Shown here: positions 1-64,000 of the stretch, piece after piece | How positions within the stretch are numbered: the stretch's first letter is position 1 | Layout of the letters: the number at the start of each line of letters is the position of its first letter | From: Patescibacteria group bacterium | GTDB taxonomy: Bacteria > Patescibacteriota > Minisyncoccia > 2-02-FULL-40-12 > GWA2-44-9 | Assembly (NCBI GenBank): GCA_038064515.1 | Contig: JBBTSY010000004.1 | Coordinates: 32,585 to 96,584 of the forward strand | DNA length: 64,000 nucleotides | Direction of reading: 5' to 3' | Program-made: the position numbers and the translations under genes | Notes under the pieces: model-generated | Databases searched by the model: none | Seen by the model: only the letters and a program-made list of their open reading frames with translations | What the model was told of the DNA's origin: nothing

Positions 1-360
1 CATTGGGGTTCATGGCACTCCGGCCAGCCCGGTAAGCGGCGCCCCACGCCCAGAATTACTTCAGCGTCGCGCAAACGGGCCTGTTGCATTTGATAATCAA
101 GCGCGCCGAAATCGTACCGATCTTTGGTTGGTTCGATCATCGGCCAGTGCGCGGAAAAGCGAAAGCGACGCGCCTTCAAGTCATCCAACAATGCTAAGAG
201 GACCGATTTGTAATCAAGCTTCAGCTCATCCGCATGGAACTTACTGAATGACACTCCATAGATAAAATCCGATGGGACTGGCTGATCGGCGAGTAAAATA
301 CCAATGAACACAATAGCCGCGCCGCACACTACCGCAATATATAGAATCCGTTTTATCATA
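1..360 (-). CDS. N-terminal 120 aa of a TIM-barrel glycoside hydrolase-like protein (GH5/GH42-like). The gene continues beyond the window start.
   Basis: Reverse-strand translation from the ATG at 358-360 gives MIKRILYIAVVCGAAIVFIG... with the motifs SAHWPMIEP..RYDF..LD, typical of a GH TIM barrel. It overlaps the stop of the upstream transporter gene by 4 nt (ATGA). The ORF is open to the window edge. Confidence 0.45.
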
Positions 361-1237
361 TAAAAAGAATCAAGAACCCGGTAAGAATGAAAAACACCGC
401 CACGATCTTTACGGCGAATGCCTTCGTGCTCATTTCCTCGGGGAAATACTGCGGAAACCGCGCACTCGCAAACGCCGCGAACAACAATAAGAACATAAAC
501 TGCAAGCCTGCAAGCGCACTTACGAGCGACACATTGCCTAATTTGATCGCCAGGAGCGTGAGGAAGAAGGCCGTTCCCGCCAGTAACTTATTTGCAAGCA
601 ACACGAGTGGCAGATGCGACTTCGACTGGCGCACGTCAGCAAGAATGGACCGCCGGACTGATCCGGGAATGAGGAAAAGCAACGCCACGGTTACGTTCGC
701 CATGCGCGACCAAAAAAAGCCGTTTAGAAACGATGTTTCAAAAAAAATAGTTTTAAGGAGCACCGAAGAGAGCCCAAACGCGATGCCCGCCACCAGTGCG
801 TATGTCAGCGCCGCGCGCGACAGGCGAAAGTGCGACACCAGGAACGTACCGAGCACCAGCAACGCAAATCCAAAGACAAATCCATCGGGTAGTCGGTCGC
901 GAAGCACGAGCCAGCTGAATGCGAGCGTCGCAATCGCCGCGATGCCGCCCATCACCGGCGCAACATCGGAAGCATCAGCAATAGCCAGCGCCCGGTACAG
1001 CATGACGAGTGACAAAGTAAATGAAGTTGCCGCCCCAAGCGATATCACCAACACGATGAACGACGGGACACTTACCACGCCAAATGGCAGTAACACGATC
1101 ACCGCTCCGGATAAAACGCTGACAATAAACGCGTACACAGCCGGTTGCGAAACTTGCCGGATAAGATACTTGTCTAAAAGCACTACAACGGCGCTGATAA
1201 ACTGCGCAATGACAACTAAAAAAATCCAAGTCTGCAT
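356..1237 (-). CDS. DMT/EamA-family multi-pass membrane transporter
   Basis: 293 aa with about 10 predicted TM helices and the duplicated EamA-like architecture. It is tightly coupled between the GH1 gene and the downstream GH-like gene. Confidence 0.55.
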   Translation of the reverse strand: MQTWIFLVVIAQFISAVVVLLDKYLIRQVSQPAVYAFIVSVLSGAVIVLLPFGVVSVPSFIVLVISLGAATSFTLSLVMLYRALAIADASDVAPVMGGIAAIATLAFSWLVLRDRLPDGFVFGFALLVLGTFLVSHFRLSRAALTYALVAGIAFGLSSVLLKTIFFETSFLNGFFWSRMANVTVALLFLIPGSVRRSILADVRQSKSHLPLVLLANKLLAGTAFFLTLLAIKLGNVSLVSALAGLQFMFLLLFAAFASARFPQYFPEEMSTKAFAVKIVAVFFILTGFLILFI

Positions 1238-1238
1238 A

Positions 1239-2366
1239 CTATTTTAGTATACCACTACTTTGGATGAGCTTTTGGTATTCCAGCGCCGATGGGCGCACGG
1301 TGCGTTCGAGCGTAGCGTAGTTGATCGCTACCAACCCAAATCGAGGTTTAAATCCGTAGGCCCACTCGAAGTTATCAAGCAGTGACCAATAAAAGTAGCC
1401 CCTCACTTCCAGACCGTCGCGCTGGGCGCGGTCAACCTGTTTGATATGGTCAGTAATAAACTGTGCTCGTTGCGTATCGGCAGTATCAGCAATGCCGTTT
1501 TCTAAGATATAGACGGGCTTGCGGTACCGCTTTAGCTCCATGAGTACATAATACAGTCCTTCGGGGTAGATTTCCCAGCCCATGTCTGATTTGGGAAGTT
1601 GCTGACGAAAACAAAATTGGTGATGAAAGTAATAGTTCAACCCGATGAAATCTTGATACCTAGAAATGCTCCGAAGGAACCGGTGATTCCAAAACCAGCG
1701 CATAAACAATGCCAACGGATGCCAGCCTGGCGTAAAGTGAATGTTATTTTTAGCAATACCGATCTGCACTCTCGGAACGATTGTCTTCATCCGTTCATAC
1801 GCGAGTTTATGCGCTTGAACTAGAGCTTTTGTGACTCGCTCAAATTTCAACAGGTTTTTCTGAAATGGCGGCCATGAACCAACTCGATAGCCAATCGATG
1901 CGTAGACCATCGGTTCGTTGATCGTGATCCAGTAGGTGGCTTTATCGCCCAAGTGCTTTAGTACGTACTCACAATATCGGGCAAACTTCTCGGCCGCTTG
2001 GGGATGTTCAAACCCGCCTTGTTGAGAAAACCACAACGGCAGAGTGAAATGCCAGAGCGTTACGAATGGCTCTAGGCCGTGCGTGTGGAGCGAATCAAGA
2101 ACCGCCGCGTAGTGGCTGACGGCAGATTCATCGAATACTCCTTCTTCCGGCTCAATGCGCGACCACTCGATGGAAAAACGGTGCGCGTTATGTCCTAACT
2201 GCCGAGCAAGCGAAAAGTCTTCTTGAAAGCGATTGTAGTGGTCGGTGGCGCGGCCAGCCAATGGCACTTTCCCCTGCCGCGCGGCTTCAGCCCAGTCGTT
2301 ATTCTCGATACCGCCCTCAACCTGATACGACGCAGTTGCGGCCCCCCAATAGAATTGCGGATCCAT
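1239..2366 (-). CDS. Glycoside hydrolase family 1 beta-glucosidase
   Basis: N-terminal YWGAATASYQVEGG, the ITINEP acid/base motif and the ENG nucleophile motif. 375 aa. Confidence 0.85.
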   Translation of the reverse strand: MDPQFYWGAATASYQVEGGIENNDWAEAARQGKVPLAGRATDHYNRFQEDFSLARQLGHNAHRFSIEWSRIEPEEGVFDESAVSHYAAVLDSLHTHGLEPFVTLWHFTLPLWFSQQGGFEHPQAAEKFARYCEYVLKHLGDKATYWITINEPMVYASIGYRVGSWPPFQKNLLKFERVTKALVQAHKLAYERMKTIVPRVQIGIAKNNIHFTPGWHPLALFMRWFWNHRFLRSISRYQDFIGLNYYFHHQFCFRQQLPKSDMGWEIYPEGLYYVLMELKRYRKPVYILENGIADTADTQRAQFITDHIKQVDRAQRDGLEVRGYFYWSLLDNFEWAYGFKPRFGLVAINYATLERTVRPSALEYQKLIQSSGILK

Positions 2367-2384
2367 GTACCTAGTATATCAAAA

Positions 2385-2418
2385 AAAGAAAAAACGGCAT
2401 CAGCAATGCCGTTTTTTC
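2385..2418. terminator. Rho-independent terminator hairpin, bidirectional A-run/T-run, downstream of the DUF378 gene
   Basis: aaaaACGGCAT-cagca-ATGCCGTtttttt. Confidence 0.6.
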
Positions 2419-2431
2419 AGCAAAAAGCGAC

Positions 2432-2632
2432 CTACATCTGCGACTTTGCCTTACTGCCCGTGGCGAGCATGTAGACAGCGCTCAAACCTACTAAGATGTA
2501 GACCACTCGGGCAATGGTTGAGCCACTACCGAAAATCGAGTCCACAAGGTTGTAGTCGAAGAAGCCGATGAGGCCCCAATTCAAACCGCCGACCACAACG
2601 AGAATCCAGGCCAGTATGCCTAAATTTTTCAT
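2432..2632 (-). CDS. DUF378-family small membrane protein
   Basis: 66 aa with two TM helices and the GLNWGLIG signature typical of DUF378. Confidence 0.65.
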   Translation of the reverse strand: MKNLGILAWILVVVGGLNWGLIGFFDYNLVDSIFGSGSTIARVVYILVGLSAVYMLATGSKAKSQM

Positions 2633-2827
2633 AGAATATGGCGAGTACTTATTTTAGTACCATCGACCTTTCCTCCTAATTGTATAAAACCTACAAAAAC
2701 AGTGCAAGAGGAGCGAAGGCGACGAGGTACTGCGGCCACCAGGCCGAATGTGCAAACGAGAAATGCACAGGCTTGTCGGCCGGCCCGCTTCACCAGAGCT
2801 TCAGTAAGGCGAGTAGTCAGGTATGGC

Positions 2828-3334
2828 TTAGCGCACGAGCGGAACCCAGTTGCCGATTGCAACACCCATAGCGATGGCCATGCCGCCAATTATGAGCATC
2901 CGCATGCCGCGTGAGAACCAGTGAATCCCGAAATTTCTGGCGCTAAATGCTCCGAGAAGGAAAAGGCTTACCAGAGAAATTACTACTGAAATACCTAACG
3001 GATTTGAGAAAAAAACGTAAGGGGCCAACGGAATTAAACCGGCCAGAATATACGACGCGAACATAATAAACCCGCCAACAATGGCATAATGCAGTGGGAT
3101 TTTCGAATTTCCCGTATATTCCTCCACCGAACGCTCCGAAAGGAAACTTCCGGCCGCCATCGAGAAACCTTCTACGGTGAGCAATACAATGCCGGTAACG
3201 AGAATCGCCGAGCGTTCAACGCCGGAGATGGCGATTCCCGAAAGAAGGCCGACCGTAGAAACCAGGCTGTCTTCCACGCCGAAAATAAGACTGCGAAGAT
3301 ATACCGCGATGCGTTCTCGTGATTGTGCTGGCAT
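2828..3334 (-). CDS. VIT1/CCC1-family iron/manganese transporter
   Basis: 168 aa. The VIT-family pattern EDSLVSTVGLLSGIA plus about 5 TM helices. Confidence 0.65.
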   Translation of the reverse strand: MPAQSRERIAVYLRSLIFGVEDSLVSTVGLLSGIAISGVERSAILVTGIVLLTVEGFSMAAGSFLSERSVEEYTGNSKIPLHYAIVGGFIMFASYILAGLIPLAPYVFFSNPLGISVVISLVSLFLLGAFSARNFGIHWFSRGMRMLIIGGMAIAMGVAIGNWVPLVR

Positions 3335-3405
3335 GCAATAATTCTATCTTAATTCATTGAAAAAACAATGTTTTTATTGTAAACTAATTCAGTTTCGGAG
3401 ATTAT

Positions 3406-3479
3406 TGCGGGATCGTCTAATGGTAGGACATCGCCCTTTGAAGGCGAGTATCTTGGTCCGAATCCAAGTCCCGCAGCCA
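3406..3479 (+). tRNA. tRNA-Gln (anticodon UUG)
   Basis: Cloverleaf by hand. The acceptor stem TGCGGGA/TCCCGCA closes, followed by discriminator G and an encoded CCA. D-arm gtct/ggac. Anticodon stem tcgcc/ggcga with loop cTTTGaa. T-arm cttgg/ccaag with a tccgaat loop (C rather than U at position 55). Confidence 0.75.
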
Positions 3480-3551
3480 AGGTAGGAAGTATCGAGGTGA
3501 CCAAGGTGCCTCGGTTGGCTGCTACCCGCAGCTCTGCCGACAAATTATAAA

Positions 3552-4154
3552 ATGAGGTATCAATTTTTATCTGTAGATCTACAAAATGACTTTGCTTCTG
3601 AAGGTGGCAGTCATTATAAAATCCGACCTTCTATAAACTTCGATAAAGAAGTTCTGTTTCCGTTTCTAAAAGAAAAGGATATTAAAGTCAGCGAGATAAT
3701 TTCCGATTATCGACAACCAAGACCAGGAGATAGGGATGAGAGTTGTGTGCCTGGCACTTGGGGTTATGAATCCATCGTCCCAAAAGAGGTTGTAAAGTCT
3801 CAATGGGTAAAATGCATGAACTCACCGATTTGGACTAGAGACAATATAGGCGATCCAAACAAAATTGCTGGCTTGCCTTACCAAGATACAAAAGGATTTG
3901 GAGAATGGCTGGAAGAGAATATTGGTAAACCAGAAGAAGTAACACCTGTATTATTCGGTCTTACTATTGATTGTTGCGTACTAAGCACCCTTCAGGAGCT
4001 TAGCTGGCGGGGTTATTATCCCTTGGTCTTGAAAGAAGCCGTGGATCATTATCGAGGTACCGAAGAAGCCAAAGAAGCTGTCTTAAAAACACCTATCAAT
4101 AACTGGGCGGATGCAATCACTTGGGACGAACTGAAAGATAAATTGAATGGATAA
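3552..4154 (+). CDS. Isochorismatase-family cysteine hydrolase, paralog A
   Basis: FLSVDLQNDF N-terminal motif and the catalytic-Cys motif GLTIDCCVLST. 200 aa. About 85% aa identical to the ORF at 6623-7225. Confidence 0.75.
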   Translation: MRYQFLSVDLQNDFASEGGSHYKIRPSINFDKEVLFPFLKEKDIKVSEIISDYRQPRPGDRDESCVPGTWGYESIVPKEVVKSQWVKCMNSPIWTRDNIGDPNKIAGLPYQDTKGFGEWLEENIGKPEEVTPVLFGLTIDCCVLSTLQELSWRGYYPLVLKEAVDHYRGTEEAKEAVLKTPINNWADAITWDELKDKLNG

Positions 4155-4884
4155 ACTAAATACAAATAGAGAGGCATGGAATAAAGTAGCTGATCACTTC
4201 TTTTCCCACTCGGCCTTGCCTGTATGGGGGCCTTTTGGAATTGGCAAGAACCAAGATATTATCGGGGCAATTAAAGGTAAAACATTCTTAGAAGTCGGGT
4301 TTGGTAGTGGTCATTCAATTCAGTATTTAGTTAAAAATGGTGCGAAGAAAGTCTGGGGTATAGACATATCAAAAACACAGTTTAACTTTGCCACCAAGCT
4401 TAATAAGAAAGCCATAGAAAATGGAAAGGTTGAATTATTTGAAGTAAACATGGAGAAAAAGTTGAAGTTACCCTTAGTCGATACGGTGTTTTCTATTTAT
4501 GCTTTTGGGTGGACAGTTGATCCAAAGAAATCATTAGTAAACGTATATTCATATCTTAAACCTGGTGGCAAATTTATCTGGAGCTGGGACCATATCTTTT
4601 TTACTGATGTTGAGGATCAGAAAGATAAGTTAGTAGTTCGCTACTCATATCACGATGAACATGAAATTTTTTTGAAGAAGTGGAAAGGTGGAGTGCCAGT
4701 TTATCTAAGGTATCGAAAAACATCGACATGGTTTAAATTAATTAAAGACGCTGGTTTTAATATCGTCGGCTATTTAGAGCCTGCACCAATCATAAAAAAG
4801 GATTTAAGCAGGTCGTATTATACTATTCATAAGGCTAAGCGCGTGCCGTGTTCCATGATTTGGGTGTGCGAGAAACCAAGATAA
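4147..4884 (+). CDS. Class I SAM-dependent methyltransferase (small-molecule type)
   Basis: Motif I LEVGFGSGH and the post-I acidic loop GIDIS. It overlaps the upstream gene by 8 nt, suggesting translational coupling. Confidence 0.7.
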   Translation: MDKLNTNREAWNKVADHFFSHSALPVWGPFGIGKNQDIIGAIKGKTFLEVGFGSGHSIQYLVKNGAKKVWGIDISKTQFNFATKLNKKAIENGKVELFEVNMEKKLKLPLVDTVFSIYAFGWTVDPKKSLVNVYSYLKPGGKFIWSWDHIFFTDVEDQKDKLVVRYSYHDEHEIFLKKWKGGVPVYLRYRKTSTWFKLIKDAGFNIVGYLEPAPIIKKDLSRSYYTIHKAKRVPCSMIWVCEKPR

Positions 4885-5280
4885 AATAATGCCGGAAAAT
4901 TCAACGATAAGATTAAAAATAGTTGGTACCGGGACAAGACCAGGTAGGGGCAGTGCTTTCCCAATTGGGGGAAATCAAATTCTAACCTGTGCCACTTGGG
5001 AGAGTTGAACAATTATCTCATAACCTTCAGAGGAATTTTAAGTAAAACGTCGCAGTCACAAGCTATATGAGACGCTCGGCACCCTTTTTATACTGTTCCA
5101 TTTGTCTCGTTTACCCCGACCGAGGAGTGTCGTAGAATGGAGCCAGCGACCCTCCGAAAGTCCTTGTAACATTCACTCGGGTGGTCACTAGACCCCAGTG
5201 TTCAGCTAATTTGCTCGCCCGCCCTAGCTTTAGTGAAGGAGGGAGCATAGTTCAAGCGACCGAGGGGTATCCGCCCGAAC

Positions 5281-5880
5281 GTGGAAGAATTCATGGAAAC
5301 AACGCCTCAAATTATAGAGACCGCACGAGATCACCACATTCCTGGTATTGTTGCCATTGCGGAGAAGCTCAAAATGAACCCTCAGGAATCGGAGCCCGAG
5401 AAACTGAAGAAAGGGTTTTTGGTCTACACACTTGATGCACGCGGCTATTCGCGTCGATTGAACGAATTCTTTGTTGTTGAAACCAGTGGAGAGCGTGTGG
5501 GCGGTTTTCTCATGTGTTACGACCGCAACTTTATTCAGAGCCTTATTGAGGAAGGGCAAGAAGAGCACGAGCGAGGTATCCTCAACTTTATTCAGTCTGT
5601 AGAGCCCGTGGAAAACTTTGTGTATGGCGGAGAGATTGGTGTTGACCCCAAGGCCCGACAGCAAGGAATTGGCAGAAAAATGCTGGAACGAGTATTTGCC
5701 CTCATGCGCGACAAAGGCATTAGACGCATGTACGCGGCAATTCTGCATGGCCCTGTTCAAAATTTGACATCTATCGCATTCGCCACGGCGACTGGCGCAG
5801 AGAACATAGGCGAGGCGAGAAATGACGATGGATTGCTTTGGGGGCTATACAGATGGTCAGTATCAGAAGACGGGAAATAG
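5281..5880 (+). CDS. GNAT-family N-acetyltransferase
   Basis: Motif A QQGIGRKMLERVFALMRDKGIRRMY. The second ATG at 5293 has the better SD (GGAAG), so the true start may be 5293. Confidence 0.65.
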   Translation: MEEFMETTPQIIETARDHHIPGIVAIAEKLKMNPQESEPEKLKKGFLVYTLDARGYSRRLNEFFVVETSGERVGGFLMCYDRNFIQSLIEEGQEEHERGILNFIQSVEPVENFVYGGEIGVDPKARQQGIGRKMLERVFALMRDKGIRRMYAAILHGPVQNLTSIAFATATGAENIGEARNDDGLLWGLYRWSVSEDGK

Positions 5881-5917
5881 CCCCGACCGAGATATGTCGA
5901 TTTGATAGAATAAAAAT

Positions 5918-6595
5918 ATGAAAATAGTCGTTATAACCGGAGCTAGTCGGGGAATCGGATTGGCCACCGCCAAGAAGTTTTTAGCTGAAGAGTGGCGAGT
6001 TATCGGCACATATTGGCATACGCCAGTTTCACTCAATGCGCCGAATTTTGTTGCAGTGAAAATGAATCAGGGCAACTTCGAAAGCATTGCCCAGGCTGTG
6101 GATGCGATCAAAGCACACACGCAGAGCATTGATGTGTTAGTGAACAACGCAGGAATCAACCCCGATGGTCGTGATGAGGGAGTAAATTTGAAAAAAATCC
6201 GTGAGACATTTGATGTGAATCTTTTCGGCCTCATTGATATAACGGAGCGCCTTCTTCCGGCTATGACCGCAGGAAGTCACGTCGTGAACATTGATTCTAA
6301 CTACGGGGCGTTCTCTTTTCCTATTGATGACAATACCGCAGTGGGCTACCGTCTCTCTAAGACTGCCCTGAATATGTATACGCGAACGTTGGCATTTCGT
6401 CTCCAAGAGAAAGGCATCGTCGTATCCTCACTTGATCCCGGTTGGGTGAAGACGGATATGGGCATGAGTGTGTCTAGCACGACAGAACAACCCGACCGTG
6501 AGCCGGAACAGCCAGCCCAAGAAATTTATACTCTCGTAACAACCATCACCGAATCGGGATGCTTCTGGAAATTCGGTAAAAAACGCGAATGGTAA
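5918..6595 (+). CDS. Short-chain dehydrogenase/reductase (SDR)
   Basis: TGASRGIG cofactor motif, NNAG, and the catalytic YRLSK (YxxxK). Confidence 0.85.
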   Translation: MKIVVITGASRGIGLATAKKFLAEEWRVIGTYWHTPVSLNAPNFVAVKMNQGNFESIAQAVDAIKAHTQSIDVLVNNAGINPDGRDEGVNLKKIRETFDVNLFGLIDITERLLPAMTAGSHVVNIDSNYGAFSFPIDDNTAVGYRLSKTALNMYTRTLAFRLQEKGIVVSSLDPGWVKTDMGMSVSSTTEQPDREPEQPAQEIYTLVTTITESGCFWKFGKKREW

Positions 6596-6622
6596 TAGTG
6601 GGCAAGACGAAACAATAATTGT

Positions 6623-7225
6623 ATGAACTACCAATTTCTTTCAGTAGACCTACAAAATGATTTTGCTACTGAAGATGGTAAGCATTATAAAGTCCGACCC
6701 TCAATAAACTTTGATAAAGAAGTTCTTTTTCCGTTCCTCAAAGAAAAAAATATTAAGATTGGCGAGATAATTTCTGATTATCGCCAGCCTAGACCAGGAG
6801 ATAAAGATGAAAGTTGTGTCCCCGGAACATGGGGTTATGAATCAATCGTTCCGGAAGAGATTGTTAAATCTCAATGGATCAAATGCATGAATTCGCCGAT
6901 TTGGGTACGAGAAAATATCGGTGACCCAAATAAAACGGCAGGGTTGCCATATCAAGATACTAAAGCATTTGGGGAATGGCTGGATAAGAATTTAGGCAAA
7001 CCCGAAGAAATTACCCCAGTCCTTTTCGGCCTCACCATTGATTGCTGTGTGTTAAGCACACTCCAGGAGCTTAATTGGCGAGGATACTACCCGCTTGTAC
7101 TCAAAGAAGCAGTCGACCATTATCAGGGCACGGAAGAAGATAAGGAAGCAGTTTTGAAGACACCCGTTAATAATTGGGCGGAGGTAGTTGTTTGGGAAAA
7201 ATTGAAAAGTAAAATAAGGCAATAG
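6623..7225 (+). CDS. Isochorismatase-family cysteine hydrolase, paralog B
   Basis: Same motifs as paralog A. The DNA is about 80% identical with mostly synonymous differences, so both copies are intact and under selection. Confidence 0.75.
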   Translation: MNYQFLSVDLQNDFATEDGKHYKVRPSINFDKEVLFPFLKEKNIKIGEIISDYRQPRPGDKDESCVPGTWGYESIVPEEIVKSQWIKCMNSPIWVRENIGDPNKTAGLPYQDTKAFGEWLDKNLGKPEEITPVLFGLTIDCCVLSTLQELNWRGYYPLVLKEAVDHYQGTEEDKEAVLKTPVNNWAEVVVWEKLKSKIRQ

Positions 7226-7303
7226 TTGTGCTCTTACTCCGTCGTACTATAATAAGGGTAGTACGTTAACCCTGTTCCTATGATTATTGGAGGAATTCAA
7301 CTC

Positions 7304-8101
7304 ATGAAGGCGATTTTGATGTATTTGGTGCCGGTGAGCATCATTTTTGTTGCGCCGCCCGTGTCATCGCCTAGCGCGTCGCCAACACCGACAAGCATTG
7401 TGTCACCGATTGAAGATGTGCGCTTGGCATACGTTCAGCGCCAGCTGATCAACTCTGGTTTTGAGGAGGAAAAAGTAAATCAAATCCTCACTGATAGTCG
7501 TCGTGAAATCCTTCCGGAAAAGAGCGTCGCCTACCGCGCACCTAACTGGACGCTGATCAAGCGGAAGATCTACGCGCCTGGTTTCGTCCTGCGGGGGAAA
7601 GACTTCATCGCCGCCAATCCGGAAGCCTTCGACAACATGCGGGAGAGTGGCGTGCCCAAGGAGATCGTCGCGGGCATCATCGCCATCGAAACGGAATTCG
7701 GCAAGAACACCGGCAATACGCCCACGTTTAATGCCATCTACTCGCGCCTGAACCACAAGAAGAGCACTGAAAACTGGCGCTTGGAAGCTGAACGGCTGGC
7801 CGCGCTTTCGAAGTACTGCCTGCGATCCAATCTCGACTGCTACAACATCAAAGGTTCCTACGCTGGCGCGATGGGCATTGTGCAATTCATGCCCGACTCG
7901 CTCATGGATTACGGCGTCGACGGGAACGGCGATGCCTTCGTTGATCTTCAGAATCCCGAAGATGCGGTTCCGAGCGCGGCAAACTTCCTGATAGCCCACG
8001 GTTGGAAACAAGACCAGTACAAAGCGCTCACGCGCTACTACGGCAATCCCGTCGGGTATCCCGAGATTGTTCTCCACTACGCTACGCTCCTGGCAAGGTA
8101 G
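7304..8101 (+). CDS. Lytic murein transglycosylase (MltB/Slt-type), signal-anchored
   Basis: GAMGIVQFMP motif. N-terminal hydrophobic anchor plus a Pro/Ser-rich linker. A TATAAT box at about 7250 and a GGAGG SD precede the ATG at 7304. The gene is visibly more GC-rich than its neighbours. Confidence 0.7.
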   Translation: MKAILMYLVPVSIIFVAPPVSSPSASPTPTSIVSPIEDVRLAYVQRQLINSGFEEEKVNQILTDSRREILPEKSVAYRAPNWTLIKRKIYAPGFVLRGKDFIAANPEAFDNMRESGVPKEIVAGIIAIETEFGKNTGNTPTFNAIYSRLNHKKSTENWRLEAERLAALSKYCLRSNLDCYNIKGSYAGAMGIVQFMPDSLMDYGVDGNGDAFVDLQNPEDAVPSAANFLIAHGWKQDQYKALTRYYGNPVGYPEIVLHYATLLAR

Positions 8102-8102
8102 C

Positions 8103-8139
8103 AAGAGCATCGCCGTTCGCGATGCTCTTTCGTTTTTTT
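8103..8139. terminator. Bidirectional rho-independent terminator between the convergent mltB-like and DUF167 genes
   Basis: AAGAGCATCGC-cgttc-GCGATGCTCTT followed by tcgttttttt. Confidence 0.7.
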
Positions 8140-8144
8140 GATTT

Positions 8145-8354
8145 TTATTGCACTTCAACCACTTTGCGGCGAGAGGTAGTGCCGGAGATAATTCGTACGT
8201 GATCGTGGGGAACACCGAAGTATTCGGCAATCTTTTCAACTACTTCATCATTCGCCCGTCCCTGCTCCGGCGTCGAACGCACACCGACGGTAATTTTGTC
8301 GCCGTCGACGGTGATAAAATCCTGTTTTATTTTAACATGCACAAAATACCGCAT
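8145..8354 (-). CDS. DUF167 (YggU-like) small protein
   Basis: 69 aa, matching the UPF0235/DUF167 pattern. Confidence 0.55.
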   Translation of the reverse strand: MRYFVHVKIKQDFITVDGDKITVGVRSTPEQGRANDEVVEKIAEYFGVPHDHVRIISGTTSRRKVVEVQ

Positions 8355-8356
8355 AG

Positions 8357-8605
8357 GTGTATGATAGGAACGTAGAGGTTAATCTCAAAACTATGGATGA
8401 CAATCATCAATGTGAGTGTCGGAAGTATCGCCACCGTGGAGCGCAGGGTATGTCGTCGGGAGTGTACGGTTTGGCATTTATCGGTGCCGCAGTTTACTTT
8501 ATTCAGAACGCCGATTCACTCGGAAGCGGGATTATAGGCCTTCTAAAAGCGATTATTTGGCCAGCACTTGTCGTCTACAACCTGCTTGGTTTCCTCGGCC
8601 TGTAG
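8357..8605 (+). CDS. Small membrane protein with a Cys/His-rich N-terminus (hypothetical)
   Basis: CECRKYRHRG followed by two TM helices. The true start may be the internal Met at 8393. Confidence 0.35.
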   Translation: MYDRNVEVNLKTMDDNHQCECRKYRHRGAQGMSSGVYGLAFIGAAVYFIQNADSLGSGIIGLLKAIIWPALVVYNLLGFLGL

Positions 8606-8614
8606 AGCGTTTTA

Positions 8615-9199
8615 CTATTGCATGATTCTCTCGAGCTGTTCCAAAACAATCGGAAGTTCTTTAATGCCGTCGCCTCCGCCGAAGTGGCCTTTGCTGTGTT
8701 CAATTACTGTTTTTGCTTCAAGGCGTTCCTGAAAAAGCTTCTGATTTTCGATAGGAACGAACGGATCATCGTCTGAAAAAATAGCAAAAAATTCATCAGC
8801 GTGCGTGCGCACTTTTTCCCAATCAATGGGCGTTTCAACCCATGGTTTTGCAATTTCTACACTCTCCGGTCCTTCTTCGCGGATCGTCTCTTCATCCAAA
8901 GCTAACCACGGTGCTACGAATACGGCACCACCAACTTTCACTCCCGCAGATAAGGTCGCCAGATAGCGCAGTACCGCTTGGCTACCTACGCTATGCCCCA
9001 CAAAATAGGTATCCGCGTCCGGAGCACCGACTTGCTCGGCAAGAAAGGGAATCCAAATCTCAATCTTTGGGTTATCAGAATCCGGCATTGCAGGCACATG
9101 CACCTCAATCCCCTTTGCTTCCAGCTCTTTTTTAAGCCACGGAAACCAGCCTTCTTCAGGATACCCGCCCCAGCCGTGAATAATAAAAACACGTTTCAT
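8615..9199 (-). CDS. Alpha/beta hydrolase of the YdeN/RBBP9 serine-hydrolase family
   Basis: IIHGWGG, the GHSVG nucleophile elbow and a C-terminal His. 194 aa. Confidence 0.65.
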   Translation of the reverse strand: MKRVFIIHGWGGYPEEGWFPWLKKELEAKGIEVHVPAMPDSDNPKIEIWIPFLAEQVGAPDADTYFVGHSVGSQAVLRYLATLSAGVKVGGAVFVAPWLALDEETIREEGPESVEIAKPWVETPIDWEKVRTHADEFFAIFSDDDPFVPIENQKLFQERLEAKTVIEHSKGHFGGGDGIKELPIVLEQLERIMQ

Positions 9200-9213
9200 T
9201 CAGCTGAAGTAAA

Positions 9214-10293
9214 TCAACGATTCAGCCACGCAGAGTCGTACCATTGCTTAGCAATAGCTCCTAATGTTACGAGGAAAAATACGAAACCTACGATCCAGCC
9301 TGCAAATGGCACGAGATATACGACGAACAGCGCGATAGTGCCTAAGATTGCCGTTTTCCAATTAACCGGAGCCGGATCACGCTTCATACCAACCTTCGCC
9401 AGCCAACTGCCAAACAGAATACCGGAGCCGACAGCCGACAATATCATCCACGCAATATAGCCAAACAAGGCGAGTATCGCGATAGGAATGCCGACAGCGG
9501 TAAAACCCACTAGAATGATTGCGACCGGAACCGCGATCATAACGAGAAATCCACGCAAAAGGCTTGGCCAGAAGTTGTTGATCCCCTGATGGACGACACG
9601 CGGCGCTTTCGTTTTGAAGATGAGCACCAAAAGAATCGCGGTAACGATAGCTAACAACAGCTTCGCAAAGAATGAGAATACGATGAGTGGACCAAAGGAT
9701 TGTCGTCGATCAAATCGCTGGATCTGATTGAAGGTGGTCGTCCCCGTAATACGCGCCCCTGAAGCGATGGTGGCCTCTTTCTTTGATTTGTATGACAGGT
9801 TTCCGGCAACTACGGCAGTATCGCCAAGTGTAACTTGGCCAGAAGTGATATTTACGTTTCCATCCACGCGGCCATCAACAATGACTTGCCCGCCGGCCAC
9901 CACCAGGTCACCGCTCACTACAGAGCCGGATGTTAGATGGACCTGTCCGCCAGCGACAAATAGATCATCAGCGATGGTACCATCTATTGAAACATTACCG
10001 CCGGCAACACGAGCGTCATCGCCTACCGATCCACCAAGGTTGATCGTCCCGCCGGCGAGAATTGCATCCTCTGCAACATCACCAGTCACGGAGAGATTGC
10101 CTCCGACAGCTATCAGATCACCTGAAACCACACCGGAAACGGTAATCGTCCCCGACGCAACATACAAATCGTCTGCCATCGTTTGTCCTCTGGCTAACGA
10201 GTAACTGTCGCCCGCTTTAAACGTAGCCGCCGTCGCAACTACCGGCCACACCAACAACACTGAAACTAAAACCAAACTAATGAGTTTTTTCAT
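9214..10293 (-). CDS. Exported beta-helix (bactofilin/DUF4097-like repeat) domain fused to a C-terminal polytopic membrane domain
   Basis: Signal peptide, then about 150 aa of G-x-V-x-V-x-G-D pentapeptide-like repeats, then 5 TM helices. Confidence 0.45.
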   Translation of the reverse strand: MKKLISLVLVSVLLVWPVVATAATFKAGDSYSLARGQTMADDLYVASGTITVSGVVSGDLIAVGGNLSVTGDVAEDAILAGGTINLGGSVGDDARVAGGNVSIDGTIADDLFVAGGQVHLTSGSVVSGDLVVAGGQVIVDGRVDGNVNITSGQVTLGDTAVVAGNLSYKSKKEATIASGARITGTTTFNQIQRFDRRQSFGPLIVFSFFAKLLLAIVTAILLVLIFKTKAPRVVHQGINNFWPSLLRGFLVMIAVPVAIILVGFTAVGIPIAILALFGYIAWMILSAVGSGILFGSWLAKVGMKRDPAPVNWKTAILGTIALFVVYLVPFAGWIVGFVFFLVTLGAIAKQWYDSAWLNR

Positions 10294-10337
10294 ATATGCT
10301 AATAATATTATTTTTTAAAACTGCTTACAAGTCTGAC

Positions 10338-10362
10338 AAAAAACCGCCTCACGGCGGTTTTT
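10338..10362. terminator. Bidirectional terminator hairpin
   Basis: aaaaaACCGCC-tcac-GGCGGTtttt. Confidence 0.65.
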
Positions 10363-10368
10363 AGAGAA

Positions 10369-10722
10369 CTATTCGTAGCGCAGGGCACGGATCGGATCGA
10401 GGCGGCTGGCTTTGAGAGATGGGAGCGCGCCGGCAATAAGTGCCAACGCGATGCCACCAGCAAGGATGCCCAGGAACGGCAAGATAGGAAAGGCGAGCAG
10501 TTGAAAGCCGACGAAGTCTTTCAGGAAGGTGTTCGTGGCAACACGATTACCTATCAAGCCAATGATGATACTAGAACCAATGCCGAGAGCTGAACCCCAG
10601 AAGCCGATACTCGCCGCTTCCAGAGAAAAAATAGTAAAAATCGTGCGGCGGTTGGCGCCGAGCGCTTTCATGAGTCCGATCTCCGAAGTTCGTTCGTTAA
10701 CTGCGTTTCTACTCATTGTCAA
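10369..10722 (-). pseudogene. C-terminal remnant (TM3-TM4) of an FtsX/MacB-type ABC-transporter permease
   Basis: Carries RTSEIGLMKALGA and the C-terminal ASRLDPIRALRYE FtsX-domain motifs. Only 117 aa remain. There is no room upstream for TM1, the extracytoplasmic domain or TM2, because the M23 gene starts 39 nt away on the other strand. Confidence 0.6.
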
Positions 10723-10760
10723 TGCTGGAAAATATCCTCAACAACCCTTAGAATACCCTT

Positions 10761-11383
10761 GTGATGAAAAAGGCTTTCGTAGTAATCGTAATAGTTATTC
10801 TTACCGCGTTATTTTTCTGGTTTTTCGCCAAGAAGAGCGTAGCGCCAGAGCCACTAGAAACAGGCAAAAACTTTAGCCCGAGTCCGTCGGTAGGCGCGAT
10901 AACTAATGGTAATAAAGCTACCTGGGTTGCGCCCATTAGTAATGTCCGTGAGCGCATCACCAAAAAACCATTCGGTATTTTCGTGTCTCCTGCCGATTCA
11001 CCAGTCAGTCGGAAAAATTTACCGGTTATCATACCGGCGTTGATTTTGAAATATTTCCCGGTGAAGAAAATTCCTCTGTACCCGTGTATGCACTTTGTAG
11101 CGGCCCTTTACTTGAGAAAATTACGGCAAGCGGATATGGCGGCGTCGCTGTTCAAGAATACGAACTAAACAATCAACCGGTTACCGTAGTATACGGGCAC
11201 GTAAAACTTTCGAGCATTTCCATAAAATCCGGTCAGCAACTTAAAGCGGGCGACAAACTTGCCGTTTTGGGCGAGGGATTTAGCGCAGAAACCGGAGGAG
11301 AGCGAAAGCATTTACACATCGGCATACATAAAGGCGCTGGAAGGCGCTGGCGTGGATCTACGGGGATATGTGCAAAACCCTGA
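10761..11383 (+). pseudogene. Membrane-anchored M23 (LytM-type) peptidase, interrupted by a -1 frameshift in an A5 run at 11013-11017
   Basis: Frame 0 gives the TM anchor plus ...FGIFVSPADSPVSRK. The +2 frame continues ...FTGYHTGVDF...VVYGHV...GDKLAVLG...KHLHIGIHKG, a complete M23 core. Adding one A restores a single 207 aa ORF. Confidence 0.65.
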
Positions 11384-11429
11384 CACATTAACCGGCTGGA
11401 TAAACTTTGCCGACTATATACAATAGCGT

Positions 11430-11891
11430 ATGAAATGGAAGCATCCGCCAGTTATTAAAATTTACGAAGCTTTAGGCTCGGTTGCTGACGGCCGGGTAGA
11501 AGTTTCCGGCAATACCGCTAAAGTTTTTTCATCGAGCGGTAATAAATTCTACACTATTTCTTATGATCCGAAAAAACGAGCCATTATGGCCAATGATAAT
11601 GGCTCATATTGGAAGGGCTATCTCGGGTATCCATCTATTGCTTTTCTTCTTAAGATTGGCTTGCTTGAATTCCGTCCGGATTTAGCAAGTCTTCTGAAAG
11701 GAATCCGATGGAAAGACATAAATCAAAAATTTAAGAATGATTTTGGTAAGACGCTAGCATATATTGAGACATTTTTAGATACAGAATATAAGAAGAGTCT
11801 CGCGGATTATGTAAAAATTGTTGATAAGAAAATCAGCGCACTTAATCTTGGCCTACTTGGCACCAAAACTACTCCCCCAGGAGGTTACTAA
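11430..11891 (+). CDS. Hypothetical protein, 153 aa
   Basis: ORF with no motifs I recognise. Its stop overlaps the SD of murB. Confidence 0.4.
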   Translation: MKWKHPPVIKIYEALGSVADGRVEVSGNTAKVFSSSGNKFYTISYDPKKRAIMANDNGSYWKGYLGYPSIAFLLKIGLLEFRPDLASLLKGIRWKDINQKFKNDFGKTLAYIETFLDTEYKKSLADYVKIVDKKISALNLGLLGTKTTPPGGY

Positions 11892-11892
11892 T

Positions 11893-12924
11893 ATGAAAAT
11901 CGGGGAAAATATATTTTTAGCCCCCTACACCACGTTTAAGATTGGCGGAAAGGCTAAATTTTTTATCGAAGCAAAGCACATAGACGACGTAAAGGATGGA
12001 ATTAAATTCGCGGAACAAAAAGGCCTGCCCTTTTTTATTTTAGGTGGCGGAAGTAATATTTTAATCTCCGACAAAGGTTTTTGCGGTCTTGTCATTCGGG
12101 TCAGTATCCGGGGAATTCAACGTGACAAAAATATTCTTCAGATTGGCGCCGGCCACAACTGGGATAATGTTGTCGCATATGCTGTCCGCGAGAATCTCTC
12201 GGGCATTGAGAACCTCTCACTTATTCCTGGGACTATAGGAGGAGCTGTGTTCCAGAATATCGGAGCATACGGCGCCGAACTGTCGGATGTTATCACGTCC
12301 GTTGTTGCGTTAAATACGACAACTGGAAAAATAGAGAAGCTTTCACATAAAGAGTGCCGTTTCGGATATCGCAAGAGTATTTTCCAGGAGCATTCCGGCG
12401 AGCTGGTCATTCTAAAGGCGATAATAAGACTGTCTCCAAAATTTAAACCCAATCTTTCATATCATGATATTAAAGAATATTTCCACAATCGGGCCGTTAC
12501 TCTTAGCACGATAAGGAAAGCTGTCATCAGTATTCGTCGAGCGAAATTGCCGTATCCCGACACAATAGCCAATGCGGGATCATTTTTTAAAAATCCGATT
12601 ATTTCCAATGCCCGAGGCATAACGCTGATAAAAAAGCATCCTGAATTGAAACAAAAGAAGGCGAAAGGCGGCATCAAACTTTCCGCCGGGCAACTCATCG
12701 AACTTACAAAATGGAAGGGCCGGCGTATAGACAATGTCGGGGTATCCGATAAACACTCACTGGTATTGGTAAATTATAATAATGGTACGGCTGAAGAAAT
12801 TGTAAACCTTGCCCGCAAGATTCAGAATAGCGTACTTAGGCGATTTAGTGTTCGCCTCGAACCGGAAGTCGTAATCCTAAATTACAAACCTAGCCGGATA
12901 GCCACTGGAACTGTTATTTTTTAG
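11893..12924 (+). CDS. murB: UDP-N-acetylenolpyruvoylglucosamine reductase
   Basis: FAD-binding N-terminal domain (FKIGGKAKFF, ILGGGSNIL). AGGAGG SD 8 nt upstream of the ATG at 11893. Confidence 0.85.
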   Translation: MKIGENIFLAPYTTFKIGGKAKFFIEAKHIDDVKDGIKFAEQKGLPFFILGGGSNILISDKGFCGLVIRVSIRGIQRDKNILQIGAGHNWDNVVAYAVRENLSGIENLSLIPGTIGGAVFQNIGAYGAELSDVITSVVALNTTTGKIEKLSHKECRFGYRKSIFQEHSGELVILKAIIRLSPKFKPNLSYHDIKEYFHNRAVTLSTIRKAVISIRRAKLPYPDTIANAGSFFKNPIISNARGITLIKKHPELKQKKAKGGIKLSAGQLIELTKWKGRRIDNVGVSDKHSLVLVNYNNGTAEEIVNLARKIQNSVLRRFSVRLEPEVVILNYKPSRIATGTVIF

Positions 12925-12963
12925 TATATTAGTATACAATGAGTTCGAGTATCAATTAAAACT

Positions 12964-13410
12964 ATGTTCATGGATAAATTCATTGAGCAGTTGGATCTGT
13001 ATTTTGGTAAGAAGGCGCCTCAATTACCAAGGGGCATTAAGGAGTTCCTCGTCAAAATCGCACCATACTTAGCAATAATTAGTGTCGCTCTCTTTGCTAT
13101 TAGTATCTTTCCCCTTCTCACTGCCGGTTTCGGCTCTCTAGGCGCGGTTGGATATTACGGCGCTGGATTCTCGAGAACAGGCTTATTTGTCCACTTGATA
13201 GTGTCGGTTATTGTTTCGGTAATCTACCTTATGGCCATTCCGGGGCTCTTCAAAAGATCAATTCGCTCCTGGAACCTCATCTTCTATGCAACACTTATTA
13301 CCGCCATTGGTAGTTTACTTACTTTCAGTATTGCCAGTCTTATCCTCGGTCTACTCATCGGATTCTATGTGTTGTTTCAGGTTCGAACATACTATACGGG
13401 ACAACACTAA
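12964..13410 (+). CDS. Hypothetical 4-TM membrane protein
   Basis: Hydrophobicity pattern only. Confidence 0.4.
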   Translation: MFMDKFIEQLDLYFGKKAPQLPRGIKEFLVKIAPYLAIISVALFAISIFPLLTAGFGSLGAVGYYGAGFSRTGLFVHLIVSVIVSVIYLMAIPGLFKRSIRSWNLIFYATLITAIGSLLTFSIASLILGLLIGFYVLFQVRTYYTGQH

Positions 13411-14336
13411 AGTCCCCAGACTAAAACATGCGTGAGGTCTAGCAGATTAAAATATTTTTGATAAGCTGTGAACAGTTTATCATCCTTTTCCCCAAGAGTA
13501 TGGCCTTTAGCTCTCGAATAGATATCTAAAAAATTAGTCTCTTTAAGAGAAGAGCAAAGCCTTGCCACATCCCAAAGGTAGTTTCTAAACCCGACACTTC
13601 CAAAGTCAAGAAATGCAATTCTCTTGTCCGCCGTAAGGATAAAATTTGACGGGTTAAAATCACCGTGACTAAGAACTTTGCTAAGGCCGATTTCTGGTTC
13701 CGCAATTTGATCTAATTCTTTACATACTTCTATAAATTGACTGTGTATAAATTGAGAGCGAGGGTGCTGCTGTTTTTCTAAAATACTAATATTCTTATTC
13801 AAATCCGCAAAATTAGCCCTCGCTTCATATTCAAAACTGGGCAGGATTTTAATTTTTTGAAACTCAATCAGGCTAAGCGCCAAAGGTTCGGCAATGTTAT
13901 CAGGCAGTCCATTCTCCTGCTTAATAATTTGTCCCAACGTTTCACCTTCAACATATTCTCGAAGATATAAGCCGTGCGATTGAATAAATACATATGATTT
14001 CGGTATTTTTAAAAACCGGGCTGGATTTTTTGAAAGTTCGGTCGTAATAGATTTTCCAATTTCGTAATCTCTCTTCTTTTTAAGCGTAGGGTGAGCTGAA
14101 GCAAAAATCTTTTTGACAGTGATATCGCCATCAAAAGTCTTGATCTTTAGTTTATAAACGGCGACAAGACTAAAACTTTCAGAATCAAGATAAGTCTTTA
14201 TTGGCTTTATTCTCACTTCTAAAATCTCACCGAGATCTCCGATAGTTTTGATGTAGCCCTGCAGTATTTTTCTTACTTTAGTGCCATTAAGGAGCCCATT
14301 GAGCTTATCTTCATTAATATTCATTAAAAAAGTCAA
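13407..14336 (-). CDS. Phosphotransferase-family kinase (APH/choline-kinase fold)
   Basis: HGDFNPSNFIL catalytic loop and the DFG motif. It is adjacent to the alpha-glucan genes. Confidence 0.6.
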   Translation of the reverse strand: MTFLMNINEDKLNGLLNGTKVRKILQGYIKTIGDLGEILEVRIKPIKTYLDSESFSLVAVYKLKIKTFDGDITVKKIFASAHPTLKKKRDYEIGKSITTELSKNPARFLKIPKSYVFIQSHGLYLREYVEGETLGQIIKQENGLPDNIAEPLALSLIEFQKIKILPSFEYEARANFADLNKNISILEKQQHPRSQFIHSQFIEVCKELDQIAEPEIGLSKVLSHGDFNPSNFILTADKRIAFLDFGSVGFRNYLWDVARLCSSLKETNFLDIYSRAKGHTLGEKDDKLFTAYQKYFNLLDLTHVLVWGL

Positions 14337-15827
14337 TTATCCTCTTTGTTCAGGCTGGCCGCCGCGAATTTCCCGATACTTTTGTTTATATTTTCCAATT
14401 ATTTCCTCGACTTCATAGTTCGGAATCTCTAGGCGTAAAAGGTCAATTGCATGCAAAGTGTCATAAATATCGGATTTATTCTCTATTTTCCAGACCGCAT
14501 CCCGCCATAAAATAGCTTTTTCATATTCACTCCTGTTTGCTGCTTCTTTTTCCAAACGTTTAAGCATATCGATAAAAGCATGATATTTTATTGCTTCTTC
14601 TCCCCCCTGCTCGAGGGTTCTTTCTTTAAAAGGTATGCGGTTTATGTTTTCTCTGGCATGAAGTATGTTGTAGATTTTCCCGCTCTCCTTCCATTGGAAA
14701 GCAGTAGAAATAATCTTTTCATACAAAAACGACGCTTTTTCCGTTGTATCATGGCTGATTCCGGGAATATTTTTTATAACCGAATGACACAATACGGCTC
14801 CGCGCACAATCTCCTCTAGGCTCCACCATGGTTTTCCCGATGCCCACCAAAACTGGTCGCTTGATAGAGCTTTGTCCAATGTCTTGCGTATTTCTTGATA
14901 ACCGGGATGCTCCTTGTCCATGGCATACACGCTACTTACGGCAAGGTCGACAAGATCCCGCTGCCAATGATGAATCTCGTTTTCGGGATCGTCCCAAGAT
15001 AAAAATTGAATACCTTTTTTAATATCTTCTTCGCTTGATGCCCAAGTTGATTTTACGGGCCTAACTTCCTGCGTATCAGGATACAAATCAAGCAAATCTG
15101 AAACTTTGACTAAATCAAGTTCCGGTGTTTGAAAAAACTCAAACAACATCTTATCAAGTCCAGGTCGATGATGACCGAAGGTTTCACCATCCATGCCGGT
15201 AAGCAAGTAGTGATTTTTTTTCAAATCGTCCCTAAAAACTTCTTTGAAAGACTCAAAGGATCGTACCGCTGCGCTCATAATTAAGTTACTTGGGCCTCTT
15301 TCCCTAAAGAATACCGAGAGATCGGTTCCTTTAATTTTATATGTCTTATTATAATCAACCTGACCAGTTTTACCGTTGTAAGCGATTTCATCTATAATAA
15401 TCCACTTGTAGCCAAACTGCTGAACTATGGGAACTATTTTTTCATCATAGGCCATTTCTGGAGGGAAAAATCCCTCCGGCCGATAGTGGTTATCTATATA
15501 AAATTTAAGGGTGGATTCATTTTCTTCAATCTGCCTTATTATTTCTTGCTCGGATAGAAATGGAAGGAGAGCGTGGTATTTAGCCGAACCGGTGAGTTCA
15601 AGTCGGCCTCCTTTTACAAGATCACGTATTATCTCAATTAAATCCCAGTATCCATGAGCATCAAACATTTCCAAAAGCACACCACTTATATTCATTGTTA
15701 GTCTGGTCCTTTGATTTTTTTTGACACCTTCTAAAATAGGACGATAACTCTGGACTACTACAGCCTCAAGAATATCCGGCTGTTGTCCAGCCGGCTGGTA
15801 TATATGTAGAAAATTAGCCCACTTCAT
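14337..15827 (-). CDS. Glycoside hydrolase family 57 (alpha-glucan-active)
   Basis: NFLHIYQP (HQP-type) N-terminus and GRLELTGSAKYHALLPFL. Confidence 0.7.
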   Translation of the reverse strand: MKWANFLHIYQPAGQQPDILEAVVVQSYRPILEGVKKNQRTRLTMNISGVLLEMFDAHGYWDLIEIIRDLVKGGRLELTGSAKYHALLPFLSEQEIIRQIEENESTLKFYIDNHYRPEGFFPPEMAYDEKIVPIVQQFGYKWIIIDEIAYNGKTGQVDYNKTYKIKGTDLSVFFRERGPSNLIMSAAVRSFESFKEVFRDDLKKNHYLLTGMDGETFGHHRPGLDKMLFEFFQTPELDLVKVSDLLDLYPDTQEVRPVKSTWASSEEDIKKGIQFLSWDDPENEIHHWQRDLVDLAVSSVYAMDKEHPGYQEIRKTLDKALSSDQFWWASGKPWWSLEEIVRGAVLCHSVIKNIPGISHDTTEKASFLYEKIISTAFQWKESGKIYNILHARENINRIPFKERTLEQGGEEAIKYHAFIDMLKRLEKEAANRSEYEKAILWRDAVWKIENKSDIYDTLHAIDLLRLEIPNYEVEEIIGKYKQKYREIRGGQPEQRG

Positions 15828-17319
15828 CTATTTTTTCTTTATGGAATCTCAGCGCCATTTCAAAAAGTTTCATATATTCGGCAGCGGATTTCTTCCAAGA
15901 AAAATCTTGAGTCATAGCGCTTTTAATAATCTTGGACCAGAAATTCTTTTGGCGATAAATTTGATATGCCCTGACCATGGCAATGGTAAGAGAAAACGGA
16001 TCGAATTTTTCAAACACAAAACCAGTTCCTTTGCCTGTTTCAGGATTAAAATCCTCAACTGAATCAGCAAGACCGCCCACCTTACGGACTATGGGTATGG
16101 CCCCGTAGCGCATCGCCTCCATCTGAACCAAACCGCAAGGTTCAGATTTGGAAGGCAACAGAACCACATCAGCACCACCAAGAACAAGCCTGGTCAAACG
16201 GGAATCAAATGCAAAATGTACGCCCACCCTATCCGGGTATTTTTTCTTTAAATCTTCAAAGAATAAACGATATTGAGGGTTACCTTCGCCAGTCACGATA
16301 AGTTGCAAATCTAAATTTTGCATAAATTGATCCAGCATTTGGATTAAGATATCGAAACCTTTTTGTTCGTCCATGCGAGAGACAATACCGGCAACAAATC
16401 TGTTTTCATTAACTTCAATCCCAAACTGTTTTTGAAGAACTATCTTATTTTCCTTCTTTTTCTCAATAGTCTTGGAGTTGTAATTAACATCCAAGTCTGG
16501 ATCTGTTTCTGGATTAAGGGAATCTACATCGATACCGTTTAAAATTCCAAATAAGCGGCTTTTTCTTTCATTCAGAAGTTTATCTAAATGGTTACCAAAT
16601 TCTTCAGAAAGAATTTCTTTTGAATACGTGGGCGATACTGTATTAATCACATCCGCATAAAATATGCCCCTCTTCATCCCATTTAGTTTTATTATTCTCT
16701 CATGAGGGATGGACGGTATAGGTTGCTGACCATCATCATAGTCCATTTCGCTGACAAACTGGGGATCAAACATTCCTTGATATCTAAGATTATGAATTGA
16801 AAATACTGTTGTTATGTCCTTTAAAACTGGGTCGTTTTTGTATTCAGTATGCAGATAATTTGGAATAAAACCGGCCTGCCAGTCGCAAGCCACAATTATG
16901 TCAGGTTTCCACTCTGAATGCTTTAAAAATTCAAGAACTCCTTTGGACAAAAGAACCCATCGGATAGTATCGTCTCCATAACCGTAAACATTGGCTCTTT
17001 TTTCGTAGTACTCCATATTTTCAAGGAAATAGGTAACGCCTCCGTTCTCTTCACTTTTTAGAACATTTGAAGTTAAAATACCATGTGGATCGGTTTCGGG
17101 AGTGCCTAAATTAAGACCCTTCAACTCTAAGGTCATATTATACTTTTCTGCATCAATGCTTGCATACTTAGGGACCATTACTCTTGCATCACACCCCAGA
17201 TCCCTAAGAGCTTTGGGCAAAGAATACATAATCTCGCCTAACCCGCCAACTTTCACGAACGGGGCTGCTTCAGATGCAACAAACAGAATTTTATATCCGG
17301 TAGTTTTAGGAAGATTCAT
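15814..17319 (-). CDS. glgA: Glycogen/starch synthase (GT5)
   Basis: KVGGLGEIM motif. 501 aa. Confidence 0.85.
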   Translation of the reverse strand: MNLPKTTGYKILFVASEAAPFVKVGGLGEIMYSLPKALRDLGCDARVMVPKYASIDAEKYNMTLELKGLNLGTPETDPHGILTSNVLKSEENGGVTYFLENMEYYEKRANVYGYGDDTIRWVLLSKGVLEFLKHSEWKPDIIVACDWQAGFIPNYLHTEYKNDPVLKDITTVFSIHNLRYQGMFDPQFVSEMDYDDGQQPIPSIPHERIIKLNGMKRGIFYADVINTVSPTYSKEILSEEFGNHLDKLLNERKSRLFGILNGIDVDSLNPETDPDLDVNYNSKTIEKKKENKIVLQKQFGIEVNENRFVAGIVSRMDEQKGFDILIQMLDQFMQNLDLQLIVTGEGNPQYRLFFEDLKKKYPDRVGVHFAFDSRLTRLVLGGADVVLLPSKSEPCGLVQMEAMRYGAIPIVRKVGGLADSVEDFNPETGKGTGFVFEKFDPFSLTIAMVRAYQIYRQKNFWSKIIKSAMTQDFSWKKSAAEYMKLFEMALRFHKEKIDEVG

Positions 17320-17430
17320 GTTAATTATATTAGCACCATTTAGTCTTTTAGTACATTGATTTATCCCTCTATCTTTAAAAATAAATCTAAAAGTGATATG
17401 ATAAGAACACTAACTAATTAACTTATAATT

Positions 17431-17922
17431 ATGGAACAAAACATGCCAGAAGAACGTATGGGAATTTCGAAAGTAGTCATCTTTATTGTCATTCTCCTTA
17501 TTGCGGGAATAGTATATTGGGTAGTTAATTCCAGGGAGTCCTCTTCTCCGACGCTAGGTATAAGTCCGACAACGACTCCTACCGTTACGCCGACCGTATC
17601 ACCTACCAAAAGCGGCACACCGACAATAACTCCTACAAATTAAAGCGCCATAAAGACGTTTACCGTGACTGCGAGCAATTTTACTTTTTCACTTAAGGAA
17701 ATTAAAGTAAAGAAGGGCGACAAGGTGAAGATCATCCTCCAGAATACCGGAGGCACGCATGACTGGGTAATCGATGAATTCAATGCCCGCACAGCCCGGA
17801 TTGGAAACGGCCAGACCGCCACGGCAGAATTCACCGCCGATAAGACCGGCCGGTTCGAATACTATTGTTCTGTCGATACTCATCGCGCTATGGGCATGAA
17901 GGGAACGCTCATCGTTGAATAG
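17431..17922 (+). pseudogene. Membrane-anchored type-1 copper (cupredoxin) protein split by an in-frame TAA at 17641-17643
   Basis: The ORFs 17431-17643 (TM anchor plus PT-rich linker) and 17665-17922 (cupredoxin: HDW...YYCSVDTHRAMGM, His/Cys/His/Met ligands) are in the same frame. The first beta-strand KTFTVTASNFTF spans the gap, so a GTG restart would truncate the fold. Confidence 0.55.
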
Positions 17923-18004
17923 GACGTAACGCTCAAAAGACTTTTGCGGCTAGATTCTCAAAGAGGTTTCTTTTTATGTACTACGACTTGGGTGAGTGTG
18001 AGGG

Positions 18005-18033
18005 TTGACAATTTAATATTTCTGATATATAAT
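18005..18033 (+). promoter_or_regulatory. Sigma-70-type promoter: TTGACA, 17 nt spacer, TATAAT
   Basis: TTGACA at 18005-18010 and TATAAT at 18028-18033, about 60 nt upstream of the DEAD-box helicase gene. Confidence 0.55.
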
Positions 18034-18093
18034 TAACTTCCTCAATAGATTCTCTGGTAGCCAGTAGCGCATCCGGCGTCTCTTATAGGAATC

Positions 18094-19290
18094 ATGGCAA
18101 CAAGAAATTTTAGCCGACCATCTTTCGGTCGCCGACCGAACTTCAGACGAGCTCGCCCTTCGTTTTCCCGAGGCGGTTTTAAGGGTCAAGGAATCGACAC
18201 ATCTCGCTTCGTTAATAAAGCAGTGATTACTGAACAGGTCGAGCATTTCGTGCCCGAGCACGCTTTTACTGATTTTGCCATTAACGAACGGCTCAAAGCG
18301 AACATTCTGATTAAAGGATATGGCACGCCCACGCCAATCCAGGATAAAACAATTCCCCACATCCTCCGCGGATCAGATATCGTAGGCATTGCTAATACCG
18401 GCACCGGCAAAACGGCCGCTTTCCTTATCCCCTTGCTTCATAAGGTTCTTCTGAATCCGATGGCTAATATCCTTATCGTTGTCCCCACGCGTGAGCTCGC
18501 TATCCAGATCGACAAAGAACTCCAAGACTTCGCAAAAAACTTGCGGATTTTTTCCGTCTGCTGTGTCGGAGGAGCAAGTATCGGCCGCCAGATTTCGGAG
18601 TTGCGCCGCGGAGGCAATTTCATTATTGGCACGCCTGGACGATTAAAAGACCTCATCGAGCGCCGTCACATCAATCTCTCTAAATTTAAAACAATCGTGC
18701 TGGATGAAGCTGACCGCATGCTTGATATGGGCTTTATCGCCGATATGCGCTTCCTTATGGCCGGCATGCCATCGCCTCGCCACACGCTTTTCTTCTCCGC
18801 CACCATCTCTCATGAAATTGAAGGCTTGATCCGAGAATTTCTTCGCGATCCGGTTCGTATTTCAGTAAAAACACATGATACTCCAACGAACGTAGACCAG
18901 GACGTCGTAAAAATCAGCAAAGGAGACACTAAGCTCAATGTGCTGTTCAATCTCTTATCGCAGTCGGAATTCAGCAAAGTGCTTATCTTTGGCAGAACTA
19001 AACATGGCGTTGACAAGCTCTCTCACGTCCTTGTGCAAAAAGGCTTTAAGGCAGAATGTATCCACGGCGATAAAAACCAATCTCGACGCCAGAAGGCTCT
19101 TGATCTGTTTAAGCGCGATCACGTTCAGATCTTAGTTGCCACCGATGTCGCCGCTCGCGGCCTCGATATCGCCGGCGTCAGCCACGTCATTAACTATGAC
19201 CTCCCGGCAACCTATGATGATTATGTACACCGCATCGGACGAACCGGGCGTGCAGGACAAAAGGGGAAGGCAATTACATTTATCGAGTAA
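18094..19290 (+). CDS. DEAD-box ATP-dependent RNA helicase with an RG-rich N-terminus
   Basis: Q-motif, GTGKTAAF, DEAD (VLDEADRM), SAT and HRIGRTGR. Confidence 0.9.
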   Translation: MATRNFSRPSFGRRPNFRRARPSFSRGGFKGQGIDTSRFVNKAVITEQVEHFVPEHAFTDFAINERLKANILIKGYGTPTPIQDKTIPHILRGSDIVGIANTGTGKTAAFLIPLLHKVLLNPMANILIVVPTRELAIQIDKELQDFAKNLRIFSVCCVGGASIGRQISELRRGGNFIIGTPGRLKDLIERRHINLSKFKTIVLDEADRMLDMGFIADMRFLMAGMPSPRHTLFFSATISHEIEGLIREFLRDPVRISVKTHDTPTNVDQDVVKISKGDTKLNVLFNLLSQSEFSKVLIFGRTKHGVDKLSHVLVQKGFKAECIHGDKNQSRRQKALDLFKRDHVQILVATDVAARGLDIAGVSHVINYDLPATYDDYVHRIGRTGRAGQKGKAITFIE

Positions 19291-19310
19291 GGTATACTCT
19301 ATCTATATCT

Positions 19311-19886
19311 ATGAACATTAAGGCGGCTGTTTTTGTTAAGGGCATCAATGGCACGGATCCGATTCTCGATGACGGGCGACCTCAAGTCGCCTTTATTGGG
19401 CGTTCAAACGTCGGCAAATCCAGCGTTATTAATTCCCTGACTGGCAAAAATGATCTAGTTCGCTCGAGCCCCCGCCCTGGGAAGACTCGCGAAATAAATT
19501 TCTTTCTCGTAAACAATAAAACCTATTTCGTAGATCTTCCCGGTTATGGCTATGCGCGCATGTCTCCCAAAGAAAAAGAGCACCTCCAACGATTAATCCT
19601 TTGGTATCTCGTCGATGAAAAAATCGCCAATCGAACAGTCGTACTTATCATTGATGGTAATGTTGGCCCTACGGGCATGGATTTAGAAATGCTCCTCCTG
19701 CTTCAAGAACATAATCTTGAAATCATTGTTATTGCAAACAAAATGGATAAACTCAAGAAGGACCAGCAGGCCAAGCGCCTCGCAGAACTCCAAGACCAAC
19801 TTGGCATTGAGCCGATCCTTCCCTACTCCGCTGAAACTCATAACGGCCGTGAAGCACTGCTAAGGATATTACTTGAAACAAACTGA
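19311..19886 (+). CDS. engB: Ribosome-biogenesis GTPase YihA/YsxC
   Basis: GRSNVGKSS (G1), DLPGYG (G3) and NKMD (G4). Confidence 0.85.
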   Translation: MNIKAAVFVKGINGTDPILDDGRPQVAFIGRSNVGKSSVINSLTGKNDLVRSSPRPGKTREINFFLVNNKTYFVDLPGYGYARMSPKEKEHLQRLILWYLVDEKIANRTVVLIIDGNVGPTGMDLEMLLLLQEHNLEIIVIANKMDKLKKDQQAKRLAELQDQLGIEPILPYSAETHNGREALLRILLETN

Positions 19887-19889
19887 TTA

Positions 19890-20129
19890 ATGTACTACCT
19901 GTATCTTCTTCAATGCAGTGACGGCAGTATCTACACCGGTATCACAACTGATATAAAACGAAGATTTACTGAACATAAAACCGGCGAAGGCGGCCGGTTC
20001 ACTCGATCTCGTAAAGTGACGAAAATTTTATATACTGAACGATTCGACAATCGTAGCCAGGCGCTCAAGCGCGAAGCGGAAGTTAAAAGCTGGCATCGAA
20101 CGAAGAAACTTAAATTGATTAATGCGTGA
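19890..20129 (+). CDS. GIY-YIG domain protein (UPF0213-type mini-nuclease)
   Basis: YYLYLLQCSDGSIYTGIT...RRFTEH. 79 aa. Confidence 0.7.
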   Translation: MYYLYLLQCSDGSIYTGITTDIKRRFTEHKTGEGGRFTRSRKVTKILYTERFDNRSQALKREAEVKSWHRTKKLKLINA

Positions 20130-21204
20130 GCTCCATAATCGCGAGCTCCAACGGCAGTTGAGGAATAGGAGAAATCTTCATGTCGTTGCGGACATTCGTG
20201 AATGCCGCCAGCATTTTTAAAAGATGCTGACTGTCAATTTCGCTCGCCAGATCAGCAAGCCTTTTTCCCGAATCACCGCTTGGTTCTTCGCCCATCGAAA
20301 CAAGTACCGCAGGACTTATTTTTTTTATCATTACTTTGCGGAGATATTCAAGGAATCCTTTCGTGAAATGCTCGAGATTATGCCCAGAATGATATATCTG
20401 TTGAACAAATCCAAGGGCCAGCGAGCGCTCGTTATGAATAAGATAGCCAAGGAAATCAGGATTCATATGCTCTGGAATCAAACCGAGTACCAGTGTCGCC
20501 TTAGCAATAGTAATTTGCTCTTTATCGCCAAACGAGGAGAGTAACTTTGATAGCGCCACTTCCGCGTCACGAAGCGCGCCATCCGACGAAGATGCGATAG
20601 AAGCAATGACAGTATCGTCCACGAATGCCTTCTCGGCTTTTACGATCATAGTGAGCTTCTCGGCAATTTCTTTGCTGGTGAGCTTTTTGAAATCAAACCG
20701 CTGTACGCGCGAAAGGACGGTAGGAAGAATTTTTTGAGGATCAGTAGTGGCTAATACCAGGACAACATGCGCTGGCGGCTCTTCCAGGATCTTCAGGAGC
20801 GCGTTGAATGCCTCTTTGGTGACCATGTGCGCCTCGTCAATGATGAAAACCTTATAACCGCCGCTAGCCGCCGCCACAGCGGCTGAATCTTTCAAATTGC
20901 GAATCTCGTCAATGCGGCCATTGGATGCGCCATCAATTTCAATAAGATCTAAAGAACGCCCTTCACTGATTGCAAGGCAACTCTCACATGTATTGTCCGG
21001 TTCGCCGGATTTTGCGCGATGCTTGCAATTAAGGGCTTTCGCCAGGATGCGCGCCAATGTTGTTTTTCCCGTCCCCCGCGGTCCGGAAAATAGATACGCA
21101 TGGCTTAAGCGCCCGCTCGAGAGAGCGCCCTTGAGTGTTTGAACAACGTGTTGCTGTCCAACTACTTCGTTAAATAATTGAGGTCGATACTTTCGATATA
21201 GCAT
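20119..21204 (-). CDS. dnaX: DNA polymerase III gamma/tau subunit, short form
   Basis: GPRGTGKTT Walker A, a Zn-Cys cluster, DEAH and the SRVQRFDF sensor. Confidence 0.85.
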   Translation of the reverse strand: MLYRKYRPQLFNEVVGQQHVVQTLKGALSSGRLSHAYLFSGPRGTGKTTLARILAKALNCKHRAKSGEPDNTCESCLAISEGRSLDLIEIDGASNGRIDEIRNLKDSAAVAAASGGYKVFIIDEAHMVTKEAFNALLKILEEPPAHVVLVLATTDPQKILPTVLSRVQRFDFKKLTSKEIAEKLTMIVKAEKAFVDDTVIASIASSSDGALRDAEVALSKLLSSFGDKEQITIAKATLVLGLIPEHMNPDFLGYLIHNERSLALGFVQQIYHSGHNLEHFTKGFLEYLRKVMIKKISPAVLVSMGEEPSGDSGKRLADLASEIDSQHLLKMLAAFTNVRNDMKISPIPQLPLELAIMELTH

Positions 21205-21314
21205 AGTTTCTAGTAACTAGCTTCATGCTCTTTTGCCAAACTACAAGACCACGATGGAATCTCACCATGTCCGTACCTTAATCTAAAAACTAGAAACTAT
21301 CAACTAGAAACTAT
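21203..21314. repeat. Array of the quasi-palindromic 12-mer ATAGTTTCTAGT: one copy at 21203-21214 and two reverse-complement copies at 21289-21300 and 21303-21314
   Basis: Exact 12/12 matches. One copy overlaps the dnaX start codon and another contains the gtrA-like stop codon. The same 12-mer occurs at 31086-31097, and a near-copy at 37724-37735. Confidence 0.6.
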
Positions 21315-21916
21315 CTCCTGAATACAAGCAACCTAAAACCTACAAAGTTGAAGATGAGGGCCACGGCGGAACCGGCGATGGCGGAAATGTTCGCCCATCG
21401 AACTGCTGAAAGCCCGAAATTATCCGTGCCCAATCTAAGAACAGCGGTAAATACGATTGTATTAATTACAAGACTCAACAGGTTTATGGTAAAGAACTTT
21501 CCAATCTCGGATGCCCCGGTCCTACCATTAGTTTGAAAAACCCATGTCTTATTCCAGAAGTAGCTATGCGTTGACGCCACTAAAAATGCCGCCGCCTTAA
21601 AGAACGATAATGTTGTGCCTCCGGTAATGCTGGAAATGGAGATGAGCAGATTCAAGGTACCAAAGTCGACAACGGCATTTGTAAAACCGATAGTTGCGAA
21701 TTTACCAAATTGATTAAAGAATGCCAGCCAGCGGCCCAGAAAATATCCGAACTGGACTCCAATCATCCATAAAACGGGAATAAATACCACAAGGCTTACC
21801 CAGGGAATACCGAACAGCGGCTCAATCTTTAAAAATAGCAAGATTTGCCACGCGATAAAACCGGCTGTTAATCCGGTAATAAGCGCGGAGATAATATCTT
21901 TACGTGTTATGGTCAT
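21311..21916 (-). CDS. GtrA-family membrane protein (polyprenyl-phosphate-sugar translocation family)
   Basis: 4 TM helices, KF..VG.N..D core and the FNFVGFRLLVFRR C-terminus. Confidence 0.65.
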   Translation of the reverse strand: MTITRKDIISALITGLTAGFIAWQILLFLKIEPLFGIPWVSLVVFIPVLWMIGVQFGYFLGRWLAFFNQFGKFATIGFTNAVVDFGTLNLLISISSITGGTTLSFFKAAAFLVASTHSYFWNKTWVFQTNGRTGASEIGKFFTINLLSLVINTIVFTAVLRLGTDNFGLSAVRWANISAIAGSAVALIFNFVGFRLLVFRR

Positions 21917-24375
21917 GAAATTACAGAAACCGCAGGCTGCTGATAGCTCGATCGGATCGCATTCTCGACATCGGCTCTCGGTTGGCCGTACTTTCTTTCG
22001 GAAAGCATTTTAAGAGCCCTCGCAATCGCAGGATGCGGCGGCTTTTCTTGAATCGTTTTAATGTTGAATGGCTGGCTTGTTTGGTTCTGTATCAACAGTT
22101 TAACATGAGCTTGAAAATTATCTATGTTGAGAAGATCCTGAACGCTGAATACGGGCTCAAACTGATTTTTCAAAAACTCCGCGTCATCGGCTCCCACTCT
22201 GAATGCCACCATGGAACCGACATTTCCAAACACCGCATTCTTGATTTCATCGCGCAACTGCTTGATGTACTGATGCGCGATCACGAGATTAAGGCGATAC
22301 TTGCGGGCTTCTGAAAGAATCGTGGCGATACTTTCCGTCGTAACGGTTTGAAACTCATCAATATATAAGTAAAAATCCTTGCGCAAGTTTTCTTCCACAT
22401 CTACGCGTGATAATGCCGCCATGAGTAACTTACCCACAACCACCATTCCCAACAGGTACGCGTTAATTTCGCCGATCTGACCTTTGGAAAGGTTTACGAT
22501 AAGAATCTTTTGTTCATCAATGAGATCTCGGAAATTGAACGCGCTACGAGGCTGGGCGATGATCGGCCGCAAGTAATCATTCGCCAAAAACGGATTAAGT
22601 TTTGAAGTGACATACGGAGCCATATTGGCCAGTGCCGCGTCGCCCCCGGCCTTTTCCGCTTCCTGCTCCCAAAAATTCTTTACGAGCGGATTTGTTTCTT
22701 GCGCTAAAAGTGCTTTGCGGTATCCGGCATCAGTCAGCACGCGCGGTATTGCGGCGAGCGTCGGCATAAAGTGAGCAATACCAGTATGAACGGACCCATT
22801 CTCTTCGAACTTCCGCTGATAAATATCCAAAAGAAGCAAAATGCTATTTTTGAAATACTGTTCGAACATCGGTCCGAAAGCTTCCGGAACGCCTTCATAG
22901 AGCGATTTCACGATCGCGAGAACCTCATTGGCAACAAATGTTTTTTGTTCGGGTTTCGTCGGGTCGAACTCCAGCATGTTCAAGCCGAGCGGGAATTCAG
23001 TGCTTCCGGGATTAAAATACACGATGTCATCGGCACGTTCTTTGGGTACCATCGAAAGGACATATTCGGCAAGTTCGCCATGCGGATCGATGATACAGAC
23101 ACCTTTGCCGTTATTAATATCCTGGACGATCATGTTTTTTATCAGCGAAGATTTACCGGTGCCCGTCTGTCCCACAACATACATATGCCGGCGGCGGTCA
23201 TCATCGCCTACACGGACCATTTTTTCATCACCGCGAAAATTACTCGTACCAATCACCACGCCGGAGTCAGGCAGGTTCAACGGCGGCTCTGCGACTTTTG
23301 CCTTGAGCATTTTGATCTTGGGCGCTTGCGTGGTCGGCAGAGGGAAATGATAGATACTCGTCAACTCTTCACTCGAAAGAAATATCGTCTGCTCATTATC
23401 AAATATGCGGAAAGAGAAATTAAGGACTAAGTCTTCGAGGGCTTTCTTCCGAAGCTTCACAAGCTCCAAGCTATTGCGCTCGGGAGCTCCGAATTGCACG
23501 AATGCTCCGCCGGCATCATTGAGAATCTGCTCGGCACGAGGCTGATTATCGGCGGAGGCCAGAATGCGGATATTAACATCGTAAAGCGACCGCGAGGCCT
23601 TACTCTGAAGCGCCTCAACTATCTTGGCCTCAAATGGCGTCATGGTCTTCTGGGTTTCAACGTTCACATCGGATTTTTTCTTCTTTCCCTGCTTTGCTAG
23701 TATAAGCGCTTTATTAAAATCGTTCCCGGCTTGCATTTCATGAGCGACTTTTTGGGAAAGCGCGCGGATATTTTCCCGATGCGATGGCCGGATAAGAATT
23801 TGGATAGCCGCCCCCTCGCCTTCACGCTGTAATTTAGAAAGGGTGTTTATGACACCGCCCAACGGATCAGATTCGAGATCGTTGTACGTACGCAACGACA
23901 GAATGGGGCTAGCTTTCTGTTTAAGATATGTTCCCGCCACAACGCCTTGAGGATTAAAGATATTGTAGTCCTTCACGCGCAACACTTCGGCTACAGGATA
24001 TAGGCCGTGAACTTGCTGTTGAAAAGTCTGCTCATAACTCCGGGGAACGGCAATATAAAAGTGGATTTCCTCACCGATATGATGCACCGCCATCTCAAGG
24101 GCGAGGTACGGCTCACCGTAGGCAAATTTATTCCAACCGGTGGCGTGGATGCCGGTAAAGGAAGCGTACAGCTGTTCCATTACCGCGATTAGCTCCTTTT
24201 CAGGCTTTGGATTCGACTCGGAATCCTGGCCGCGAGGCAATGTAATCAGAAAGAGCGACATATTGAGCGCGCGGGCTACGGCCCCTTTGGAACGCACCGC
24301 TCCCAGAATAATAAGAACTGCCGAGCTCAAGATCAGCAGAACAAGCGCATAGGTTATAAGAAGAATGGGAGACAC
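21913..24375 (-). CDS. VirD4/TraG/TraD-type coupling-protein-like P-loop ATPase (FtsK/HerA superfamily) with an N-terminal TM helix and a roughly 400 aa uncharacterised domain
   Basis: MYVVGQTGTGKSS Walker A, IIDPHGE, LYIDEFQ Walker B and RKYRLNLVIAHQYIKQL (the R..G..l..Q...QL pattern of type IV coupling proteins). 820 aa. Confidence 0.55.
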   Translation of the reverse strand: MSPILLITYALVLLILSSAVLIILGAVRSKGAVARALNMSLFLITLPRGQDSESNPKPEKELIAVMEQLYASFTGIHATGWNKFAYGEPYLALEMAVHHIGEEIHFYIAVPRSYEQTFQQQVHGLYPVAEVLRVKDYNIFNPQGVVAGTYLKQKASPILSLRTYNDLESDPLGGVINTLSKLQREGEGAAIQILIRPSHRENIRALSQKVAHEMQAGNDFNKALILAKQGKKKKSDVNVETQKTMTPFEAKIVEALQSKASRSLYDVNIRILASADNQPRAEQILNDAGGAFVQFGAPERNSLELVKLRKKALEDLVLNFSFRIFDNEQTIFLSSEELTSIYHFPLPTTQAPKIKMLKAKVAEPPLNLPDSGVVIGTSNFRGDEKMVRVGDDDRRRHMYVVGQTGTGKSSLIKNMIVQDINNGKGVCIIDPHGELAEYVLSMVPKERADDIVYFNPGSTEFPLGLNMLEFDPTKPEQKTFVANEVLAIVKSLYEGVPEAFGPMFEQYFKNSILLLLDIYQRKFEENGSVHTGIAHFMPTLAAIPRVLTDAGYRKALLAQETNPLVKNFWEQEAEKAGGDAALANMAPYVTSKLNPFLANDYLRPIIAQPRSAFNFRDLIDEQKILIVNLSKGQIGEINAYLLGMVVVGKLLMAALSRVDVEENLRKDFYLYIDEFQTVTTESIATILSEARKYRLNLVIAHQYIKQLRDEIKNAVFGNVGSMVAFRVGADDAEFLKNQFEPVFSVQDLLNIDNFQAHVKLLIQNQTSQPFNIKTIQEKPPHPAIARALKMLSERKYGQPRADVENAIRSSYQQPAVSVIS

Positions 24376-24378
24376 GTA

Positions 24379-24783
24379 TTATTTCGGTTGCTCGACTTTC
24401 TTGCGGGCAACCAGCTCATCATAGAGATCATCAACCAGGGCATCATGAAACGCATCAATTAATGCGGCATTATTTGTCTTTACGGCTTGGGTAATGGCAT
24501 GCTTGAGGCTTTGATTGAAGGCAATCGCCACCAATGATTGGACGTGGTCGTCCATTCCCGAAGAATTATCTAAAGGAAGTTCTGGTACAACTGTTTGGTC
24601 ATCCGATTGTGCTTGGGATTGCTGTTGGATTTGACCACCAACAACATCGTGCAAAATCTCCTTTTCTTGAGTCTCTTTGATTGGTTCAGATTGCTCTTGC
24701 TCAAGCATCGTTTTCTTTTCCTGGAGCTCGTTTTCAAGACTTGCGATCTCTTGTTCTAGCGTTTCATTCATCCTTACACTCAC
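24379..24783 (-). CDS. Coiled-coil protein (hypothetical). It overlaps the ATPase gene by 4 nt.
   Basis: The N-terminal heptad-rich ETLEQEIASLENELQEKKTMLEQEQ suggests a coiled coil. The start is either the GTG at 24781-24783 or the ATG at 24769-24771. Confidence 0.4.
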   Translation of the reverse strand: MSVRMNETLEQEIASLENELQEKKTMLEQEQSEPIKETQEKEILHDVVGGQIQQQSQAQSDDQTVVPELPLDNSSGMDDHVQSLVAIAFNQSLKHAITQAVKTNNAALIDAFHDALVDDLYDELVARKKVEQPK

Positions 24784-24918
24784 TGACGAGTAATGGCTCG
24801 CGTTCCGCTAAGCGAAGTGCTTACAGCGCAGCAAACTATTACACGACATATTATGCTATTATCCATGACCATCCTCGCCACCAGGAACAGCTCGTCAGGT
24901 GAGTGTGAGGATTCATGG
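24763..24918 (-). promoter_or_regulatory. Long-range imperfect inverted repeat (about 26 bp arms with an about 100 nt spacer) that encloses the translation start of the coiled-coil/ATPase operon
   Basis: In mRNA sense the 5' arm is CCAUGAAUCCUCACACUCACCUGACGAG and the 3' arm is CUCGUCAGUGAGUGUAAGGAUGAAUGAA. The 3' arm contains the SD and AUG. Confidence 0.4.
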
Positions 24919-24990
24919 CTCCAGTATACCATAAAAATACGGGGTGTGGATAATAAAATGCCCATAAAATGGTATAGTTGAATAGATTTA

Positions 24991-26541
24991 ATGAAACATC
25001 TTCGAGAATTTACCATCGTCATTCTCATTATCCTGGTTGCTACTATTTTTCGGTTATATAAGCTTGACACATTCCCCCCGGGCTTATATCCCGATGAAGC
25101 AATGAACGGTAACAACGCCATCCAAGCCTACGAGACGGGTGAATATAAAATTTTCTATCCGGAAAATAACGGACGAGAAGGACTATTTATCGCGATTCAA
25201 TCGCTTTCTATCCGAGCATTCGGTAATACCGCTTATGCTCTACGGTTTGTATCCGCAATCACCGGCATACTTACCGTCTTGGGCCTCTATTTCCTCGCTA
25301 AAAAACTGTTTAACTGGCAGATCGGCGCAATCGCCAGTTTTTTAATGGCCATATCTTTTTGGCATGTTACGTTTTCACGTATCGGCTTTCGCGCTATTAT
25401 GGCTCCGCTTCTGGTCGTCTGGGGAGCTTATTTTTTCTGGAAAGGATTAAGTACTACCCGCTGGCAACATTTTGCAATCAGCGCCATATTCTGGGGCTTG
25501 GGTTTTTATACCTATATTTCTTTCCGCGTCATGCCTGGGGCGATCATTGCCGCTCTTCTGGCATATTGGTACGCTATTAAAAAAGATTTCAGCCACGATC
25601 GTTATATCCACGCGAGAAATCGCATCACCCAAGGATTGGCAGTCTTCATGCTGGTGGGCGGTATTGTGATTTTCCCTTTGGCATATCACTTTTACCTCCA
25701 GCCGGAAGATTTTCTCGGCCGCATAACTCAAGTTTCCATATTCTCGCAAGATAGTCCTTTAAAAATATTAGCCACGAATTTCGGCAAAACGCTGGGGATG
25801 TTTAATTTCGTCGGCGACCATAACTGGCGGCACAACTTCGCCGGGCGGCCCATCCTTTTCTTGCCCGTCGGCATTTTCTTCATTCTTGGATTTTTCAAAA
25901 GCATCCTCCGATTGGAACGGGGCCGGAAAACGCGCGGCCGTTTTTCGCCGCCGCATATTTTCTTATTTTCCTGGTTTTTTTTGGGACTGCTCCCCGTCGT
26001 TCTCTCGGCAGAAGGCATTCCTCACTCCCTCCGCGCCATTGTGGTCGTGCCGGTGATTTATATCTTCACCGCCGAGGGATTATGGTGGATTTTTGAGTGG
26101 TCACGCGACCATTATCGGGTGCGTAGCCGCCAGCAGAGCTATCTTCCCCTTGCGCATCATCATATCGCCCAAAGCACCCTTGCTATTTCCCTCGCCCTCG
26201 GCGCTTTTCTCTTGGCCGACGCGATTTACGAATTCAAGACTTACTTCTATGACTGGGGGCCAAACGAAACCGTGCGTGCTAATTTCAATCAAAATTACGT
26301 CGATATAGCTGACAGGCTCAACGCCCTGCCTCGTATAAAGGTAAAATATGTCTTAGTTAATGCCGGCGGCACACTGGTAAATGGCATCCCTATGCCGGCT
26401 CAAACTGTCATGTACCTCACTGATACCTGGACGTCGGAAAAGCAACAGGCAAAAAATATCTTTTATTTAAACATGGAGCAGTACGCCCAGCGCCGATACC
26501 TTCCCAACGCGATTATCATCCCGCTTGAGGAGAAAAAATAG
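24991..26541 (+). CDS. GT-C fold glycosyltransferase, family 39/83 (ArnT/PMT-like)
   Basis: N-terminal TM1 then the YPDEAMNGNNA loop-1 acidic motif. About 11 TM helices. 516 aa. Confidence 0.7.
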   Translation: MKHLREFTIVILIILVATIFRLYKLDTFPPGLYPDEAMNGNNAIQAYETGEYKIFYPENNGREGLFIAIQSLSIRAFGNTAYALRFVSAITGILTVLGLYFLAKKLFNWQIGAIASFLMAISFWHVTFSRIGFRAIMAPLLVVWGAYFFWKGLSTTRWQHFAISAIFWGLGFYTYISFRVMPGAIIAALLAYWYAIKKDFSHDRYIHARNRITQGLAVFMLVGGIVIFPLAYHFYLQPEDFLGRITQVSIFSQDSPLKILATNFGKTLGMFNFVGDHNWRHNFAGRPILFLPVGIFFILGFFKSILRLERGRKTRGRFSPPHIFLFSWFFLGLLPVVLSAEGIPHSLRAIVVVPVIYIFTAEGLWWIFEWSRDHYRVRSRQQSYLPLAHHHIAQSTLAISLALGAFLLADAIYEFKTYFYDWGPNETVRANFNQNYVDIADRLNALPRIKVKYVLVNAGGTLVNGIPMPAQTVMYLTDTWTSEKQQAKNIFYLNMEQYAQRRYLPNAIIIPLEEKK

Positions 26542-26565
26542 TTCGACCAGCTTACCATAAATAAT

Positions 26566-28356
26566 ATGCATAAATTACAAAAATTCTTTCCCGTCATCTT
26601 GATCGTGTTCGCAGTTTTTTTTGCGGTGATGAGTATGGTGAATGATTCGCAGATCGTCGATGAGATCCCTCATGTCGGCGCCGGCTACTCCTACCTCGTA
26701 AAGCGGGACATGCGGTTTAACCCCGAACATCCGCCGCTGGCCAAAGATCTCGCCGCATTGCCGCTCTTATTCATGAATCTGAAAGACACAGTGTTTTCTA
26801 CCGCGCATTGGGAACAGGGCCTTAATGATCAGTGGGAGTTCGGCCGTAAGCTGATCTACAACTCGGGCAATGACGGGGATGCGATCAAATTCTTCTCTCG
26901 CTTGCCGATGCTATTGTTCTATATTCTCGCCGCCATTATTATTTTTAAATGGGGCACCGAGCTCTACGGAGACACTGGGGGCATGCTCGCGCTGATCATC
27001 TTTCTTTTCTCTCCGACCGTCATGGCGCATAGCCGTTTCGTGACTACCGATATTCCCGCACTCTTCGGGACGTTGGCAAGCATCTATACGTTCCTGCATT
27101 ATCTCCAGAAGCCAACACGCAAGGGCATGATTATTGCTGGAGCGGTGTTCGGACTGGCGCTCCTCATGAAATTCTCCACGTTCCTTTTGATTCCCTTTTT
27201 GGCAGTTGTCGCTTTGGCTTATGGACTTTTTTATAATCACCACAAACATGGGCGCTATAAAAACAGCCTTAAAACCCTTGGCAATGCATTTATCATCTTT
27301 GTTATCGGCTTTCTAGGCGTCGTCTGGCCAGTTTACGGCTTTCATATCTGGCACTACCCGGTAGAGCGTCAGCTGGCCGACACTACGGCCCTCATGAGTT
27401 CTCAAGGCAATCGGCTCCTGGCAGATGTGGTGGTGTGGATGGCCGATAAGCCATTTATTCGAGCGCTGGGACAGTACTTTCTGGGCTTCTTGATGGTTCT
27501 ACAGCGATCAGCCGGCGGCAATACGATCTACTTCCTCGGCGAAGTAAAAAACTCTGGCGGACCATTATACTTTCCATTAGTTTATTTCATTAAAGAGCCT
27601 TTAGCCTGGTGGGGATTGGTATTTGTCGCTCTTTCCGGCGCCGCCTATCGCATTAGCAGGGTCAAGCAGTCCGTTAAAAAAATTGCAGTTTTGATTCACG
27701 ATCATTTCCCCGAAAGCGTTATGATAGCGTGGATAGCTTTCTATTGGTTCATCAGCATCCGCAGTACGCTCAATATCGGCGTCCGCCACCTTCTTCCCAC
27801 TTATCCATTTGTCATCCTGTTGGTTGCCGGCCAGATCGCCCTCATCGCCGACTGGTTGCGCAAGCATGAAAAAGGATTTATTAAAGCGTTCTCTCTGATA
27901 ATCGCCGCGCTTCTGGGTTGGTATGCGTATGAAAATATCCGAGTCTTCCCCTATTACCTAACTTATTTCAATCAAACGGTTGGCGGACCATCCGGCGGTC
28001 ATGAGTATGTTGCTGATTCAAATCTCGACTGGGGACAGGACCTTAAGCGGCTAAGCCAGTTTGTTGAGCGAAAAGGTATTCCTAAAATTGAATTGGATTA
28101 CTTCGGCTGGGCTGATCCGCGCTTCTATCTAGGCGATAGGTATATCTGGGTTACTGCCACAAGCTACAGCAATTCTCATGACTTCCTTAAGCGCAACCGG
28201 ACCGACGGCTGGATCGCCGTCTCGGCAACCTTTTTCCAGCAAGCAACCAGCTCTAACGTAGACCATCCGGGACCACTGCAGTATCTCTGGCTTAAAGGCT
28301 ACAAGCCAGAGGCGGTAATCGGCAACTCCATATTTGTGTGGCATATTACGAGATAG
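26566..28356 (+). CDS. GT-C fold glycosyltransferase, family 39 (PMT_2-like), second tandem copy
   Basis: DEIPHVGAGYSYL...NPEHPPLAK, a multi-TM N-terminal half and a soluble C-terminal domain. 596 aa. Confidence 0.7.
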   Translation: MHKLQKFFPVILIVFAVFFAVMSMVNDSQIVDEIPHVGAGYSYLVKRDMRFNPEHPPLAKDLAALPLLFMNLKDTVFSTAHWEQGLNDQWEFGRKLIYNSGNDGDAIKFFSRLPMLLFYILAAIIIFKWGTELYGDTGGMLALIIFLFSPTVMAHSRFVTTDIPALFGTLASIYTFLHYLQKPTRKGMIIAGAVFGLALLMKFSTFLLIPFLAVVALAYGLFYNHHKHGRYKNSLKTLGNAFIIFVIGFLGVVWPVYGFHIWHYPVERQLADTTALMSSQGNRLLADVVVWMADKPFIRALGQYFLGFLMVLQRSAGGNTIYFLGEVKNSGGPLYFPLVYFIKEPLAWWGLVFVALSGAAYRISRVKQSVKKIAVLIHDHFPESVMIAWIAFYWFISIRSTLNIGVRHLLPTYPFVILLVAGQIALIADWLRKHEKGFIKAFSLIIAALLGWYAYENIRVFPYYLTYFNQTVGGPSGGHEYVADSNLDWGQDLKRLSQFVERKGIPKIELDYFGWADPRFYLGDRYIWVTATSYSNSHDFLKRNRTDGWIAVSATFFQQATSSNVDHPGPLQYLWLKGYKPEAVIGNSIFVWHITR

Positions 28357-28775
28357 TGATCTGGCTCGCCGAGGCAGTACACACCAGAGAGAGTACGACA
28401 TCGCCGCCTACTGGCGGTGTGTCTCGTTCTCGCGCCAGTTGCACTGCGAAAGCCTCTCCTAGGGGTATACTGTTTCGGTTCACTTTTAGATAAATTAGCA
28501 AAAAAAAGGCCTGCGAGACAACACACGCAGACCAAGGACGGGCGACAGGACGGTATGAATTGGAGAAAAAACGAGCCACCACACGTCGCACCAGGTGGCC
28601 CAGCGATGGTTATTAAGGAGGCAGGGACCTCCCTAACTCCTCGGATGCCGCTCCAAGGATAGAGCAGATTAGCCGGTTCCCCCTGCCCGACTTGAGGGCT
28701 CTCTTGTATCCCTCGAGAGACTGCGGGTGCTTACGCAGTCCAGGCCTCCGTACCGCCCGTCAAACAGCGGCCGAT

Positions 28776-28907
28776 GAGGCCCGAAAAAAGCCAACAACTA
28801 CTTCAACTTCAGCTATCACTAGGAGAAATCTTGCTATATTCTTAACAGTCTATGAGTTCTTACTTGAATACTGGAAATAGCGTATTTACTGGCTTTTTTC
28901 GGGCCTC
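28776..28907. repeat. Perfect 17 bp inverted repeat (GAGGCCCGAAAAAAGCC / GGCTTTTTTCGGGCCTC) enclosing a 98 nt AT-rich loop
   Basis: Arms at 28776-28792 and 28891-28907. It lies in a 600 nt GC-rich non-coding region downstream of the ftsQ-like gene. Confidence 0.6.
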
Positions 28908-28973
28908 TTGCGAAGCCCAATATGAAAGGAACTACCAACCAGTACAGTATAGCATACCCAGCTATAATGTCAA

Positions 28974-29834
28974 CTACCTAGGCTGGGTTAATGATGGAGT
29001 TTGTTCCAGTGTCGGCTCGGGTGACAACGTCGGTTGTTCTCCTTTATCAAAATATACCCGCCCATCAATGCGAAGATCAATGTATTTTTTGGGATGAAAA
29101 GAGGGATCTTTACTTTTTTCTTCAAGAAATATCTTAAGGACCTCGAGTTGCTTATCTACGTTTGAATCGAGAGCAAAGACAAGATAATAACCCGCGCCGG
29201 TGTGAACTCGAAATTCATTGATCAGGTCGCCTGGAATCTCAATGTTCTTCAGAGCAATACCAAGCTCTGGCAAACGCTTCGTAACGATCTGAATCGATTT
29301 GAAAAAATCCTGATCAAGTTTAAAGCTGGTATCTCGATAGTCATTCACTGCGGTGAGCAGCGCACCCGACGAAGGAATGGCTTTCCCCCACGTTACACCC
29401 TTATCATCAAAATAAGCGCATTCGTTCTGCCGACACCAAATACCAATGGGCACACGCTCCACCCCGCTGATTTCCAGCGTATGAAAGTAATTTTTCGCAA
29501 CACGAACCTTTTCGAGAGAAGGAAATTTTTGAGCAAGGTCCTGCTCCGCGTACACCGCATTGAACAGCAGGATATCACGATATGGTCGGAAGTTCCACTG
29601 TTCGGTATTGATCATTGATTGAACATGCGCGAGCACGTCGCTTTGCTTGATTCGCTGGAAATCTTGGACATAAATGTCTCGAATCATAAATACCGAAGAA
29701 AATAGAAATAGGTATATCGCACCGCTGAAGGCAAAAAGACCGAGCGCGGTGCCGGCAACATATTTCAGAGATACGGGACGCTTCTTATTAAAGCTCCCTT
29801 GGAAACGAACATTGGTAATTGGGCCCGGTCTCAT
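28974..29834 (-). CDS. Cell-division protein FtsQ/DivIB-like (POTRA domain)
   Basis: Single N-terminal TM helix and a POTRA-like region. It overlaps serS by 4 nt, and sits in a division/cell-wall gene context. Confidence 0.55.
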   Translation of the reverse strand: MRPGPITNVRFQGSFNKKRPVSLKYVAGTALGLFAFSGAIYLFLFSSVFMIRDIYVQDFQRIKQSDVLAHVQSMINTEQWNFRPYRDILLFNAVYAEQDLAQKFPSLEKVRVAKNYFHTLEISGVERVPIGIWCRQNECAYFDDKGVTWGKAIPSSGALLTAVNDYRDTSFKLDQDFFKSIQIVTKRLPELGIALKNIEIPGDLINEFRVHTGAGYYLVFALDSNVDKQLEVLKIFLEEKSKDPSFHPKKYIDLRIDGRVYFDKGEQPTLSPEPTLEQTPSLTQPR

Positions 29835-31081
29835 TTAATTTCCTTCAAGCCACCCATATAGGACTGGAGTACTTTAGGAATTTTGATTGTTCCTTCCTTC
29901 GTTTGATAGTTCTCGAGAATTGCAATAGGAAAACGGCTTGAGACAATAGCAGTGCCATTGAGCGTGTGAGCGAAGTTATTTACTCCTTCTTCCGTTTTAT
30001 ATCTTATATTCAACCGACGAGCCTGATAATCGGTGCAGTTGCTGGTGCTGGTAATTTCACCATAGCCGCCCTGATCGCTCTTCATAGTCATCCAGGCTTC
30101 AATATCAAACTTTCGGTATGCTGGGCCACCCAAGTCGCCACTGGCAACATCGATGACGCGATACGGAATATCCAAACCGTTAACAATTTCTTTTTCAATA
30201 TTTAAAAGTTCGTCATGCATTTTTTCGCTATCCTCTGGCTTACAAAACACAAACATTTCAAGCTTCGTAAACTGATGCACGCGGTAGAGACCCTTACTGG
30301 TTCGGCCCGCGGCGCCGACTTCAGTGCGAAAGCAATGCGACAGCGCAACGTACTTCTTGGGTCCTGCTGAAAAGTCGAGAATCTCATTTGCGTGATACCC
30401 ACCTACGGTAATTTCGGCAGTTCCGATGAGGCTTAGGTCGGAATTCTCGATAGAGTATACCTGCGATTCCGGGCCACGTGGATTAAATCCGATGCCAGAA
30501 AGAATCTCATTGCGTGCCATGTCGGGAGTTTCCAGTAAGGTAAAGCCGTGTTTGGTAACTATGTCGATGCCATACTGTATTAGTGCCCGACTCAAACGCA
30601 CCAAATTATTTTTTGCAAAATAGAACTTTGCGGCGGCGACCTTTGTACCCCGTTTAAAATCAATGAGATCCAGTTCTAATAAGAGCTGTTCGTGGTCTTT
30701 CGGTGCAAAATCAAACTTTGTTTCTTTGCCTTCTATAGCCAATACCTTGTAGTCATCTTCGCTACCGATCGGAACATCGGGATGAGTGAGGTTCGGAATC
30801 TTCAAAAGCAGTTCTTTAGTTTGTGCCTCTGTAGCTCCTAAATCATGTTCGAGTTCGATAATATGTTCGCCGACTTCCCGCATCCGCACAATATCCTCGT
30901 CCGACGGCTTTCCTTTTGATGTTTTATTGCGCAGTGCCCGCATCTCATCGAGCTTGGCGATATGGGAGCGACGCTTCTCGTCTAAATCAATAAGCTGATC
31001 GACATCAACATCCACGCCGCGGTTGCGGTTGTTCTTCTTTACTGTATCTGTATTCTCTCGAATAAATTTAATATCAAGCAT
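29831..31081 (-). CDS. serS: Seryl-tRNA synthetase
   Basis: N-terminal coiled coil and class II motifs (FRTEVG..., GTAIVSSR). Confidence 0.9.
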   Translation of the reverse strand: MLDIKFIRENTDTVKKNNRNRGVDVDVDQLIDLDEKRRSHIAKLDEMRALRNKTSKGKPSDEDIVRMREVGEHIIELEHDLGATEAQTKELLLKIPNLTHPDVPIGSEDDYKVLAIEGKETKFDFAPKDHEQLLLELDLIDFKRGTKVAAAKFYFAKNNLVRLSRALIQYGIDIVTKHGFTLLETPDMARNEILSGIGFNPRGPESQVYSIENSDLSLIGTAEITVGGYHANEILDFSAGPKKYVALSHCFRTEVGAAGRTSKGLYRVHQFTKLEMFVFCKPEDSEKMHDELLNIEKEIVNGLDIPYRVIDVASGDLGGPAYRKFDIEAWMTMKSDQGGYGEITSTSNCTDYQARRLNIRYKTEEGVNNFAHTLNGTAIVSSRFPIAILENYQTKEGTIKIPKVLQSYMGGLKEIK

Positions 31082-31106
31082 AAAAATAGTTTCTAGTTTT
31101 TAGTGG

Positions 31107-32570
31107 TTATCCCCGGGGCTTCATTGTCGGGAATAATAAGATTTCTCGCAATGAACGCGAATCGGTCAGAAGCGCGACAAGGCGATCGATGCCGATGCCG
31201 ATGCCTGCCGCCGGCGGCATACCGTGTTCCAGCGCTTCGATAAACTCTTCATCCAGCCGTTGGGCTTCTTCATTCCCTTTCTCGTGCATTTTTTCCTGAT
31301 TTTCGAATCGCTCCAATTGATCGATTGGATCATTAAGCTCGGAAAACGCATTGGCCATTTCCGTGCCGCCAACCAGTAATTGGAAGCGTGCCACGTTTTC
31401 TGATTCGGACGACAGCTTCTTTGATAGCGGCGAGAGATCGATGGGATGGTTGATAACGAATACCGGATCAATCATTTCATGACGCGCCAGTTTTTTGAAA
31501 ATTTCATCAGCGATGTTGCCTTTTGTCATCGCTTTATCAATCTGCATGCCGAGCTCTTGGGCTTTGCCGCGGAATGCCTCTTCGTCCGCATGTTCGTAAT
31601 CAAGACCGGAATACTTCTTCACGACATCGTTGAATTCCATCCGCGCAAACGGCTTTCGAAAATTGATTGTGTTGCCGTCATACTTGATTGAAGTTTGGCC
31701 ATACAGCTCCATAGTCAAAAATTCAAAAAGATTCTCGGTGAGCTTCATGAGCCATTCGTAATCCTGATATGCCGCATAAGCTTCAAGCATCGTGAATTCC
31801 GGATTGTGTTCCTTGTCCATGCCTTCATTTCGAAAGTTTTTGCCAATTTCGAATATTCGCTCAAGGCCGCCCACTAGCAGGCGTTTCAAATACAGCTCCG
31901 GCGCAACACGAAGGTAGAGATCAATATCCAGATCATTCATATGCGTTTTAAACGGGCGCGCAGTTGCGCCACCCGGCAGTGGTTGGAGTATCGGAGTTTC
32001 AACTTCGAGATAATTGTTCTCTTTGAAAAACTGGCGGACCAAATCGATAATTTTGAAGCGAAGAAGAAATTTCTCTTTTACTTCCGGATTAAAGATCAGG
32101 TCCAAGTAGCGCTTGCGGAAACGATCCTCCACATCCTGAAGGCCATGCCATTTCTCCGGCAATGGCAATAGAGCTTTCGTCAAGAGGCGATATTTTTCCA
32201 CCTGAAGCGTACGTTCAGATTTCTTGGTAAGAAAGAGGGAACCGGACACTTCAAGAAAGTCCCCGATATCAATCGTCTCAATAAAAAAATTATATTCGCG
32301 ATCACCGACGAGGTCTTTCTTAAAATATACTTGAACGGATCCGCTACCGTCATCAATATTAAGGAAAGTAGAACCGCCATGCCCGCGTACCGCCAATACG
32401 CGTCCCGCCAAGACAAGAAACTTCTTATCTGCCATGAGGCCTTCAAAATCCTCAAGAACATCACCAATAGTGTGAGTACGCCATGATTTTGCCGGATAAG
32501 GATCGATGCCGGCTTTCTTTAATTTTTCGAGCTTCTCAAGTCGGGCGACTAAGATTTCATCTAGTGGCAT
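31107..32570 (-). CDS. lysS: Lysyl-tRNA synthetase, class II
   Basis: OB-fold N-terminus and class II motifs. I place the start at MPLDEILVARLEK (32570), so that the greA terminator lies upstream rather than inside the gene. Confidence 0.85.
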   Translation of the reverse strand: MPLDEILVARLEKLEKLKKAGIDPYPAKSWRTHTIGDVLEDFEGLMADKKFLVLAGRVLAVRGHGGSTFLNIDDGSGSVQVYFKKDLVGDREYNFFIETIDIGDFLEVSGSLFLTKKSERTLQVEKYRLLTKALLPLPEKWHGLQDVEDRFRKRYLDLIFNPEVKEKFLLRFKIIDLVRQFFKENNYLEVETPILQPLPGGATARPFKTHMNDLDIDLYLRVAPELYLKRLLVGGLERIFEIGKNFRNEGMDKEHNPEFTMLEAYAAYQDYEWLMKLTENLFEFLTMELYGQTSIKYDGNTINFRKPFARMEFNDVVKKYSGLDYEHADEEAFRGKAQELGMQIDKAMTKGNIADEIFKKLARHEMIDPVFVINHPIDLSPLSKKLSSESENVARFQLLVGGTEMANAFSELNDPIDQLERFENQEKMHEKGNEEAQRLDEEFIEALEHGMPPAAGIGIGIDRLVALLTDSRSLREILLFPTMKPRG

Positions 32571-32611
32571 AATTACTACAGTATAGCGGTTAAAATATAA
32601 ATTACAACATG

Positions 32612-32640
32612 AAAAATGCCCCTTTCGAGGCACTTTTCTT
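32612..32640 (-). terminator. Terminator hairpin downstream of greA
   Basis: Minus-sense GUGCC-ucgaaagg-GGCAU followed by UUUUUC. Confidence 0.45.
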
Positions 32641-32683
32641 CTTTACCTCTTCGTATCCGCGATCGGGATTTCATTCGTTATAC

Positions 32684-33142
32684 TTATTTTACCTCGACGA
32701 GTTTATATTCAGTCGTCCCTTTCGGAGTTTTCACTTGAATTAGATCGCCTTTCTTATGGCCCAGGAAGGCGCTCCCTAAAGGAGATTCATTTGAAATATA
32801 GCCTTCCTGGGGATTCGATTCGGCAACTCCAACAATAACAAACCGCTTTATGCCGGCTTTAGATTCTACCTTGACGCTCGAACCGACGTTTACCGTGGTG
32901 CCGCCGCGGCCGTCGCCAATCAGGATCGCTTTCTCAAGAATCGATTTAATTTCTTCGATACGGCCTTCGTTGAGCGACTGGGCTTCTTTCGCCTCCGCAT
33001 ACTCGGCATTCTCGGAAAGATCACCAAGCTCCTTTGCTTCCCGTATGCGCGTAGCAATTTCGGGACGCAATACATTAGTCCGTTTTTCAAGTTCTTGCCC
33101 AAGTTTTTCGAGGCCCTCTTGGCTAAAATACTGGTTATTCAT
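32684..33142 (-). CDS. greA: Transcription elongation factor GreA
   Basis: Coiled-coil N-terminus and an FKBP-like C-terminus. The start is MNNQYF at 33140-33142. Confidence 0.85.
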   Translation of the reverse strand: MNNQYFSQEGLEKLGQELEKRTNVLRPEIATRIREAKELGDLSENAEYAEAKEAQSLNEGRIEEIKSILEKAILIGDGRGGTTVNVGSSVKVESKAGIKRFVIVGVAESNPQEGYISNESPLGSAFLGHKKGDLIQVKTPKGTTEYKLVEVK

Positions 33143-33263
33143 CCCGTATGAAGCAGTACAGACCAAAGCGGATCACCGCTTCAGCGTATACTGCGTAAGT
33201 TATGCAACATATCAAAACTACATTTACGAACCCGCTAGGGCTGCTTCTAACGGGATTCATGAT
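33139..33263 (-). promoter_or_regulatory. Conserved 5'-leader RNA element, copy A: a 14 bp long-range helix whose 3' strand abuts the greA AUG
   Basis: In mRNA sense: AUGAAUCCCGUUAGAAGCAGCCCUAGCGGGUUC ...73 nt... CUGUACUGCUUCAUACGGGAUGAAU. A homologous element with compensatory changes is at 47684-47803. Confidence 0.5.
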
Positions 33264-33317
33264 ATGGTAATGGTCTACTCTAGCTGGTTTCCTTAAAAAT
33301 GTAAACCCCCCAGCTAT

Positions 33318-35222
33318 TTATTGTGTTTTTCTATTTGGATCAAAGTACCATTTAAGAAAATCGTAGGCCGTTCGGGTAGCATGCCCTTCATTTGAAGCCG
33401 CACCTTCGATGAGAATTGTAATTGCCACTTCCGGGTTCTCGAACGGTGCAAAGGCGGTAAAAAGCGAGTTAATGCTTGTGTTTTTTACTACTTCGGCAGT
33501 ACCGGTTTTGGCCCCTGCTGTGACTGGCAAGCCGGAAAGAAGTTTTGCCGTTCCCGACAAGACTGTCTCTTGCATATCTCGTTTCACCTCGCGGATAACC
33601 TCGTCTTTGAAAGGCAATCGGCCCAGGGCGTCAGGCTGAAATACTCGGATAGGATTCTTACTGTTATCGACAATGCGGTTTACCACGGAGGGCTTATACA
33701 TCGTCCCGCCATTGGCAATGGCCGATATATAACTATTAATCCATAGAGGCGATACGACAAGATCTCCCTGGCCGATGGAAATATTGTATGTGTCGCCAAG
33801 GTACCAGTTCTCATTCGTATTTTTTCTTTTCCACTCCGGAGTAGGCACGAAGCCTTTTTCTTCTCCCGGCAGATCAATGCCCAGGATCGCATCAGCCCAC
33901 GCACCTTTTAAATACTTAGCGATCCTACTGATGCCAAGCCCCGGAATGTCGTTATGGCCACCGCCAAGAGTGTAGAAGAATACATTACACGAGTCAGCAA
34001 TAGCGCGTCGCAGGTTAAACGGCCCCAAATCTACCCGCCAGTTTTTATAAATTGTTGGTTCGTTGGGCTTGAGCGGATTCGGGATTGTGATATTCACACA
34101 ATCCTGAATGGTAGTATTTCGAGTAATCACTCCTTCTTCAAGGCCTGCCATACCTATGAACGGCTTAATCACTGAACCGGGATTATACAATCCGCTTACG
34201 GCCCGGTTGAACAGCGGCTTACTGGGGCTAAGGAATAGCTTCTCAAATTCTTCTTGAGAAACTGCAGAGTTAAAAATATTATTATCGTATCCTGGAAAAC
34301 TCACCATGCCGAGCACGGCGCCACTCCGCGGATCCTGAACAATTGCCGCCGCACGACCCAGATTTGCAGTGCGCAAGGTGTTAAACAGCGTATTATAAAG
34401 CGTTTCCTGAATATCATGGTTGAGATTCAGGACTACATCATCGCCGGGAGCGGGTTCCTGTTGGGTACTACTGCCTTCTTGCTGGGTGAAAAAAATCCGG
34501 CCGTGCGTCCCTCGAAGCGCTTCTTCATAGGCGGCTTCGATGCCGGCGCGACCGATTGAGTCAGATACTAGATAGTACGAATCCTTTTCCAGGTTATCTC
34601 TGCTCACCTTTCCGATATAACCGACAACCGTAGAAAATTGATGTCCATCGATATATGAACGCTTTGTCGTAGCGACCACATAAAAACCTTTAAGATTTAA
34701 CTGACTGAACGCAAGCACGATTTCTTTGGGAATGTCGGAAGCGACAATAAAAAGAGAGTTATTTTTGGCTCCATCAGTGATGAGGGCATTCGTCTCTTCC
34801 GGGTTTTTGCTTAAAATTTTTGCAAGAACGTCAACATTTTCTTTCAGCTGGGCGGCGTCCCGCGGAAGATCACGAGAAATCGCCACGAGATCAAAGCTAG
34901 GCACATTTTTGACCAATGCCTGGCCTTCATTATCAAAAATTAATCCCCGCGGCGGCGAAATCGTAAAATTTACCGTTTTATTCTGCGTCGCAAGATCAGC
35001 GTAGAATGCATTGCCTAAGATACTTATCTTGAAAGTCCCAAATGAGATCACGGCAAAGAGTACGACGATGATGCCGGTGGTGATCCGAAAAACATTCATT
35101 GAAATCGGTTGTTCAATATTTGAATAATCGCTACTTGAATCCATCAGGGTTTCTTCCGGGGTTACCCAGTCGTCATGGCTAACGCTAATGCGATATTCCT
35201 TTTTTTTGTAAAATGAAATCAT
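33318..35222 (-). CDS. mrdA: Penicillin-binding protein 2 (class B transpeptidase)
   Basis: N-terminal TM helix, dimerisation domain, SVIKP (SxxK) and KTGTA. Confidence 0.85.
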   Translation of the reverse strand: MISFYKKKEYRISVSHDDWVTPEETLMDSSSDYSNIEQPISMNVFRITTGIIVVLFAVISFGTFKISILGNAFYADLATQNKTVNFTISPPRGLIFDNEGQALVKNVPSFDLVAISRDLPRDAAQLKENVDVLAKILSKNPEETNALITDGAKNNSLFIVASDIPKEIVLAFSQLNLKGFYVVATTKRSYIDGHQFSTVVGYIGKVSRDNLEKDSYYLVSDSIGRAGIEAAYEEALRGTHGRIFFTQQEGSSTQQEPAPGDDVVLNLNHDIQETLYNTLFNTLRTANLGRAAAIVQDPRSGAVLGMVSFPGYDNNIFNSAVSQEEFEKLFLSPSKPLFNRAVSGLYNPGSVIKPFIGMAGLEEGVITRNTTIQDCVNITIPNPLKPNEPTIYKNWRVDLGPFNLRRAIADSCNVFFYTLGGGHNDIPGLGISRIAKYLKGAWADAILGIDLPGEEKGFVPTPEWKRKNTNENWYLGDTYNISIGQGDLVVSPLWINSYISAIANGGTMYKPSVVNRIVDNSKNPIRVFQPDALGRLPFKDEVIREVKRDMQETVLSGTAKLLSGLPVTAGAKTGTAEVVKNTSINSLFTAFAPFENPEVAITILIEGAASNEGHATRTAYDFLKWYFDPNRKTQ

Positions 35223-35734
35223 TGTTTTAATCGTTTATAGAGACACAAACGAATGAGGCTTACCATAACTACCAATGCGATAAGATGGTAGATCAAAATC
35301 TGGGAATTCCGGAGCATTGCCATTATATCAAAAGATTGCGAAAAGAATACTCGATTTATTCCCGCAACAGATCCTAAAAATACCAGGACCAGAATGCTCC
35401 CGAGAACAAGCGCAGTAACATTATTCATCAGCCCTCCTTCAATTGATATTAGTGGCTGTATATTGATCAATCGCAAAAACGCTCCATATACCAGAAACGC
35501 TATAAGAAATGGGGCCGTAAGCATGCCAAATGGCAGACCGGAGAACACTTCACCCGTAAACGCAAATGCAAGGCCTGCAATAATGGAGAACTGGCCAGCT
35601 CCGAAACACAGCGGAATCGCCAGAAGAAAAGCAGGAATTGCCGCATGCGCATAGATGCCGAGAAACGAAGGAATAATGGCATTCCCAATCAGCGCTACAA
35701 TGAAAACGATAAAAAGTGCGACGACTGCGCGCAT
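35219..35734 (-). CDS. mreD: Rod-shape protein MreD-like
   Basis: 5 TM helices, 171 aa. Assigned by its position after mreC and before the PBP2 gene. Confidence 0.5.
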   Translation of the reverse strand: MRAVVALFIVFIVALIGNAIIPSFLGIYAHAAIPAFLLAIPLCFGAGQFSIIAGLAFAFTGEVFSGLPFGMLTAPFLIAFLVYGAFLRLINIQPLISIEGGLMNNVTALVLGSILVLVFLGSVAGINRVFFSQSFDIMAMLRNSQILIYHLIALVVMVSLIRLCLYKRLKQ

Positions 35735-35736
35735 GG

Positions 35737-36528
35737 CTATGGCTTTAAAAGTAATACGGGACCAAGAGGAATCTTTCGCATCGCTGGATCTATTTTTACT
35801 TTTTTAAAAACTGCTGAATCGTTGGCCTCAATATAGCTTACTCGGCCGATTGTGAGTCCTGCCGGGAAACCGTCATTGCCATTTGAGATAATCGTATCTC
35901 CTTCAGCAATTTGATCTTCTTGAACTACGAGATTTAATATTATACCGTTCTCCAGATTTCCTTTGGTAATTCCCATAGTCGGTTTACCGAGAACTTGAGC
36001 GCTAATTTCTAACGCCGGATCGTTGATGAGCTGGACTCGGGATGTTGTCGGCAATATTTCCTTGATACGTCCGACCAATACTCCTTCTTCAGTAATGACA
36101 ACCTGACCCGCCGTCACGCCATGATTACTACCGCGATTGATGAGCGCATTATATCCGGGAGGGTCAAAATCGATCATGAACATTCCAGCGGCCAATGCCG
36201 GCTGAATATTTTTTATCGTGATCTTCAATGACTTGCGAAGAAAATCATTCTCGTTTTCCAGCGCTTCTCTATCCCCAATCCGAGCCACTAACGCTATATT
36301 CTCCTGACGGAGGCGTGCATTCTCTTTCGTGAGATCTTTGATATGCCCGAATTCTCCCGCCATAGTCCGCGCGATACTGGATCGCTCAAAGATATATGCC
36401 ATCGGCGATCCGATCAAACCGAGAGCTCGAGAAGTGAGAGCATTATTAAAGACATGCGCGTTTACGAGTCCCACGCCGGCAATCACGATAAGAAAAATAA
36501 ATATCAATCGATATGATAGGCGTGCCAT
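35737..36528 (-). CDS. mreC: Rod-shape protein MreC
   Basis: N-terminal TM helix, coiled coil and beta-rich domains. Confidence 0.75.
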   Translation of the reverse strand: MARLSYRLIFIFLIVIAGVGLVNAHVFNNALTSRALGLIGSPMAYIFERSSIARTMAGEFGHIKDLTKENARLRQENIALVARIGDREALENENDFLRKSLKITIKNIQPALAAGMFMIDFDPPGYNALINRGSNHGVTAGQVVITEEGVLVGRIKEILPTTSRVQLINDPALEISAQVLGKPTMGITKGNLENGIILNLVVQEDQIAEGDTIISNGNDGFPAGLTIGRVSYIEANDSAVFKKVKIDPAMRKIPLGPVLLLKP

Positions 36529-36547
36529 GGTGAATTCTGCTGTTATC

Positions 36548-37597
36548 TTAAATATATCCTTCTTGCTGTGTCGAGAGAAGTATCGGTTTTAGTTCTTCTA
36601 AATGTTCCAAGATATATCCGCATCCGCGGGCAACAGCAGTAAGCGGATCGTCAACAATTTTAACACCCAGTTTTGTTTCATGGGCGATAAGCCGGTCAAG
36701 ACCTTTTAAAAGTGCTCCGCCGCCGGCTAGATAAATTTGGCGGTTAATGAGGTCTGCGGTTAGTTCAGGAGGTGTTTCTTCGATGGTATTCTTAACTGCC
36801 ATTACGATACTCTTGACAGAGCGTTGCATCGCATCGCGAATCTCTTCTGAAGTCACTGAAATTTGTTTGGGCAAACCAGAAACAAGATCTCGGCCCCGCA
36901 CTGTCCCTTCCAATTCTTCTTCCAGGGGATATGCGGAACCAAGCAGGATTTTTAGATTCTCCGCCGTCGCCTCGCCAATTAATAGATTACGCTCTTCCCG
37001 CAAATAGCGGAGAATATCTTCATTTAATTTGTCACCGGCAATGCGAAGTGAACGAGCAGCGATCGTGCCATTCATGGAGATAAGAGCAACTTCAGTGGTG
37101 CCGCCGCCTACTGCGACAATGACATTAGGCACGGCATCTTGAATCGGTAAGCGCGTACCGATAGCTGCCGCCATCGGCTCTTCAACAAGGTACACCTCTC
37201 GAGCGCCGGCATTGTACGTCGCATCTTCGACGGCTCTTTTTTCCACTTCTGTTACGCCCGATGGCACGCTGATTACTACGCGAGGCCGCGGTAAAATCGT
37301 AAATCCCCCCTTATGGACTTTATCTACGAAATATTTCAACATTTGTTCGGTCACCTCAAAGTCAGAAACAACGCCGGAGACTAAGGGTCGCGTTACAGTA
37401 ATATATCCCGGCGTCCTGCCAACCATGCGCCGGGCACCAGAACCAATATCAAGAATTTTGCCGGTTTTCTGGTTTATTGCAACGATGGAAGGTTCATTGA
37501 TGACGATACCTTTTCCGCGCACATAGACGAGAGTGTTGGCAGTCCCGAGATCAATTCCAATATCTTTTGACCAAATTCCGAAGAATCTATTGAGCAT
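36548..37597 (-). CDS. mreB: Actin-like rod-shape protein MreB
   Basis: DLGTANTLVYV phosphate-1 motif and VVAVGGGTTEVA. Confidence 0.9.
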   Translation of the reverse strand: MLNRFFGIWSKDIGIDLGTANTLVYVRGKGIVINEPSIVAINQKTGKILDIGSGARRMVGRTPGYITVTRPLVSGVVSDFEVTEQMLKYFVDKVHKGGFTILPRPRVVISVPSGVTEVEKRAVEDATYNAGAREVYLVEEPMAAAIGTRLPIQDAVPNVIVAVGGGTTEVALISMNGTIAARSLRIAGDKLNEDILRYLREERNLLIGEATAENLKILLGSAYPLEEELEGTVRGRDLVSGLPKQISVTSEEIRDAMQRSVKSIVMAVKNTIEETPPELTADLINRQIYLAGGGALLKGLDRLIAHETKLGVKIVDDPLTAVARGCGYILEHLEELKPILLSTQQEGYI

Positions 37598-37675
37598 AGT
37601 GGTAATATTTCTAGCACATACCTGCCTGCCGGTAGGCCGGTGGCTTCCCTACCTTAGCAGAATTAGTATCAACAA

Positions 37676-37705
37676 GCAAAAAAGCCCTTAATTGGGACTT
37701 TTTTG
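37676..37705 (-). terminator. Terminator hairpin downstream of proS
   Basis: Minus-sense AAAAAAGUCCC-aauua-AGGGCUUUUUUG. Confidence 0.55.
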
Positions 37706-37730
37706 GATAAAATTAGAATAGATATAGGTT

Positions 37731-39173
37731 CTAGTAGCCTTGAGCAAACAACCAGCGGCGTTTTGCCGGACCGCCACAACCCACACAGGCGCCATCAATA
37801 GCCTCTTCCGTTCTTTCAAGCTCGAGCACCCGCGTACTGACTTTTGTCTCTTCCTTGATCTTGGCCTCACATTCAGCATCTTCACACCAAGGAGCACGAA
37901 TAAAGTAACGCTGTTTTTCCAAAGATTCTTTAAATAAATCGAGGCTGTCAACATTAATAGTTAGATTGTCGCGATTTTTTTTTGATTTCTCGAAGAGTTC
38001 ATTTTGGATAGCCTCAAGAAGCTCTGGAATTTTTGCTTCAAGCTCATCTAGAGGAATAAAGCCTTTTTCAAACGTATCTCGGCGGACAAATTTTACGGTA
38101 CCCTGTTCGATTTCTTTAGCGCCAACCTCCAATCGAACCGGCACACCCTTAAGCTCCCAGTTATTAATACGAAATCCGAGCGAATGTTCAGAATCGATAT
38201 CAACGGCTATTCGAACACCACGCTGTCTCAATTGATGAGATATCTTCATCGCATGATCTTTAACAGTCGCGTCGCCACCGACTATGAGAATAACAACCTG
38301 ATGCGGAGCTACGCGGGGCGGTACGATCAATCCAGAATCATCACCGTGACTAAGGATAAGACCTCCTATTGAGCGCGTAGACAAACCCCATGAGGTTTGA
38401 AAAGGATGCTCTTTTTTCCCTTCCTCATTCAAGAATTCGATATCAAAAACTTTTGCAAAATTATCACTGAGGTTATGGGATGTCGCGGCTTGAAGTGCTT
38501 TACCGTCAGGGATAACCATCTCAATTGAATAGGTTGTCTTTGCCCCGGCAAATTTTTCAGATTCGCTCTTAATACCTGCATAGACTGAAATCGCGAACTG
38601 CTCTTCATAAAATTTCTTATACCATTTAAGCGCCTTAAGCGTCATCTCAATAGCTTCTGCTTCCGTCTGGTGGACGGTATGACCTTCCTGCCATAAAAAT
38701 TCTGAAGTGCGCAAAAATGGATAGGTGCGCTTTTCCCAGCGCACAACATTCGCCCATTGATTGATCTTCAATGGCAAATCGCGATAGCTTTGAATCCAAT
38801 CGGAAAATGTTTTGTACATGATAGTCTCCGAGGTGGGACGAATCGCATACGGCTCGGCGAGTTCTTCGCCGCCAGCGTGCGTTACTATTGCAAGTTCAGG
38901 AGAAAATCCTTTGAGATGATCTTTCTCCTTTTGGAGATACGACATCGGGATTAGCAATGGGAAATAGGCGTTCTGCACGCCATCTTCCTTAAACCATTCA
39001 TCGAGAGTCTTTTGAACATGTTCCCAAATGGCATATCCATAAGGCCTAATGATCATCGATCCCTTTACCTCCGAATAGTTGGCTAATTCAGCCCGCAACA
39101 CTACATCGTGGTACCATTCCGAGATATTCTCTGATTTTTTAGTGAGTCCTTTTTTCTCGAATACCTGTGTCAT
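37731..39173 (-). CDS. proS: Prolyl-tRNA synthetase, archaeal/eukaryote-like type
   Basis: Class II catalytic core, an anticodon-binding domain and a C-terminal Zn-binding domain. 480 aa. Confidence 0.9.
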   Translation of the reverse strand: MTQVFEKKGLTKKSENISEWYHDVVLRAELANYSEVKGSMIIRPYGYAIWEHVQKTLDEWFKEDGVQNAYFPLLIPMSYLQKEKDHLKGFSPELAIVTHAGGEELAEPYAIRPTSETIMYKTFSDWIQSYRDLPLKINQWANVVRWEKRTYPFLRTSEFLWQEGHTVHQTEAEAIEMTLKALKWYKKFYEEQFAISVYAGIKSESEKFAGAKTTYSIEMVIPDGKALQAATSHNLSDNFAKVFDIEFLNEEGKKEHPFQTSWGLSTRSIGGLILSHGDDSGLIVPPRVAPHQVVILIVGGDATVKDHAMKISHQLRQRGVRIAVDIDSEHSLGFRINNWELKGVPVRLEVGAKEIEQGTVKFVRRDTFEKGFIPLDELEAKIPELLEAIQNELFEKSKKNRDNLTINVDSLDLFKESLEKQRYFIRAPWCEDAECEAKIKEETKVSTRVLELERTEEAIDGACVGCGGPAKRRWLFAQGY

Positions 39174-39174
39174 G

Positions 39175-40257
39175 TTAGAAGAATTTACCGATATCTTTTA
39201 TGGTAATAAACGCCATTAGTGCGAGAAGCAGGATAAAGCCTGAAGCATTAATGACGCCCTCCACCTTTTTATTAAGAGTGACACCGCGAATTTTTTCAAC
39301 AATGAGAAGGAAGGCGCGACCGCCATCAAGCGCCGGAAATGGGATGATATTAAGCACCGCCAAGTTTACCGAGATCATTGCCATAAACTGTAATAGGAAA
39401 TTAAAGCCCACTCGCGCCGCTTGGCCGGTAAGATTTGCAATTCCTATCGGCCCGGAAACGTCGGCTAAAAGCTTACCATGGAAGAGAAGAGTTTTGAAGA
39501 GTAGTCCGTATCCGTACACCGTATTAATGACGAGGCCTACGCTGTCATACACGCCCCGCCAAACGGATTCATACCATGGGTAAGAATAGATGCCGGTTAA
39601 AATTGGGGCGATACCGAGCGGTCCCTGTCCAGCCGGAGGATTGGCACGCAACCCGACCTCTTTCTGCAATTCTTCGCCGCCTCGCTGTAAAATTATTGTA
39701 ACTTTTTCCCCTTTATGCTGATTTACAAAATTGGAGACATCTTTTGAGTCGGTGATTGCAACTGTGCCGCCATTCGATAAACGAAACGCCTTGATCTCAT
39801 CAAGAATGCGCAAATCAGCCGCCTGGGCCGGACTATCCGGGGAAATCTGATAAATTTGCACTTGCAGATCGCTCGCGAGAGAGAGGGCGCTATTTTCTAC
39901 CACCTTCCGAAGACCGATAAAATTACCGATCATGAGGAGCAGGATGGCAAAGAGAAAGTTCATCGTTACGCCGGCAATAACAACTTTCATGCGCGGCCAG
40001 AATGGTTTCGATCCAAAGCTTCGAGGATTATCGCGTTCCTCGCCATCTTCTCCCAGAATTTTTACAAAACCGCCGAATGGTATCCAATTAATGGAATAAA
40101 TCGTTTCCCCGCGCTTAAAGCCCCAAAGTCGCGGAGGAAATCCAAATCCAAATTCTTCTACCTTCATGCCGGCGCGCTTGGCAAATACAAAATGACCAAA
40201 TTCGTGAACAAACACAAGCACACTGATAACTGCAATAAAAATTATGGTAGTGAACAT
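39175..40257 (-). CDS. rseP: Site-2 protease, M50 family (RseP-like)
   Basis: HEFGHF HExxH motif, a PDZ region and the LDGG motif. Confidence 0.8.
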   Translation of the reverse strand: MFTTIIFIAVISVLVFVHEFGHFVFAKRAGMKVEEFGFGFPPRLWGFKRGETIYSINWIPFGGFVKILGEDGEERDNPRSFGSKPFWPRMKVVIAGVTMNFLFAILLLMIGNFIGLRKVVENSALSLASDLQVQIYQISPDSPAQAADLRILDEIKAFRLSNGGTVAITDSKDVSNFVNQHKGEKVTIILQRGGEELQKEVGLRANPPAGQGPLGIAPILTGIYSYPWYESVWRGVYDSVGLVINTVYGYGLLFKTLLFHGKLLADVSGPIGIANLTGQAARVGFNFLLQFMAMISVNLAVLNIIPFPALDGGRAFLLIVEKIRGVTLNKKVEGVINASGFILLLALMAFITIKDIGKFF

Positions 40258-40263
40258 CAGTGG

Positions 40264-40824
40264 TTAGGAATTCATCAACTCATTCTCTTTTCTTTTTACT
40301 AACTCGTCGAATTTTTTATTGAGATCGTCGATGATTTTCTGGAGTTCTTCCTTTGCTTTGCGATCATCGTCGTCCCGAGCTTTTTTCTCCTTAATTTCCG
40401 CCGTAACTTTTTTGAGGATATCTTCTCGGATCTGGCGAACGCGAATTTTTACTTCTTCAATTCTTTGATGAAGAATTTTAATAAATTCTTTGCGCCGCTC
40501 TTCGGTAAGCGGTGGAATGTTTAGACGAACAGCAGTACTGTCGACAACCGGATTAAGCCCAAGGCTAGTCGTATCCTTAATCGCTTTTTCAATAGCGGGC
40601 AATGCTCCCTTGTCCCAGGGCTGAATGACGAGCGTACGAGGTTCGGGAGTATTAATTGTGGCAATTTCCTTAATTCGCAGTTTGCTTCCGAGATATTCAA
40701 CATAGATATCTTCAACGAGAGAAGGACTGGCGCGACCCGTGCGAATCCCGCCGGCCTCACTCTTGGCAAAATCAAGTGCGGCATCAAAATCTTTCCGGCG
40801 CCGCAGGATTAAGTCTTTATACAT
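40264..40824 (-). CDS. frr: Ribosome recycling factor
   Basis: Full-length RRF pattern. 186 aa. Confidence 0.9.
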   Translation of the reverse strand: MYKDLILRRRKDFDAALDFAKSEAGGIRTGRASPSLVEDIYVEYLGSKLRIKEIATINTPEPRTLVIQPWDKGALPAIEKAIKDTTSLGLNPVVDSTAVRLNIPPLTEERRKEFIKILHQRIEEVKIRVRQIREDILKKVTAEIKEKKARDDDDRKAKEELQKIIDDLNKKFDELVKRKENELMNS

Positions 40825-40863
40825 GCGCCAAGCCTATCATTAAAAAGTATTGATTTCAATCAG

Positions 40864-41742
40864 TTATTGATTAAGGAGAAAGGTCTCCAAAGCGAGACGA
40901 TGATTGTATTGCGGTTGAGAAATAATATGTTTAAGTCTCAAAAGTCCCTTGATGGCACGATGCGCTTTTTCGTCATCGCGCAGATGCGCATGAGCCCATC
41001 GTAACCAGTAGTCTACGGCGTGAGCATATTCCTCTTTCTCGTAGAGTTTCTTGGCATATTGAAGCCGCTCCGCCACACCCTGGCTTGATACTTTTCGAAA
41101 ATCACGAATTGCCGTTCGAACATCATCAATTGATCCCGATTCGATCGTACGGATAGCCCAACCCAGCCTTCCATTTGCAATTTCAGTAACCAGCGCGCTC
41201 GTTTCATTATCTGCTTTCTTTGAGGCGAGCATTTTTTTAATAACCTCATCAGTATGCGGTAAAAATGGAACTTCCTGACATCGAGAAGTAATCGTAGGAA
41301 GCAGCTGTTTGGGCTGTGAGCTAATTAGAAGTAACGTGGAATAAGGCGGGGGTTCCTCTAAAACTTTCAACAGCGCATTAGATGCTTCAATCGTCAGGCG
41401 ATCGGCATCGTCAATAATCACGAACTTATAGGGGCCCGCCAGCGGTTTTCGAGATATAAAAAGATTCACTTCTCGAATATCGTCGATGTAAATTTTCGAC
41501 TCACCCTCATTCACTCGCGGCCCGATTACCAGCCGGTCTGCATCAAGTACCGATGCGGAATCAGGATTGGCTAAACGACAGAGTTCTTGGGCGAATTTTC
41601 TCTTGCCGATCATTTCCGGACCGGAGAAAAGATATGCGTGGAGAAACCGATCTTTTTTAAGAAGATTTTCGAAGTAGCTCTTTTGAAATTCGAATCCGAT
41701 CGTGTGCCAATCCATAGAACCCATCTCAATAATACTTTTCAT
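40864..41742 (-). CDS. holB: DNA polymerase III delta-prime subunit
   Basis: HAYLFSGPEMIGK and the SRCQ sensor. The first 9 codons (MKSIIEMGS) lie inside the MITE-like element. An alternative start is MDWH at 41713-41715. Confidence 0.7.
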   Translation of the reverse strand: MKSIIEMGSMDWHTIGFEFQKSYFENLLKKDRFLHAYLFSGPEMIGKRKFAQELCRLANPDSASVLDADRLVIGPRVNEGESKIYIDDIREVNLFISRKPLAGPYKFVIIDDADRLTIEASNALLKVLEEPPPYSTLLLISSQPKQLLPTITSRCQEVPFLPHTDEVIKKMLASKKADNETSALVTEIANGRLGWAIRTIESGSIDDVRTAIRDFRKVSSQGVAERLQYAKKLYEKEEYAHAVDYWLRWAHAHLRDDEKAHRAIKGLLRLKHIISQPQYNHRLALETFLLNQ

Positions 41743-41922
41743 GCCGAAATTTCAGGATTATGAGCGAAAAGAGTGAAGAGTGAGGAAGCAGAGTGGTACT
41801 CTGCTGACGAGATCTGATCTCTTTGCAGCCAGAATCCTGAAATACATTCAAGCTACTACCTGCAGTATTTCGTCGCCTTCGCTCCTCAATTGCAGGCGAA
41901 AGGGTGTTATTGAGATGGGTTC
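41716..41922. mobile_element. MITE-like palindromic element, copy 1 (207 bp), with 16 bp perfect TIRs AGAACCCATCTCAATAA / TTATTGAGATGGGTTC
   Basis: Near-identical to 60015-60174 except for a 47 bp internal insertion. It also carries nested internal inverted repeats (tttcaggatt/aatcctgaaa). Confidence 0.75.
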
Positions 41923-41928
41923 CACATA

Positions 41929-43062
41929 TTAATAAATACCAGAAAGCACGCGAGAAGCAATAGCATCAGCGGCACCTGGGGTAGCGAAGGTTTTAACTTT
42001 CTGACTTACATCGAGATACCGGGCTGGTTCAAGCAATGATTGGATTTGATTGATGAGAATGTGTGTCGTAATATTAGCTCCTTCCAAAATTGCCAAGCCT
42101 GCTTTGGCGAATTCGATGGCATTGGTTATTTGTTCACCGCGACTGGCTTGCTGTAGCGGAATAATAATGGCAGGCTTCCCTACTTGAGCAATTTCGAAAA
42201 GCGACGCCGCGCCAGACCGAGAAATTATAATATCGCAGGCGGCATAGGCCATTGCCATTTCTTTCACGTTCAAAAACGGATACAATCGATACCGCGATTC
42301 AATAAGGGAACCGTAACTCTCTTTCCCCTCCTTGATAAACGTATCAACAATTGCCCGAACACTCTCATATTGAGAATCGCCGCATTGATGGATAATCTGA
42401 TAATCTTTTACGAGCTCAACAAGTGAGTTTGCGATAATATCATTGATTACTTTTGCCCCTTGGCTGCCGCCGAGAATCAAAAGTGTTTTCGTATTCCCGG
42501 AAAAATTAAATGATTCGAGCGCGGCGCTGCGATCAGCGCCGAATAGATCCATTCGCACCGGATTCCCCACCAGCATCGCTTTCCCCGGAAAATATTTCTC
42601 GGCGGATTTAAAACTTATAAAAACAATGTTTACAAAGCGGGTGACGATCCGGTTTGCCAAGCCAGGGATGGAATCAGACTCATGCAGATATACGGGAATA
42701 AAAAATAATTTTGCGACTAATACGAGAGCTACTGAATCATAACCGCCTTTTGAGAAAACCACATCTGGCATAAACCAAAATAGATACCAAAGTGCCTGAA
42801 TAAAACCAATAGGTATTTTAATCAAATCTAGAAATAGCAATGGACTGGCATATCGTCGGAGTCCGCCAGCTATAATATGCTTAAATGCGAATCCGCCTTC
42901 TTGAGCTGCACGCTCAAGAAAACCGCGATTCGCACCAATAAGGAGTAGACGTACGTTAATATTTTTTTGTTGAGCGTGAGCTTGAAGAGATTTTGCCACA
43001 GCCAAGAGCGGGTAAACATGTCCTCCGCTAGCGCCACCAATAAGAAGTATTCGCTTTTCCAT
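41929..43062 (-). CDS. murG: UDP-GlcNAc:lipid I GlcNAc transferase
   Basis: GGTGGH N-terminal motif and the GT28 C-terminal domain. Confidence 0.85.
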   Translation of the reverse strand: MEKRILLIGGASGGHVYPLLAVAKSLQAHAQQKNINVRLLLIGANRGFLERAAQEGGFAFKHIIAGGLRRYASPLLFLDLIKIPIGFIQALWYLFWFMPDVVFSKGGYDSVALVLVAKLFFIPVYLHESDSIPGLANRIVTRFVNIVFISFKSAEKYFPGKAMLVGNPVRMDLFGADRSAALESFNFSGNTKTLLILGGSQGAKVINDIIANSLVELVKDYQIIHQCGDSQYESVRAIVDTFIKEGKESYGSLIESRYRLYPFLNVKEMAMAYAACDIIISRSGAASLFEIAQVGKPAIIIPLQQASRGEQITNAIEFAKAGLAILEGANITTHILINQIQSLLEPARYLDVSQKVKTFATPGAADAIASRVLSGIY

Positions 43063-43118
43063 ATGATATTAGTGTATCATCCCTGAAATCTTCTACTATA
43101 CCCTATCTCGATAACATT

Positions 43119-43745
43119 TTATGCCGACGTAGTTCGATCCGGCAACGGCTTCACTTGACCGCGAGCAACCCTCATCTTCAGATCATGGAAGATTTTCCAT
43201 TGAAATACTGCCCCGAGCATGGCTAAACATCCGCCCAGCAGAAACAAATTTTCAAAACCATATCGTTGCGCTAAAAATCCCCCCAATGAGGCGGCAACTG
43301 CCGCAGAAACACCGATCGCCACCGACTCAAACGACCATTCAATATTTTCCTGCATTTTATCGATATGCCGAGTAAAAATAGCAAACCAAGGTGGCACCGC
43401 GAGCGCTAAACTAATGCCGTAAATCGCCTGGATAATATAGATATGATTCGCGGTACGGGCGAAGAAATAGAGAAATGGTACCATGGCGGCCAGCGTGCTA
43501 CCGGCAACAAGCGAGTAAAAATCATCGTACTCACCATGGTTTTTATCGAGATAGTGCGCTACAGGAATTTGAAACACCACTTTGAAAATTTGCGCGATTG
43601 CTGTAGCAAAGCCAACAACTTCTAAAGATCCATTATTGATTTGCTGAGTAATGAAAACGGCGAACACCGGGGCAAAGACAGAAAAACCGGAATTAATGAG
43701 AAAGTCGGAAGTAATGAGAACCCTCACCGTGTGGCTGATTTTCAT
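43119..43745 (-). CDS. Half-size MFS-like transporter (6 TM). It may be a truncated MFS gene.
   Basis: 208 aa with 6 TM helices resembling one MFS repeat. Confidence 0.4.
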   Translation of the reverse strand: MKISHTVRVLITSDFLINSGFSVFAPVFAVFITQQINNGSLEVVGFATAIAQIFKVVFQIPVAHYLDKNHGEYDDFYSLVAGSTLAAMVPFLYFFARTANHIYIIQAIYGISLALAVPPWFAIFTRHIDKMQENIEWSFESVAIGVSAAVAASLGGFLAQRYGFENLFLLGGCLAMLGAVFQWKIFHDLKMRVARGQVKPLPDRTTSA

Positions 43746-43765
43746 AACCTTATTGTATCATAAAA

Positions 43766-43864
43766 GCCCCGCCCTCTGGGCACACGAATCAACATTTAGC
43801 CTAAGCAACCGGTGTATCAAGTAAGCTATAGACAATTATTGTTCATGAGCTTAGAGGGCGGGGC
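43766..43864. repeat. 12 bp GC-rich inverted repeat (GCCCCGCCCTCT / AGAGGGCGGGGC) around a 75 nt AT-rich loop
   Basis: It lies between the subtilase stop and the MFS-like start. The 3' arm in minus sense is followed by UUUUAUG. Confidence 0.55.
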
Positions 43865-43878
43865 CATATTGTTGAAAA

Positions 43879-45048
43879 TTACCGGCCGAGAATCGGCATT
43901 CCGAAGCCGGAATCATTATCTTCTCCTTCCGGGCCGACATCTTGAGTTAATTCTTTAAGTTTTTTGAAAACAGCTTGAGCTGGATACTCTTCATCAACAT
44001 TCCAGATAAGCGCGGCAAGCCCAGAGATATGAGGAGCAGCCATGGACGTGCCCGATAAATTCGCATAACCTTCTTTCCACGTAGATTCGATATTTACGCC
44101 GGGCGCGACAAACTGGAGATCCTTTTCGTTCGCGTCATTATTCTGGGTCGTTTTATTGCTTCCGCGCGAGCTCCAATCGGGAATTTCATTTTGATCATCA
44201 AGTGCGCCTACGCTAACCACACGAACATTTGCCGCGGGGAAATCGATACTACCTTCATAATCGCCATCGTTACCGGCGGCGGCCACTACCAGTACATCGT
44301 GATCACCGGCATAGTCGATTGCTTGATGAATGAGTGGGCTTTCGATATCTGCGCCTAGACTTAGATTGATAATTTGCGCGCCTTCATCGACGGCAGTTCT
44401 TATTGCAACGGCAATATCGTCAGCCCAGCAAGAACCGTTAGCGTCGCAGACGCGATAAACTAAAAGCTTTGCTTCGGGAGCAACACCGTAAATTCCCTTG
44501 CCTTCTTTACCGCCATCCGCGGCGATAATGCCGGCGACATGCGTGCCATGACCATTTTTATCTTCACATTTACCGCTCACTACCGATTGTTTGAGATTGC
44601 TAAAATCCTTACAGTCTTTAAGTCGTTCCGCAAGATCGGGATGATTTTTTGAAATGCCGGTATCAAGCACTGCGATTGCGATACCTTCGCCGCCTAAAGT
44701 TTCAAAGAGTTTGGCATCACCTCGGATAGATGCCACACCCCATGGAATTTGCGCATCAGGAACGCTGTGGCCGACTTGAGCATCAATGGAAGAAGAAACA
44801 TAGAGCCGCTGTACATGCTCTATCTCTACGCCAAAAATTTTTGTAAGACGCAACTGCCAATCGGTAAGATCGGTGGTAAATCCATTATCAAAATTATTGC
44901 GTACATTGAAGCTATTCTTCCAGAGTCCCGCTTTCGATTTGATAAAGTAGCGGTTGTCGTCGGTGTCATTCTTAGCGGCTCGGACTGGGATTGTAGTAGC
45001 GAAAATAAAGGAAAAAACTAATAAACACGCGGTTATTGTTGTTTTCAT
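43879..45048 (-). CDS. Secreted subtilisin-like serine protease (S8)
   Basis: Signal peptide, the Asp site (VLDTGI), the His site HGTHVAG and the Ser site GTSMAAPH. Confidence 0.85.
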   Translation of the reverse strand: MKTTITACLLVFSFIFATTIPVRAAKNDTDDNRYFIKSKAGLWKNSFNVRNNFDNGFTTDLTDWQLRLTKIFGVEIEHVQRLYVSSSIDAQVGHSVPDAQIPWGVASIRGDAKLFETLGGEGIAIAVLDTGISKNHPDLAERLKDCKDFSNLKQSVVSGKCEDKNGHGTHVAGIIAADGGKEGKGIYGVAPEAKLLVYRVCDANGSCWADDIAVAIRTAVDEGAQIINLSLGADIESPLIHQAIDYAGDHDVLVVAAAGNDGDYEGSIDFPAANVRVVSVGALDDQNEIPDWSSRGSNKTTQNNDANEKDLQFVAPGVNIESTWKEGYANLSGTSMAAPHISGLAALIWNVDEEYPAQAVFKKLKELTQDVGPEGEDNDSGFGMPILGR

Positions 45049-45104
45049 ATTTGCAGGTCTATTTTAGCATATTCCAAACCTCCCGTACAGGAATTAATCC
45101 ACAC

Positions 45105-45791
45105 CTATATCCTGTCGTCAGGCCCCCCCATAAAGCGTTTTGCTATCCCCCGAACCCGCTCATTGAAGTGGTGCAGATGATCTTCAAAATCAAACGCTCG
45201 ACTAATCATCGAGCCTGATTTTTTCTCGATCCAAACGATAAGCGCAATCGCGAGAACGACAAAGATGATAAGAAATCCAATCTCCTTCAAGTAGTGGGCG
45301 TAGATTTTATATCCTTCGCCGAAGAATGTGCCAAGCCCAAAGGTGATCACGACCCAGCCAAACGATCCGATAATATTATAGAGTGCAAATTTTTTGATGT
45401 TATACTTGATAGAGCCCGTCATGATGAGCGTAGCAATCGTTAATGAAAGCGTGAATTTCGCAAATAAGATAAGTTTTCCGGTATGCTGATCGAGATAATG
45501 CCGGGCTCGTTCGATAAACCGCCTCCGCTTAGGATTGCGCTGGACAAACCATTCAACTGACTTTGAGCCGCCAAAATATCCAATTGTATACCAAATGAAG
45601 CCGCTCACGACCTCGCCCGCAAAACTCGCCAAAGCGGCGGGAATTAATGAGAGGCCGCCAACAGAAACGAGGAAGCCGGCGATAACGAGCGTGTTAAACC
45701 CTTCCAAAATTGACGCAATAAACAGGAACAGATATTTATGTTCCAGGATGATGGGCGCATGCGTTTGAAGGAAGATAAGAATGGAATCCAT
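45105..45791 (-). CDS. DedA/TVP38-family membrane protein
   Basis: DedA signature region. Confidence 0.7.
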   Translation of the reverse strand: MDSILIFLQTHAPIILEHKYLFLFIASILEGFNTLVIAGFLVSVGGLSLIPAALASFAGEVVSGFIWYTIGYFGGSKSVEWFVQRNPKRRRFIERARHYLDQHTGKLILFAKFTLSLTIATLIMTGSIKYNIKKFALYNIIGSFGWVVITFGLGTFFGEGYKIYAHYLKEIGFLIIFVVLAIALIVWIEKKSGSMISRAFDFEDHLHHFNERVRGIAKRFMGGPDDRI

Positions 45792-46393
45792 TAGATATAG
45801 TGCTTAAGCGCTTCAAAATCTTTTTTCAGGGTATCTTTAGTTGTATTGTTGTAGATTGCCACAGCTGGATGATAGAGCGGTATGATTGTGACTTCTCCAT
45901 ACGTTGTCGTTGCGGCAAATGTTTTCCCATGCATTTGACTGATCGGTCGCAGGACGTTCTGTAAATTAAATTTTTCCATCACATACACCATGGAAAATCT
46001 CCCCAAAGTCGCAATTACTTTCGGCTGAATGATAGTAATCTGCCGATCCAGAAAAGGACCGTATGCTTCAATCTCTTCGGGCACTGGGTCTCGATTGAAC
46101 GGCGGACGATCTTTCACGATATTCGTGATATAGACATCTTTGCGATCAATGCCAACACCCTCCAAGAGCTGATCAAGGATCTTTCCAGCGGCACCCACGA
46201 AGGGCCGACCAGTCTTTGCTTCGTTGCGCCCCGGCGCCTCACCCACAAACATAATAGTAGCATGATGATTACCTTCGCCTATAACCGGATACACGCCACC
46301 CTTTACGCGGTCCGCGTAAAGGGGCGACCCAGTTAAGTTCACCACTTCATCCCGAATATGCCGTAAAAGCTCCGTTTTTTCATCAGTACTCAT
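45791..46393 (-). CDS. Uracil-DNA glycosylase, family 4
   Basis: GEGNHHATIMFVGEAPG hallmark and a 4Fe-4S Cys pattern. Confidence 0.85.
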   Translation of the reverse strand: MSTDEKTELLRHIRDEVVNLTGSPLYADRVKGGVYPVIGEGNHHATIMFVGEAPGRNEAKTGRPFVGAAGKILDQLLEGVGIDRKDVYITNIVKDRPPFNRDPVPEEIEAYGPFLDRQITIIQPKVIATLGRFSMVYVMEKFNLQNVLRPISQMHGKTFAATTTYGEVTIIPLYHPAVAIYNNTTKDTLKKDFEALKHYI

Positions 46394-46402
46394 AGATATA
46401 GC

Positions 46403-47686
46403 TTAGCGAGATTTGCCATAATGAGCAACCAATCCGGCTATTCCCCACCACATGAGTATCCCTTGCTGAAGCGTCCAAAAGAAATGATCAAAGACACCAA
46501 TAAAGATCAGGGAAACGAACATGCCTGCTATGAAGAGCCGCTCGAGATCAAACTTCGCCGCCCGAAAAAAACTGATAATTATCAATGCCAGCCAACTGAT
46601 AAACGCGGCAATACCTAAAATACCCAGCTCCGCATAGATGAGCAGATAAATATTATGAGCCGGCTGGTACAGTTCGCGAGGCAATCCTGGCCGGTACTTC
46701 ATAAGCCAGGGAACAAAATTTCCGATACCCAGGCCCAAACTGATTTTCTGATGGCTATGGAGCGCCTGCGAATTATAATATTGTCGCAGAACGATCGTTT
46801 CATCAGTCGGAGCTATAGTTAAGCGTCCTACAATATCTCCCCAAAATAAAACCGCGAATAACCCGCCTACCGCAACCGTTGTCAGTGCCATGCGCCATAA
46901 CTTTTCAAGATCACCGCGATAGCGCCCAAGCCAAAAAATAATTCCCGCGCTGACAAGTAATACCCAAGCGAAAATAATCGTTCGTGAGAATGTGGCGAAA
47001 AATCCAAAAAGAATAATTGCGTATGTTACATGCCATATCCGATCATTCACCCGTTTTTTGTAGCGGACATAAAGAATATACAAGCTCCCCAAGCCGAGAA
47101 AAAGATACGTCGCCAAAATATTCGGATGCGGCGTTGTGCCATAGGCACGCATTATTTTTTCTCCGGCTTCATTGTAGAAAACCGCCACCCCCCTCATGTC
47201 GGGACGCAACACGCTTTCACCCAAATATTGAAGATTGATATCGGCTTGGCGAATAAATTGCACTATTCCCAATCCGGCCTGAAATACGCCGCCTAACCCA
47301 ACCGCCATCAACATTGCCGCCGGTGATGCGACTTCGAAAGATCTATGTCGCATGTAGAAATACAGGAGGACGCCTTCGGTAAGTTTCCCAAACCGATACC
47401 AACCAATCTCCGGCTTAAGTAATCCTATCAACGATAAGCCCGCTACCAAAACGAACAGCGTGAGCGCCACAGAACTCCACGTGGGCCAGGCAAATGACCC
47501 CCTTTTTTGCCACAGCCAAAGGATCAGGATTACCGCTAAAAGGAGGTCGGTCCCATAGAGCGCAAAAGAAACATACTCATTGAAATACCAGGATGACGAG
47601 TAGAGGATAATGCGGGCTTGAAACGGAATGGCGGCAAGAAAAAAAAGGAGAAAAAACCGCTCAATTTTTTGAAACCACTGTTTCAT
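46403..47686 (-). CDS. O-antigen ligase (Wzy_C/WaaL)-like polytopic membrane protein
   Basis: PAHNIYLLIYAELGILG motif and about 10 TM helices. I place the start at MKQWF (47684-47686); the ORF track extends to 47695. Confidence 0.65.
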   Translation of the reverse strand: MKQWFQKIERFFLLFFLAAIPFQARIILYSSSWYFNEYVSFALYGTDLLLAVILILWLWQKRGSFAWPTWSSVALTLFVLVAGLSLIGLLKPEIGWYRFGKLTEGVLLYFYMRHRSFEVASPAAMLMAVGLGGVFQAGLGIVQFIRQADINLQYLGESVLRPDMRGVAVFYNEAGEKIMRAYGTTPHPNILATYLFLGLGSLYILYVRYKKRVNDRIWHVTYAIILFGFFATFSRTIIFAWVLLVSAGIIFWLGRYRGDLEKLWRMALTTVAVGGLFAVLFWGDIVGRLTIAPTDETIVLRQYYNSQALHSHQKISLGLGIGNFVPWLMKYRPGLPRELYQPAHNIYLLIYAELGILGIAAFISWLALIIISFFRAAKFDLERLFIAGMFVSLIFIGVFDHFFWTLQQGILMWWGIAGLVAHYGKSR

Positions 47687-47803
47687 CCCGTACAAAGCAG
47701 TACAGAATCGGATATAGCTCCGTACCGGCGATTATAAAATTTACTTGGCATAGCGCAGTTTTGATTAATGAACCCGCTAAGGCTACTTTGTATGGGATTC
47801 ATT
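47684..47803 (-). promoter_or_regulatory. Conserved 5'-leader RNA element, copy B (homolog of 33139-33263)
   Basis: In mRNA sense: UAAUGAAUCCCAUACAAAGUAGCCUUAGCGGGUUC ...63 nt... CUGUACUGCUUUGUACGGGAUGAAA. The 5' end overlaps the permease stop codon and the 3' end is the ligase start. Confidence 0.5.
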
Positions 47804-48950
47804 ATTCTCGAATAAAAAGGATGAATACGATGCCGACAAGAAACATCAGCCCCAGAACATACGTCACCCACGAAGAAATGGTAAAGCTAAATTCGGGATC
47901 ACGATCGCCTTCTTGTTTGGCTTTTCTGAACATGAAGAGCAAAATGACCGCTTCAAGGCCGATGGCAACCGCGCCCACAAGACTGATAATATCAACGGCA
48001 CTTCGCAAGCCACCGACATAGAGGACAAACGGTGGCAGAACTACGAGCGCCCATGCAGTATTCCGCTTAAGACGATAGTCAAGAACAAAGATATCTCTTA
48101 GAGCCGTACCCAGCATGAGGAAAGAGGTGGCAATGGCGCAAACTCCAAAAAATGACCCCAGCAAAACAATCTTGGACCCCAAGGTCTCCATCAATCCTCG
48201 AAGCGCATCATCCGAAGTTGAAAATCCGGAAACGCCTACCACGGTGAATGTAAAAAGCAAATAGAGAAGGCCGGTAAAAATAACGGCAAATATAATGGCC
48301 GGTTTCAGTAGATACTCCTGGCCCTTAAGCATCTGGCGCTGTAACGGAATTGATGTTAGTCCCGCGAAAGCGAAAAGTAAAACGCCGTAGGGCAAGTACC
48401 AGTATGATGGTACTACTGAAAGAAAATTATTCACATCAATGTAGGGCATTCCTACGGCAAACACCGACAAAATTACCGTAACGAATAATCCGGTCAGAAA
48501 AAACTCGATAGCGGCCACGGTTTTAAATCTAAAAGGCAGGATCGAGGCAACGACAAAGAAGAAAGCGATGCTATAAAAATCGCTTCGAAAATAAAAAAAC
48601 TCCGAGAAAAGGTTATTCAAAAATCCGCCCGCATAGTGGATATACACGAGAAGCGCGCCATAGATACCGAGAGCATTGGCAAAAAAGATCAGACGCTTTG
48701 CCCACTTTCCCAGGTATTTATTAGCGTACCCTACGAGCTGATGACGGCGCGTCGTACGCAAAATAATTTCTGCGTAGATAAGGTTGAAAAGAATCGTAAC
48801 CGCTCCGATTAAAAACGCAAGGAGAACGCCGATGAGAAATCCTGACTTCGTAAATGCCAACGGAATACTGAATATGCCGACACCCACCATTGTGCCGATC
48901 AGTATCGCCGTAGCATGGAGAAATGCCTTATTCTTCAAAAGCTCCCACAT
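47802..48950 (-). CDS. Amino-acid permease, 11 TM (aromatic amino-acid/APC-like)
   Basis: 382 aa polytopic protein with a Trp/Tyr-permease-like N-terminal pattern. Confidence 0.5.
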   Translation of the reverse strand: MWELLKNKAFLHATAILIGTMVGVGIFSIPLAFTKSGFLIGVLLAFLIGAVTILFNLIYAEIILRTTRRHQLVGYANKYLGKWAKRLIFFANALGIYGALLVYIHYAGGFLNNLFSEFFYFRSDFYSIAFFFVVASILPFRFKTVAAIEFFLTGLFVTVILSVFAVGMPYIDVNNFLSVVPSYWYLPYGVLLFAFAGLTSIPLQRQMLKGQEYLLKPAIIFAVIFTGLLYLLFTFTVVGVSGFSTSDDALRGLMETLGSKIVLLGSFFGVCAIATSFLMLGTALRDIFVLDYRLKRNTAWALVVLPPFVLYVGGLRSAVDIISLVGAVAIGLEAVILLFMFRKAKQEGDRDPEFSFTISSWVTYVLGLMFLVGIVFILFIRE

Positions 48951-49337
48951 AGGATGATTCTACCACGAAAACCTTCGCTCGCTACCATCTTTTTCATCAC
49001 AACTGCCTCGGTATTTGGAAAGGTTCGCTCGTCTCATCTACACCTCCGTTCCACCTAGTAAAGAAGCTTCCATAAGGAAGCTTCTTTACGTCGAAGCACC
49101 ACTTCGGCTATTCGACTTCGCTTATTTCATCAAATACCTCGCGAAGTGATTCAGAAGACGGGAGCTCGCTTATTTAGTTAGCGGAAAATCAGGCAAATGT
49201 TCTAGACGCATTTAAGAGGTCGAAAGTTCGTTCTGCAACCAGAGTAAATAGAGCGAGGCTGTGCTGTGAGAAAGCATTTCGCAGTCCGAACGGGCATGGT
49301 GTCCCGCTATGGCGGGACGAGTGAGGACGAGAATAGG
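48951..49337 (-). other. About 390 nt structured non-coding leader between lon and the permease gene
   Basis: No credible ORF. Perfect 14 bp palindrome GTAAAGAAGCTTCC-ATAA-GGAAGCTTCTTTAC at 49055-49086, plus several 6-7 bp hairpins. Confidence 0.4.
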
Positions 49338-49361
49338 ACAAATCCCCCGCTGGGGGGATTT
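49338..49361 (-). terminator. lon terminator hairpin
   Basis: AAATCCCCC-gctg-GGGGGATTT followed by a U-rich tail in minus sense. Confidence 0.7.
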
Positions 49362-49393
49362 GATCCGTGGTTTCGAATGGCATAGCCGAGCGG

Positions 49394-51727
49394 CTATTTC
49401 AGCGCGACTTTCAATACGTCGTCCATTGTCTTAGCAAACATGAACTTGATATCTTTTTTCACTTCTTTAGGAATCTCGTCGAGGTCTTTTTTGTTTTCGA
49501 ATGGCAAAATGATTGTCTTGATGCCAGCGCGATGAGCGGCGAGCACTTTTTCATTAATGCCGCCAATTTCCATAACTTTGCCGCGCAGGGTGATTTCTCC
49601 GGTCATAGCCACTTCTTTCTTGACCGGCATATCTAGAAAAAGAGAAACGAGTGAAGTAGTAATAGCAGTGCCGGCGGAAGGCCCGTCTTTCTTTACGGCA
49701 CCCATCGGCACATGAATATGAATATCGTGCTTGGCAAACTCTTCTTCAACGCCTTTTTTCGCTACCCAGGCGCGAGCAAAACTCAATGCCGCCTGCGCAG
49801 ATTCCTTCATCACCAAACCAAGCTGACCCGTAAGGATAAGGTGGCCCTTTCCGGGCATTCTGGAAGTTTCAATCGTGAGCACTTCGCCGCCGACGGGAGT
49901 CCAAGCAAGGCCCATCACAACGCCGATCTCATCTTTCGTGTGCGCAACCTGGTGCGTAATTTTGGCCGGGCCGAGATATTTATGAATGGCTTCTTTAATG
50001 ACTATAATCGTTTTAATTGAAGGTGATTCCACGAGCTTTCTTGTCACTTTTCGAATGATGGTTCCAAGCTGGCGTTCAAGGTCCCGAACACCCGCTTCCC
50101 GCGTATGATGCCGCACAACGTCCATTACGGCCGAATTTTTAATCGTCAAGGATTTCTTCGCCAAGCCATGCTCTCGCAAGAGTTTTGGGATAATAAAATC
50201 TTCGGCAATTTTTACTTTCTCTTGTTCGGCATAGCCAGGAAATTCAATGATTTCCAAACGATCGCGCAACGCGGGAGGAATCGTTTCCAAAGTATTGGCC
50301 GTCGTAACAAACATCACATCCGATAGATCGAATGGAACTTCAAGGTAGTGATCTGAAAATGCTTGGTTTTGGGCGGGATCGAGCGCTTCTAAGAGAGCGG
50401 CAGATGGATCGCCTCGAAAATCCATACCAATCTTATCAATTTCATCGAGCATAAAGACTGGATTTTTCACTTTCGAAGTATGGATGCCTTGGATAATACG
50501 TCCTGGCAAAGCGCCAACATAAGTTCGGCGATGGCCGCGGATTTCAGCTTCATCCCGCAAGCCACCGAGGGACATTCGAACAAACTTGCGGCCTAATGCC
50601 CTGGCGATGGATTGTCCGATGGAAGTCTTGCCGACTCCCGGAGGCCCCACAAAACACAAAATAGGACCGCGCAACTTGTTCATCTGCTTTTTCACGGCTA
50701 GATATTCAATGATGCGTTCCTTAACTTTTTTCAAACCATGGTGATCCTGGTCAAGCACTTTCTGCGCTTCTTTTAAATCAATGCGCTCTTTAGTCTTATC
50801 GCTCCACGGTAATTCAACAAGCCAGTCAAGGTAGCTTCGAAGGTAGGAAACTTCAGGGCTGAAATTGGGCATTTTACTCAAGCGGTTAAGCTCCTTTATT
50901 GCTTTTTCTTCGGTCTCTTTGGGCATGCCTGCGGTTGTGATTTTTTTTCTTAAAACATCGTATTCCGCCTGCTCATCTTCTACGCCAAGCTCTTTCTCGA
51001 TGCTTTTAAGCTGTTCGCGAAGGAATAACTCCTTTTGCATCTTACCAATCTTTTTCTTTGTTTCCTTCATTAAGTCCTTTTCAGCTTCGACGATATCGAG
51101 TTCGCGAGTCAGGGTAATATTAAGCTGTTCTAAAACCTGCTTCACATTGATGGTTTCCAAAATATGCTGTTGATCCTGAACTTCCAGATTTAAATTAGCG
51201 GCAATTAAGCTGATAATCTGTTCGGGATCCTTTAGTTGTGACATCATATAGATCACTTCTGGTAGAATTGCCGGGAATGAGCGGATCTCGGAAATCTTTC
51301 GGAATTGATCAATGACGCGGCGCATTAGAACTTTTTCCTCTATATCATCTTCATGGGCATGAAGTGTTACCGGGCTTGCCTTCACGTTGAAAAACTGGCC
51401 GTGATCATCAAGCTTAACAATGTCCGCACGAACGATGCCTTCGACGTCGATCTTTGAAGATCCGTCGGGCAATTTAAAAACGGAGATGACACGGCCAATA
51501 GTGCCAATGCGAAATAGATCCTGCTCATTGACTTCGTCTTCGATATTTTTTTGCGTAGCAAAAAATATGAGGTTGTTGCGAAGCATGGCCGCATCAAGAG
51601 CATTTATGGATTTAGGCCGCTGGACGATAAGCGGCATGACAATTTTCGGGAATAAAACCGTATTCTTTAAGGCAATAAGTGGCAGGTCCTCGGGAATGGT
51701 TAAATTGTTGACTTTGTAACTTGACAT
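49394..51727 (-). CDS. lon: ATP-dependent protease Lon
   Basis: LON N-domain, GPPGVGKTS and the catalytic PKDGPSAG. Confidence 0.95.
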   Translation of the reverse strand: MSSYKVNNLTIPEDLPLIALKNTVLFPKIVMPLIVQRPKSINALDAAMLRNNLIFFATQKNIEDEVNEQDLFRIGTIGRVISVFKLPDGSSKIDVEGIVRADIVKLDDHGQFFNVKASPVTLHAHEDDIEEKVLMRRVIDQFRKISEIRSFPAILPEVIYMMSQLKDPEQIISLIAANLNLEVQDQQHILETINVKQVLEQLNITLTRELDIVEAEKDLMKETKKKIGKMQKELFLREQLKSIEKELGVEDEQAEYDVLRKKITTAGMPKETEEKAIKELNRLSKMPNFSPEVSYLRSYLDWLVELPWSDKTKERIDLKEAQKVLDQDHHGLKKVKERIIEYLAVKKQMNKLRGPILCFVGPPGVGKTSIGQSIARALGRKFVRMSLGGLRDEAEIRGHRRTYVGALPGRIIQGIHTSKVKNPVFMLDEIDKIGMDFRGDPSAALLEALDPAQNQAFSDHYLEVPFDLSDVMFVTTANTLETIPPALRDRLEIIEFPGYAEQEKVKIAEDFIIPKLLREHGLAKKSLTIKNSAVMDVVRHHTREAGVRDLERQLGTIIRKVTRKLVESPSIKTIIVIKEAIHKYLGPAKITHQVAHTKDEIGVVMGLAWTPVGGEVLTIETSRMPGKGHLILTGQLGLVMKESAQAALSFARAWVAKKGVEEEFAKHDIHIHVPMGAVKKDGPSAGTAITTSLVSLFLDMPVKKEVAMTGEITLRGKVMEIGGINEKVLAAHRAGIKTIILPFENKKDLDEIPKEVKKDIKFMFAKTMDDVLKVALK

Positions 51728-51775
51728 CGGTGTTAGGATTATATCTTAAATTCAAAAAAAATCAATCCATACCTT

Positions 51776-53143
51776 TTATAGCTCGGCAATAAAGCCGGGA
51801 GAAGGTACGCTAGCTTTGACGCTTACGTCGGTCGTTATTTTTCGGGCTAAAGATTCCGCGACCTCCGCTTCTCCCTGAACCACGAAAACCTGCTTAATCC
51901 CCCTTCCTTCATTGCTCTTGGTAATGAATTTTATTAATCCATCTTGGTCCGCATGAGCAGAATATCCTCCGATAGCTTTTACTTGGCAATGAACAGGAAC
52001 TTTTTGGCCCAAAACTGTTACTTCCGGTTCTCCGTCAAGGATTCTTCTCCCCAGACTTCCTTCTACCTGATACCCTATGAATAAAATGGTGTTATCGCGG
52101 CCGCTTAGATATCTGGATTCGTGATGAATAATCCTGCCTCCTTGAGACATTCCTGATCCCGCAACGATGATTTTGGGCGCCTCAACATCATTGATACGTT
52201 TAGAATCATTGACCGTAGGAGTGAATGTCAGCCATGGAAATTGAAATAATCCGCCATGCTCTTTCAAAATACTTAATGCCACGGCATTAAAATAATGCGA
52301 AAAGCGGCCGTAGGCTTGAGTCATTTTAATAGCAAGCGGACTGTCTAAATACACGGGTACTGGCGGGATGCGCTTTTGTTCTATGAGAATATCAATTTCG
52401 AGGAGCAGTTCCTGTATTCTTTCAACAGCAAACGCGGGAACCATTAAGACGCCGCGGCGGTGTATCGTATCTGTGATAACCCCTTGAAGGATATCACGGC
52501 GGATAGCGCGATCTTCATGAATGCGGTTGCCATACGCCGATTCGATAATGGCATAATCGGCATCTTTTACATAATCGATCGGATTCAGGAGTGGTGCCGG
52601 CGGATTTCCTAAATCTCCCGAAAACACGATTCGTTTTGACGCGACGCCTTCTTGGACTACGATTTCCACGATAGCCGAGCCGAGGATATGGCTTCCTTCG
52701 TGAAATGTGAGCATAACTCGATCATTCAGGCGGATTGGTCTGGCATACGGCATGCCCCGCACCAGGGTCATTGATTCATCCAAATCGTTCTGCCTATACA
52801 AGGGCGGATGGCCCATGCCTTTAGCTTCTTCTTCAATCCGTTCCAGAGTATCTTCAAGCGCAATCGGCATCAATGCCTGCGTAGGTTCAGTCGTGATAAT
52901 CTGTCCCCTGAATCCGTCGCGATAGAGCTTCGGAACACGGCCAATGTGGTCGGCGTGTGTGTGAGTGATGAGAAGATAATCAATGTCGGCCGGATCATAG
53001 GCAAAGGGATGATAATTGAGCTCTTCACTGAATCGGCTTCCCTGAAACAAGCCGCAATCAACAAGAATCTTTAAATCATCTGCCTCCAGCAAATAATTAG
53101 CTCCGGTGACGGATTTTGCTCCACCATAAAAATGTAGGCGCAT
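51776..53143 (-). CDS. MBL-fold beta-CASP ribonuclease (RNase J/CPSF-like)
   Basis: HTHADH motif and a beta-CASP region. I place the start at MRLHFYGG to avoid a 46 nt overlap. Confidence 0.75.
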   Translation of the reverse strand: MRLHFYGGAKSVTGANYLLEADDLKILVDCGLFQGSRFSEELNYHPFAYDPADIDYLLITHTHADHIGRVPKLYRDGFRGQIITTEPTQALMPIALEDTLERIEEEAKGMGHPPLYRQNDLDESMTLVRGMPYARPIRLNDRVMLTFHEGSHILGSAIVEIVVQEGVASKRIVFSGDLGNPPAPLLNPIDYVKDADYAIIESAYGNRIHEDRAIRRDILQGVITDTIHRRGVLMVPAFAVERIQELLLEIDILIEQKRIPPVPVYLDSPLAIKMTQAYGRFSHYFNAVALSILKEHGGLFQFPWLTFTPTVNDSKRINDVEAPKIIVAGSGMSQGGRIIHHESRYLSGRDNTILFIGYQVEGSLGRRILDGEPEVTVLGQKVPVHCQVKAIGGYSAHADQDGLIKFITKSNEGRGIKQVFVVQGEAEVAESLARKITTDVSVKASVPSPGFIAEL

Positions 53144-53144
53144 T

Positions 53145-53972
53145 TTAGAGAAAGATGGATATAAAATATCCGAGGATGCTTGCCGTGGCAATCGGCGGCA
53201 AGGCGGCCATCGCCTGGCGCTGGCCTTGATTAACGAAAAGGAGGTGCGTCACAAAAAGTCCCGCTGCGGAGAAACCGGCCACGATGAACGCGCTTGTCAA
53301 TGATGTCGTCACGAGCGATGCCGCAAACATGATTGGCAGACCGATATCGCCCGAGCCAAGAATCATACATCGGTCACGAAAATTATTATTACCGATCCGC
53401 ATTAAAAAATCGCGATACTGAATAGGAATCAAAAAGCCGAAGATCGCGCCGCTCTGAACCATATTCTCTGCTAAACGCACCATATGTTTAGTCTTATATA
53501 CGGAAATAATATCGTAAATGGAAAGCGCTGAAATAATTAAAAGCGCGGCAATGGGAGTCACGCTTAATCCTAATAGGGCCGCAATGCCCGCGATACCCAG
53601 GATGATGCCGATATTGTGCGTAAGAATTGTTTTAATCAACATCATCATTGCCGCCAAAGAAAGCGCGGCAAGAATATCCCATGGGGATGTTAAAAAGGAA
53701 GCAAAAAAGAGCTGTGAGCCGGAAACCGTGATTAAGATCAGAAAAATTTTAAAGGAAACGGCGGCAACGCGCTTAAACTTGGAAAGAATAAACGAGAACA
53801 AAAGAAACGAAATGATAATGAGGAAGAGATTCGGCCAAGAAAACTGCAACGGTTCCACGATAATCGTATCGGGAGCATAAGAGCCATAATGATAGGCCAC
53901 AAAGAGCCCCACACTCATCGCCGCCGCGAAAAGTAGAAGTTCTTTTAAAAAAAGAGAGAGTTTATAATTCAA
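53145..53972 (-). CDS. Presenilin/signal-peptide-peptidase-like intramembrane aspartyl protease (A22)
   Basis: SIYDIISV (YD), ILGSGDIGLP (GxGD) and a LPPIATA PAL-like motif. About 8 TM helices. Confidence 0.6.
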   Translation of the reverse strand: MNYKLSLFLKELLLFAAAMSVGLFVAYHYGSYAPDTIIVEPLQFSWPNLFLIIISFLLFSFILSKFKRVAAVSFKIFLILITVSGSQLFFASFLTSPWDILAALSLAAMMMLIKTILTHNIGIILGIAGIAALLGLSVTPIAALLIISALSIYDIISVYKTKHMVRLAENMVQSGAIFGFLIPIQYRDFLMRIGNNNFRDRCMILGSGDIGLPIMFAASLVTTSLTSAFIVAGFSAAGLFVTHLLFVNQGQRQAMAALPPIATASILGYFISIFL

Positions 53973-53975
53973 TAT

Positions 53976-54254
53976 TTATTGATTCCACGGATGAGAGGGA
54001 TAATTACTTAAAAGCCATCCGTACCCCTCCCCTTTAGGAATTCTTACGCTGTTCAAACGCATCCAAGTATCCATGGCCAATCGCTGAGTCGGCGTAATTC
54101 TTTGTACCTGTGTATCTTGCGCAGTCTGAACTATGAGCTCTGAATCAAAGTTCTTCAATGAGATAAAAATCAATGAAACACAGAAACCAGTAAATAGAAA
54201 TATGAAGGCTCCTCCTATGTACGACTCGACTTGAAATGTCAGTGGATTTCTCAT
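53976..54254 (-). CDS. Hypothetical small membrane protein
   Basis: ORF only. Confidence 0.3.
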   Translation of the reverse strand: MRNPLTFQVESYIGGAFIFLFTGFCVSLIFISLKNFDSELIVQTAQDTQVQRITPTQRLAMDTWMRLNSVRIPKGEGYGWLLSNYPSHPWNQ

Positions 54255-54261
54255 GCGGTAA

Positions 54262-54741
54262 CTATCGAACCATTATCGTTCCCGTCTCGTTAATGTTTCT
54301 CTCATTATGATATCCGAAAATACCCTTCGTAGCAAAAGTGAAACCAAAAGTACTGCCCGGCTGGACGTCGCCAATGCTATCAAATCCTGCGACATTATTG
54401 TGCTCGGGATGAGGATCCGAAACTACATATATCGAAAAGAGGCCATCGTTGCGGAAACGAACCGTATCTCCCGCATGAATGCGAAGATTAGTCGGGCTAA
54501 ACACTCCTACCCGATATGATACGGTATACATGCGAGGCTGGCGGGATTCAGTCGGTGTAGGCGATTGCGAACTATCAGTCACGGCTTCGCCCGAACTGTT
54601 TTTTGAACCGAAAATGCTTACGGCAAAAGCCATCAAAATAAGAACAAGGATGATAAGAATCCAAAACGTACCGGTATCACTTAGAGTGTTTAATCGTTCT
54701 TCTTCCTTTCGAGCAAGTTGAGGAATATAATCCGGGTCCAT
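54262..54741 (-). CDS. Hypothetical membrane-anchored protein, possibly with a cupredoxin-like beta-sandwich
   Basis: TM anchor, an ST-rich linker and IHAGDTVRFRNDG...GYHNE. Confidence 0.3.
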   Translation of the reverse strand: MDPDYIPQLARKEEERLNTLSDTGTFWILIILVLILMAFAVSIFGSKNSSGEAVTDSSQSPTPTESRQPRMYTVSYRVGVFSPTNLRIHAGDTVRFRNDGLFSIYVVSDPHPEHNNVAGFDSIGDVQPGSTFGFTFATKGIFGYHNERNINETGTIMVR

Positions 54742-54790
54742 TTATACGCATCTTAGTATAATAAAAAAGAGACTGCAACGAGCCGAGCGG

Positions 54791-56071
54791 TTATTTCTTG
54801 AGAGCGTCGAGAACTACTCTTCGATCGGACCAAGGAATCTTTTTTCCGCCGGCAACAGCAAGCGTTGTCTCCGAGCCCTTCCCGGTGATGACGACGATAT
54901 CGCCGTCTTGAGCGCGACGAATCGCGGCGCCGATGGCCTGTTCGCGATCCATAATATACCGTATCTTCGATAGATTTTTTATGCCTTTTGCTACTTCGTT
55001 GAGAATCTTCTCCGGATCTTCTTCGTAAGGATCTTCATTTGTTAAAATAATTTCCCGGCAATACTGATCGGCAATGCGTCCAAACTCCGGCCGCTTCCAG
55101 GTATCGCGGCCGCCACCGGCGGCGCCCAAGACGCAAATCAGCTTTTTCTCCCCGGGAAGCTCGCGCGAAAGCGCGCCGTACGCCGCCTCTAAGGAATCGG
55201 GCGTATGGGCATAATCAACCACAACGCTGAATGGTTTTTTCTGTACAAATTCCATGCGACCGGGAATATTATTAATGGATTCCAGAGCCGGTTGGGCGGT
55301 AGGCAGGTCGACGCCATACATCGCTCCCACGGAAAGAGCCGCTAATGCGTTATAAATATTAAATTTTCCCCCAAAATGTAGTGTGAATGACGTAGAGTAT
55401 AGATCAAAGAATGATACATCTAAGCTCAACTTTATATTGATCGCCCGCATCTCGCCGCGTTCTAAACCGTAGAATATCTTCTTGTGCGCCAAAAAATTCC
55501 CGAAAGATTCCGCGTGGGGATCATCGACATTAATAACATGAATGTTGCTCGTCCGCTTAAAGAGCTCCTGCTTCGCTTTTAAATAATTCTCGAATGAGCC
55601 ATGTGCTTCAATGTGCTCTTTGTGGAGATTGGTAAAAACCGCGCAGTCGAAATCAATACCGAGGTGGCGTTTTTGCCTGATGCCCTCGGACGTAACTTCC
55701 AACACTACGTGCGTGCATCCGGCTTTTTTTGCTTTGGACAAAAATTTCTGCAATCGGAACCGACCAGGCATTGTCATCTTCAGCGTGTTGGGCCATTCCT
55801 TATCTTTGATCTTATAGCCCAACGATCCGATAGCCGCCACCTGGTGGCCTCCTGCTTCAAGAACTTTGGAAATTAGGTAGACAGTCGTAGATTTACCCTT
55901 TGTTCCCGTCACACCGATCACTTTCATCGATTTCGAAGGAAAGCCGTATATAATGGCTCCGGTATGGGAAAGAAGGGTGTGGTAGTGTGGCTGAAAAAAA
56001 GCAAAAACAGACTTCGGAATGAGCTTTCGGATGTAATACAGAATTTTATCGAAGATAGTTTCTTGAAGCAT
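54791..56071 (-). CDS. Mur ligase family (MurE/MurF-type)
   Basis: GVTGTKGKSTT P-loop and a Mur ligase middle/C-terminal domain pattern. Confidence 0.7.
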   Translation of the reverse strand: MLQETIFDKILYYIRKLIPKSVFAFFQPHYHTLLSHTGAIIYGFPSKSMKVIGVTGTKGKSTTVYLISKVLEAGGHQVAAIGSLGYKIKDKEWPNTLKMTMPGRFRLQKFLSKAKKAGCTHVVLEVTSEGIRQKRHLGIDFDCAVFTNLHKEHIEAHGSFENYLKAKQELFKRTSNIHVINVDDPHAESFGNFLAHKKIFYGLERGEMRAINIKLSLDVSFFDLYSTSFTLHFGGKFNIYNALAALSVGAMYGVDLPTAQPALESINNIPGRMEFVQKKPFSVVVDYAHTPDSLEAAYGALSRELPGEKKLICVLGAAGGGRDTWKRPEFGRIADQYCREIILTNEDPYEEDPEKILNEVAKGIKNLSKIRYIMDREQAIGAAIRRAQDGDIVVITGKGSETTLAVAGGKKIPWSDRRVVLDALKK

Positions 56072-56979
56072 CAGCGGATTTTTCTTGCCAGATTGTAGAT
56101 GAAATACCAGAATTTTGAAATAGGCAGGTCAAATGAGCCGGGATATTCAATTGTTTGTCCTCCAAAACCGAGCTTAAAGCGAGTTACGCCCGGCCAGCGT
56201 TGAGCATCAATGCCCCAAAAGTCATAGAAAAGAAAGCCAAGAGCTTTCAAGTGCTTGATGATATCCCAATGAAGGGCGTACGGCGCCATTAAGTTTCGAA
56301 AATCGTGATCTGAAGCCCCGTGCAGATAATAACTAGTATCATCGCACATAAGTATTATCGCTCCCGCGACCGGAGTTTTTCCATGGTAAGCAATTAGGAG
56401 ATTGGTTTTAAGCCGGCCGTCTAGTGTCAGCAACTTTTGATAGTATTTCTTTTCGTGAGCATAGAACTTATCGTGAGTCGTCGTTTTCTTGAGTAAATTC
56501 CAAAATATTTCTATGTCATCGCTTAATTGCACCCTGATGTCATGATTCTGGGCAAGCTTAATATTGTAGCGTGTCTTGTGATGCATTTGAGATAATAGGA
56601 CATCCTCTTGCAACGCAAGATTAAGCGCCACTGTCTTGTGCGGTTGGATATGCTTCTTGGACTTTCGCAAGCCGAAGTCAAAGATGAGTTCGGTTATCGT
56701 ATCGGAAAGCGGTTCTATTTTCACAAAAATAGATTTCTGTTCCCGAGCAAGCTCCCGAAGATATTTGAAAAAGAATCCGATCTCATGCTTGAGGCCGCCT
56801 TCAATTCCATCAAATTGAATCGTTGGGCCATGCGGAATGTACAAATAATTTTTACCGAACGGCAGATCATGCCGGATGATATTGGCGCCGATCTTTCCGT
56901 TGTCGAATCTAAACGTCTTTCTGCCTACGGCAGTTTGGAACTCCAGCCATTCATCGGTTTGTAAAAATGATTTACGCAT
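56071..56979 (-). CDS. FemAB-family peptidoglycan interpeptide-bridge aminoacyltransferase
   Basis: FemAB pattern (tandem GNAT-like fold, YYLHGAS). Confidence 0.7.
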   Translation of the reverse strand: MRKSFLQTDEWLEFQTAVGRKTFRFDNGKIGANIIRHDLPFGKNYLYIPHGPTIQFDGIEGGLKHEIGFFFKYLRELAREQKSIFVKIEPLSDTITELIFDFGLRKSKKHIQPHKTVALNLALQEDVLLSQMHHKTRYNIKLAQNHDIRVQLSDDIEIFWNLLKKTTTHDKFYAHEKKYYQKLLTLDGRLKTNLLIAYHGKTPVAGAIILMCDDTSYYLHGASDHDFRNLMAPYALHWDIIKHLKALGFLFYDFWGIDAQRWPGVTRFKLGFGGQTIEYPGSFDLPISKFWYFIYNLARKIR

Positions 56980-56980
56980 A

Positions 56981-57565
56981 CTATTTCTTATTAAGAATCT
57001 GCAACGCTTCTTTCACGCGATCATGGAGGTTGTTGGTTTTCTTTACTTCCTTGAGTGCATCATGCGCTTGAGTCTGACTGTATCCCAGCGCCAGAAGAGC
57101 TTCGAGCGCTTGCGATTCCTGGCCCAGATCTATACCAGCCATGTCACCCATATCCAGATGGTCTACCTTGTTTTTCAGTTCCAAAATGAGGCGCTGGGCG
57201 GTTTTGGGGCCCAGGCCAGAAATCTTTTTGAGATAGGAGGCGTCATCATTCATTACGGCTGCTTTTAGGTGCCTCGCTTCGATTGAGGCAAGAATATTCA
57301 TGGCATTTTTTGAGCCGATTCCCTGTACCGAAGTAAGGAGATTGAACAGGTCAAGACCTTCCTTGGTGTCAAAGCCATACATATCAAAAGTACCTTCGCG
57401 AAGGTTCATTTGGGAGTGTAAAAATAGCTTGACTTTGCCCTCAGATTTTGCTAAACTATCTAGCGTTTTGGGAACAATATGGACCTTATATCCAACGCCA
57501 CCCGCATTCACGATTACAAATCGATCTCCGCGATATTCAATAGTACCTTCCACGAAGCTAATCAT
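56981..57565 (-). CDS. ruvA: Holliday-junction branch-migration protein RuvA
   Basis: OB domain, two HhH motifs and a C-terminal domain III. Confidence 0.85.
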   Translation of the reverse strand: MISFVEGTIEYRGDRFVIVNAGGVGYKVHIVPKTLDSLAKSEGKVKLFLHSQMNLREGTFDMYGFDTKEGLDLFNLLTSVQGIGSKNAMNILASIEARHLKAAVMNDDASYLKKISGLGPKTAQRLILELKNKVDHLDMGDMAGIDLGQESQALEALLALGYSQTQAHDALKEVKKTNNLHDRVKEALQILNKK

Positions 57566-57613
57566 GCCCCTACGATAGCATAAAGGGGCTAAAAACGTAA
57601 ACTTTTACCCTAA

Positions 57614-59611
57614 ATGTTCAAACTAGTTTCTCGCTATAAACCGGCCGGCGATCAGCCTGAAGCCATCGAAAAGCTCACGCAAGGGCTCAAGAAGGGCAAA
57701 AAGCATCAGGTGCTTTTGGGCGTCACCGGATCGGGAAAAACATTCACGATGGCTCACGTCATCGCTAACTATGAAAAACCGACACTCATCATCTCGCATA
57801 ATAAAACACTTGCCGCCCAGCTCTATCGCGAATTCAAAGAATTTTTCCCGCACAATGCCGTCCATTATTTTGTAAGCTACTATGATTACTACCAGCCGGA
57901 AGCATATATTCCCCACTCGCATACATATATCGAAAAAGATTCCAAAATCAACGAAGAGATTGATCGGCTTCGACACGCGGCGACGCAGGCATTGATGGCC
58001 CGTGACGATGTAATCATCGTCGCTTCAGTTTCCTGTATCTACAATCTCGGCTCTCCCGAAGATTATCGCGCCATGGGTTTGGAAATATTCGAAAAAAAGA
58101 AGATTACTTCTTCAGAACTGATCCGCAACCTTATCCGCCTGCAATATGCTCATGATATTGAATTGAAACGCGGAACATTCCGCAAAACCCGTGATGAACT
58201 GGAGATCGTAAATCCGAGCGGTGAAGAAATCATAAAAATCCGGTTCAAAAATGATGTTATCTACGGTATCAGCCGCGCAATCATCAAGAACGCAGAAGAG
58301 CTGGAGACGAGTATTCCCGCCTTCGAAAAAATTGTTGAAACCACTATCTTTCCGGCGAAATATTGGATAACTACCGATAATAAGATCGGCCTGGCCGTGG
58401 AAAATATCAAGAGCGAACTCCAGAAACGAGTTCAACAGCTTAAGAAACTCGGCAAGAGCGAAGAAGCCGCGCGTCTCCAGGAAAAAACACTCAACGACAT
58501 TCAGATGATGCGCCAAACCGGATACTGTCATGGAATTGAGAATTACTCGATGCACTTGGATTTCAGAAAACCAGGTGCGCCGCCGTTCAGCTTGCTCGAC
58601 TTCTTTAAAAGCAAGGGAGATTTTTTGACGATCGTCGACGAATCGCATATTTCAATTCCCCAGCTTCGCAGTATGCATAGTGGCGATTACTCGCGTAAAA
58701 AGACGCTCGTGGACTACGGATTTCGTTTGCCTTCCGCGATTGATAATCGCCCTTTAAAGTTTCCGGAATTCCAACAACGCGTCCGGAAAACCGTCTATGT
58801 TTCCGCCACTCCCGGAAAATATGAACTGGAGAAAGCGGGCAAGAATAATATTGCCGAGCAAGTCGTTCGTCCAACCGGGCTTCTTGATCCTACAATTGAA
58901 ATCTGTCCCACAAAAGATCAAATCCCTCATCTCATCGAAAATATCAAAAAACGAACATCAAAAGGAGATCGGGTTATTGTCACTACGCTTACGAAACGCA
59001 TGGCGGAAGATTTATGCGAGCACTTAGGCGATAAGGGTATCAAAGTAAACTACTTGCACTCGGAAATTAAAACTCTCGACCGATTGAAAATTCTCAAAGA
59101 CTTCCGCTTGGGCATTTACGACGTTATTGTGGGCGTGAATCTTTTAAGAGAGGGACTGGATCTGCCCGAGGTGTCGCTCATCGCCATTCTTGATGCCGAT
59201 AAAGAAGGGTTCCTTCGCAATACAACGACGCTCATTCAAACCATGGGCCGAGCGGCTCGCAATATTAATGGCCACGTGATTATGTACGCGAATAAGCTCA
59301 CAAAATCCATCGCTTCTGCCATCAGTGAGACTACGCGCCGCCGCAAAAAGCAGAATGCTCATAATAAAAAACATGAGATTGAGCCAACTTCAATCAAGCG
59401 TCATATTTCAAGCGTGGAAATATCAAATCCCAAAGTACTGAACGATAATCGGACTGGCGACAATAGTTCTAATATCACCTTCTCAAGCCCCCGCAAACAG
59501 GCCCAAATCACTCAACTTACTAAACTGATGGAAAAAGCGGCTTACAAACTTGATTATGAACAAGCGCTCATGATCCGCGAGCAGATCCAAAAGCTTAAGC
59601 ACAAAGAATAG
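57614..59611 (+). CDS. uvrB: Excinuclease ABC subunit B
   Basis: GVTGSGKTF, the beta-hairpin YYDYYQPEAY, helicase motifs and a UVR C-terminus. Confidence 0.95.
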   Translation: MFKLVSRYKPAGDQPEAIEKLTQGLKKGKKHQVLLGVTGSGKTFTMAHVIANYEKPTLIISHNKTLAAQLYREFKEFFPHNAVHYFVSYYDYYQPEAYIPHSHTYIEKDSKINEEIDRLRHAATQALMARDDVIIVASVSCIYNLGSPEDYRAMGLEIFEKKKITSSELIRNLIRLQYAHDIELKRGTFRKTRDELEIVNPSGEEIIKIRFKNDVIYGISRAIIKNAEELETSIPAFEKIVETTIFPAKYWITTDNKIGLAVENIKSELQKRVQQLKKLGKSEEAARLQEKTLNDIQMMRQTGYCHGIENYSMHLDFRKPGAPPFSLLDFFKSKGDFLTIVDESHISIPQLRSMHSGDYSRKKTLVDYGFRLPSAIDNRPLKFPEFQQRVRKTVYVSATPGKYELEKAGKNNIAEQVVRPTGLLDPTIEICPTKDQIPHLIENIKKRTSKGDRVIVTTLTKRMAEDLCEHLGDKGIKVNYLHSEIKTLDRLKILKDFRLGIYDVIVGVNLLREGLDLPEVSLIAILDADKEGFLRNTTTLIQTMGRAARNINGHVIMYANKLTKSIASAISETTRRRKKQNAHNKKHEIEPTSIKRHISSVEISNPKVLNDNRTGDNSSNITFSSPRKQAQITQLTKLMEKAAYKLDYEQALMIREQIQKLKHKE

Positions 59612-59698
59612 TTTCGAGGGCGTGTCTTGTGGTTTTTTAGAAATCATGATATGCTTTTCGAACTAAAAACTAATCATTATAAACTAGTAACTATCCAT

Positions 59699-59962
59699 AT
59701 GCCGAATACAAAATCAGCCATTAAGGCACTGCGACAATCAAGAAAACGACGAGTCAAAAATCTCGGCAAAAAAGACGCTTATAAGTCGGCCGTAAAGGAG
59801 TTTAAGAAATTACTTATTGCCGGCAAATTTGATGAAGCGAAACAGCTCTTGCCAAAGGTCTATCAAAAACTCGACAAAGCAACTAAGGCTAATGTTATCA
59901 AAAAGAACAAGGCCAGCCGCTTGAAATCAAAAGCCTCTAAAATGCTTGCCCGTCCAAAATAA
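59699..59962 (+). CDS. rpsT: 30S ribosomal protein S20
   Basis: MPNTKSAIKALRQS... The ORF track starts earlier, at 59627, but the S20 N-terminus begins at 59699. Confidence 0.85.
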   Translation: MPNTKSAIKALRQSRKRRVKNLGKKDAYKSAVKEFKKLLIAGKFDEAKQLLPKVYQKLDKATKANVIKKNKASRLKSKASKMLARPK

Positions 59963-59988
59963 ATGATATAGCTAGCAGTGAAATACAT

Positions 59989-60013
59989 AAAACCCCGCAA
60001 TCGGCGGGGTTTT
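59989..60013 (+). terminator. rpsT terminator
   Basis: aaaaCCCCGC-aatcg-GCGGGGtttt. Confidence 0.75.
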
Positions 60014-60014
60014 A

Positions 60015-60174
60015 AGAACCCATCTCAATAATGCTTTTCATGCCGAAATTTCAGGATTATGAGCGAAAAGAGTGAAGAGTGAGGAAGCAGAGTGGTACTC
60101 TGCTGACGAGATCTGATCTCTTTGCAGCCAGAATCCTGAAATTGCAGGCGAAAGGGTGTTATTGAGATGGGTTC
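60015..60174. mobile_element. MITE-like palindromic element, copy 2 (160 bp), with 17 bp TIRs
   Basis: About 99% identical to copy 1 apart from the 47 bp indel. Its right TIR overlaps the ftsW stop codon. Confidence 0.75.
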
Positions 60175-61250
60175 TAAGTATGCTTGGATATGTTCAATAT
60201 AATACCGATACCGCTCAAGAGCGCGAGCGTTGCGGTACCGCCATAGCTCACAAAAGGAAGCGGTAGACCGGTAAGAGGCCCCAGGCCGGTTACTGCGGCA
60301 ATATTAATAAACACTTGCACCACGATCCAAGTAGCGATTCCCATCACATAAAGCTTAGCGAATTTATCAGGCGCTTTTTTCGCAATCTGCGCCATGAAGA
60401 AAGCAAGTAATAAAAATAGGGATATAAGGACACCTGCCCCGATTAATCCTAATTCCTCCACAATTACGGCGAATATCGAATCTCCCACTGCTTCAGGCAG
60501 AAAACCGAACTTTTGAGTGCTCTTCCCGAAGCCGACGCCAAAAACTCCACCAGAACCGATCGCAATTAGGGACTGATTGAGTTGGTAAGAAATGCCTCGC
60601 GGGTCAAAAGAAGGATTCAAAAAAGTCTTCACGCGATTCAGTCGATAGGGCGCTAAGAAAATCAGTCCCCCACCGATGAGCAAACCGATAAGGATCATGA
60701 TAGCAAAGTCTTTCCAGCGCACTCCAGCCACCAGGTAAACTCCCAGCGCTATCGCGACAACAATAATAAGCGTTCCCAAATCCGGCTGGAGCATCAGTAA
60801 TAAGCCAATAAATCCAACTACCAGAAAGAATGGAATGATTCCATATGTCCAATTTTTTATCCTATCATTGCGCCCCCCAAACCAGGCGGCAAAATAAATG
60901 ACAAGGGCCAGTTTAATAAATTCCGCGGGCTGAAACGTTTGTCCGAAAACTTTGATCCAGCTCTGCGCATTATTGATTTTCAATCCCACTCCCGGAACAA
61001 ACACAAGAATCATGAAAGCCAAGGCTCCAAAGAGAATTGGCAAAGAAAATTTACGCCAATATTTATAGTCAATTTTTGACAAAATTACCATCACGAGGAG
61101 ACCGGGCACTACCGCAAATAAGAACTGGTGTTTTACGAAAAAATATGCGGAACCGAATTGCTTTCCCCCCTCGATAATCCCCGCTGAAGATAGCGCGACG
61201 AGCCCAAACGCTATCAGTGTAATGGTCGTCCAGAGTAGCTTCTTATCCAT
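60174..61250 (-). CDS. ftsW: SEDS-family peptidoglycan glycosyltransferase FtsW/RodA
   Basis: 10 TM SEDS pattern. It sits adjacent to mraY. Confidence 0.85.
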   Translation of the reverse strand: MDKKLLWTTITLIAFGLVALSSAGIIEGGKQFGSAYFFVKHQFLFAVVPGLLVMVILSKIDYKYWRKFSLPILFGALAFMILVFVPGVGLKINNAQSWIKVFGQTFQPAEFIKLALVIYFAAWFGGRNDRIKNWTYGIIPFFLVVGFIGLLLMLQPDLGTLIIVVAIALGVYLVAGVRWKDFAIMILIGLLIGGGLIFLAPYRLNRVKTFLNPSFDPRGISYQLNQSLIAIGSGGVFGVGFGKSTQKFGFLPEAVGDSIFAVIVEELGLIGAGVLISLFLLLAFFMAQIAKKAPDKFAKLYVMGIATWIVVQVFINIAAVTGLGPLTGLPLPFVSYGGTATLALLSGIGIILNISKHT

Positions 61251-62327
61251 TTAGAAGATATTTTTTATCTTCGAATCGACAAGGAAAATAATCAGACCTA
61301 CGACAGCGCCTAGAGCACTAATCATCCAGAATCGCATCGTCACTTGTGTTTCAGGCCACCCGAGAGCTTCAAAATGATGATGAATCGGCGTGGAAAAGAA
61401 AATTTTCTTGTTGCGGATTTTCTTTGAAATCATCTGAATGATTACGGACAGTGATTCGGCAAAAAAGATGACGGCAATAATCGGAAGCAAAAACGGAGTA
61501 TCCGTCAGCATAGCCACGGCACCGACAGTAAAGCCCAATGCCATAACGCCCGTATCACCCATGAAGAACTTTGCAGGATAAATATTGTACCAGAGAAAAC
61601 CCACTAACGCTCCCATGATGGCCGCCATGAACGTCGTCATATCCATCATGGTTTGGTCAAAAGTAATAGCCGCCAAAGCGCCAAAAATCGTCATGAACAC
61701 CCCTCCCGACAAACCGTCTAAACCATCGGTCTCATTGGCAGAGAATGCGGTCGCCACGATCACCAGAATGAAAAAAGGAATATACCACCAGCCCAGAAAT
61801 ACCGTACCGAGAAATGGCACAGCTACGCTAACATGGCCAAGCTTATAGTAGAACCACCAAGCACCAAGCAACGCAACGATTGTATAAAACAATAAGCGGC
61901 GACGCATCGAGAATCCACCACGTTTCATAACACCTAGGATATCATCAACCAAACCGACGAGACCGGCAAATATCAAGAATCCGAGCGGCAACAGCGTCTC
62001 CTTTCGAGAAAGAAAATTAAACTGATCCCAAATACCGTTAAAGAATCGAGACATCAGCCAGGATACTCCGGTAATAACGGTAACGGTAATCCAGATTGGT
62101 AGCCCGCCCATGGTCGGAGTTCCTTCTTTCTTTTTATGGAAAGACATGAAGACCGGCGCGTTGGTTCTTTCAATTTCCTTGCCAGGTTTAAAACGCTTCT
62201 GCAGAACTTTAAGCCAGAAATGGGTAATAACGATATTGAGAGCAAATGCTATTACACCAACGCCGAAAATCCGAACGACGTTGAAGATATTAAATTGATC
62301 AAGACTTATAACAACATCCATCCTCAC
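61251..62327 (-). CDS. mraY: Phospho-N-acetylmuramoyl-pentapeptide transferase
   Basis: MraY motifs (DDxxG, NETDGLDGL). The probable ATG start is at 62319-62321; the ORF track begins at the GTG at 62327. Confidence 0.9.
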   Translation of the reverse strand: MRMDVVISLDQFNIFNVVRIFGVGVIAFALNIVITHFWLKVLQKRFKPGKEIERTNAPVFMSFHKKKEGTPTMGGLPIWITVTVITGVSWLMSRFFNGIWDQFNFLSRKETLLPLGFLIFAGLVGLVDDILGVMKRGGFSMRRRLLFYTIVALLGAWWFYYKLGHVSVAVPFLGTVFLGWWYIPFFILVIVATAFSANETDGLDGLSGGVFMTIFGALAAITFDQTMMDMTTFMAAIMGALVGFLWYNIYPAKFFMGDTGVMALGFTVGAVAMLTDTPFLLPIIAVIFFAESLSVIIQMISKKIRNKKIFFSTPIHHHFEALGWPETQVTMRFWMISALGAVVGLIIFLVDSKIKNIF

Positions 62328-62330
62328 AAC

Positions 62331-62594
62331 TCACCGAGCCTCTGCAAGGCTGTCTTTCAGCCTACGCTTGAGCCCGGATAAGGCATTAGTACGTAATTTC
62401 AAGTTATGTTCTCGTGCCAAAGCATCAGCCTTGCTTTTGTATGCTTCAAAATACACTAGTTCATACGGCCCTCGATTTTTAGTAGCAGTACTCATGTTGG
62501 CGTTGTGTTCTATGATTCTTTTGGCTACATTTTGTGTGTAGCCAATATAGATTACTTTATTTCGTTTACTTTCAAGGATATAGACATAGAACAT
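62331..62594 (-). CDS. GIY-YIG domain protein (second stand-alone copy)
   Basis: MFYVYILESKRNKVIYIGYT...RIIEHN...ELVYFEAY. The ORF-track upstream extension overlaps the dacA-like gene and is unlikely to be coding. Confidence 0.65.
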   Translation of the reverse strand: MFYVYILESKRNKVIYIGYTQNVAKRIIEHNANMSTATKNRGPYELVYFEAYKSKADALAREHNLKLRTNALSGLKRRLKDSLAEAR

Positions 62595-62625
62595 AAGGCT
62601 CGGTGAGTGTAAGGATCCATAATAA

Positions 62626-63585
62626 TTATTCCCAGCGATAGGCATCAGTGATCCAGTCGACAAGCTTGCGCGTATCGCCAAAACGATCCTTTGACCCCAG
62701 GATGATACTGACAATCTTATCACGATAACCGGGAATATCGACAATCAAGATCATGGATCCCAGCGCCGCATCGGTGTAGCCGGTCTTCCCGCCGGAGATA
62801 TTGGGAATTGTGCCCAACAGCTCGTTGGTATTTTCGATAGAATGCACGATAGCTCCGTCTTCGGAAGTGAGAACAATTTCCTTCACCTGCAATAACGTCC
62901 AAATTTCATTGTACCGGAGAGCGTAAACCACCAGCCTTACAAGATCTTGCGTGGTAGAGTAACCATTGTCATTTAATCCAGCCGGATCAAGAAATAGGGA
63001 CTCGCCCATGGCGATTTGTTCGGCTTTTTTGTTCATTTCGGCAAGAAAATCGATGCCTAGAGTCTTTGCATGCGCCGCGATAGCGTACGCCGCATCATTT
63101 GATGATTCGATGAGCATCATCTTCATAAGGTTCTTGATGCGCATTTGTTCGCCTGCTTCCAAACTCCTGCGCAATCCGTCGACTCGCACCGAATCTTTTC
63201 CAACAGTTGCGATATCCTCCGGGTTAAGTTTTTCAATAGTCACAATAGCACTCAAAATTTTTGTTAAAGAAGCAATCGGAAGGCGCTTTTTCGTATCTTG
63301 CGCAAAAAGAAATCGTGAGGATTGAGTATCATAGACAATGGCCGATCGTGCCGTCAATTCCGGACGTTTCCGGCTCGAATCCAGAAAAGGAATATAAGAA
63401 GTTTCGGAAGCGGGAAATACATAGGCAAAAGCCTCATTGGAGATGGCTTTTTGGTCTTGCTTTAGAACGGTTGGCTCGTCCTGGGGCTGTTCGGCATTAA
63501 TAACCCGAAACAAGTTAATTCCCGCGATAGCGAGAACAAGAACTGCCACTACCGAAACCGTAGATTGTACTGAAAGCCGTTTCAT
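62626..63585 (-). CDS. D-alanyl-D-alanine carboxypeptidase (S11, DacA-like)
   Basis: SLTK (SxxK), SSN and KTG motifs. N-terminal anchor. Confidence 0.8.
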   Translation of the reverse strand: MKRLSVQSTVSVVAVLVLAIAGINLFRVINAEQPQDEPTVLKQDQKAISNEAFAYVFPASETSYIPFLDSSRKRPELTARSAIVYDTQSSRFLFAQDTKKRLPIASLTKILSAIVTIEKLNPEDIATVGKDSVRVDGLRRSLEAGEQMRIKNLMKMMLIESSNDAAYAIAAHAKTLGIDFLAEMNKKAEQIAMGESLFLDPAGLNDNGYSTTQDLVRLVVYALRYNEIWTLLQVKEIVLTSEDGAIVHSIENTNELLGTIPNISGGKTGYTDAALGSMILIVDIPGYRDKIVSIILGSKDRFGDTRKLVDWITDAYRWE

Positions 63586-64000
63586 TTTTTGATATCCAAA
63601 TTCAGCTCTTTAAGCTGTTTCGGTGAAATTACGGAAGGACTTTCCATCATAAGATCGCGGGCGTCACCAGTTTTGGGAAACGCAATTACTTCGCGGATAT
63701 TGGGCTCATTGTGAAGGAGAGATACAAGACGATCAAAGCCCCAGGCAATTCCACCATGCGGCGGAGTTCCATGCCGAAATGCCGTAAGCATGTGGCCAAA
63801 ATTTGATTCAATTTTTTCATTTTCAAGGCCCATGATTTCAAAAACCTTTTTTAATGCTTCGGCGCGATGATTGCGAATACTGCCGCCGCCGATCTCTAGG
63901 CCGTTGAGTACGACATCGTATTGCGAGGTAAGAATGTCGCCGATATTATTTTTACCCATCAAATCCGACATATATTCAGGCTTAGGCGCGGAAAACGGAT
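63582..64000 (-). CDS. aspS: Aspartyl/asparaginyl-tRNA synthetase, C-terminal part (the gene runs off the window end)
   Basis: Class II motif 3 region: GLEIGGGSIR...PPHGGIAWGFDRLV...IREVIAFPK. Confidence 0.75.
   Translation of the reverse strand, partial: PFSAPKPEYMSDLMGKNNIGDILTSQYDVVLNGLEIGGGSIRNHRAEALKKVFEIMGLENEKIESNFGHMLTAFRHGTPPHGGIAWGFDRLVSLLHNEPNIREVIAFPKTGDARDLMMESPSVISPKQLKELNLDIKK

Follow-up and report, generated by a model that had tools for sequence, protein, structure and literature searches.

A strain-variable region beside tRNA-Gln in a Patescibacteria chromosome, with two diverged isochorismatase-like hydrolase genes

The locus lies on the chromosome of a small groundwater bacterium of the Patescibacteria (CPR), of which a stretch of 64,000 nucleotides (the window) was analysed. 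From left to right, it contains the following features:

2828..3334, minus strand: VIT1-family gene (Pfam VIT1, 2.4e-24), the conserved left flank of the variable region.
3406..3479, plus strand: tRNA-Gln(TTG) (ARAGORN and Rfam, 60.8 bits), the proposed left anchor of the variable region.
3552..4154, plus strand: hydA, isochorismatase-like Cys hydrolase, paralog A; 200 aa, intact.
4147..4884, plus strand: MT, class I SAM-dependent methyltransferase (Pfam Methyltransf_11/25/12/31/23; Methyltransf_11 at 1e-13).
4885..5292, plus strand: non-coding gap of 408 nt between a low-GC block and a block of host-like GC.
5106..5206, plus strand: conserved non-coding element inside the MT-GNAT gap, 87% identical to positions 1304-1404 of the related contig L106.
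5293..5880, plus strand: GNAT acetyltransferase (Pfam Acetyltransf_1, 1e-9), the replaceable gene of the region.
5881..5911, plus strand: motif CCCCGACCGAGATATGTCG + TTTGATAGAAT, promoter/operator-like, ending 6 nt before the SDR ATG.
5918..6595, plus strand: SDR oxidoreductase (Pfam adh_short, 3e-38), the proposed right anchor and recombination zone.
6623..7225, plus strand: hydB, isochorismatase-like Cys hydrolase, paralog B; 200 aa, intact.
7280..8101, plus strand: SLT_2 lytic transglycosylase (Pfam SLT_2, 1.2e-38), the conserved right flank.

The hydA gene starts 72 nt downstream of the tRNA-Gln(TTG). The ATG of MT at 4147 overlaps the hydA stop codon (TAA, 4152-4154) by 8 nt, which fits the coupling of the two genes noted in a preliminary description of this DNA. 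The generic enzyme-family labels given there are also borne out, by Pfam for MT, GNAT and SDR and by structure for the hydrolases. The tRNA gene and the 408-nt gap are absent from that description. The GNAT ORF opens at a GTG at 5281, and the gene callers take the ATG at 5293 as its start. The five-gene arrangement recurs in assemblies made independently, L001 from ERR3858120 and L005 from SRR32696710, with an identity of 99.9-100%, and is therefore not an assembly artefact. The GC3 of hydA, MT and hydB is 0.33-0.37 and that of GNAT and SDR is 0.50, the window mean being 0.469 +/- 0.063; the two hydrolase genes have a GC of 0.40 each, with a GC3 of 0.33 for hydA and 0.36 for hydB. As this GC mosaic is also seen in L106, it dates no transfer.

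The gap between MT and GNAT holds no ORF with a family match and no Rfam match (E<=1), and its fold z-score is 0.02. Its conserved element is more similar to L106 than the flanking coding sequence, which is 72-81% identical. The element begins with a promoter-like site, TTTACC-17 nt-TAGAAT (5110-5138), which alone is not above chance; the repeated CCCCGACCGAG..TGTCG motif forms its spacer. The 16-mer GGTGGTCACTAGACCC is found only in this element and in L106. Within the 64-kb window, CGACCGAG has only three occurrences (5117, 5257 and 5884), all on the plus strand, and the motif CCCCGACCGAGATATGTCG + TTTGATAGAAT is conserved ahead of the SDR orthologs of L106 and L107/L108. The genes are probably transcribed as separate units: tRNA-hydA-MT, then GNAT, then SDR-hydB. 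The locus recalls integron cassettes in having one replaceable gene, which is GNAT in the window and a methyltransferase in L106, between copies of CCCCGACCGAG..TGTCG. Unlike these, the locus has no IntI-type integrase nearby and shows one cassette position. An integron attC is an imperfect palindrome of 60-140 nt, whereas the motif is of about 19 nt and coincides with promoter-like -10 boxes.

A co-occurring strain, represented by contigs L002, L100 and L105, is without hydA, MT and GNAT and carries foreign tRNA-Gln, DpnI and HEPN genes instead. L002 is homologous to the window from 5914 onwards (4 nt ahead of the SDR ATG), and these three genes lie upstream of the equivalent position. The link from L002 to the VIT flank is provided by contig L100 of the same MAG, with which it shares an overlap of about 55 nt. 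At the junction, a 5′ remnant of the native tRNA of 11-13 nt is followed by about 150 nt and then by the complete foreign tRNA, with the tRNA 5′ segment TTGCGGGATCG duplicated on both sides of the 150 nt. The same arrangement is present in L105, an independent assembly, at 99.9% identity. On the right side, the SDR of L002/L105 is a mosaic, with an identity of approximately 94-97% over 5914-6100, approximately 70% over 6100-6450 and 100% from about 6500; mismatches in L002 then fall to 0 per 100 nt for about 2 kb. The endpoints of the variant are located in the tRNA and inside the SDR gene, not in hydA or hydB. For L001, L003 and L004, contig breaks coincide with the tRNA and with SDR nucleotide 13.

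Both flanks are conserved. The VIT1-family gene has 99% identity in L100 and L101, both of which stop at or just beyond the tRNA, and the SLT_2 transglycosylase has 98-100% protein identity in L001-L004. The hydB gene is found in both strain variants and is 100% identical in L002. The cargo of L002 is the sole defence-like cargo (mREase_II by PADLOC, 1e-6; HEPN by Pfam). With the PADLOC defence models, hydA and SDR have no match, MT matches only a generic methyltransferase domain (mad2, 5e-15) and GNAT scores 0.002. The SDR allele of L002/L105 carries a nonsense codon, Q51*, precisely in the strain that is without hydA-MT-GNAT, which could hint at functional dependence.

What was recovered comprises one replacement variant and one diverged arrangement, all on short metagenomic contigs. 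The diverged arrangement, L106, has the order hydrolase (90% aa), an inserted DUF5680 gene, a 52-codon MT remnant, the gap element, MT2 and SDR (74% aa), and the contig ends inside the SDR gene. GNAT is replaced there by a different methyltransferase (224 aa), with hydrolase and SDR intact. This shared linkage of hydrolase, MT, gap element and SDR means that part of the arrangement is old, leaving room for some functional coupling. Homologous tRNA-Gln genes also precede differing gene strings in L096/L097, L098, L006 and L002/L105; the strings of L006 and L098 come together again at TspO, CsoR and CopA.

The locus is likely, though by no means certain, to be a flexible, strain-variable accessory region, anchored by the tRNA-Gln(TTG) on the left and by SDR-hydB on the right and remodelled by recombination in its conserved flanks. 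Its contents would be swapped between related lineages through this recombination, so that the five-gene order would be a historical mosaic and not a dedicated pathway. In the variant, everything between about tRNA nucleotide 13 and mid-SDR has been replaced by a foreign segment, composed of about 150 nt, a complete alternative tRNA-Gln, the DpnI-like nuclease, the HEPN protein and the diverged 5′ part of SDR. This replacement may have followed the uptake of foreign DNA; homologous recombination within SDR would then have resolved one end, and illegitimate joining within the tRNA the other. The variant could be viable because the incoming DNA supplies its own tRNA-Gln. Neither a recombinase nor a competence gene was identified at the locus, and it is the anatomy of the junctions that suggests the mechanism of exchange.

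Homology-facilitated illegitimate recombination occurs in naturally transformable bacteria. The locus resembles this process in that one end of the exchange lies in a homologous anchor (SDR, with its mosaic divergence) and the other is abrupt, in the tRNA, with no extended homology; the likeness is read from the junctions. The locus also resembles tRNA-proximal flexible islands, with a variable string directly downstream of a tRNA that differs between strains and related species, conserved flanks, mixed composition and one variant with defence-type cargo (DpnI-like, HEPN). It differs from them in having no integrase and no direct repeat of the tRNA 3′ end. In addition, its variant truncates the native tRNA at the 5′ end and brings a complete foreign tRNA, and the right boundary is an intragenic mosaic. 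The locus reveals neither a new pathway nor a new type of genetic element. It offers a junction-level example of gene-content turnover in a streamlined CPR genome, in which gene strings beside tRNA-Gln, and the tRNA itself, are replaced, probably via recombination with DNA of related lineages and apparently with no integrase.

An integrase-mediated island in the tRNA-Gln, with hydA-MT-(GNAT) as its cargo and the L002 variant carrying another island at that attachment site, is an unlikely explanation. The locus does adjoin a tRNA and has strain-variable content, with hydA immediately downstream, and the duplicated 5′ segment TTGCGGGATCG flanks the 150 nt of the variant. The hydrolase family is also enriched approximately 6-fold directly downstream of same-strand tRNAs (5/84 vs 10/1067 control ORFs, Fisher p=0.003), and one relative (L013) is near an integrase and a resolvase. 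However, Pfam detects no integrase, recombinase or transposase among the called genes about 10 kb to either side. The 5′ (19-nt) and 3′ (25-nt) segments of the tRNA occur once each in the 64-kb window at <=3 mismatches, and on the right side the variant ends in a graded SDR mosaic, typical of homologous recombination, and not at a sharp att site. The hydrolase family is, moreover, absent from the 2.9 million IMG/VR contigs and 50,697 phage records searched.

It is similarly improbable that the five genes form one co-functional operon for small-molecule modification, salvage or detoxification with a duplicated hydrolase step. All of the genes are on the same strand and tightly spaced, with the 8-nt hydA-MT overlap; the hydrolase, MT and SDR linkage is common to L106, and the SDR nonsense codon falls in the strain without hydA-MT-GNAT. 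Against this, homologs of MT, GNAT and SDR were found at 0/85 other hydrolase-family loci (tblastn 1e-5, flanks up to 10 kb on each side), where the commonest neighbour family reaches only 6/85. None of these 85 loci has a second hydrolase copy within the same flanks. The MT family is CPR-wide (137 matches), and GNAT has only three non-self relatives among 5.8 billion clusters; the closest relatives of both are in unrelated contexts, those of MT not beside a hydrolase. In L106, MT is decayed and GNAT replaced while hydrolase and SDR are intact. The 408-nt gap and the separate promoter-like elements before GNAT and before SDR also interrupt the series. As the hydrolase commonly overlaps unrelated neighbours in other genomes (by 4 nt or similar), the overlap with MT is no sign of a functional link.

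The proposal of a co-functional module kept in duplicate, made in the preliminary description, is not supported by these comparisons, and the hydrolase alone is duplicated. Relatives with the identical five genes under housekeeping annotations were not found either, and no enzyme of the locus, MT included, passes any NCBIfam curated equivalog cutoff or matches a curated pathway family. The genes between the paralogs appear to be an accidental mix and not a conserved pathway, which makes the arrangement a fairly ordinary one.

The hydrolases fall in an isochorismatase-like clade that is compact and uncharacterised. Their match to PF00857 is weak (25.3 bits for hydA and 26.7 for hydB), covers the C-terminal part only and misses the gathering cutoff of 27; many homologs have a precomputed PF00857 match. 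The AF2 model (pLDDT 94.8, pTM 0.91) gave 139 PDB matches in Foldseek at E<=0.001, and the best 50 of the 139 are all of the isochorismatase family with a probability of 1.0. The Rossmann-like alpha/beta isochorismatase fold is thereby confirmed at the level of the predicted structure, with TM values of 0.6-0.7 to 3hb7, 6a8l/5zn8, 3ot4/3uao, 8bkd, 3eef and 6xjm. The superfamily of PF00857 includes the nicotinamidase PncA, the maleamate amidohydrolase NicF, RutB, N-carbamoylsarcosine amidase and the biuret/triuret hydrolases. With these the hydrolases share the fold, the Asp and Cys motifs and an invariant Lys (K87); they differ in being only 15-21% identical to any solved structure and in falling below the Pfam cutoff.

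Across 36 diverse family members, D9, K87 and C142 do not vary. The conserved motifs are an N-terminal (V/I)D(L/I)QN(D/E)F with the catalytic Asp and a Cys motif, G-x-T-x-D-x-C-V. In alignments, C142 corresponds to the catalytic Cys of PncA and of BiuH-like amidases, and D9 to the Asp of VDxQxDF. The Asp-Lys-Cys triad thus appears to be kept, with K87 as the putative triad Lys by its invariance and position. In the nicotinamidase/pyrazinamidase PncA, an Asp and two or three His bind the metal (D49, H51, H57 and H71 in M. tuberculosis). Ahead of residue 166, the family alignment shows no His that is invariant or nearly so, which means that the family does not conserve the Asp/His metal site; the position of the metal-site loop is taken by an invariant SDYRQPRPGD loop with two Arg. 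An hhalign comparison with an approximate PncA sequence spans the Cys motif only. Among the curated isochorismatase-family equivalogs of NCBIfam, such as BiuH and RutB, the best match, BiuH NF050097, reaches 20.8-21.1 bits where the cutoff is 370, and there are no others.

The clade is isolated, with 44 representatives at E<=1e-30 and the next matches only at E of about 1e-4 to 1e-7. Its distribution is patchy across CPR, DPANN, Thermoplasmatota and a few Proteobacteria at 46-90% identity, and it repeatedly adjoins DUF5680 and NUDIX genes. The locus thereby flags a sharply delimited and strongly conserved hydrolase clade that is common to CPR bacteria and to DPANN and Thermoplasmatota archaea, and which could be a salvage enzyme relevant to a symbiotic lifestyle. 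A more specific suggestion, which is tentative and rather doubtful, is that the clade represents a new deamidase or amidase whose substrate would be an amide of an anionic, nucleotide-like or pyridine-nucleotide kind. It would serve cofactor or nucleotide salvage in ultra-small symbionts, perhaps with exchange across domains, and strong purifying selection would have kept two diverged copies here because the activity matters.

The ORFs confirm two intact 200-aa paralogs in the same orientation (both on the plus strand), about 2.5 kb apart (2,468 nt between them). The proteins are identical at 166/198 positions (84%), with 94% positives and no gaps by BLASTP. The earlier estimate of about 85% amino acid identity is close to the measured 84%, and that of 80% for nucleotides is slightly high, the value being 77.4% (467/603), or 78.2% in the BLAST local alignment. 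Differences by codon position are 26/15/95, with dN 0.105, dS 2.18 (saturated) and dN/dS of about 0.05 (Nei-Gojobori); these values agree with the description of the differences as mostly synonymous and indicate purifying selection. The longest identical run is 14 nt, and similarity ends at the ORF boundaries, with no homology between the flanks of hydA and hydB. The nearest relatives of hydA are P0002 (91%) and P0003 (87%), each closer to it than hydB (83%). The two genes would thus be long-separated copies, through either an old duplication or two separate acquisitions.

RecA-dependent recombination requires well over 20 nt of identity. With dS saturated and no run beyond 14 nt, the paralogs are too diverged to recombine, and the idea that they are a substrate for homologous recombination is not supported. 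An extremely improbable alternative is that the hydrolase was recently duplicated in tandem at this locus and that the direct repeats drive the gain and loss of the cassette. The direct orientation, equal length and lack of indels would lend themselves to it, but it is already contradicted by this divergence, by the unrelated flanks, by the closer relatives of hydA in non-syntenic genomes and by the fact that no hybrid A/B allele was found and the observed deletion variant breaks elsewhere. Both paralogs hold all 39 invariant residues of the family. Both retain the putative Asp-Lys-Cys triad and probably catalyse the same amide or ester hydrolysis, and each would represent a stand-alone type of strongly constrained Cys-hydrolase gene.

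The locus, part of a Patescibacteria (CPR) metagenome-assembled genome, comprises five plus-strand genes preceded by a tRNA gene that was absent from the preliminary description of this region:

3406-3479, tRNA-Gln(TTG), 72 nt 5′ of hydA
3552-4154, plus strand, hydA, isochorismatase-like cysteine hydrolase, 200 aa
4147-4884, plus strand, class I SAM methyltransferase (MT), generic Pfam label
4885-5292, plus strand, non-coding gap of 408 nt between MT and GNAT
5293-5880, plus strand, GNAT, generic Pfam label
5918-6595, plus strand, SDR, generic Pfam label
6623-7225, plus strand, hydB, paralog of hydA, 200 aa

The gene arrangement reported previously is borne out by the ORF coordinates and by two independent assemblies, L001 (ERR3858120) and L005 (SRR32696710), in which the five-gene layout is 99.9-100% identical. 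MT begins within the end of hydA, its ATG giving an 8-nt overlap with the hydA stop. The enzyme labels were also right at the generic Pfam level and, as none of the five enzymes reached an NCBIfam equivalog cutoff, only these generic labels hold. PADLOC assigned none of the window's genes to a defence system, and Rfam matched tRNAs alone across the whole window at the gathering threshold. Downstream, a long plus-strand ORF (7280-8101) overlaps a long minus-strand ORF (7403-8239). An SLT_2 match (1e-38) is found in the plus-strand ORF alone. Some public gene calls have the other ORF, of 235 aa and without a Pfam match, which is probably a mis-call.

The locus is unlikely to be the duplicated co-functional module that had been proposed. 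In 85 other loci of the hydrolase family, with up to 10 kb fetched per side (tblastn 1e-5), neither a second hydrolase copy nor a homolog of the window's MT, GNAT or SDR was found (0/85 in each case). Two hydrolase copies occur in a single assembly of 80, on separate contigs (L024, L030), and the Pfam-annotated surroundings of the hydrolase are different in each relative examined. Across the relatives, the hydrolase gene often has a short overlap with a neighbour unrelated to it, so the overlap of hydA with MT is no sign of functional coupling. The MT family is CPR-wide (137 matches). The nearest relatives of MT (86% and 82% aa identity) adjoin other genes, among them genes for 2′,5′-RNA-ligase-like and histidine phosphatase proteins. 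GNAT is rare, with three non-self relatives, and the 66% relative has no SDR alongside.

The contig L106 (Ga0210377_10039756), from a related but more distant lineage, also speaks against a module. It starts within a hydA-like gene, whose 3′ part is present (90% aa identity to hydA, 88% to hydB), followed by an overlapping DUF5680 gene and an MT reduced to its first 52 codons (83% aa). An 87%-identical match of window 5106-5206 comes next, then unrelated sequence (about 500 nt), another methyltransferase of 224 aa (MT2) and SDR (74% aa), where the contig ends. Judging from this shared gene order with a changed interior, the linkage of hydrolase to SDR predates the window's species, and the genes between them are prone to decay and replacement. 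A five-step pathway under selection would be expected to show the reverse. L106 also has, at about 1440-1800, a near-consensus promoter (TTGACT-17-TATAAT), downstream of which lie GC-rich sequence of about 270 nt and then a hairpin with a T-run. This stretch looks like a small RNA gene, and Rfam matched tRNAs alone in L105 and L106 at E<=0.1.

Base composition follows the same pattern in both lineages. GC3 is 0.33-0.37 for hydA, MT and hydB and 0.50 for GNAT and SDR, the mean of 52 window ORFs being 0.469 +/- 0.063. The GC content of L106 forms the same mosaic (hydrolase 0.41, MT2 0.41, gap 0.50, SDR 0.52), and the hydrolase is low-GC in a higher-GC locus too. Low GC3 was thus rejected as a sign of recent transfer, and composition is unusable for dating transfers here. 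Elsewhere in the window, three successive minus-strand ORFs at 13407-17319 (GC 0.36-0.40, GC3 0.33-0.37) make up a second low-GC block. They are as atypical as hydA, MT and hydB, and may represent another acquired or variable region.

A co-occurring variant strain lacks hydA, MT and GNAT. Two of its contigs, L100 and L002, come from one MAG (GCA_964360865.1) and overlap by about 55 nt. In L100, the VIT flank is 99% identical to that of the window. After it come 11-13 nt from the 5′ end of the native tRNA-Gln, new sequence of about 150 nt and a second tRNA start. In L002, a full alternative tRNA-Gln(TTG), which shares 84% identity with the native gene, precedes genes for a DpnI-like methyl-directed nuclease and a HEPN protein of the Cthe_2314 type. 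Its homology to the window starts at 5914, 4 nt before the SDR start. Within SDR the identity is mosaic, at about 94-97% over 5914-6100 and about 70% over 6100-6450, and from about 6500 it is 100% for the next 2 kb, hydB included. The divergent patch of the variant SDR keeps YxxxK, and the allele has a Q51* nonsense codon. The same order of alternative tRNA, DpnI, HEPN, interrupted SDR and hydB is present at 99.9% identity in L105, an independent groundwater assembly. In other samples, contigs stop precisely at the tRNA and at SDR nt 13, which is the behaviour expected at a branch of the assembly graph.

The remnant of the window-type tRNA marks the variant as the derived state. The segment from about nt 13 of the tRNA to mid-SDR, with hydA, MT and GNAT, was replaced by foreign DNA bringing its own tRNA-Gln. 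The replacement ends in a graded mosaic within the homologous SDR and in an abrupt junction at the tRNA. From these two ends, it appears that recombination was anchored by homology on the SDR side, with an illegitimate joint in the tRNA. The stretch of about 150 nt (L100 1-175, reverse strand; L002 1-31) is flanked by a direct repeat of 11 nt, TTGCGGGATCG, which corresponds to the tRNA-Gln 5′ end. The stretch begins with a perfect palindrome, CCTGCCTGCGCAGGCAGG, and holds a 39-codon ORF. In the FtsX-like gene at window 10400-10700, there are 8-12 mismatches per 100 nt relative to L002 in an otherwise 100% identical region; this divergent patch suggests another recombination tract.

Homologs of the same tRNA-Gln precede differing same-strand gene strings in four related contig sets:

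L096/L097: FtsJ-like MT, further genes, MT homolog, more genes
L098: His_Phos_1, MT, DUF5677, TspO, GATase-family gene, DUF5667, CsoR, CopA
L006: TspO, cupin, hydrolase, further genes, CsoR, CopA
L002/L105 (variant strain): DpnI-like nuclease, HEPN, interrupted SDR, hydB

L006 and L098 reconverge at TspO, CsoR and CopA, with 65-83% aa identity. It is rather probable that the locus is a flexible region anchored at tRNA-Gln, whose accessory genes form a historical mosaic. Genome features of this kind are already known, and the locus adds a new example. A classical integrase-borne island is argued against, as no recombinase gene was called in the roughly 10 kb to each side and the window contains no tRNA-derived repeats, fragments or att repeats elsewhere.

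The gap between MT and GNAT contains an element of about 100 nt (5106-5206) that is 87% identical to L106 1304-1404, the flanking genes reaching just 72-81%. It opens with TTTACC-17 nt-TAGAAT (5110-5138), the spacer being CCCCGACCGAGGAGTGTCG, and related spacer copies are located at 5257 and 5881. The shared motif, CCCCGACCGAG..TGTCG (CCGACCGAG..TGTCG), has the following occurrences:

5114-5132, 5257-5271 and 5881-5899, plus strand, the sole three in 64 kb, around GNAT
L106 at about 2597 and L107 at 7931, upstream of SDR orthologs

The copy at 5881 is followed by TTTGATAGAAT, which ends 6 nt before the SDR ATG, and this arrangement is conserved in L106 and in L107/L108. The SDR orthologs of L107/L108 are 58% identical in aa, and the TAGAAT box (window 5906-5911) is kept about 6 nt before their ATG. 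This pattern suggests that SDR and GNAT have their own putative promoter- or operator-like regions, and that a replaceable gene may be bracketed by motif copies. The motif might serve as an operator or a recombination site, or form the spacer of a promoter. The putative transcription units would be tRNA-hydA-MT, GNAT from the 5110-5138 site and SDR-hydB from the TAGAAT box. The promoter and terminator scan of 3300-7400 gave six promoter-like sites against 7.7 expected, which alone is no evidence. Rfam matched tRNAs alone in 4800-5950 (E<=1), and folding of the 408-nt gap gave no structure signal (z = 0.02). For the conserved 77-nt element, the consensus fold from two sequences (-10.5 kcal/mol) is uninformative, having no compensatory pairs or covariation.

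The two hydrolases are 84% identical in protein (166/198, gap-free), close to the 85% first estimated, and 77.4% in DNA (467/603), for which 80% was a slight overstatement. Their differences fall 26/15/95 at codon positions 1/2/3, and the Nei-Gojobori estimates (dN 0.105; dS 2.18, saturated; dN/dS about 0.05) bear out the mostly synonymous differences noted previously and point to strong purifying selection. The similarity stops exactly at the ORF boundaries. The proteins P0002 (91%) and P0003 (87%), from non-syntenic genomes, are nearer to hydA than hydB is (83%), and are also the nearest relatives of hydB (85%). L006 and L016, the contigs that encode them, have nothing else in common with the 64-kb window (tblastx 1e-8). 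The saturated dS and the closer non-syntenic relatives of hydA show that the split is old, whether it goes back to an ancient duplication or to the separate acquisition of each copy. All 39 positions that are invariant in the family are retained in hydA and hydB. Given the strong purifying selection as well, the two are probably both active and share one chemistry. The suggestion that the paralogs serve as a recombination substrate is unsupported: their longest identical run, 14 nt, is below the length needed for homologous recombination to be efficient, the material examined contained no hybrid allele, and the sole natural loss variant has other breakpoints.

Both hydrolases fall just below the PF00857 gathering cutoff, in the C-terminal part alone, and PDB sequence searches gave weak matches confined to the C-terminal motif. 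A confident AlphaFold model from 36 homologs (pLDDT 94.8) matches isochorismatase-family structures with probability 1.0, TM 0.6-0.7 and 15-21% identity. The matches include PncA, NicF, RutB, carbamoylsarcosine amidase and biuret/triuret hydrolases, so the fold assignment stands by structure, but no subfamily stands out. D9, K87 and C142 are invariant in the family alignment. C142, which sits in G-L-T-x-D-C-C-V, and the VDxQNDF motif line up with the residues that are catalytic in PncA and in amidases of solved structure. From these features, the hydrolases are predicted to work like a Cys amidohydrolase. Membership of PncA failed: nicotinamidases have an Asp/His metal site, whereas this clade has an invariant SDYRQPRPGD loop at that place and no invariant His before residue 166 of the alignment. 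In hhalign against PncA, the Cys motif alone aligned.

The more interesting by-product is this uncharacterised, cross-domain hydrolase clade. A word-indexed search returned 565 clusters (90% identity) at E<=0.001, of which the 120 listed share 58-100% identity with hydA. When 1.84 billion representatives (50% identity) were searched exhaustively with an HMM, just 44 scored E<=1e-30, separated by a wide gap from generic isochorismatases (E about 1e-4 to 1e-7); the clade is thus compact and isolated. Relatives are encoded in 102 stretches among 185,579 species-representative genomes, a count whose sensitivity is pattern-limited, and are 46-87% identical to hydA. Going by their record titles, the 80 stretches kept divide roughly into CPR (40), DPANN or other archaea (20), Thermoplasmatota (10), Proteobacteria (4) and doubtful labels (6). 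No carriage by viruses or phages was found in IMG/VR or GenBank phages. Literature searches on isochorismatases in CPR/DPANN, on tRNA-linked islands or HGT in Patescibacteria, and on Patescibacteria nicotinamidases yielded nothing relevant. From its rarity, patchiness and high cross-domain conservation, we infer that the hydrolase is an accessory gene that is strongly constrained and exchanged horizontally.

Clustering of neighbours within 4 kb of 85 loci placed no family in more than 6/85. The sole recurrent neighbours are DUF5680 and NUDIX, with DUF5680 alone as an immediate neighbour. DUF5680 lies beside the hydrolase in 5/85 loci (L011, L019, L032, L040, L042), as well as in L106 (437-907) and L112 (727-1197), and often overlaps the hydrolase stop codon. 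NUDIX is near the hydrolase in six loci, with a candidate NUDIX-like family in four more, and the gene order in L112 is hydrolase-DUF5680-NUDIX-NUDIX. This proximity is a possible functional lead to nucleotide or NAD-related metabolism. The hydrolase also lies within 150 nt 3′ of a same-strand tRNA in 5/84 loci (L022, L035, L043, L045, L065) compared with 10/1067 control ORFs (Fisher p = 0.003), as it does in the window (3406-3552); L044, L020 and L061 were noted in addition. This enrichment is about 6-fold and modest, and the tRNA identities are various. In L043, the hydrolase gene resides within a tRNA cluster.

Follow-up and report, generated by a model that had tools for sequence, protein, structure and literature searches.

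The hydrolase partners of the ABC transporter FtsEX include EnvC, PcsB, RipC and CwlO; of these, EnvC has a long coiled coil and is itself a LytM factor without catalytic activity. The permease subunit FtsX is ~300 aa long and has a Porter domain and an X-lobe (PMC7668044). The X-lobe is unique to FtsX, binds the coiled coil of EnvC and occupies the place of the Sabre domain of MacB and LolC, and MacB-type systems and FtsEX have in common a type VII mechanotransmission architecture (PMC7668044). Among M23 peptidases (LytM/lysostaphin-type), a membrane-anchored form of ~220 aa is widespread in Patescibacteria. The 64-kb stretch of DNA analyzed here, which we call the window and whose positions are used throughout, contains a gene that belongs to this form but is broken in two places, and that lies divergently beside the remnant of an ABC permease gene. 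An earlier note made from this DNA alone had offered three explanations for the arrangement: a decaying FtsEX-hydrolase activation module, a sequencing error or a slippery site. We conclude that the locus consists of two young pseudogenes of an ordinary kind, in a population undergoing gene loss and recombination, and is not an instance of FtsEX decay.

Ancestral organization of the locus and loss of the ABC operon

Long contigs that encode the M23 protein P0002 (L007-L010), and whose DNA is ~90% identical to the window over the locus, preserve the ancestral state. The gene order in L007 is DUF8173 (359 aa), permease (419 aa) and ABC ATPase (270 aa), with M23 (217 aa), UCP014422 and MurB in the divergent direction. 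Judged from these contigs, the ancestor had a two-gene MacB/LolCDE-type (type VII) ABC operon transcribed leftward from a strong promoter and, ~80 nt away, a rightward gene for a membrane-anchored LytM-type peptidoglycan endopeptidase of 217 aa that is predicted to be catalytically competent. In the window, the genes flanking the broken pair are intact and under purifying selection, and both lesioned genes lie within 1.1 kb. Searches of the 64-kb window with full-length orthologues (tblastn and phmmer) revealed no second FtsX-domain gene, no ABC ATPase and no second M23 gene of the same family. The coordinates of all features are given in Table 1; the hairpin located directly 3′ of the permease stop codon shows where the former ABC operon ended.

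Table 1. Features of the broken ABC permease-M23 locus, in window coordinates
Feature	Position	Strand	Description
Terminator-like hairpin and T-run	10333..10355	-	Stem 10355..10343, 5 pairs; tail TTTTTTGTCAG; directly 3′ of permease stop codon
MacB/LolCE-type ABC permease remnant	10369..10704	-	Residues 309-419 (coupling helix, TM3, TM4) and stop codon
Deletion junction, 1,760 bp	10704..10705	.	Missing segment corresponds to L007:1606-3365
Former ABC promoter DNA fused to remnant	10705..10722	-	-35 box TTGACA retained at 10722..10717
Promoter-like site upstream of M23, retained	10726..10754	+	TGGAAA-17-TAGAAT; consensus match only
M23 segment 1, frame 0	10764..11010	+	Residues 1-82: membrane anchor, Pro/Ser/Gly-rich linker, start of conserved domain
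Frameshift 1, one C lost	11010..11011	+	Ancestral AGTCCGGAAAAA, now AGTCGGAAAAA; DNA alignment with intact L011 and L007
M23 segment 2, frame 2	11011..11340	+	Catalytic core: H90xxxD94, H146, H183xH185
G-to-A, Cys133Tyr	11160..11160	+	Near-invariant Cys
Frameshift 2, 10-bp tandem duplication	11331..11350	+	AAGGCGCTGG x2, perfect; reading returned to frame 0
M23 segment 3, frame 0	11351..11426	+	C-terminal ~25 residues and true stop codon

The ABC operon was truncated by a single deletion. Using blastn, we aligned window positions 9197-10704 with L007:74-1605 and positions 10705-13406 with L007:3366-6086. The segment missing in between comprises codons 1-308 of the permease gene, the entire gene for the 270-aa ATPase, 21 nt upstream of the ATPase ATG and the -10 box of the promoter. 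The absence of ftsE nearby, correctly observed in the earlier note and extended here to the absence of any detected ABC ATPase in the 64-kb window, is thus explained, because this deletion took out the partner ATPase gene. The edge of the deletion falls inside the spacer of the ABC promoter, of which the -35 box was kept and the -10 box lost; the ancestral sequence reads TTGACA-17-TAAAAT in L007 and TTGACA-17-TATCAT in L001, each with 11 of 12 consensus matches and a TG extension. Comparison of the breakpoint sequences revealed no visible microhomology, and the 28-nt junction was not found in a scan of metagenome_contigs.

The 117-aa ORF that spans the junction (10369-10722, minus strand) matches Pfam PF02687 (FtsX-like C-terminal domain; E = 2.7e-17, profile positions 17-120 of 120). 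Its description as the C-terminus of an FtsX permease with TM3-TM4 was sound as regards the domain and overstated as regards the length, since only 111 residues (10372-10704) are true permease sequence, with 97% amino acid identity to residues 309-419 of the L007 permease (phmmer E = 1.6e-65 against this full-length orthologue). The first 6 residues are read from the former promoter DNA to the right of the junction, which supplies a chance TTG/ATG start, the TTG coming from the -35 box, together with the first 6 codons. We regard the 117-aa “FtsX” ORF as a chance fusion between the leftover TM3-TM4 coding segment and former promoter DNA. We also looked for a full-length N-terminus that the first reading might have missed, and rejected it: the minus-strand frames upstream of 10722 are rich in stop codons, and tblastn with the full orthologue over the 64 kb matches residues 309-419 only. 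An exact-protein look-up of the 117-aa ORF found no record, and the junction was reached in other contigs through the adjoining DUF8173 gene instead.

Two frameshifts in the M23 gene

Three-frame translation indicates that the M23 gene, which starts at ATG 10764 with the membrane anchor MKKAFVVIVIVILTALFFWFF, changes frame twice. Frame 0 is open to ~11010, frame 2 then carries ...EKFTGYHTGVDFE...KHLHIGIHKGAG, and frame 0 resumes with VDLRGYVQNPDTLTGWINFADYIQ*, ending at 11426. The family profile matches the three ORF pieces in this order (1-85 in frame 0, E = 5e-21; 84-196 in frame 2, E = 3.5e-64; 192-218 in frame 0, E = 7e-8). The base missing at the first site, which reads AGTCCGGAAAAATTT in L007, AGTCCGGAGAAATTT in L011 and AGTCGGAAAAATTT in the window, is one C of the CC in AGTCCGG, between 11010 and 11011. 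The shift had been assigned to the A5 run at 11013-11017, but this run is identical in intact L007 and is thus ancestral and unchanged. Loss of the C destroys the reading of the invariant Pro83-Glu84; restoring the CC gives this invariant pair back, whereas a repair to A6, which we rejected, gives Arg-Lys.

The earlier note was right that the catalytic part of the divergent M23 gene lies intact in another frame, and missed the second frameshift at 11331-11350. It accordingly ended the feature at 11383, because only the first shift had been seen; the true end of the gene is 11426. As encoded, the frame-0 product stops at 11168 before any catalytic residue, and the internal 99-aa ORF (11084-11383) lacks the HxxxD motif. 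No working product can come from the M23 gene or from the ABC permease gene, and expression has presumably been lost.

When the C is restored and one copy of the 10-mer removed, the repaired M23 protein has 217 aa and shares 94% identity with P0001 and 90% with P0002, both of which are intact proteins of 217 aa. It is only after these two repairs that the sequence qualifies as an M23 peptidase, with the HxxxD and HxH motifs and a Pfam Peptidase_M23 (PF01551) match above the gathering score (E = 1.6e-10, 41.5 bits for a cut-off of 28.7). All 40 positions that are invariant in a 29-member alignment are retained in the repaired protein, among them the catalytic residues listed in Table 1; at least 90% of the family has Cys at position 133. 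A TM anchor (residues ~4-22) is followed by a ~35-aa linker rich in Pro, Ser and Gly and then by the conserved domain, an arrangement that seems to leave no room for a coiled coil of the EnvC, PcsB or RipC type.

Order and age of the inactivating mutations

Comparing the locus between related contigs, as the earlier note had advised, proved informative: intact, one-lesion and two-lesion alleles were found (Table 2). Contigs from other assemblies span the locus with 99.4-100% identity, and L101 is an extra contig found by scanning for the C-loss allele. The Logan contigs and some of the MAGs may derive from the same public reads. The duplication is also absent from L007-L010.

Table 2. State of the locus in related contigs
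Contig	Source	C loss	10-bp duplication	Residue 133	Deletion site
Window		yes	yes	Tyr	junction present
L011	Hainich H52, 94% identical lineage	no	no	Cys	ATPase-side upstream sequence present
L001	GCA_964360865.1	yes	no	Cys	undeleted, ATPase 5′ end present
L004	SRR32696708	not covered	yes	Cys	not covered
L002, L003	ERR3858120, ERR3858121	yes	yes	Tyr	start exactly at 10705
L101	Hainich H41	yes	yes	Tyr	not covered
L006	Hainich H51	not covered	yes	not covered	not covered
L014	GCA_964356615.1	not covered	not covered	not covered	junction present
L013	GCA_964360865.1	not covered	not covered	not covered	undeleted sequence continues 2 nt beyond breakpoint
L012, L015	ERR3858120, ERR3858121	not covered	not covered	not covered	end exactly at 10704

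The alleles are nested: L001 has the C loss only, L004 combines the duplication with Cys133, and the window and L101 combine it with Tyr133. According to this nesting, the C loss came first among the M23 lesions, the duplication second and C133Y third. The deletion was observed solely on haplotypes that bear the duplication. On this basis, the loss of one C at 11010/11011 would have killed the M23 gene, after which the 10-bp tandem duplication at 11331-11350 would have arisen, probably by replication slippage. The Cys133Tyr substitution would then have struck a near-invariant residue, and a deletion without microhomology would finally have taken the -10 box of the ABC promoter, the ATPase gene and the first 308 permease codons. 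The mutational mechanisms in this scheme are presumptive.

We next considered the age of the decay. The repaired M23 gene has a dN/dS of 0.24 relative to L007 and of 0.29 relative to L011 (Nei-Gojobori; overall range 0.15-0.29), and the intact neighbours have values of 0.19 (UCP014422), 0.17 (MurB), 0.10 (a 148-aa hypothetical) and 0.06 (DUF8173). For the permease remnant, dN/dS relative to L007 is 0.02, with 35 synonymous and 3 non-synonymous differences. The relaxed selection that would mark an old decay was not seen, dN/dS being near that of the neighbours. By these values, purifying selection acted on the M23 and permease genes during nearly the whole of their divergence from L007, and their inactivations are recent. 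The earlier view of a decaying locus is borne out to this extent, both genes being inactivated by mutations that recur in contigs from other samples, and we consider it very probable that the locus records stepwise, recent gene loss in a groundwater Patescibacteria population.

A MacB/LolCE-type transporter and its proximity to the M23 gene

Identification of the ancestral transporter bears directly on the proposed link with FtsEX. The full-length permease (L007:1270-2529) gives its best NCBIfam scores with ADOP (88.6 bits), LolCE (69.1 bits) and MacB (66.5 bits). On the FtsX models TIGR00439, NF038346 and NF038347 it reaches 28-34 bits for cut-offs of 225-255, and does so through its C-terminal TM region only. 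The remnant itself also matches ADOP, LolCE and MacB best and obtains 23-24 bits on the FtsX models. The ATPase (L007:2532-3344) is best matched by LolD (240.8 bits) and scores 197.2 bits with FtsE, for which the cut-off is 264.85. In the L007 permease, ~245 aa separate TM1 from TM2, and residues 21-206 match Pfam MacB_PCD (E = 1.5e-10). Possessing both PF12704 and PF02687 and a LolD-like ATPase gene directly upstream, the ancestral L007 gene encodes a type VII permease of the MacB/LolCE type; it is not assigned to MacB, LolC or LolE at the equivalog level, as all NCBIfam scores are below the curated cut-offs.

As in MacB/LolCDE systems (PF12704 and PF02687), the L007 permease has four TM helices and an FtsX-like C-terminal coupling helix, ERxxEIGxxKAxGA, and a separate LolD/MacB-like ATPase gene lies just upstream of it. 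It differs from MacB systems in that no MacA-like adaptor gene adjoins it in L007, and the L007 ATPase has an extra N-terminal segment of ~55 aa. The likeness to FtsEX consists of the same branch of the ABC superfamily, the FtsX-like C-terminal Pfam domain and a peptidoglycan hydrolase gene nearby. In contrast to FtsX, which is shorter and has a short extracytoplasmic domain of Porter and X-lobe that lacks a Sabre domain (PMC7668044), the L007 permease has 419 aa and carries MacB_PCD, which, together with the scores below cut-off, argues against membership in the FtsX family. The reading of the remnant as FtsX is abandoned here in favour of a MacB/LolCE-type permease. In contrast to EnvC, the M23 protein of the window has, judging from its sequence, no coiled coil and, once repaired, keeps all of its catalytic residues.

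We then investigated whether the pairing of the two genes is conserved. A protein search returned 2,735 homologues of the M23 protein and 556 genomic matches were confirmed, the best 80 of which, one per genome contig, were analyzed; these are species-level loci with M23 orthologues at 43-62% identity. A divergent adjacent ABC-M23 pair was found at none of these 80 best loci. MurB, UCP014422 and DUF8173 were likewise found near M23 at none of them, and no conserved M23 neighbourhood emerged. Clustering of all neighbours within 4 kb of the M23 orthologue revealed a MacB-type permease at 7 of the 80 best loci. These permeases are 24-37% identical to the L007 permease, occur at varied distances and in varied orientations, in some cases with a MacA-like adaptor gene, and are distant paralogues. 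The closest orthologues of the deleted ATPase, P0122 (86%), P0123 (81%) and P0130 (67%), all have a permease gene next door, and none has an M23 neighbour. The pairing thus appears confined to the immediate clade of the window, for which chance adjacency is the simplest reading, and the two genes were probably functionally independent. An ATPase other than FtsE, an M23 protein that appears from its sequence to lack a coiled coil, a permease with MacB_PCD and an adjacency that is not conserved together dispose of the decaying FtsEX-hydrolase activation module.

A more general form of the idea is that the two genes decayed together as a functional pair, the MacB-type transporter having mechanically activated the M23 peptidase as FtsEX activates its partners, so that the death of the peptidase made the transporter useless. 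This would accord with the breakage of both members of a divergent pair within 1.1 kb between intact flanks and with an M23 lesion that is older than the ABC deletion. The common type VII architecture also lends itself to such a role, but FtsX alone has the EnvC-binding X-lobe, which stands where MacB and LolC have the Sabre domain (PMC7668044), the transporter is not FtsEX by either of its subunits, and the M23 protein appears to have no coiled-coil domain. Likewise, the presence of MacB-type permeases near M23 orthologues at 7 of the 80 best loci is favourable at first sight, but these are the distant paralogues described above, and the closest orthologues of the transporter lack an M23 neighbour. 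We consider such co-decay very unlikely. It is just as unlikely that in this small clade the two formed a lineage-specific pair in which a MacB-type “mechanotransmitter” without an X-lobe controlled an active M23 peptidase, in which case the loss of the peptidase first would record the dependency. If this were true, FtsEX-like control of hydrolases would extend to MacB-type systems in Patescibacteria. Short of this improbable functional pairing, the locus is useful as an illustration and unsurprising, and opens no long-standing question.

Recurrence of the lesions and possible recombination between strains

It is very improbable that the lesions are artefacts of sequencing or assembly, that is, that the M23 gene is intact with a miscalled A6 or CC and that the deletion is a misassembly. 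Several supporting contigs do have a very low coverage (1.4-2.7x), L006 is visibly chimeric at its start and contigs of two assemblies break at the deletion junction. However, the C loss is found in at least 4 other contigs and the duplication in at least 5, under different run, assembly and sample accessions that include Hainich H41 and H51, ERR3858120, ERR3858121, SRR32696708 and GCA_964360865.1, and the junction is also present in a second assembly (L014). Furthermore, the lost base lies outside any homopolymer, a 10-bp tandem duplication is unusual as a base-calling error, and alleles with 0, 1 and 2 M23 lesions nest cleanly. This recurrence across Logan, ENA and NCBI contigs, the independence of the samples being assumed from their accessions, argues against the sequencing error put forward in the earlier note and for real mutations in the case of both the M23 lesions and the deletion.

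The ends of contigs on both sides of the junction in two runs are best explained by a branching assembly graph, which suggests that the deleted and the undeleted allele coexist in ERR3858120 and ERR3858121. The undeleted contig L001 keeps 212 nt of the 5′ end of the ATPase gene, 90% identical to L007; a search with the L007 ATPase for the corresponding protein of the undeleted allele found none at 87-99% identity. L013, which is also undeleted, is a mosaic of long stretches identical to the window and tracts of dense mismatches, with 33 differences in 10387-10651 (inside the remnant), ~95 in 5983-6414 and 13 in 8503-9040. Over the last 300 nt of the permease gene it is ~10% different from the window, between identical flanks. 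A similar mismatch tract is found in L014 at 7327-7942. Such mosaics indicate either that related strains have exchanged DNA by homologous recombination or that the contigs are chimeras of strains, and L013 may be a recombinant haplotype or the end of a strain-chimeric contig rather than a direct ancestor. Because of this mosaic structure, the undeleted haplotype cannot be equated with the window to which 1,760 bp are added back, and less confidence attaches to the relative age of the deletion than to the sequence in which the M23 lesions arose.

Programmed ribosomal frameshifting or phase variation at the A-run, by which M23 expression would be restored or switched, has next to no credibility: the frame-0 G AAA AAT at 11012-11018 has a loose likeness to a -1 slippery heptamer, but the identical A5 run is in frame in intact relatives and hence is not a recoding signal specific to the lineage, slippage at this point would put other residues in place of the invariant Pro83-Glu84, the second lesion 320 nt downstream would require another shift, a change from CC to C is not a phase-variation repeat tract, and the later C133Y damage fits a dead gene. 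The slippery site considered earlier is in this way set aside, L007 and L011 being in frame at the site, the former with the same A5, and the difference being one C three bases upstream of the run.

Consequences for annotation and relatives of the M23 protein

Recent stepwise gene loss has direct consequences for annotation. A pseudogene flag is needed for the 117-aa “FtsX-like protein”, which is the remnant of a deletion, and likewise for the 135-aa and 99-aa “M23” ORFs, which are parts of a single pseudogene, and an FtsEX role should not be inferred for the locus. The locus provides a small, cleanly resolved case of genome reduction in progress, within a groundwater population of Patescibacteria that undergoes recombination and in which intact alleles and alleles with one lesion, with two lesions, with two lesions and the missense change, and with the deletion are still segregating.

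The M23 family of the window has a conserved motif preceding the domain, R-[VI]-T-K-K-P-F-G ... S-P-V-x-P-E-x-F, which lies outside the Pfam M23 match (residues 89-191 only). Our searches found no studied member of this family; the M23 structures 6yj1, 8s3m and 9gy1 match it weakly. Among named relatives, those closest to the M23 protein carry the annotation Candidatus Portnoybacteria or Parcubacteria.

Genes neighbouring the ABC operon and the M23 peptidase

The gene coding for a DUF8173 protein is found directly downstream of the ABC operon both in the window and in L007, a contig of a ~90% identical relative with the ancestral locus, and in L096, a more distant locus, at most 1.3 kb separates it from the orthologue of that operon. 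DUF8173 may accompany the ABC system more persistently than M23 does. In a handful of other Patescibacteria (L066, L046, L027 and L093), clusters coding for a MacA-like adaptor, an ATPase and a MacB-like permease are located on the same strand as the M23 orthologue, either just upstream of it or a few kilobases downstream, with ~20 nt separating the permease stop from the M23 start in L093.

The ABC ATPase that is deleted from the window (L007:2532-3344) bears an N-terminal extension of ~55 aa and is 270 aa long, most homologues having ~225 aa; its closest orthologues (P0122-P0134) share the extension. Downstream of M23, the UCP014422 gene of the 90% relative is called as 101 aa on two contigs (L007:4239-4544 and L010:2384-2689) and as 153 aa on a third (L008:2554-3015), which could be a further start-site or indel polymorphism.

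Coordinates of the features of the window and of related loci
Feature	Location	Strand	Description
Isochorismatase-like gene 1	window 3552-4154		200 aa
Isochorismatase-like gene 2	window 6623-7225		200 aa
DUF8173 protein	window 9214-10293	-	359 aa; bactofilin-like repeats and C-terminal multi-TM region
Dense difference tracts	window 5983-6414, 8503-9040, 10387-10651		versus L013
Dense difference tract	window 7327-7942		versus L014
MacA-like adaptor, ATPase and MacB-like permease clusters	L066:1415-6648, L046:8724-12216, L027:60-2432, L093:92-2025

Variation among strains and in gene content

Comparison of the window with L013 (GCA_964360865.1, undeleted allele) and L014 (GCA_964356615.1, deletion junction present) shows that near-identical strains diverge by up to ~22% in short, dense tracts, with kilobases of fully identical sequence in between. 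The pattern is suggestive of mosaicism through homologous recombination or of strain-chimeric contigs. The end of L006, a Hainich H51 contig from the ABC-M23 locus (1.5x coverage), is probably chimeric, its GC-rich positions 1-62 bearing no relation to that locus.

Past window position ~5914, L013:4883-6073 is a defence-like islet, variable among strains, which contains HEPN_Cthe2314 and DpnI-like genes and whose place is occupied in the window by acetyltransferase and methyltransferase genes. Another difference in gene content, flanked on both sides by resumed synteny, distinguishes the window from the 90% relative: window 13406-17431 contains two ORFs of ~500 aa alongside an APH-type kinase-like gene, and its counterpart, L007:6086-9392, three GT4 glycosyltransferase genes. 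The two isochorismatase-like genes of the window, which share ~78% DNA identity at a spacing of ~3 kb, are a local paralogous pair.

Follow-up and report, generated by a model that had tools for sequence, protein, structure and literature searches.

The 12-mer ATAGTTTCTAGT, which recurs at gene boundaries in the window (the whole 64-kb stretch of DNA that was analysed), probably represents two heptad units from the inverted arms of a PF05635/TIGR02436 cassette that lodges between genes and has decayed here. Since the cassette is decayed in this genome, the motif is more likely to be a relic than a regulatory switch. This reading draws on observed homology to an intact cassette in a relative, on occupied and empty sites compared among relatives, and on a geometry found across the PF05635 family. 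The cassette is, or was, presumably mobile.

Exact copies of the 12-mer are located at 21203-21214 (+), 21289-21300 (-), 21303-21314 (-) and 31086-31097 (+), at the positions given in the earlier note, and their recurrence is non-random (four exact copies, against none in 100 dinucleotide-preserving shuffles). With up to one mismatch allowed, six sites are found in the window where 0.17 are expected, including a copy at 59683-59694 that the earlier note overlooked and that belongs to the right arm between uvrB and rpsT. The genes at the exact copies and at the near-copy in proS are all on the minus strand. That every copy lies within 5 nt of a start or stop codon holds for the coordinates, and the exact copies are all found in short intergenic spacers; however, the pattern is partly mere compactness, because spacers are very short and 9% of the window is non-coding. 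The sequence had been described as quasi-palindromic, but a scan for CTA at period 7 favors its reading as a pair of units from an array with a 7-nt period, with the heptad TAGnnnn on one arm and its complement nnnnCTA on the other (AAACTAG/AAACTAT in this genome). Arrays of three to five units are present at exactly the three motif sites (3 versus 0.66 in shuffles). The heptad units are imperfect, and for this reason scanning the window for strict self-identity at period 7 gives no match. The common stretch exceeds 12 nt, an 18-mer, ATAGTTTCTAGTTTTTAG, being identical at 21300..21283 and 31086..31103. Within the 64 kb examined, recurrence is limited to the arm sequence, and the interior of the cassette does not recur.

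The intact element is found in L087 (DnaX 80% identical), where a 118-aa ORF is located between the same gtrA and dnaX genes. To the left of the ORF lies ATAGTTTCTAGTtgATAGTTTATAGTTTTTAGA and to its right AAACTAGAAACTAAAAACTAGTCACTATAAACTAT, which are the same arrays in inverted orientation. Its product matches PF05635 (E=3e-32), TIGR02436 (114 bits, cutoff 24) and PDB 2GSC (XCC0516, E=1e-20), and shows a weak match to the bAvd Pfam (E=0.0016). The full-length cassette codes for the PF05635 protein alone, and folding of its RNA predicts a terminal stem of ~30 bp around the ORF.

The 106-nt gtrA-dnaX spacer of the window corresponds to an L087-type cassette without 305 internal bases, and consists of the left arm, 18 codons and the right arm. 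The left arm (21283..21314, minus strand), delimited from the 18-mer, the copy positions and the L087 alignment, is a 7-nt-periodic array with the arrangement ATAGTTTCTAGT-TG-ATAGTTTCTAGT-TTTTAG. It aligns at 81% over 117 nt with the L087 cassette (left arm and start), and the GtrA-family gene stops at its first TAG (21313..21311), inside the motif. The remnant of the PF05635 (S23p/four-helix-bundle) ORF (21215..21268, minus strand) retains the first 18 codons, MVRFHRGLVVWQKSMKLV, up to the deletion junction; a tblastn search with the L087 protein matches residues 1-18 to the window at 72% identity. The right-arm remnant AAGCTAGTTACTAGAAACTAT (21203..21223, minus strand) aligns with L087 positions 2172-2190 at 84%, leaving a 305-nt gap between the two matched cassette ends. 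The final two bases of this remnant are the AT of the dnaX ATG (21204..21202), and the motif overlaps the start codon. Short contigs of the same strain that cover dnaX carry a spacer identical to that of the window.

The whole relic (21199..21316, minus strand) is predicted to fold into a rod-like hairpin (-43.1 kcal/mol, z = -5.6, 0/200 shuffles as stable), whose basal stem pairs the left arm with the right arm, so that the stop of gtrA and the start of dnaX are both inside it. The pairing across the dnaX leader that had been proposed is thus real, with the spacer folding as one hairpin and the motif pair at its base. A termination signal, also suggested for the motif, is not supported, as no candidate intrinsic terminator (a GC-rich hairpin followed by a T-run) was found in 21100-21400, and a promoter scan detected no sigma-70-like promoter in the dnaX spacer. 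In a search of the window against Rfam, the sole match at gathering level was a tRNA elsewhere, with no rRNA, and the best match of the gtrA-dnaX spacer at permissive thresholds had E = 8.4. An SRP RNA or other known RNA upstream of dnaX was rejected, there being no Rfam match for it at gathering or permissive thresholds.

The lysS-serS spacer (25 nt) consists mostly of a solo array of the right-arm type, CTAAAAACTAGAAACTAT (31083..31103, minus strand), identified by the array scan and by its 18-nt exact identity with 21300..21283. The array ends 4 nt short of the serS ATG, and no remnant of a PF05635 ORF is recognizable at this site. Between uvrB and rpsT, a decayed left arm, ATAGTTTCGAGG (59608..59619, plus strand), contains the uvrB stop codon as its TAG at 59609-59611, and a right arm, AACTAAAAACTAATCATTATAAACTAGTAACTAT (59661..59694, plus strand), ends 4 nt before the ATG of rpsT (59699-59962); the ORF remnant amounts at most to about 2 codons. 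Descent of the centre of this spacer from an ancestral promoter spacer of the type seen in L179 was rejected, since the alignment of the two is no better than that of shuffles. No further intact PF05635 gene was found in the window (tblastn, and Pfam on the small ORFs tested), so the link of the serS and rpsT sites to the cassette rests on arm identity and on the empty sites of relatives. The one-mismatch copy ACTAGAACCTAT (37724..37735, minus strand) does contain the proS stop codon TAG (37733..37731), as had been claimed, but its membership of the set is doubtful. It may be a chance match, with 0.17 single-mismatch matches expected per window; the ACTAG at the end of proS comprises a conserved Tyr codon (TAC) and the stop, where relatives read TAC TAA, and the fold of the spacer at this copy is unremarkable (z = 0.19).

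Among relatives, the same junctions are found both occupied and empty. In GCA_034680565.1, whose proteins are 85-88% identical, the motif is missing at all three junctions, which have ordinary promoters and spacers of 1-39 nt. The gtrA-dnaX spacer is 14-29 nt long and includes a -10-like box, GGTATAAC, in L086 and L088-L092, and in L001 gtrA and dnaX are arranged without any spacer. The lysS-serS spacer measures 1-2 nt in three relatives, versus 25 nt in the window. At uvrB-rpsT, L177 (UvrB 96% identical) displays an exact copy of the 12-mer at the stop of uvrB, a longer array and a right arm before rpsT, and L179 (UvrB 88%) has an empty 39-nt spacer with a TTGCCA-17-TAATAT promoter. Upon comparison of occupied with empty sites no target-site duplication was identified, and at occupied sites the ancestral spacer appears to have been replaced, not split. 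The cassette is also present at gtrA-dnaX in L096 and L104, whose DnaX proteins are only about 55-57% identical, so that a long vertical inheritance with several losses is no less possible than insertion on several occasions.

In a survey of 55-65 PF05635 loci from metagenomes, the same boundary geometry was found in many lineages whose heptads are unrelated in sequence. Arrays of 7-nt period occur in 45/55 PF05635 flank pairs versus 58/2645 control windows (2%), an enrichment of about 40-fold, and no period-6 arrays were found in these flanks. The arms are mutually inverted and complementary beyond every shuffle in 48/65 loci, and in some loci, such as L110, L115 and L117, the array orientation is direct instead of inverted. 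The stop codon of the upstream gene is the TAG that starts the left array in 18/23 cases, against a background of 33% (p about 9e-6). As judged by eye and not scored, the right array often comes within a few nucleotides of the following ATG and in some cases shares bases with it (CT|ATG). Across the family, array and ATG are 0 to 10 nt or more apart and differ in register. The PF05635 gene is co-oriented with its neighbors in 72/82 cases, versus 63/90 baseline pairs. Closure of all three frames by stops within the arrays is only 2- to 3-fold enriched and affects about 45% of loci, which is suggestive and does not amount to a rule. Among the mismatches between the arms, G.U-compatible combinations do not outnumber A.C ones (58 vs 76), and hence give no sign of pairing kept specifically at the RNA level; the complementarity of the arms could be a property of the DNA.

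Judged by eye, most gene starts in the window are without a Shine-Dalgarno sequence and are preceded, at 6-10 nt, by a TAnAAT-like box. The sequence TAGAAA was considered as a -10 box of leaderless starts and rejected: it fits serS and rpsT (8-nt gap) but fails at dnaX, where the promoter scan finds no promoter in the spacer, and across the family its spacing from the ATG is not constant.

In the proposed explanation, the cassette would settle between co-directional genes, with the left array starting on a TAG at which the upstream gene stops and the right array nearing or overlapping the downstream ATG. The location of the motif on gene boundaries would then have two causes: the arms form the edges of an element that entered spacers once only 1-39 nt long, and the stop and start codons are either part of the arms or directly next to them. 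The 18 codons and the 106-nt hairpin relic at gtrA-dnaX would be what remained after 305 nt were deleted between short direct repeats (AACTAGT), at uvrB-rpsT two arms would have survived around a short centre, and at lysS-serS the right arm alone. Once co-transcribed, the arms would pair as a long stem, as in the intervening sequences (IVS) of rRNA, and by this analogy the stem may be subject to RNase III-type cutting. Cleavage would release a downstream message with little or no leader (host genes mostly look leaderless), and in the dnaX relic the stem would occlude the AUG unless cleaved or melted. The analogy with rRNA IVS and the geometry of the stop and start codons make a role in RNA processing or in translational coupling, both raised in the earlier note, possible.

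The 23S rRNA IVS of Leptospira and Coxiella burnetii (S23p, PF05635) resemble the cassette in being small, with a PF05635 four-helix-bundle protein as the sole ORF. Their terminal inverted repeats also pair in a long stem (28 bp in Coxiella, compared with ~30 bp for the L087 cassette), and they are sporadic among relatives, with short versions that lack the ORF (PMC4990558). The 28-bp terminal stem of the Coxiella IVS, which carries the same kind of ORF, is cut by RNase III (PMC4990558), and PF05635 ORFs are known in rRNA insertions of CPR bacteria (bioRxiv 10.1101/2024.02.27.582315). Unlike these IVS, which occupy helix 9, 25 or 45, all sites in the window are located between protein-coding genes, and the arms are 7-nt arrays that take over the stop and start codons of the neighbors. 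RNase III excision would be a putative step for the cassette, and the mismatches of its arms display no RNA-specific bias.

Intergenic heptanucleotide repeats have been described as TAACTGA in marine Beggiatoaceae, cyanobacteria and Bacteroidetes, GGGAATC in Xanthomonas, GGGGA(C/T)T in Nostoc and the STRR of Calothrix. They share with the arrays of the window the 7-nt period, the intergenic location and indels in steps of 7 nt (PMC4679880, PMC4692102). The TAACTGA arrays lie mostly a few nucleotides upstream of starts, with a minority reversed after stops, and a post-transcriptional regulator was proposed by the author of that study (PMC4679880). Similarly, forward arrays in the window are adjacent to starts (0 nt from dnaX, 4 nt from serS and 4 nt from rpsT) and reverse arrays follow stops, the gtrA and uvrB stops both being within the first unit of the array. 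By contrast with the published repeats, the unit is AAACTAG/AAACTAT and the arrays are tied to PF05635 genes (45/55 loci), a link that was not encountered in the literature searched. The dnaX relic also recalls a MITE, such as the Correia elements or RUP, as a non-coding hairpin of ~110 nt that is intergenic, has inverted repeats and derives from a longer parent by internal deletion. However, the parent cassette has no known transposase, there is no target-site duplication, and the arms but not the interior recur in the 64 kb.

The heptad arrays could themselves be functional cis-elements, bound by a translational regulator or by ribosomal protein S1, with PF05635 genes merely sitting among them or landing on them; the serS, rpsT and dnaX copies would then be working leader elements and not relics. 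The solo arrays without a gene remnant before serS and rpsT, each 4 nt from the ATG, are consistent with such a function, as are the TAACTGA heptamers near starts in Beggiatoaceae, cyanobacteria and Bacteroidetes (PMC4679880) and the 58 control windows with arrays away from PF05635 genes. This reading is nevertheless unlikely, given that the arrays are missing at the same essential genes in the 85-88% relative, with its plain promoters and 1-39-nt spacers, that their distance and register to the ATG are inconstant (0 to 10 nt or more), that the association with PF05635 is about 40-fold over background, and that the dnaX copy is demonstrably derived from the cassette. An operator for a DNA-binding protein was one option in the earlier note. 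Recurrence of the 12-mer by several housekeeping gene starts and the tandem and inverted copies, which look like arrays of repressor sites, would suit an operator through which a transcription factor co-regulates dnaX, serS, proS and rpsT. But the motif is not conserved at orthologous junctions of close relatives, being absent from all three in the 85-88% relative, where ordinary promoters are found; two copies occupy the 3' terminus of the upstream gene and are not directed towards any promoter; the dnaX spacer has no sigma-70-like promoter; no regulator gene adjoins any copy among the annotated neighboring ORFs; and the geometry is repeated with unrelated heptads in many lineages. A common operator is accordingly very improbable.

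The stability of the dnaX hairpin (z = -5.6) and its enclosure of the AUG would suit a reading of the 106-nt spacer as a structured RNA in its own right (small RNA, attenuator or riboswitch, for example) that controls dnaX. The inverted arms of the cassette explain this stability, and the interior of the spacer is a truncated coding sequence. Furthermore, no Rfam family is matched even permissively, the spacer is missing in most relatives, the closest distinct species included, and no hairpin with compensatory changes was seen, among the relatives compared, in lineages that never had the cassette; an independent RNA is scarcely credible at this position. Chance recurrence of an AT-rich 12-mer in non-coding DNA is refuted for the exact copies by the shuffles (4 versus 0 in 100), by the 18-nt identity and by the homology to the cassette of relatives. 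As an account of the whole set it has a negligible probability, the lone one-mismatch copy in proS (0.17 expected per window) being the one case that would fit it.

If the decayed-cassette explanation is adopted, an apparent regulatory motif becomes an explained relic, and dnaX, serS and rpsT are left without a common operator. It also joins subjects kept apart in the literature searched, namely the S23p ORF of IVS, the stand-alone genes annotated as 'four helix bundle protein' and the heptamer repeats that hug start codons, and it offers a testable rule in which the left array is TAG-first, the right array is near the ATG and the cassette is in sense orientation within strings of genes. More speculatively, PF05635 genes with inverted heptad arrays might constitute a widespread and hitherto unrecognized class of boundary-seeking mobile cassettes, in which the left array takes over the stop, the right array delivers the ATG and the paired arms permit excision from RNA. 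Such a class is proposed tentatively, as possible rather than probable; the 7-nt period of its left array would often bring stops in three frames. Were it correct, rRNA IVS would be the special case of landing in rRNA, and the heptamer repeats known from cyanobacteria, Xanthomonas, Beggiatoaceae and Bacteroidetes would count as footprints of the element or as its landing pads, which the Avd-like protein might bind or make. Mobility combined with RNA processing would explain how the cassette resides harmlessly in operons and rRNA genes even where the genome is very compact, and would provide the Avd-like family with a second context besides retroelements. The cassette protein is homologous to Avd of diversity-generating retroelements (DGRs) and belongs to the same pentameric four-helix-bundle family as PDB 2GSC (PMC10053308); unlike the setting of Avd, that of the cassette includes no adjacent reverse transcriptase, template or variable repeats. 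A true DGR (RVT_1 and bAvd) is present in the 96% relative L178, at a separate locus.

The 12-mer ATAGTTTCTAGT, which an earlier note had singled out on gene boundaries, occurs in four exact copies in the window, at 21203 (+), 21289 (-), 21303 (-) and 31086 (+), all where that note had placed them. The motif is non-random, as it had held: none of 100 dinucleotide-preserving shuffles contained an exact copy, and six sites have at most one mismatch, against 0.17 expected. Two of these are additional to the exact four, namely 37724 (+), already listed, and 59683 (-), which had been overlooked. NCBIfam and Pfam uphold the gene names assigned to the sites, with the genes on the - strand: the short form of dnaX (20119-21204), a gene for a GtrA-family membrane protein (gtrA, 21311-21916), serS (29831-31081), lysS (31107-32633), proS (37731-39173) and mreB (36548-37597). 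Along the coding strand, gtrA stops at the TAG contained in the first motif copy, the inverted copy (...ACTAGAAACTATG) has its final two bases overlapped by the dnaX ATG, and TTTT separates the motif from the serS ATG downstream. All 106 nt of the gtrA-dnaX spacer fold into a single long hairpin (-43.1 kcal/mol, z = -5.6), the base of which is the pairing predicted earlier for the dnaX leader.

The sequence really shared between copies is 18 nt long: when the spacer is compared with the window by BLAST with short words, ATAGTTTCTAGTTTTTAG proves identical at 21300..21283 and 31086..31103. The copies have a period of 7 nt, with the units ACTAGAA ACTATCA ACTAGAA ACTATCT at 21283-21317 (+), CTAGTTA CTAGAAA CTATG at the dnaX start and CTAAAAA CTAGAAA CTATTTT before serS; a scan of the window for CTA at period 7 in at least three units returned solely these three sites. 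Another array, AACTAAAAACTAATCATTATAAACTAGTAACTAT, lies upstream of rpsT (59699-59962, +), where it forms a right array that stops 4 nt short of the ATG, and the uvrB stop codon is overlapped by ATAGTTTCGAGG. The tetramer CTAG itself is strongly depleted in the window (67 observed versus about 245 expected from base composition), and 19 of the 67 sites fall in the non-coding 9%, an enrichment of ~3x. The uvrB coding sequence (first codons at 57614-57640, +) opens with ATGTTCAAACTAGTTTCTCGC; within this start region are a palindrome, AAACTAGTTT, and the core of the motif, TAGTTTCT, which is intragenic and 9 nt from the start.

The dnaX neighbourhoods of relatives identified by protein search were fetched. 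In one of these loci, L087 (DnaX 80% identical), the gtrA-dnaX spacer measures 417 nt and contains a gene for a 118-aa protein, flanked on the left by ...AGA TAG TTTCTAGTTGATAGTTTATAGTTTTTAGA..., beginning on the gtrA stop, and on the right by ...AAACTAGAAACTAAAAACTAGTCACTATAAACTATCCAA ATG, reaching dnaX. The protein matches PF05635 (E=3e-32), scores 114 bits against the model TIGR02436, "four helix bundle protein" (cutoff 24), and has a weak bAvd match; its closest solved structure is the Xanthomonas protein XCC0516 (PDB 2GSC, E=1e-20). The window spacer is 81% identical to L087 over 117 nt, a stretch that runs from the gtrA end through the left arm to nt 45 of the gene; 305 nt are then skipped, and the right arm follows at 16/19 positions. 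By tblastn, residues 1-18 of the protein are found in the window at 21268..21215 (72% identity). Since both ends of the L087 cassette align around this gap and the N-terminal residues are retained, the window's "106-nt dnaX leader" is, by its sequence, a cassette copy with an internal deletion. Short direct repeats mark the two ends of the deletion: in L087, each of these ends has a copy of AACTAGTCA.

Metagenomes scanned with the L087 protein as query yielded 80 loci from many lineages. Arrays of 7-nt units, at times 8-nt, flank these PF05635 loci, and the units are lineage-specific (TAGTTTC, AGCGTCT, CTTATAG, CCTAAAA/CCTATCA, CCACTGA, CTTTTCA and others). With a criterion of at least 15/21 self-matches in the flank, period-7 arrays are present upstream in 37/65 and downstream in 46/65, whereas the period-6 control gave 0/65. 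At least one flanking array accompanies 45/55 PF05635 loci, compared with 58/2645 windows elsewhere in the same loci. The upstream and downstream arrays are mutually inverted beyond every shuffle in 48/65, and direct rather than inverted in some. A long upstream ORF ends in the TAG that begins the left array in 18/23 cases (33% background, p about 9e-6), and the PF05635 gene is co-oriented with its neighbours in 72/82 versus 63/90 adjacent pairs. The final codons and stop of the PF05635 protein usually lie within the right array; as read off the listing, unscored, this array often extends to a few nt from the next ATG, and several lineages share the CT|ATG junction of the window's dnaX. In L096 and L104 (DnaX ~55-57% identical to the window's) the cassette sits exactly between a GtrA-family gene and dnaX.

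At one and the same junction, some close relatives have the cassette or a relic of it and others lack both. The gtrA-dnaX spacer is just 14-29 nt in L086, L088, L089/L090 and L091/L092, where it opens with GGTATAAC or CGTATATT, a -10-like box that in two of them stands at leaderless distance; it is absent from the locus of a Candidatus Yanofskybacteria MAG, the best genome match of DnaX (62% identity). Likewise, the lysS-serS spacer is 25 nt in the window (mostly the 18-mer) versus 1-2 nt in L086, L089 and L091. In the 96%-identical relative L177, the uvrB-rpsT arms are better preserved than in the window: an exact 12-mer lies on the uvrB TAG, TAGTTGT TAGGTTT TAGTTTC come next, and rpsT is preceded by a right arm. 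L179, which shares its assembly with L086, lacks an array at this junction and has a 39-nt spacer with the promoter TTGCCA-17-TAATAT. In L180, which shares its sample with L087, a left array on the uvrB stop gives way to an unrelated GC-rich segment of ~300 nt. This segment (L180 12040-12330) lies between that array and the rpsT promoter; no gene is called in it, and Rfam gives no match at E<=0.01. At proS-mreB the window reads TAC TAG AACCTAT against TAC TAA in relatives, the rest of the spacer being a conserved terminator plus promoter, and the spacer fold is unremarkable; membership of the proS near-copy in the motif is unproven.

The motif belongs to the arms of a PF05635 cassette, and these arms supply or adjoin the neighbours' stop and start codons. 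Its best explanation is as decayed cassette arms, not as an operator for a DNA-binding protein, one of the functions proposed earlier. The cassette appears to be, or to have been, mobile, or at any rate to come and go as a single unit. Independent gain or exchange is argued for by L086, which is nearer to the window (DnaX 85% identical) than L087 and yet retains the ancestral-looking GGTATAAC spacer common to L088 and L091. The deep recurrence at gtrA-dnaX argues for either site preference or ancient residence with losses. By itself the local result is modestly interesting; the general rule behind it merits follow-up.

As to mode of action, the motif might plausibly take part in RNA processing or in translational hand-over. 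With a 7-nt period, a TAG-bearing unit would shut successive reading frames; closure of all three by the arrays is 2-3x the shuffle expectation, in ~45% of loci only. The arms would pair when co-transcribed with the neighbours, the folded stem being ~30 bp in L087 and the entire relic in the window. In Coxiella, an rRNA intervening sequence built in the same way, with a 28-bp stem around an S23p ORF, is cut by RNase III (PMC4990558). The insertion in the window may have displaced the ancestral dnaX promoter, and a scan of the relic detected no sigma-70-like promoter, so dnaX is probably read from the gtrA transcript. On the Coxiella analogy alone, cutting of the stem would leave dnaX almost leaderless, which would fit the mostly leaderless-looking starts. 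An RNA-specific role is weakened by arm mismatches without G.U bias (58 G.U versus 76 A.C), and also by the direct arrays.

ORF-containing rRNA intervening sequences resemble the cassette in ORF family, terminal stem and sporadic occurrence, but lie within rRNA. PF05635 ORFs occur in rRNA insertions of CPR bacteria (bioRxiv 10.1101/2024.02.27.582315), and also between cas genes in cyanobacteria. Intergenic heptamer repeats are among the closest known systems to the arrays: the TAACTGA arrays of Beggiatoaceae, cyanobacteria and Bacteroidetes are mostly placed a few nt ahead of start codons, some being reversed after stops (PMC4679880), and GGGAATC and GGGGA(C/T)T repeats are described in Xanthomonas and Nostoc (PMC4692102). 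PF05635 goes unmentioned in both papers, and the literature searched yielded none linking heptamer arrays to genes of this family, although such a link may already be published. MITEs are a formal analogue of the deleted dnaX relic.

The window's spacers are very short, and nearly all its genes lack a Shine-Dalgarno sequence. By eye, many carry a TAnAAT-like box (commonly TGnTAnAAT) 6-10 nt 5' of the ATG (for example at the starts 1237, 2366, 19311, 24991, 43062 and 48950), a pattern that points to mRNAs that are for the most part leaderless in this Patescibacteria genome. Upstream of the mreB ATG (37598-37650, -), ~49 extra bases with a GC-rich inverted repeat, GGGAAGCCACCGGCCTACCGGCAGGC, sit between a conserved -10-like box (TAAGGT) and the ATG; in L174, TAAGGTTGGGT directly abuts the ATG, without them. 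A 79-aa stand-alone GIY-YIG gene (19890-20129, +) is convergent with dnaX, overlapping its 3' end by 11 nt; it adjoins dnaX in L086 too and is located elsewhere in L087. The L087 contig holds many defence-type genes at 3643-11367, including SLFN/AlbA_2, an EcoRV endonuclease with a D12 methyltransferase, DndB-like and HEPN_Swt1. In L178 (3370-4742; also L177 3371-4246; UvrB 96% identical), a pair that resembles a diversity-generating retroelement, consisting of a reverse transcriptase (RVT_1, 291 aa) and bAvd (144 aa; NF033474 E=1e-16, below cutoff), is inserted between SPP-like and Mur-ligase genes, a junction at which the window has two small ORFs only (53976-54741). Two 200-aa ORFs 2.5 kb apart, 3552-4154 and 6623-7225 (+), have in common a weak C-terminal isochorismatase-domain match and are possibly paralogues.
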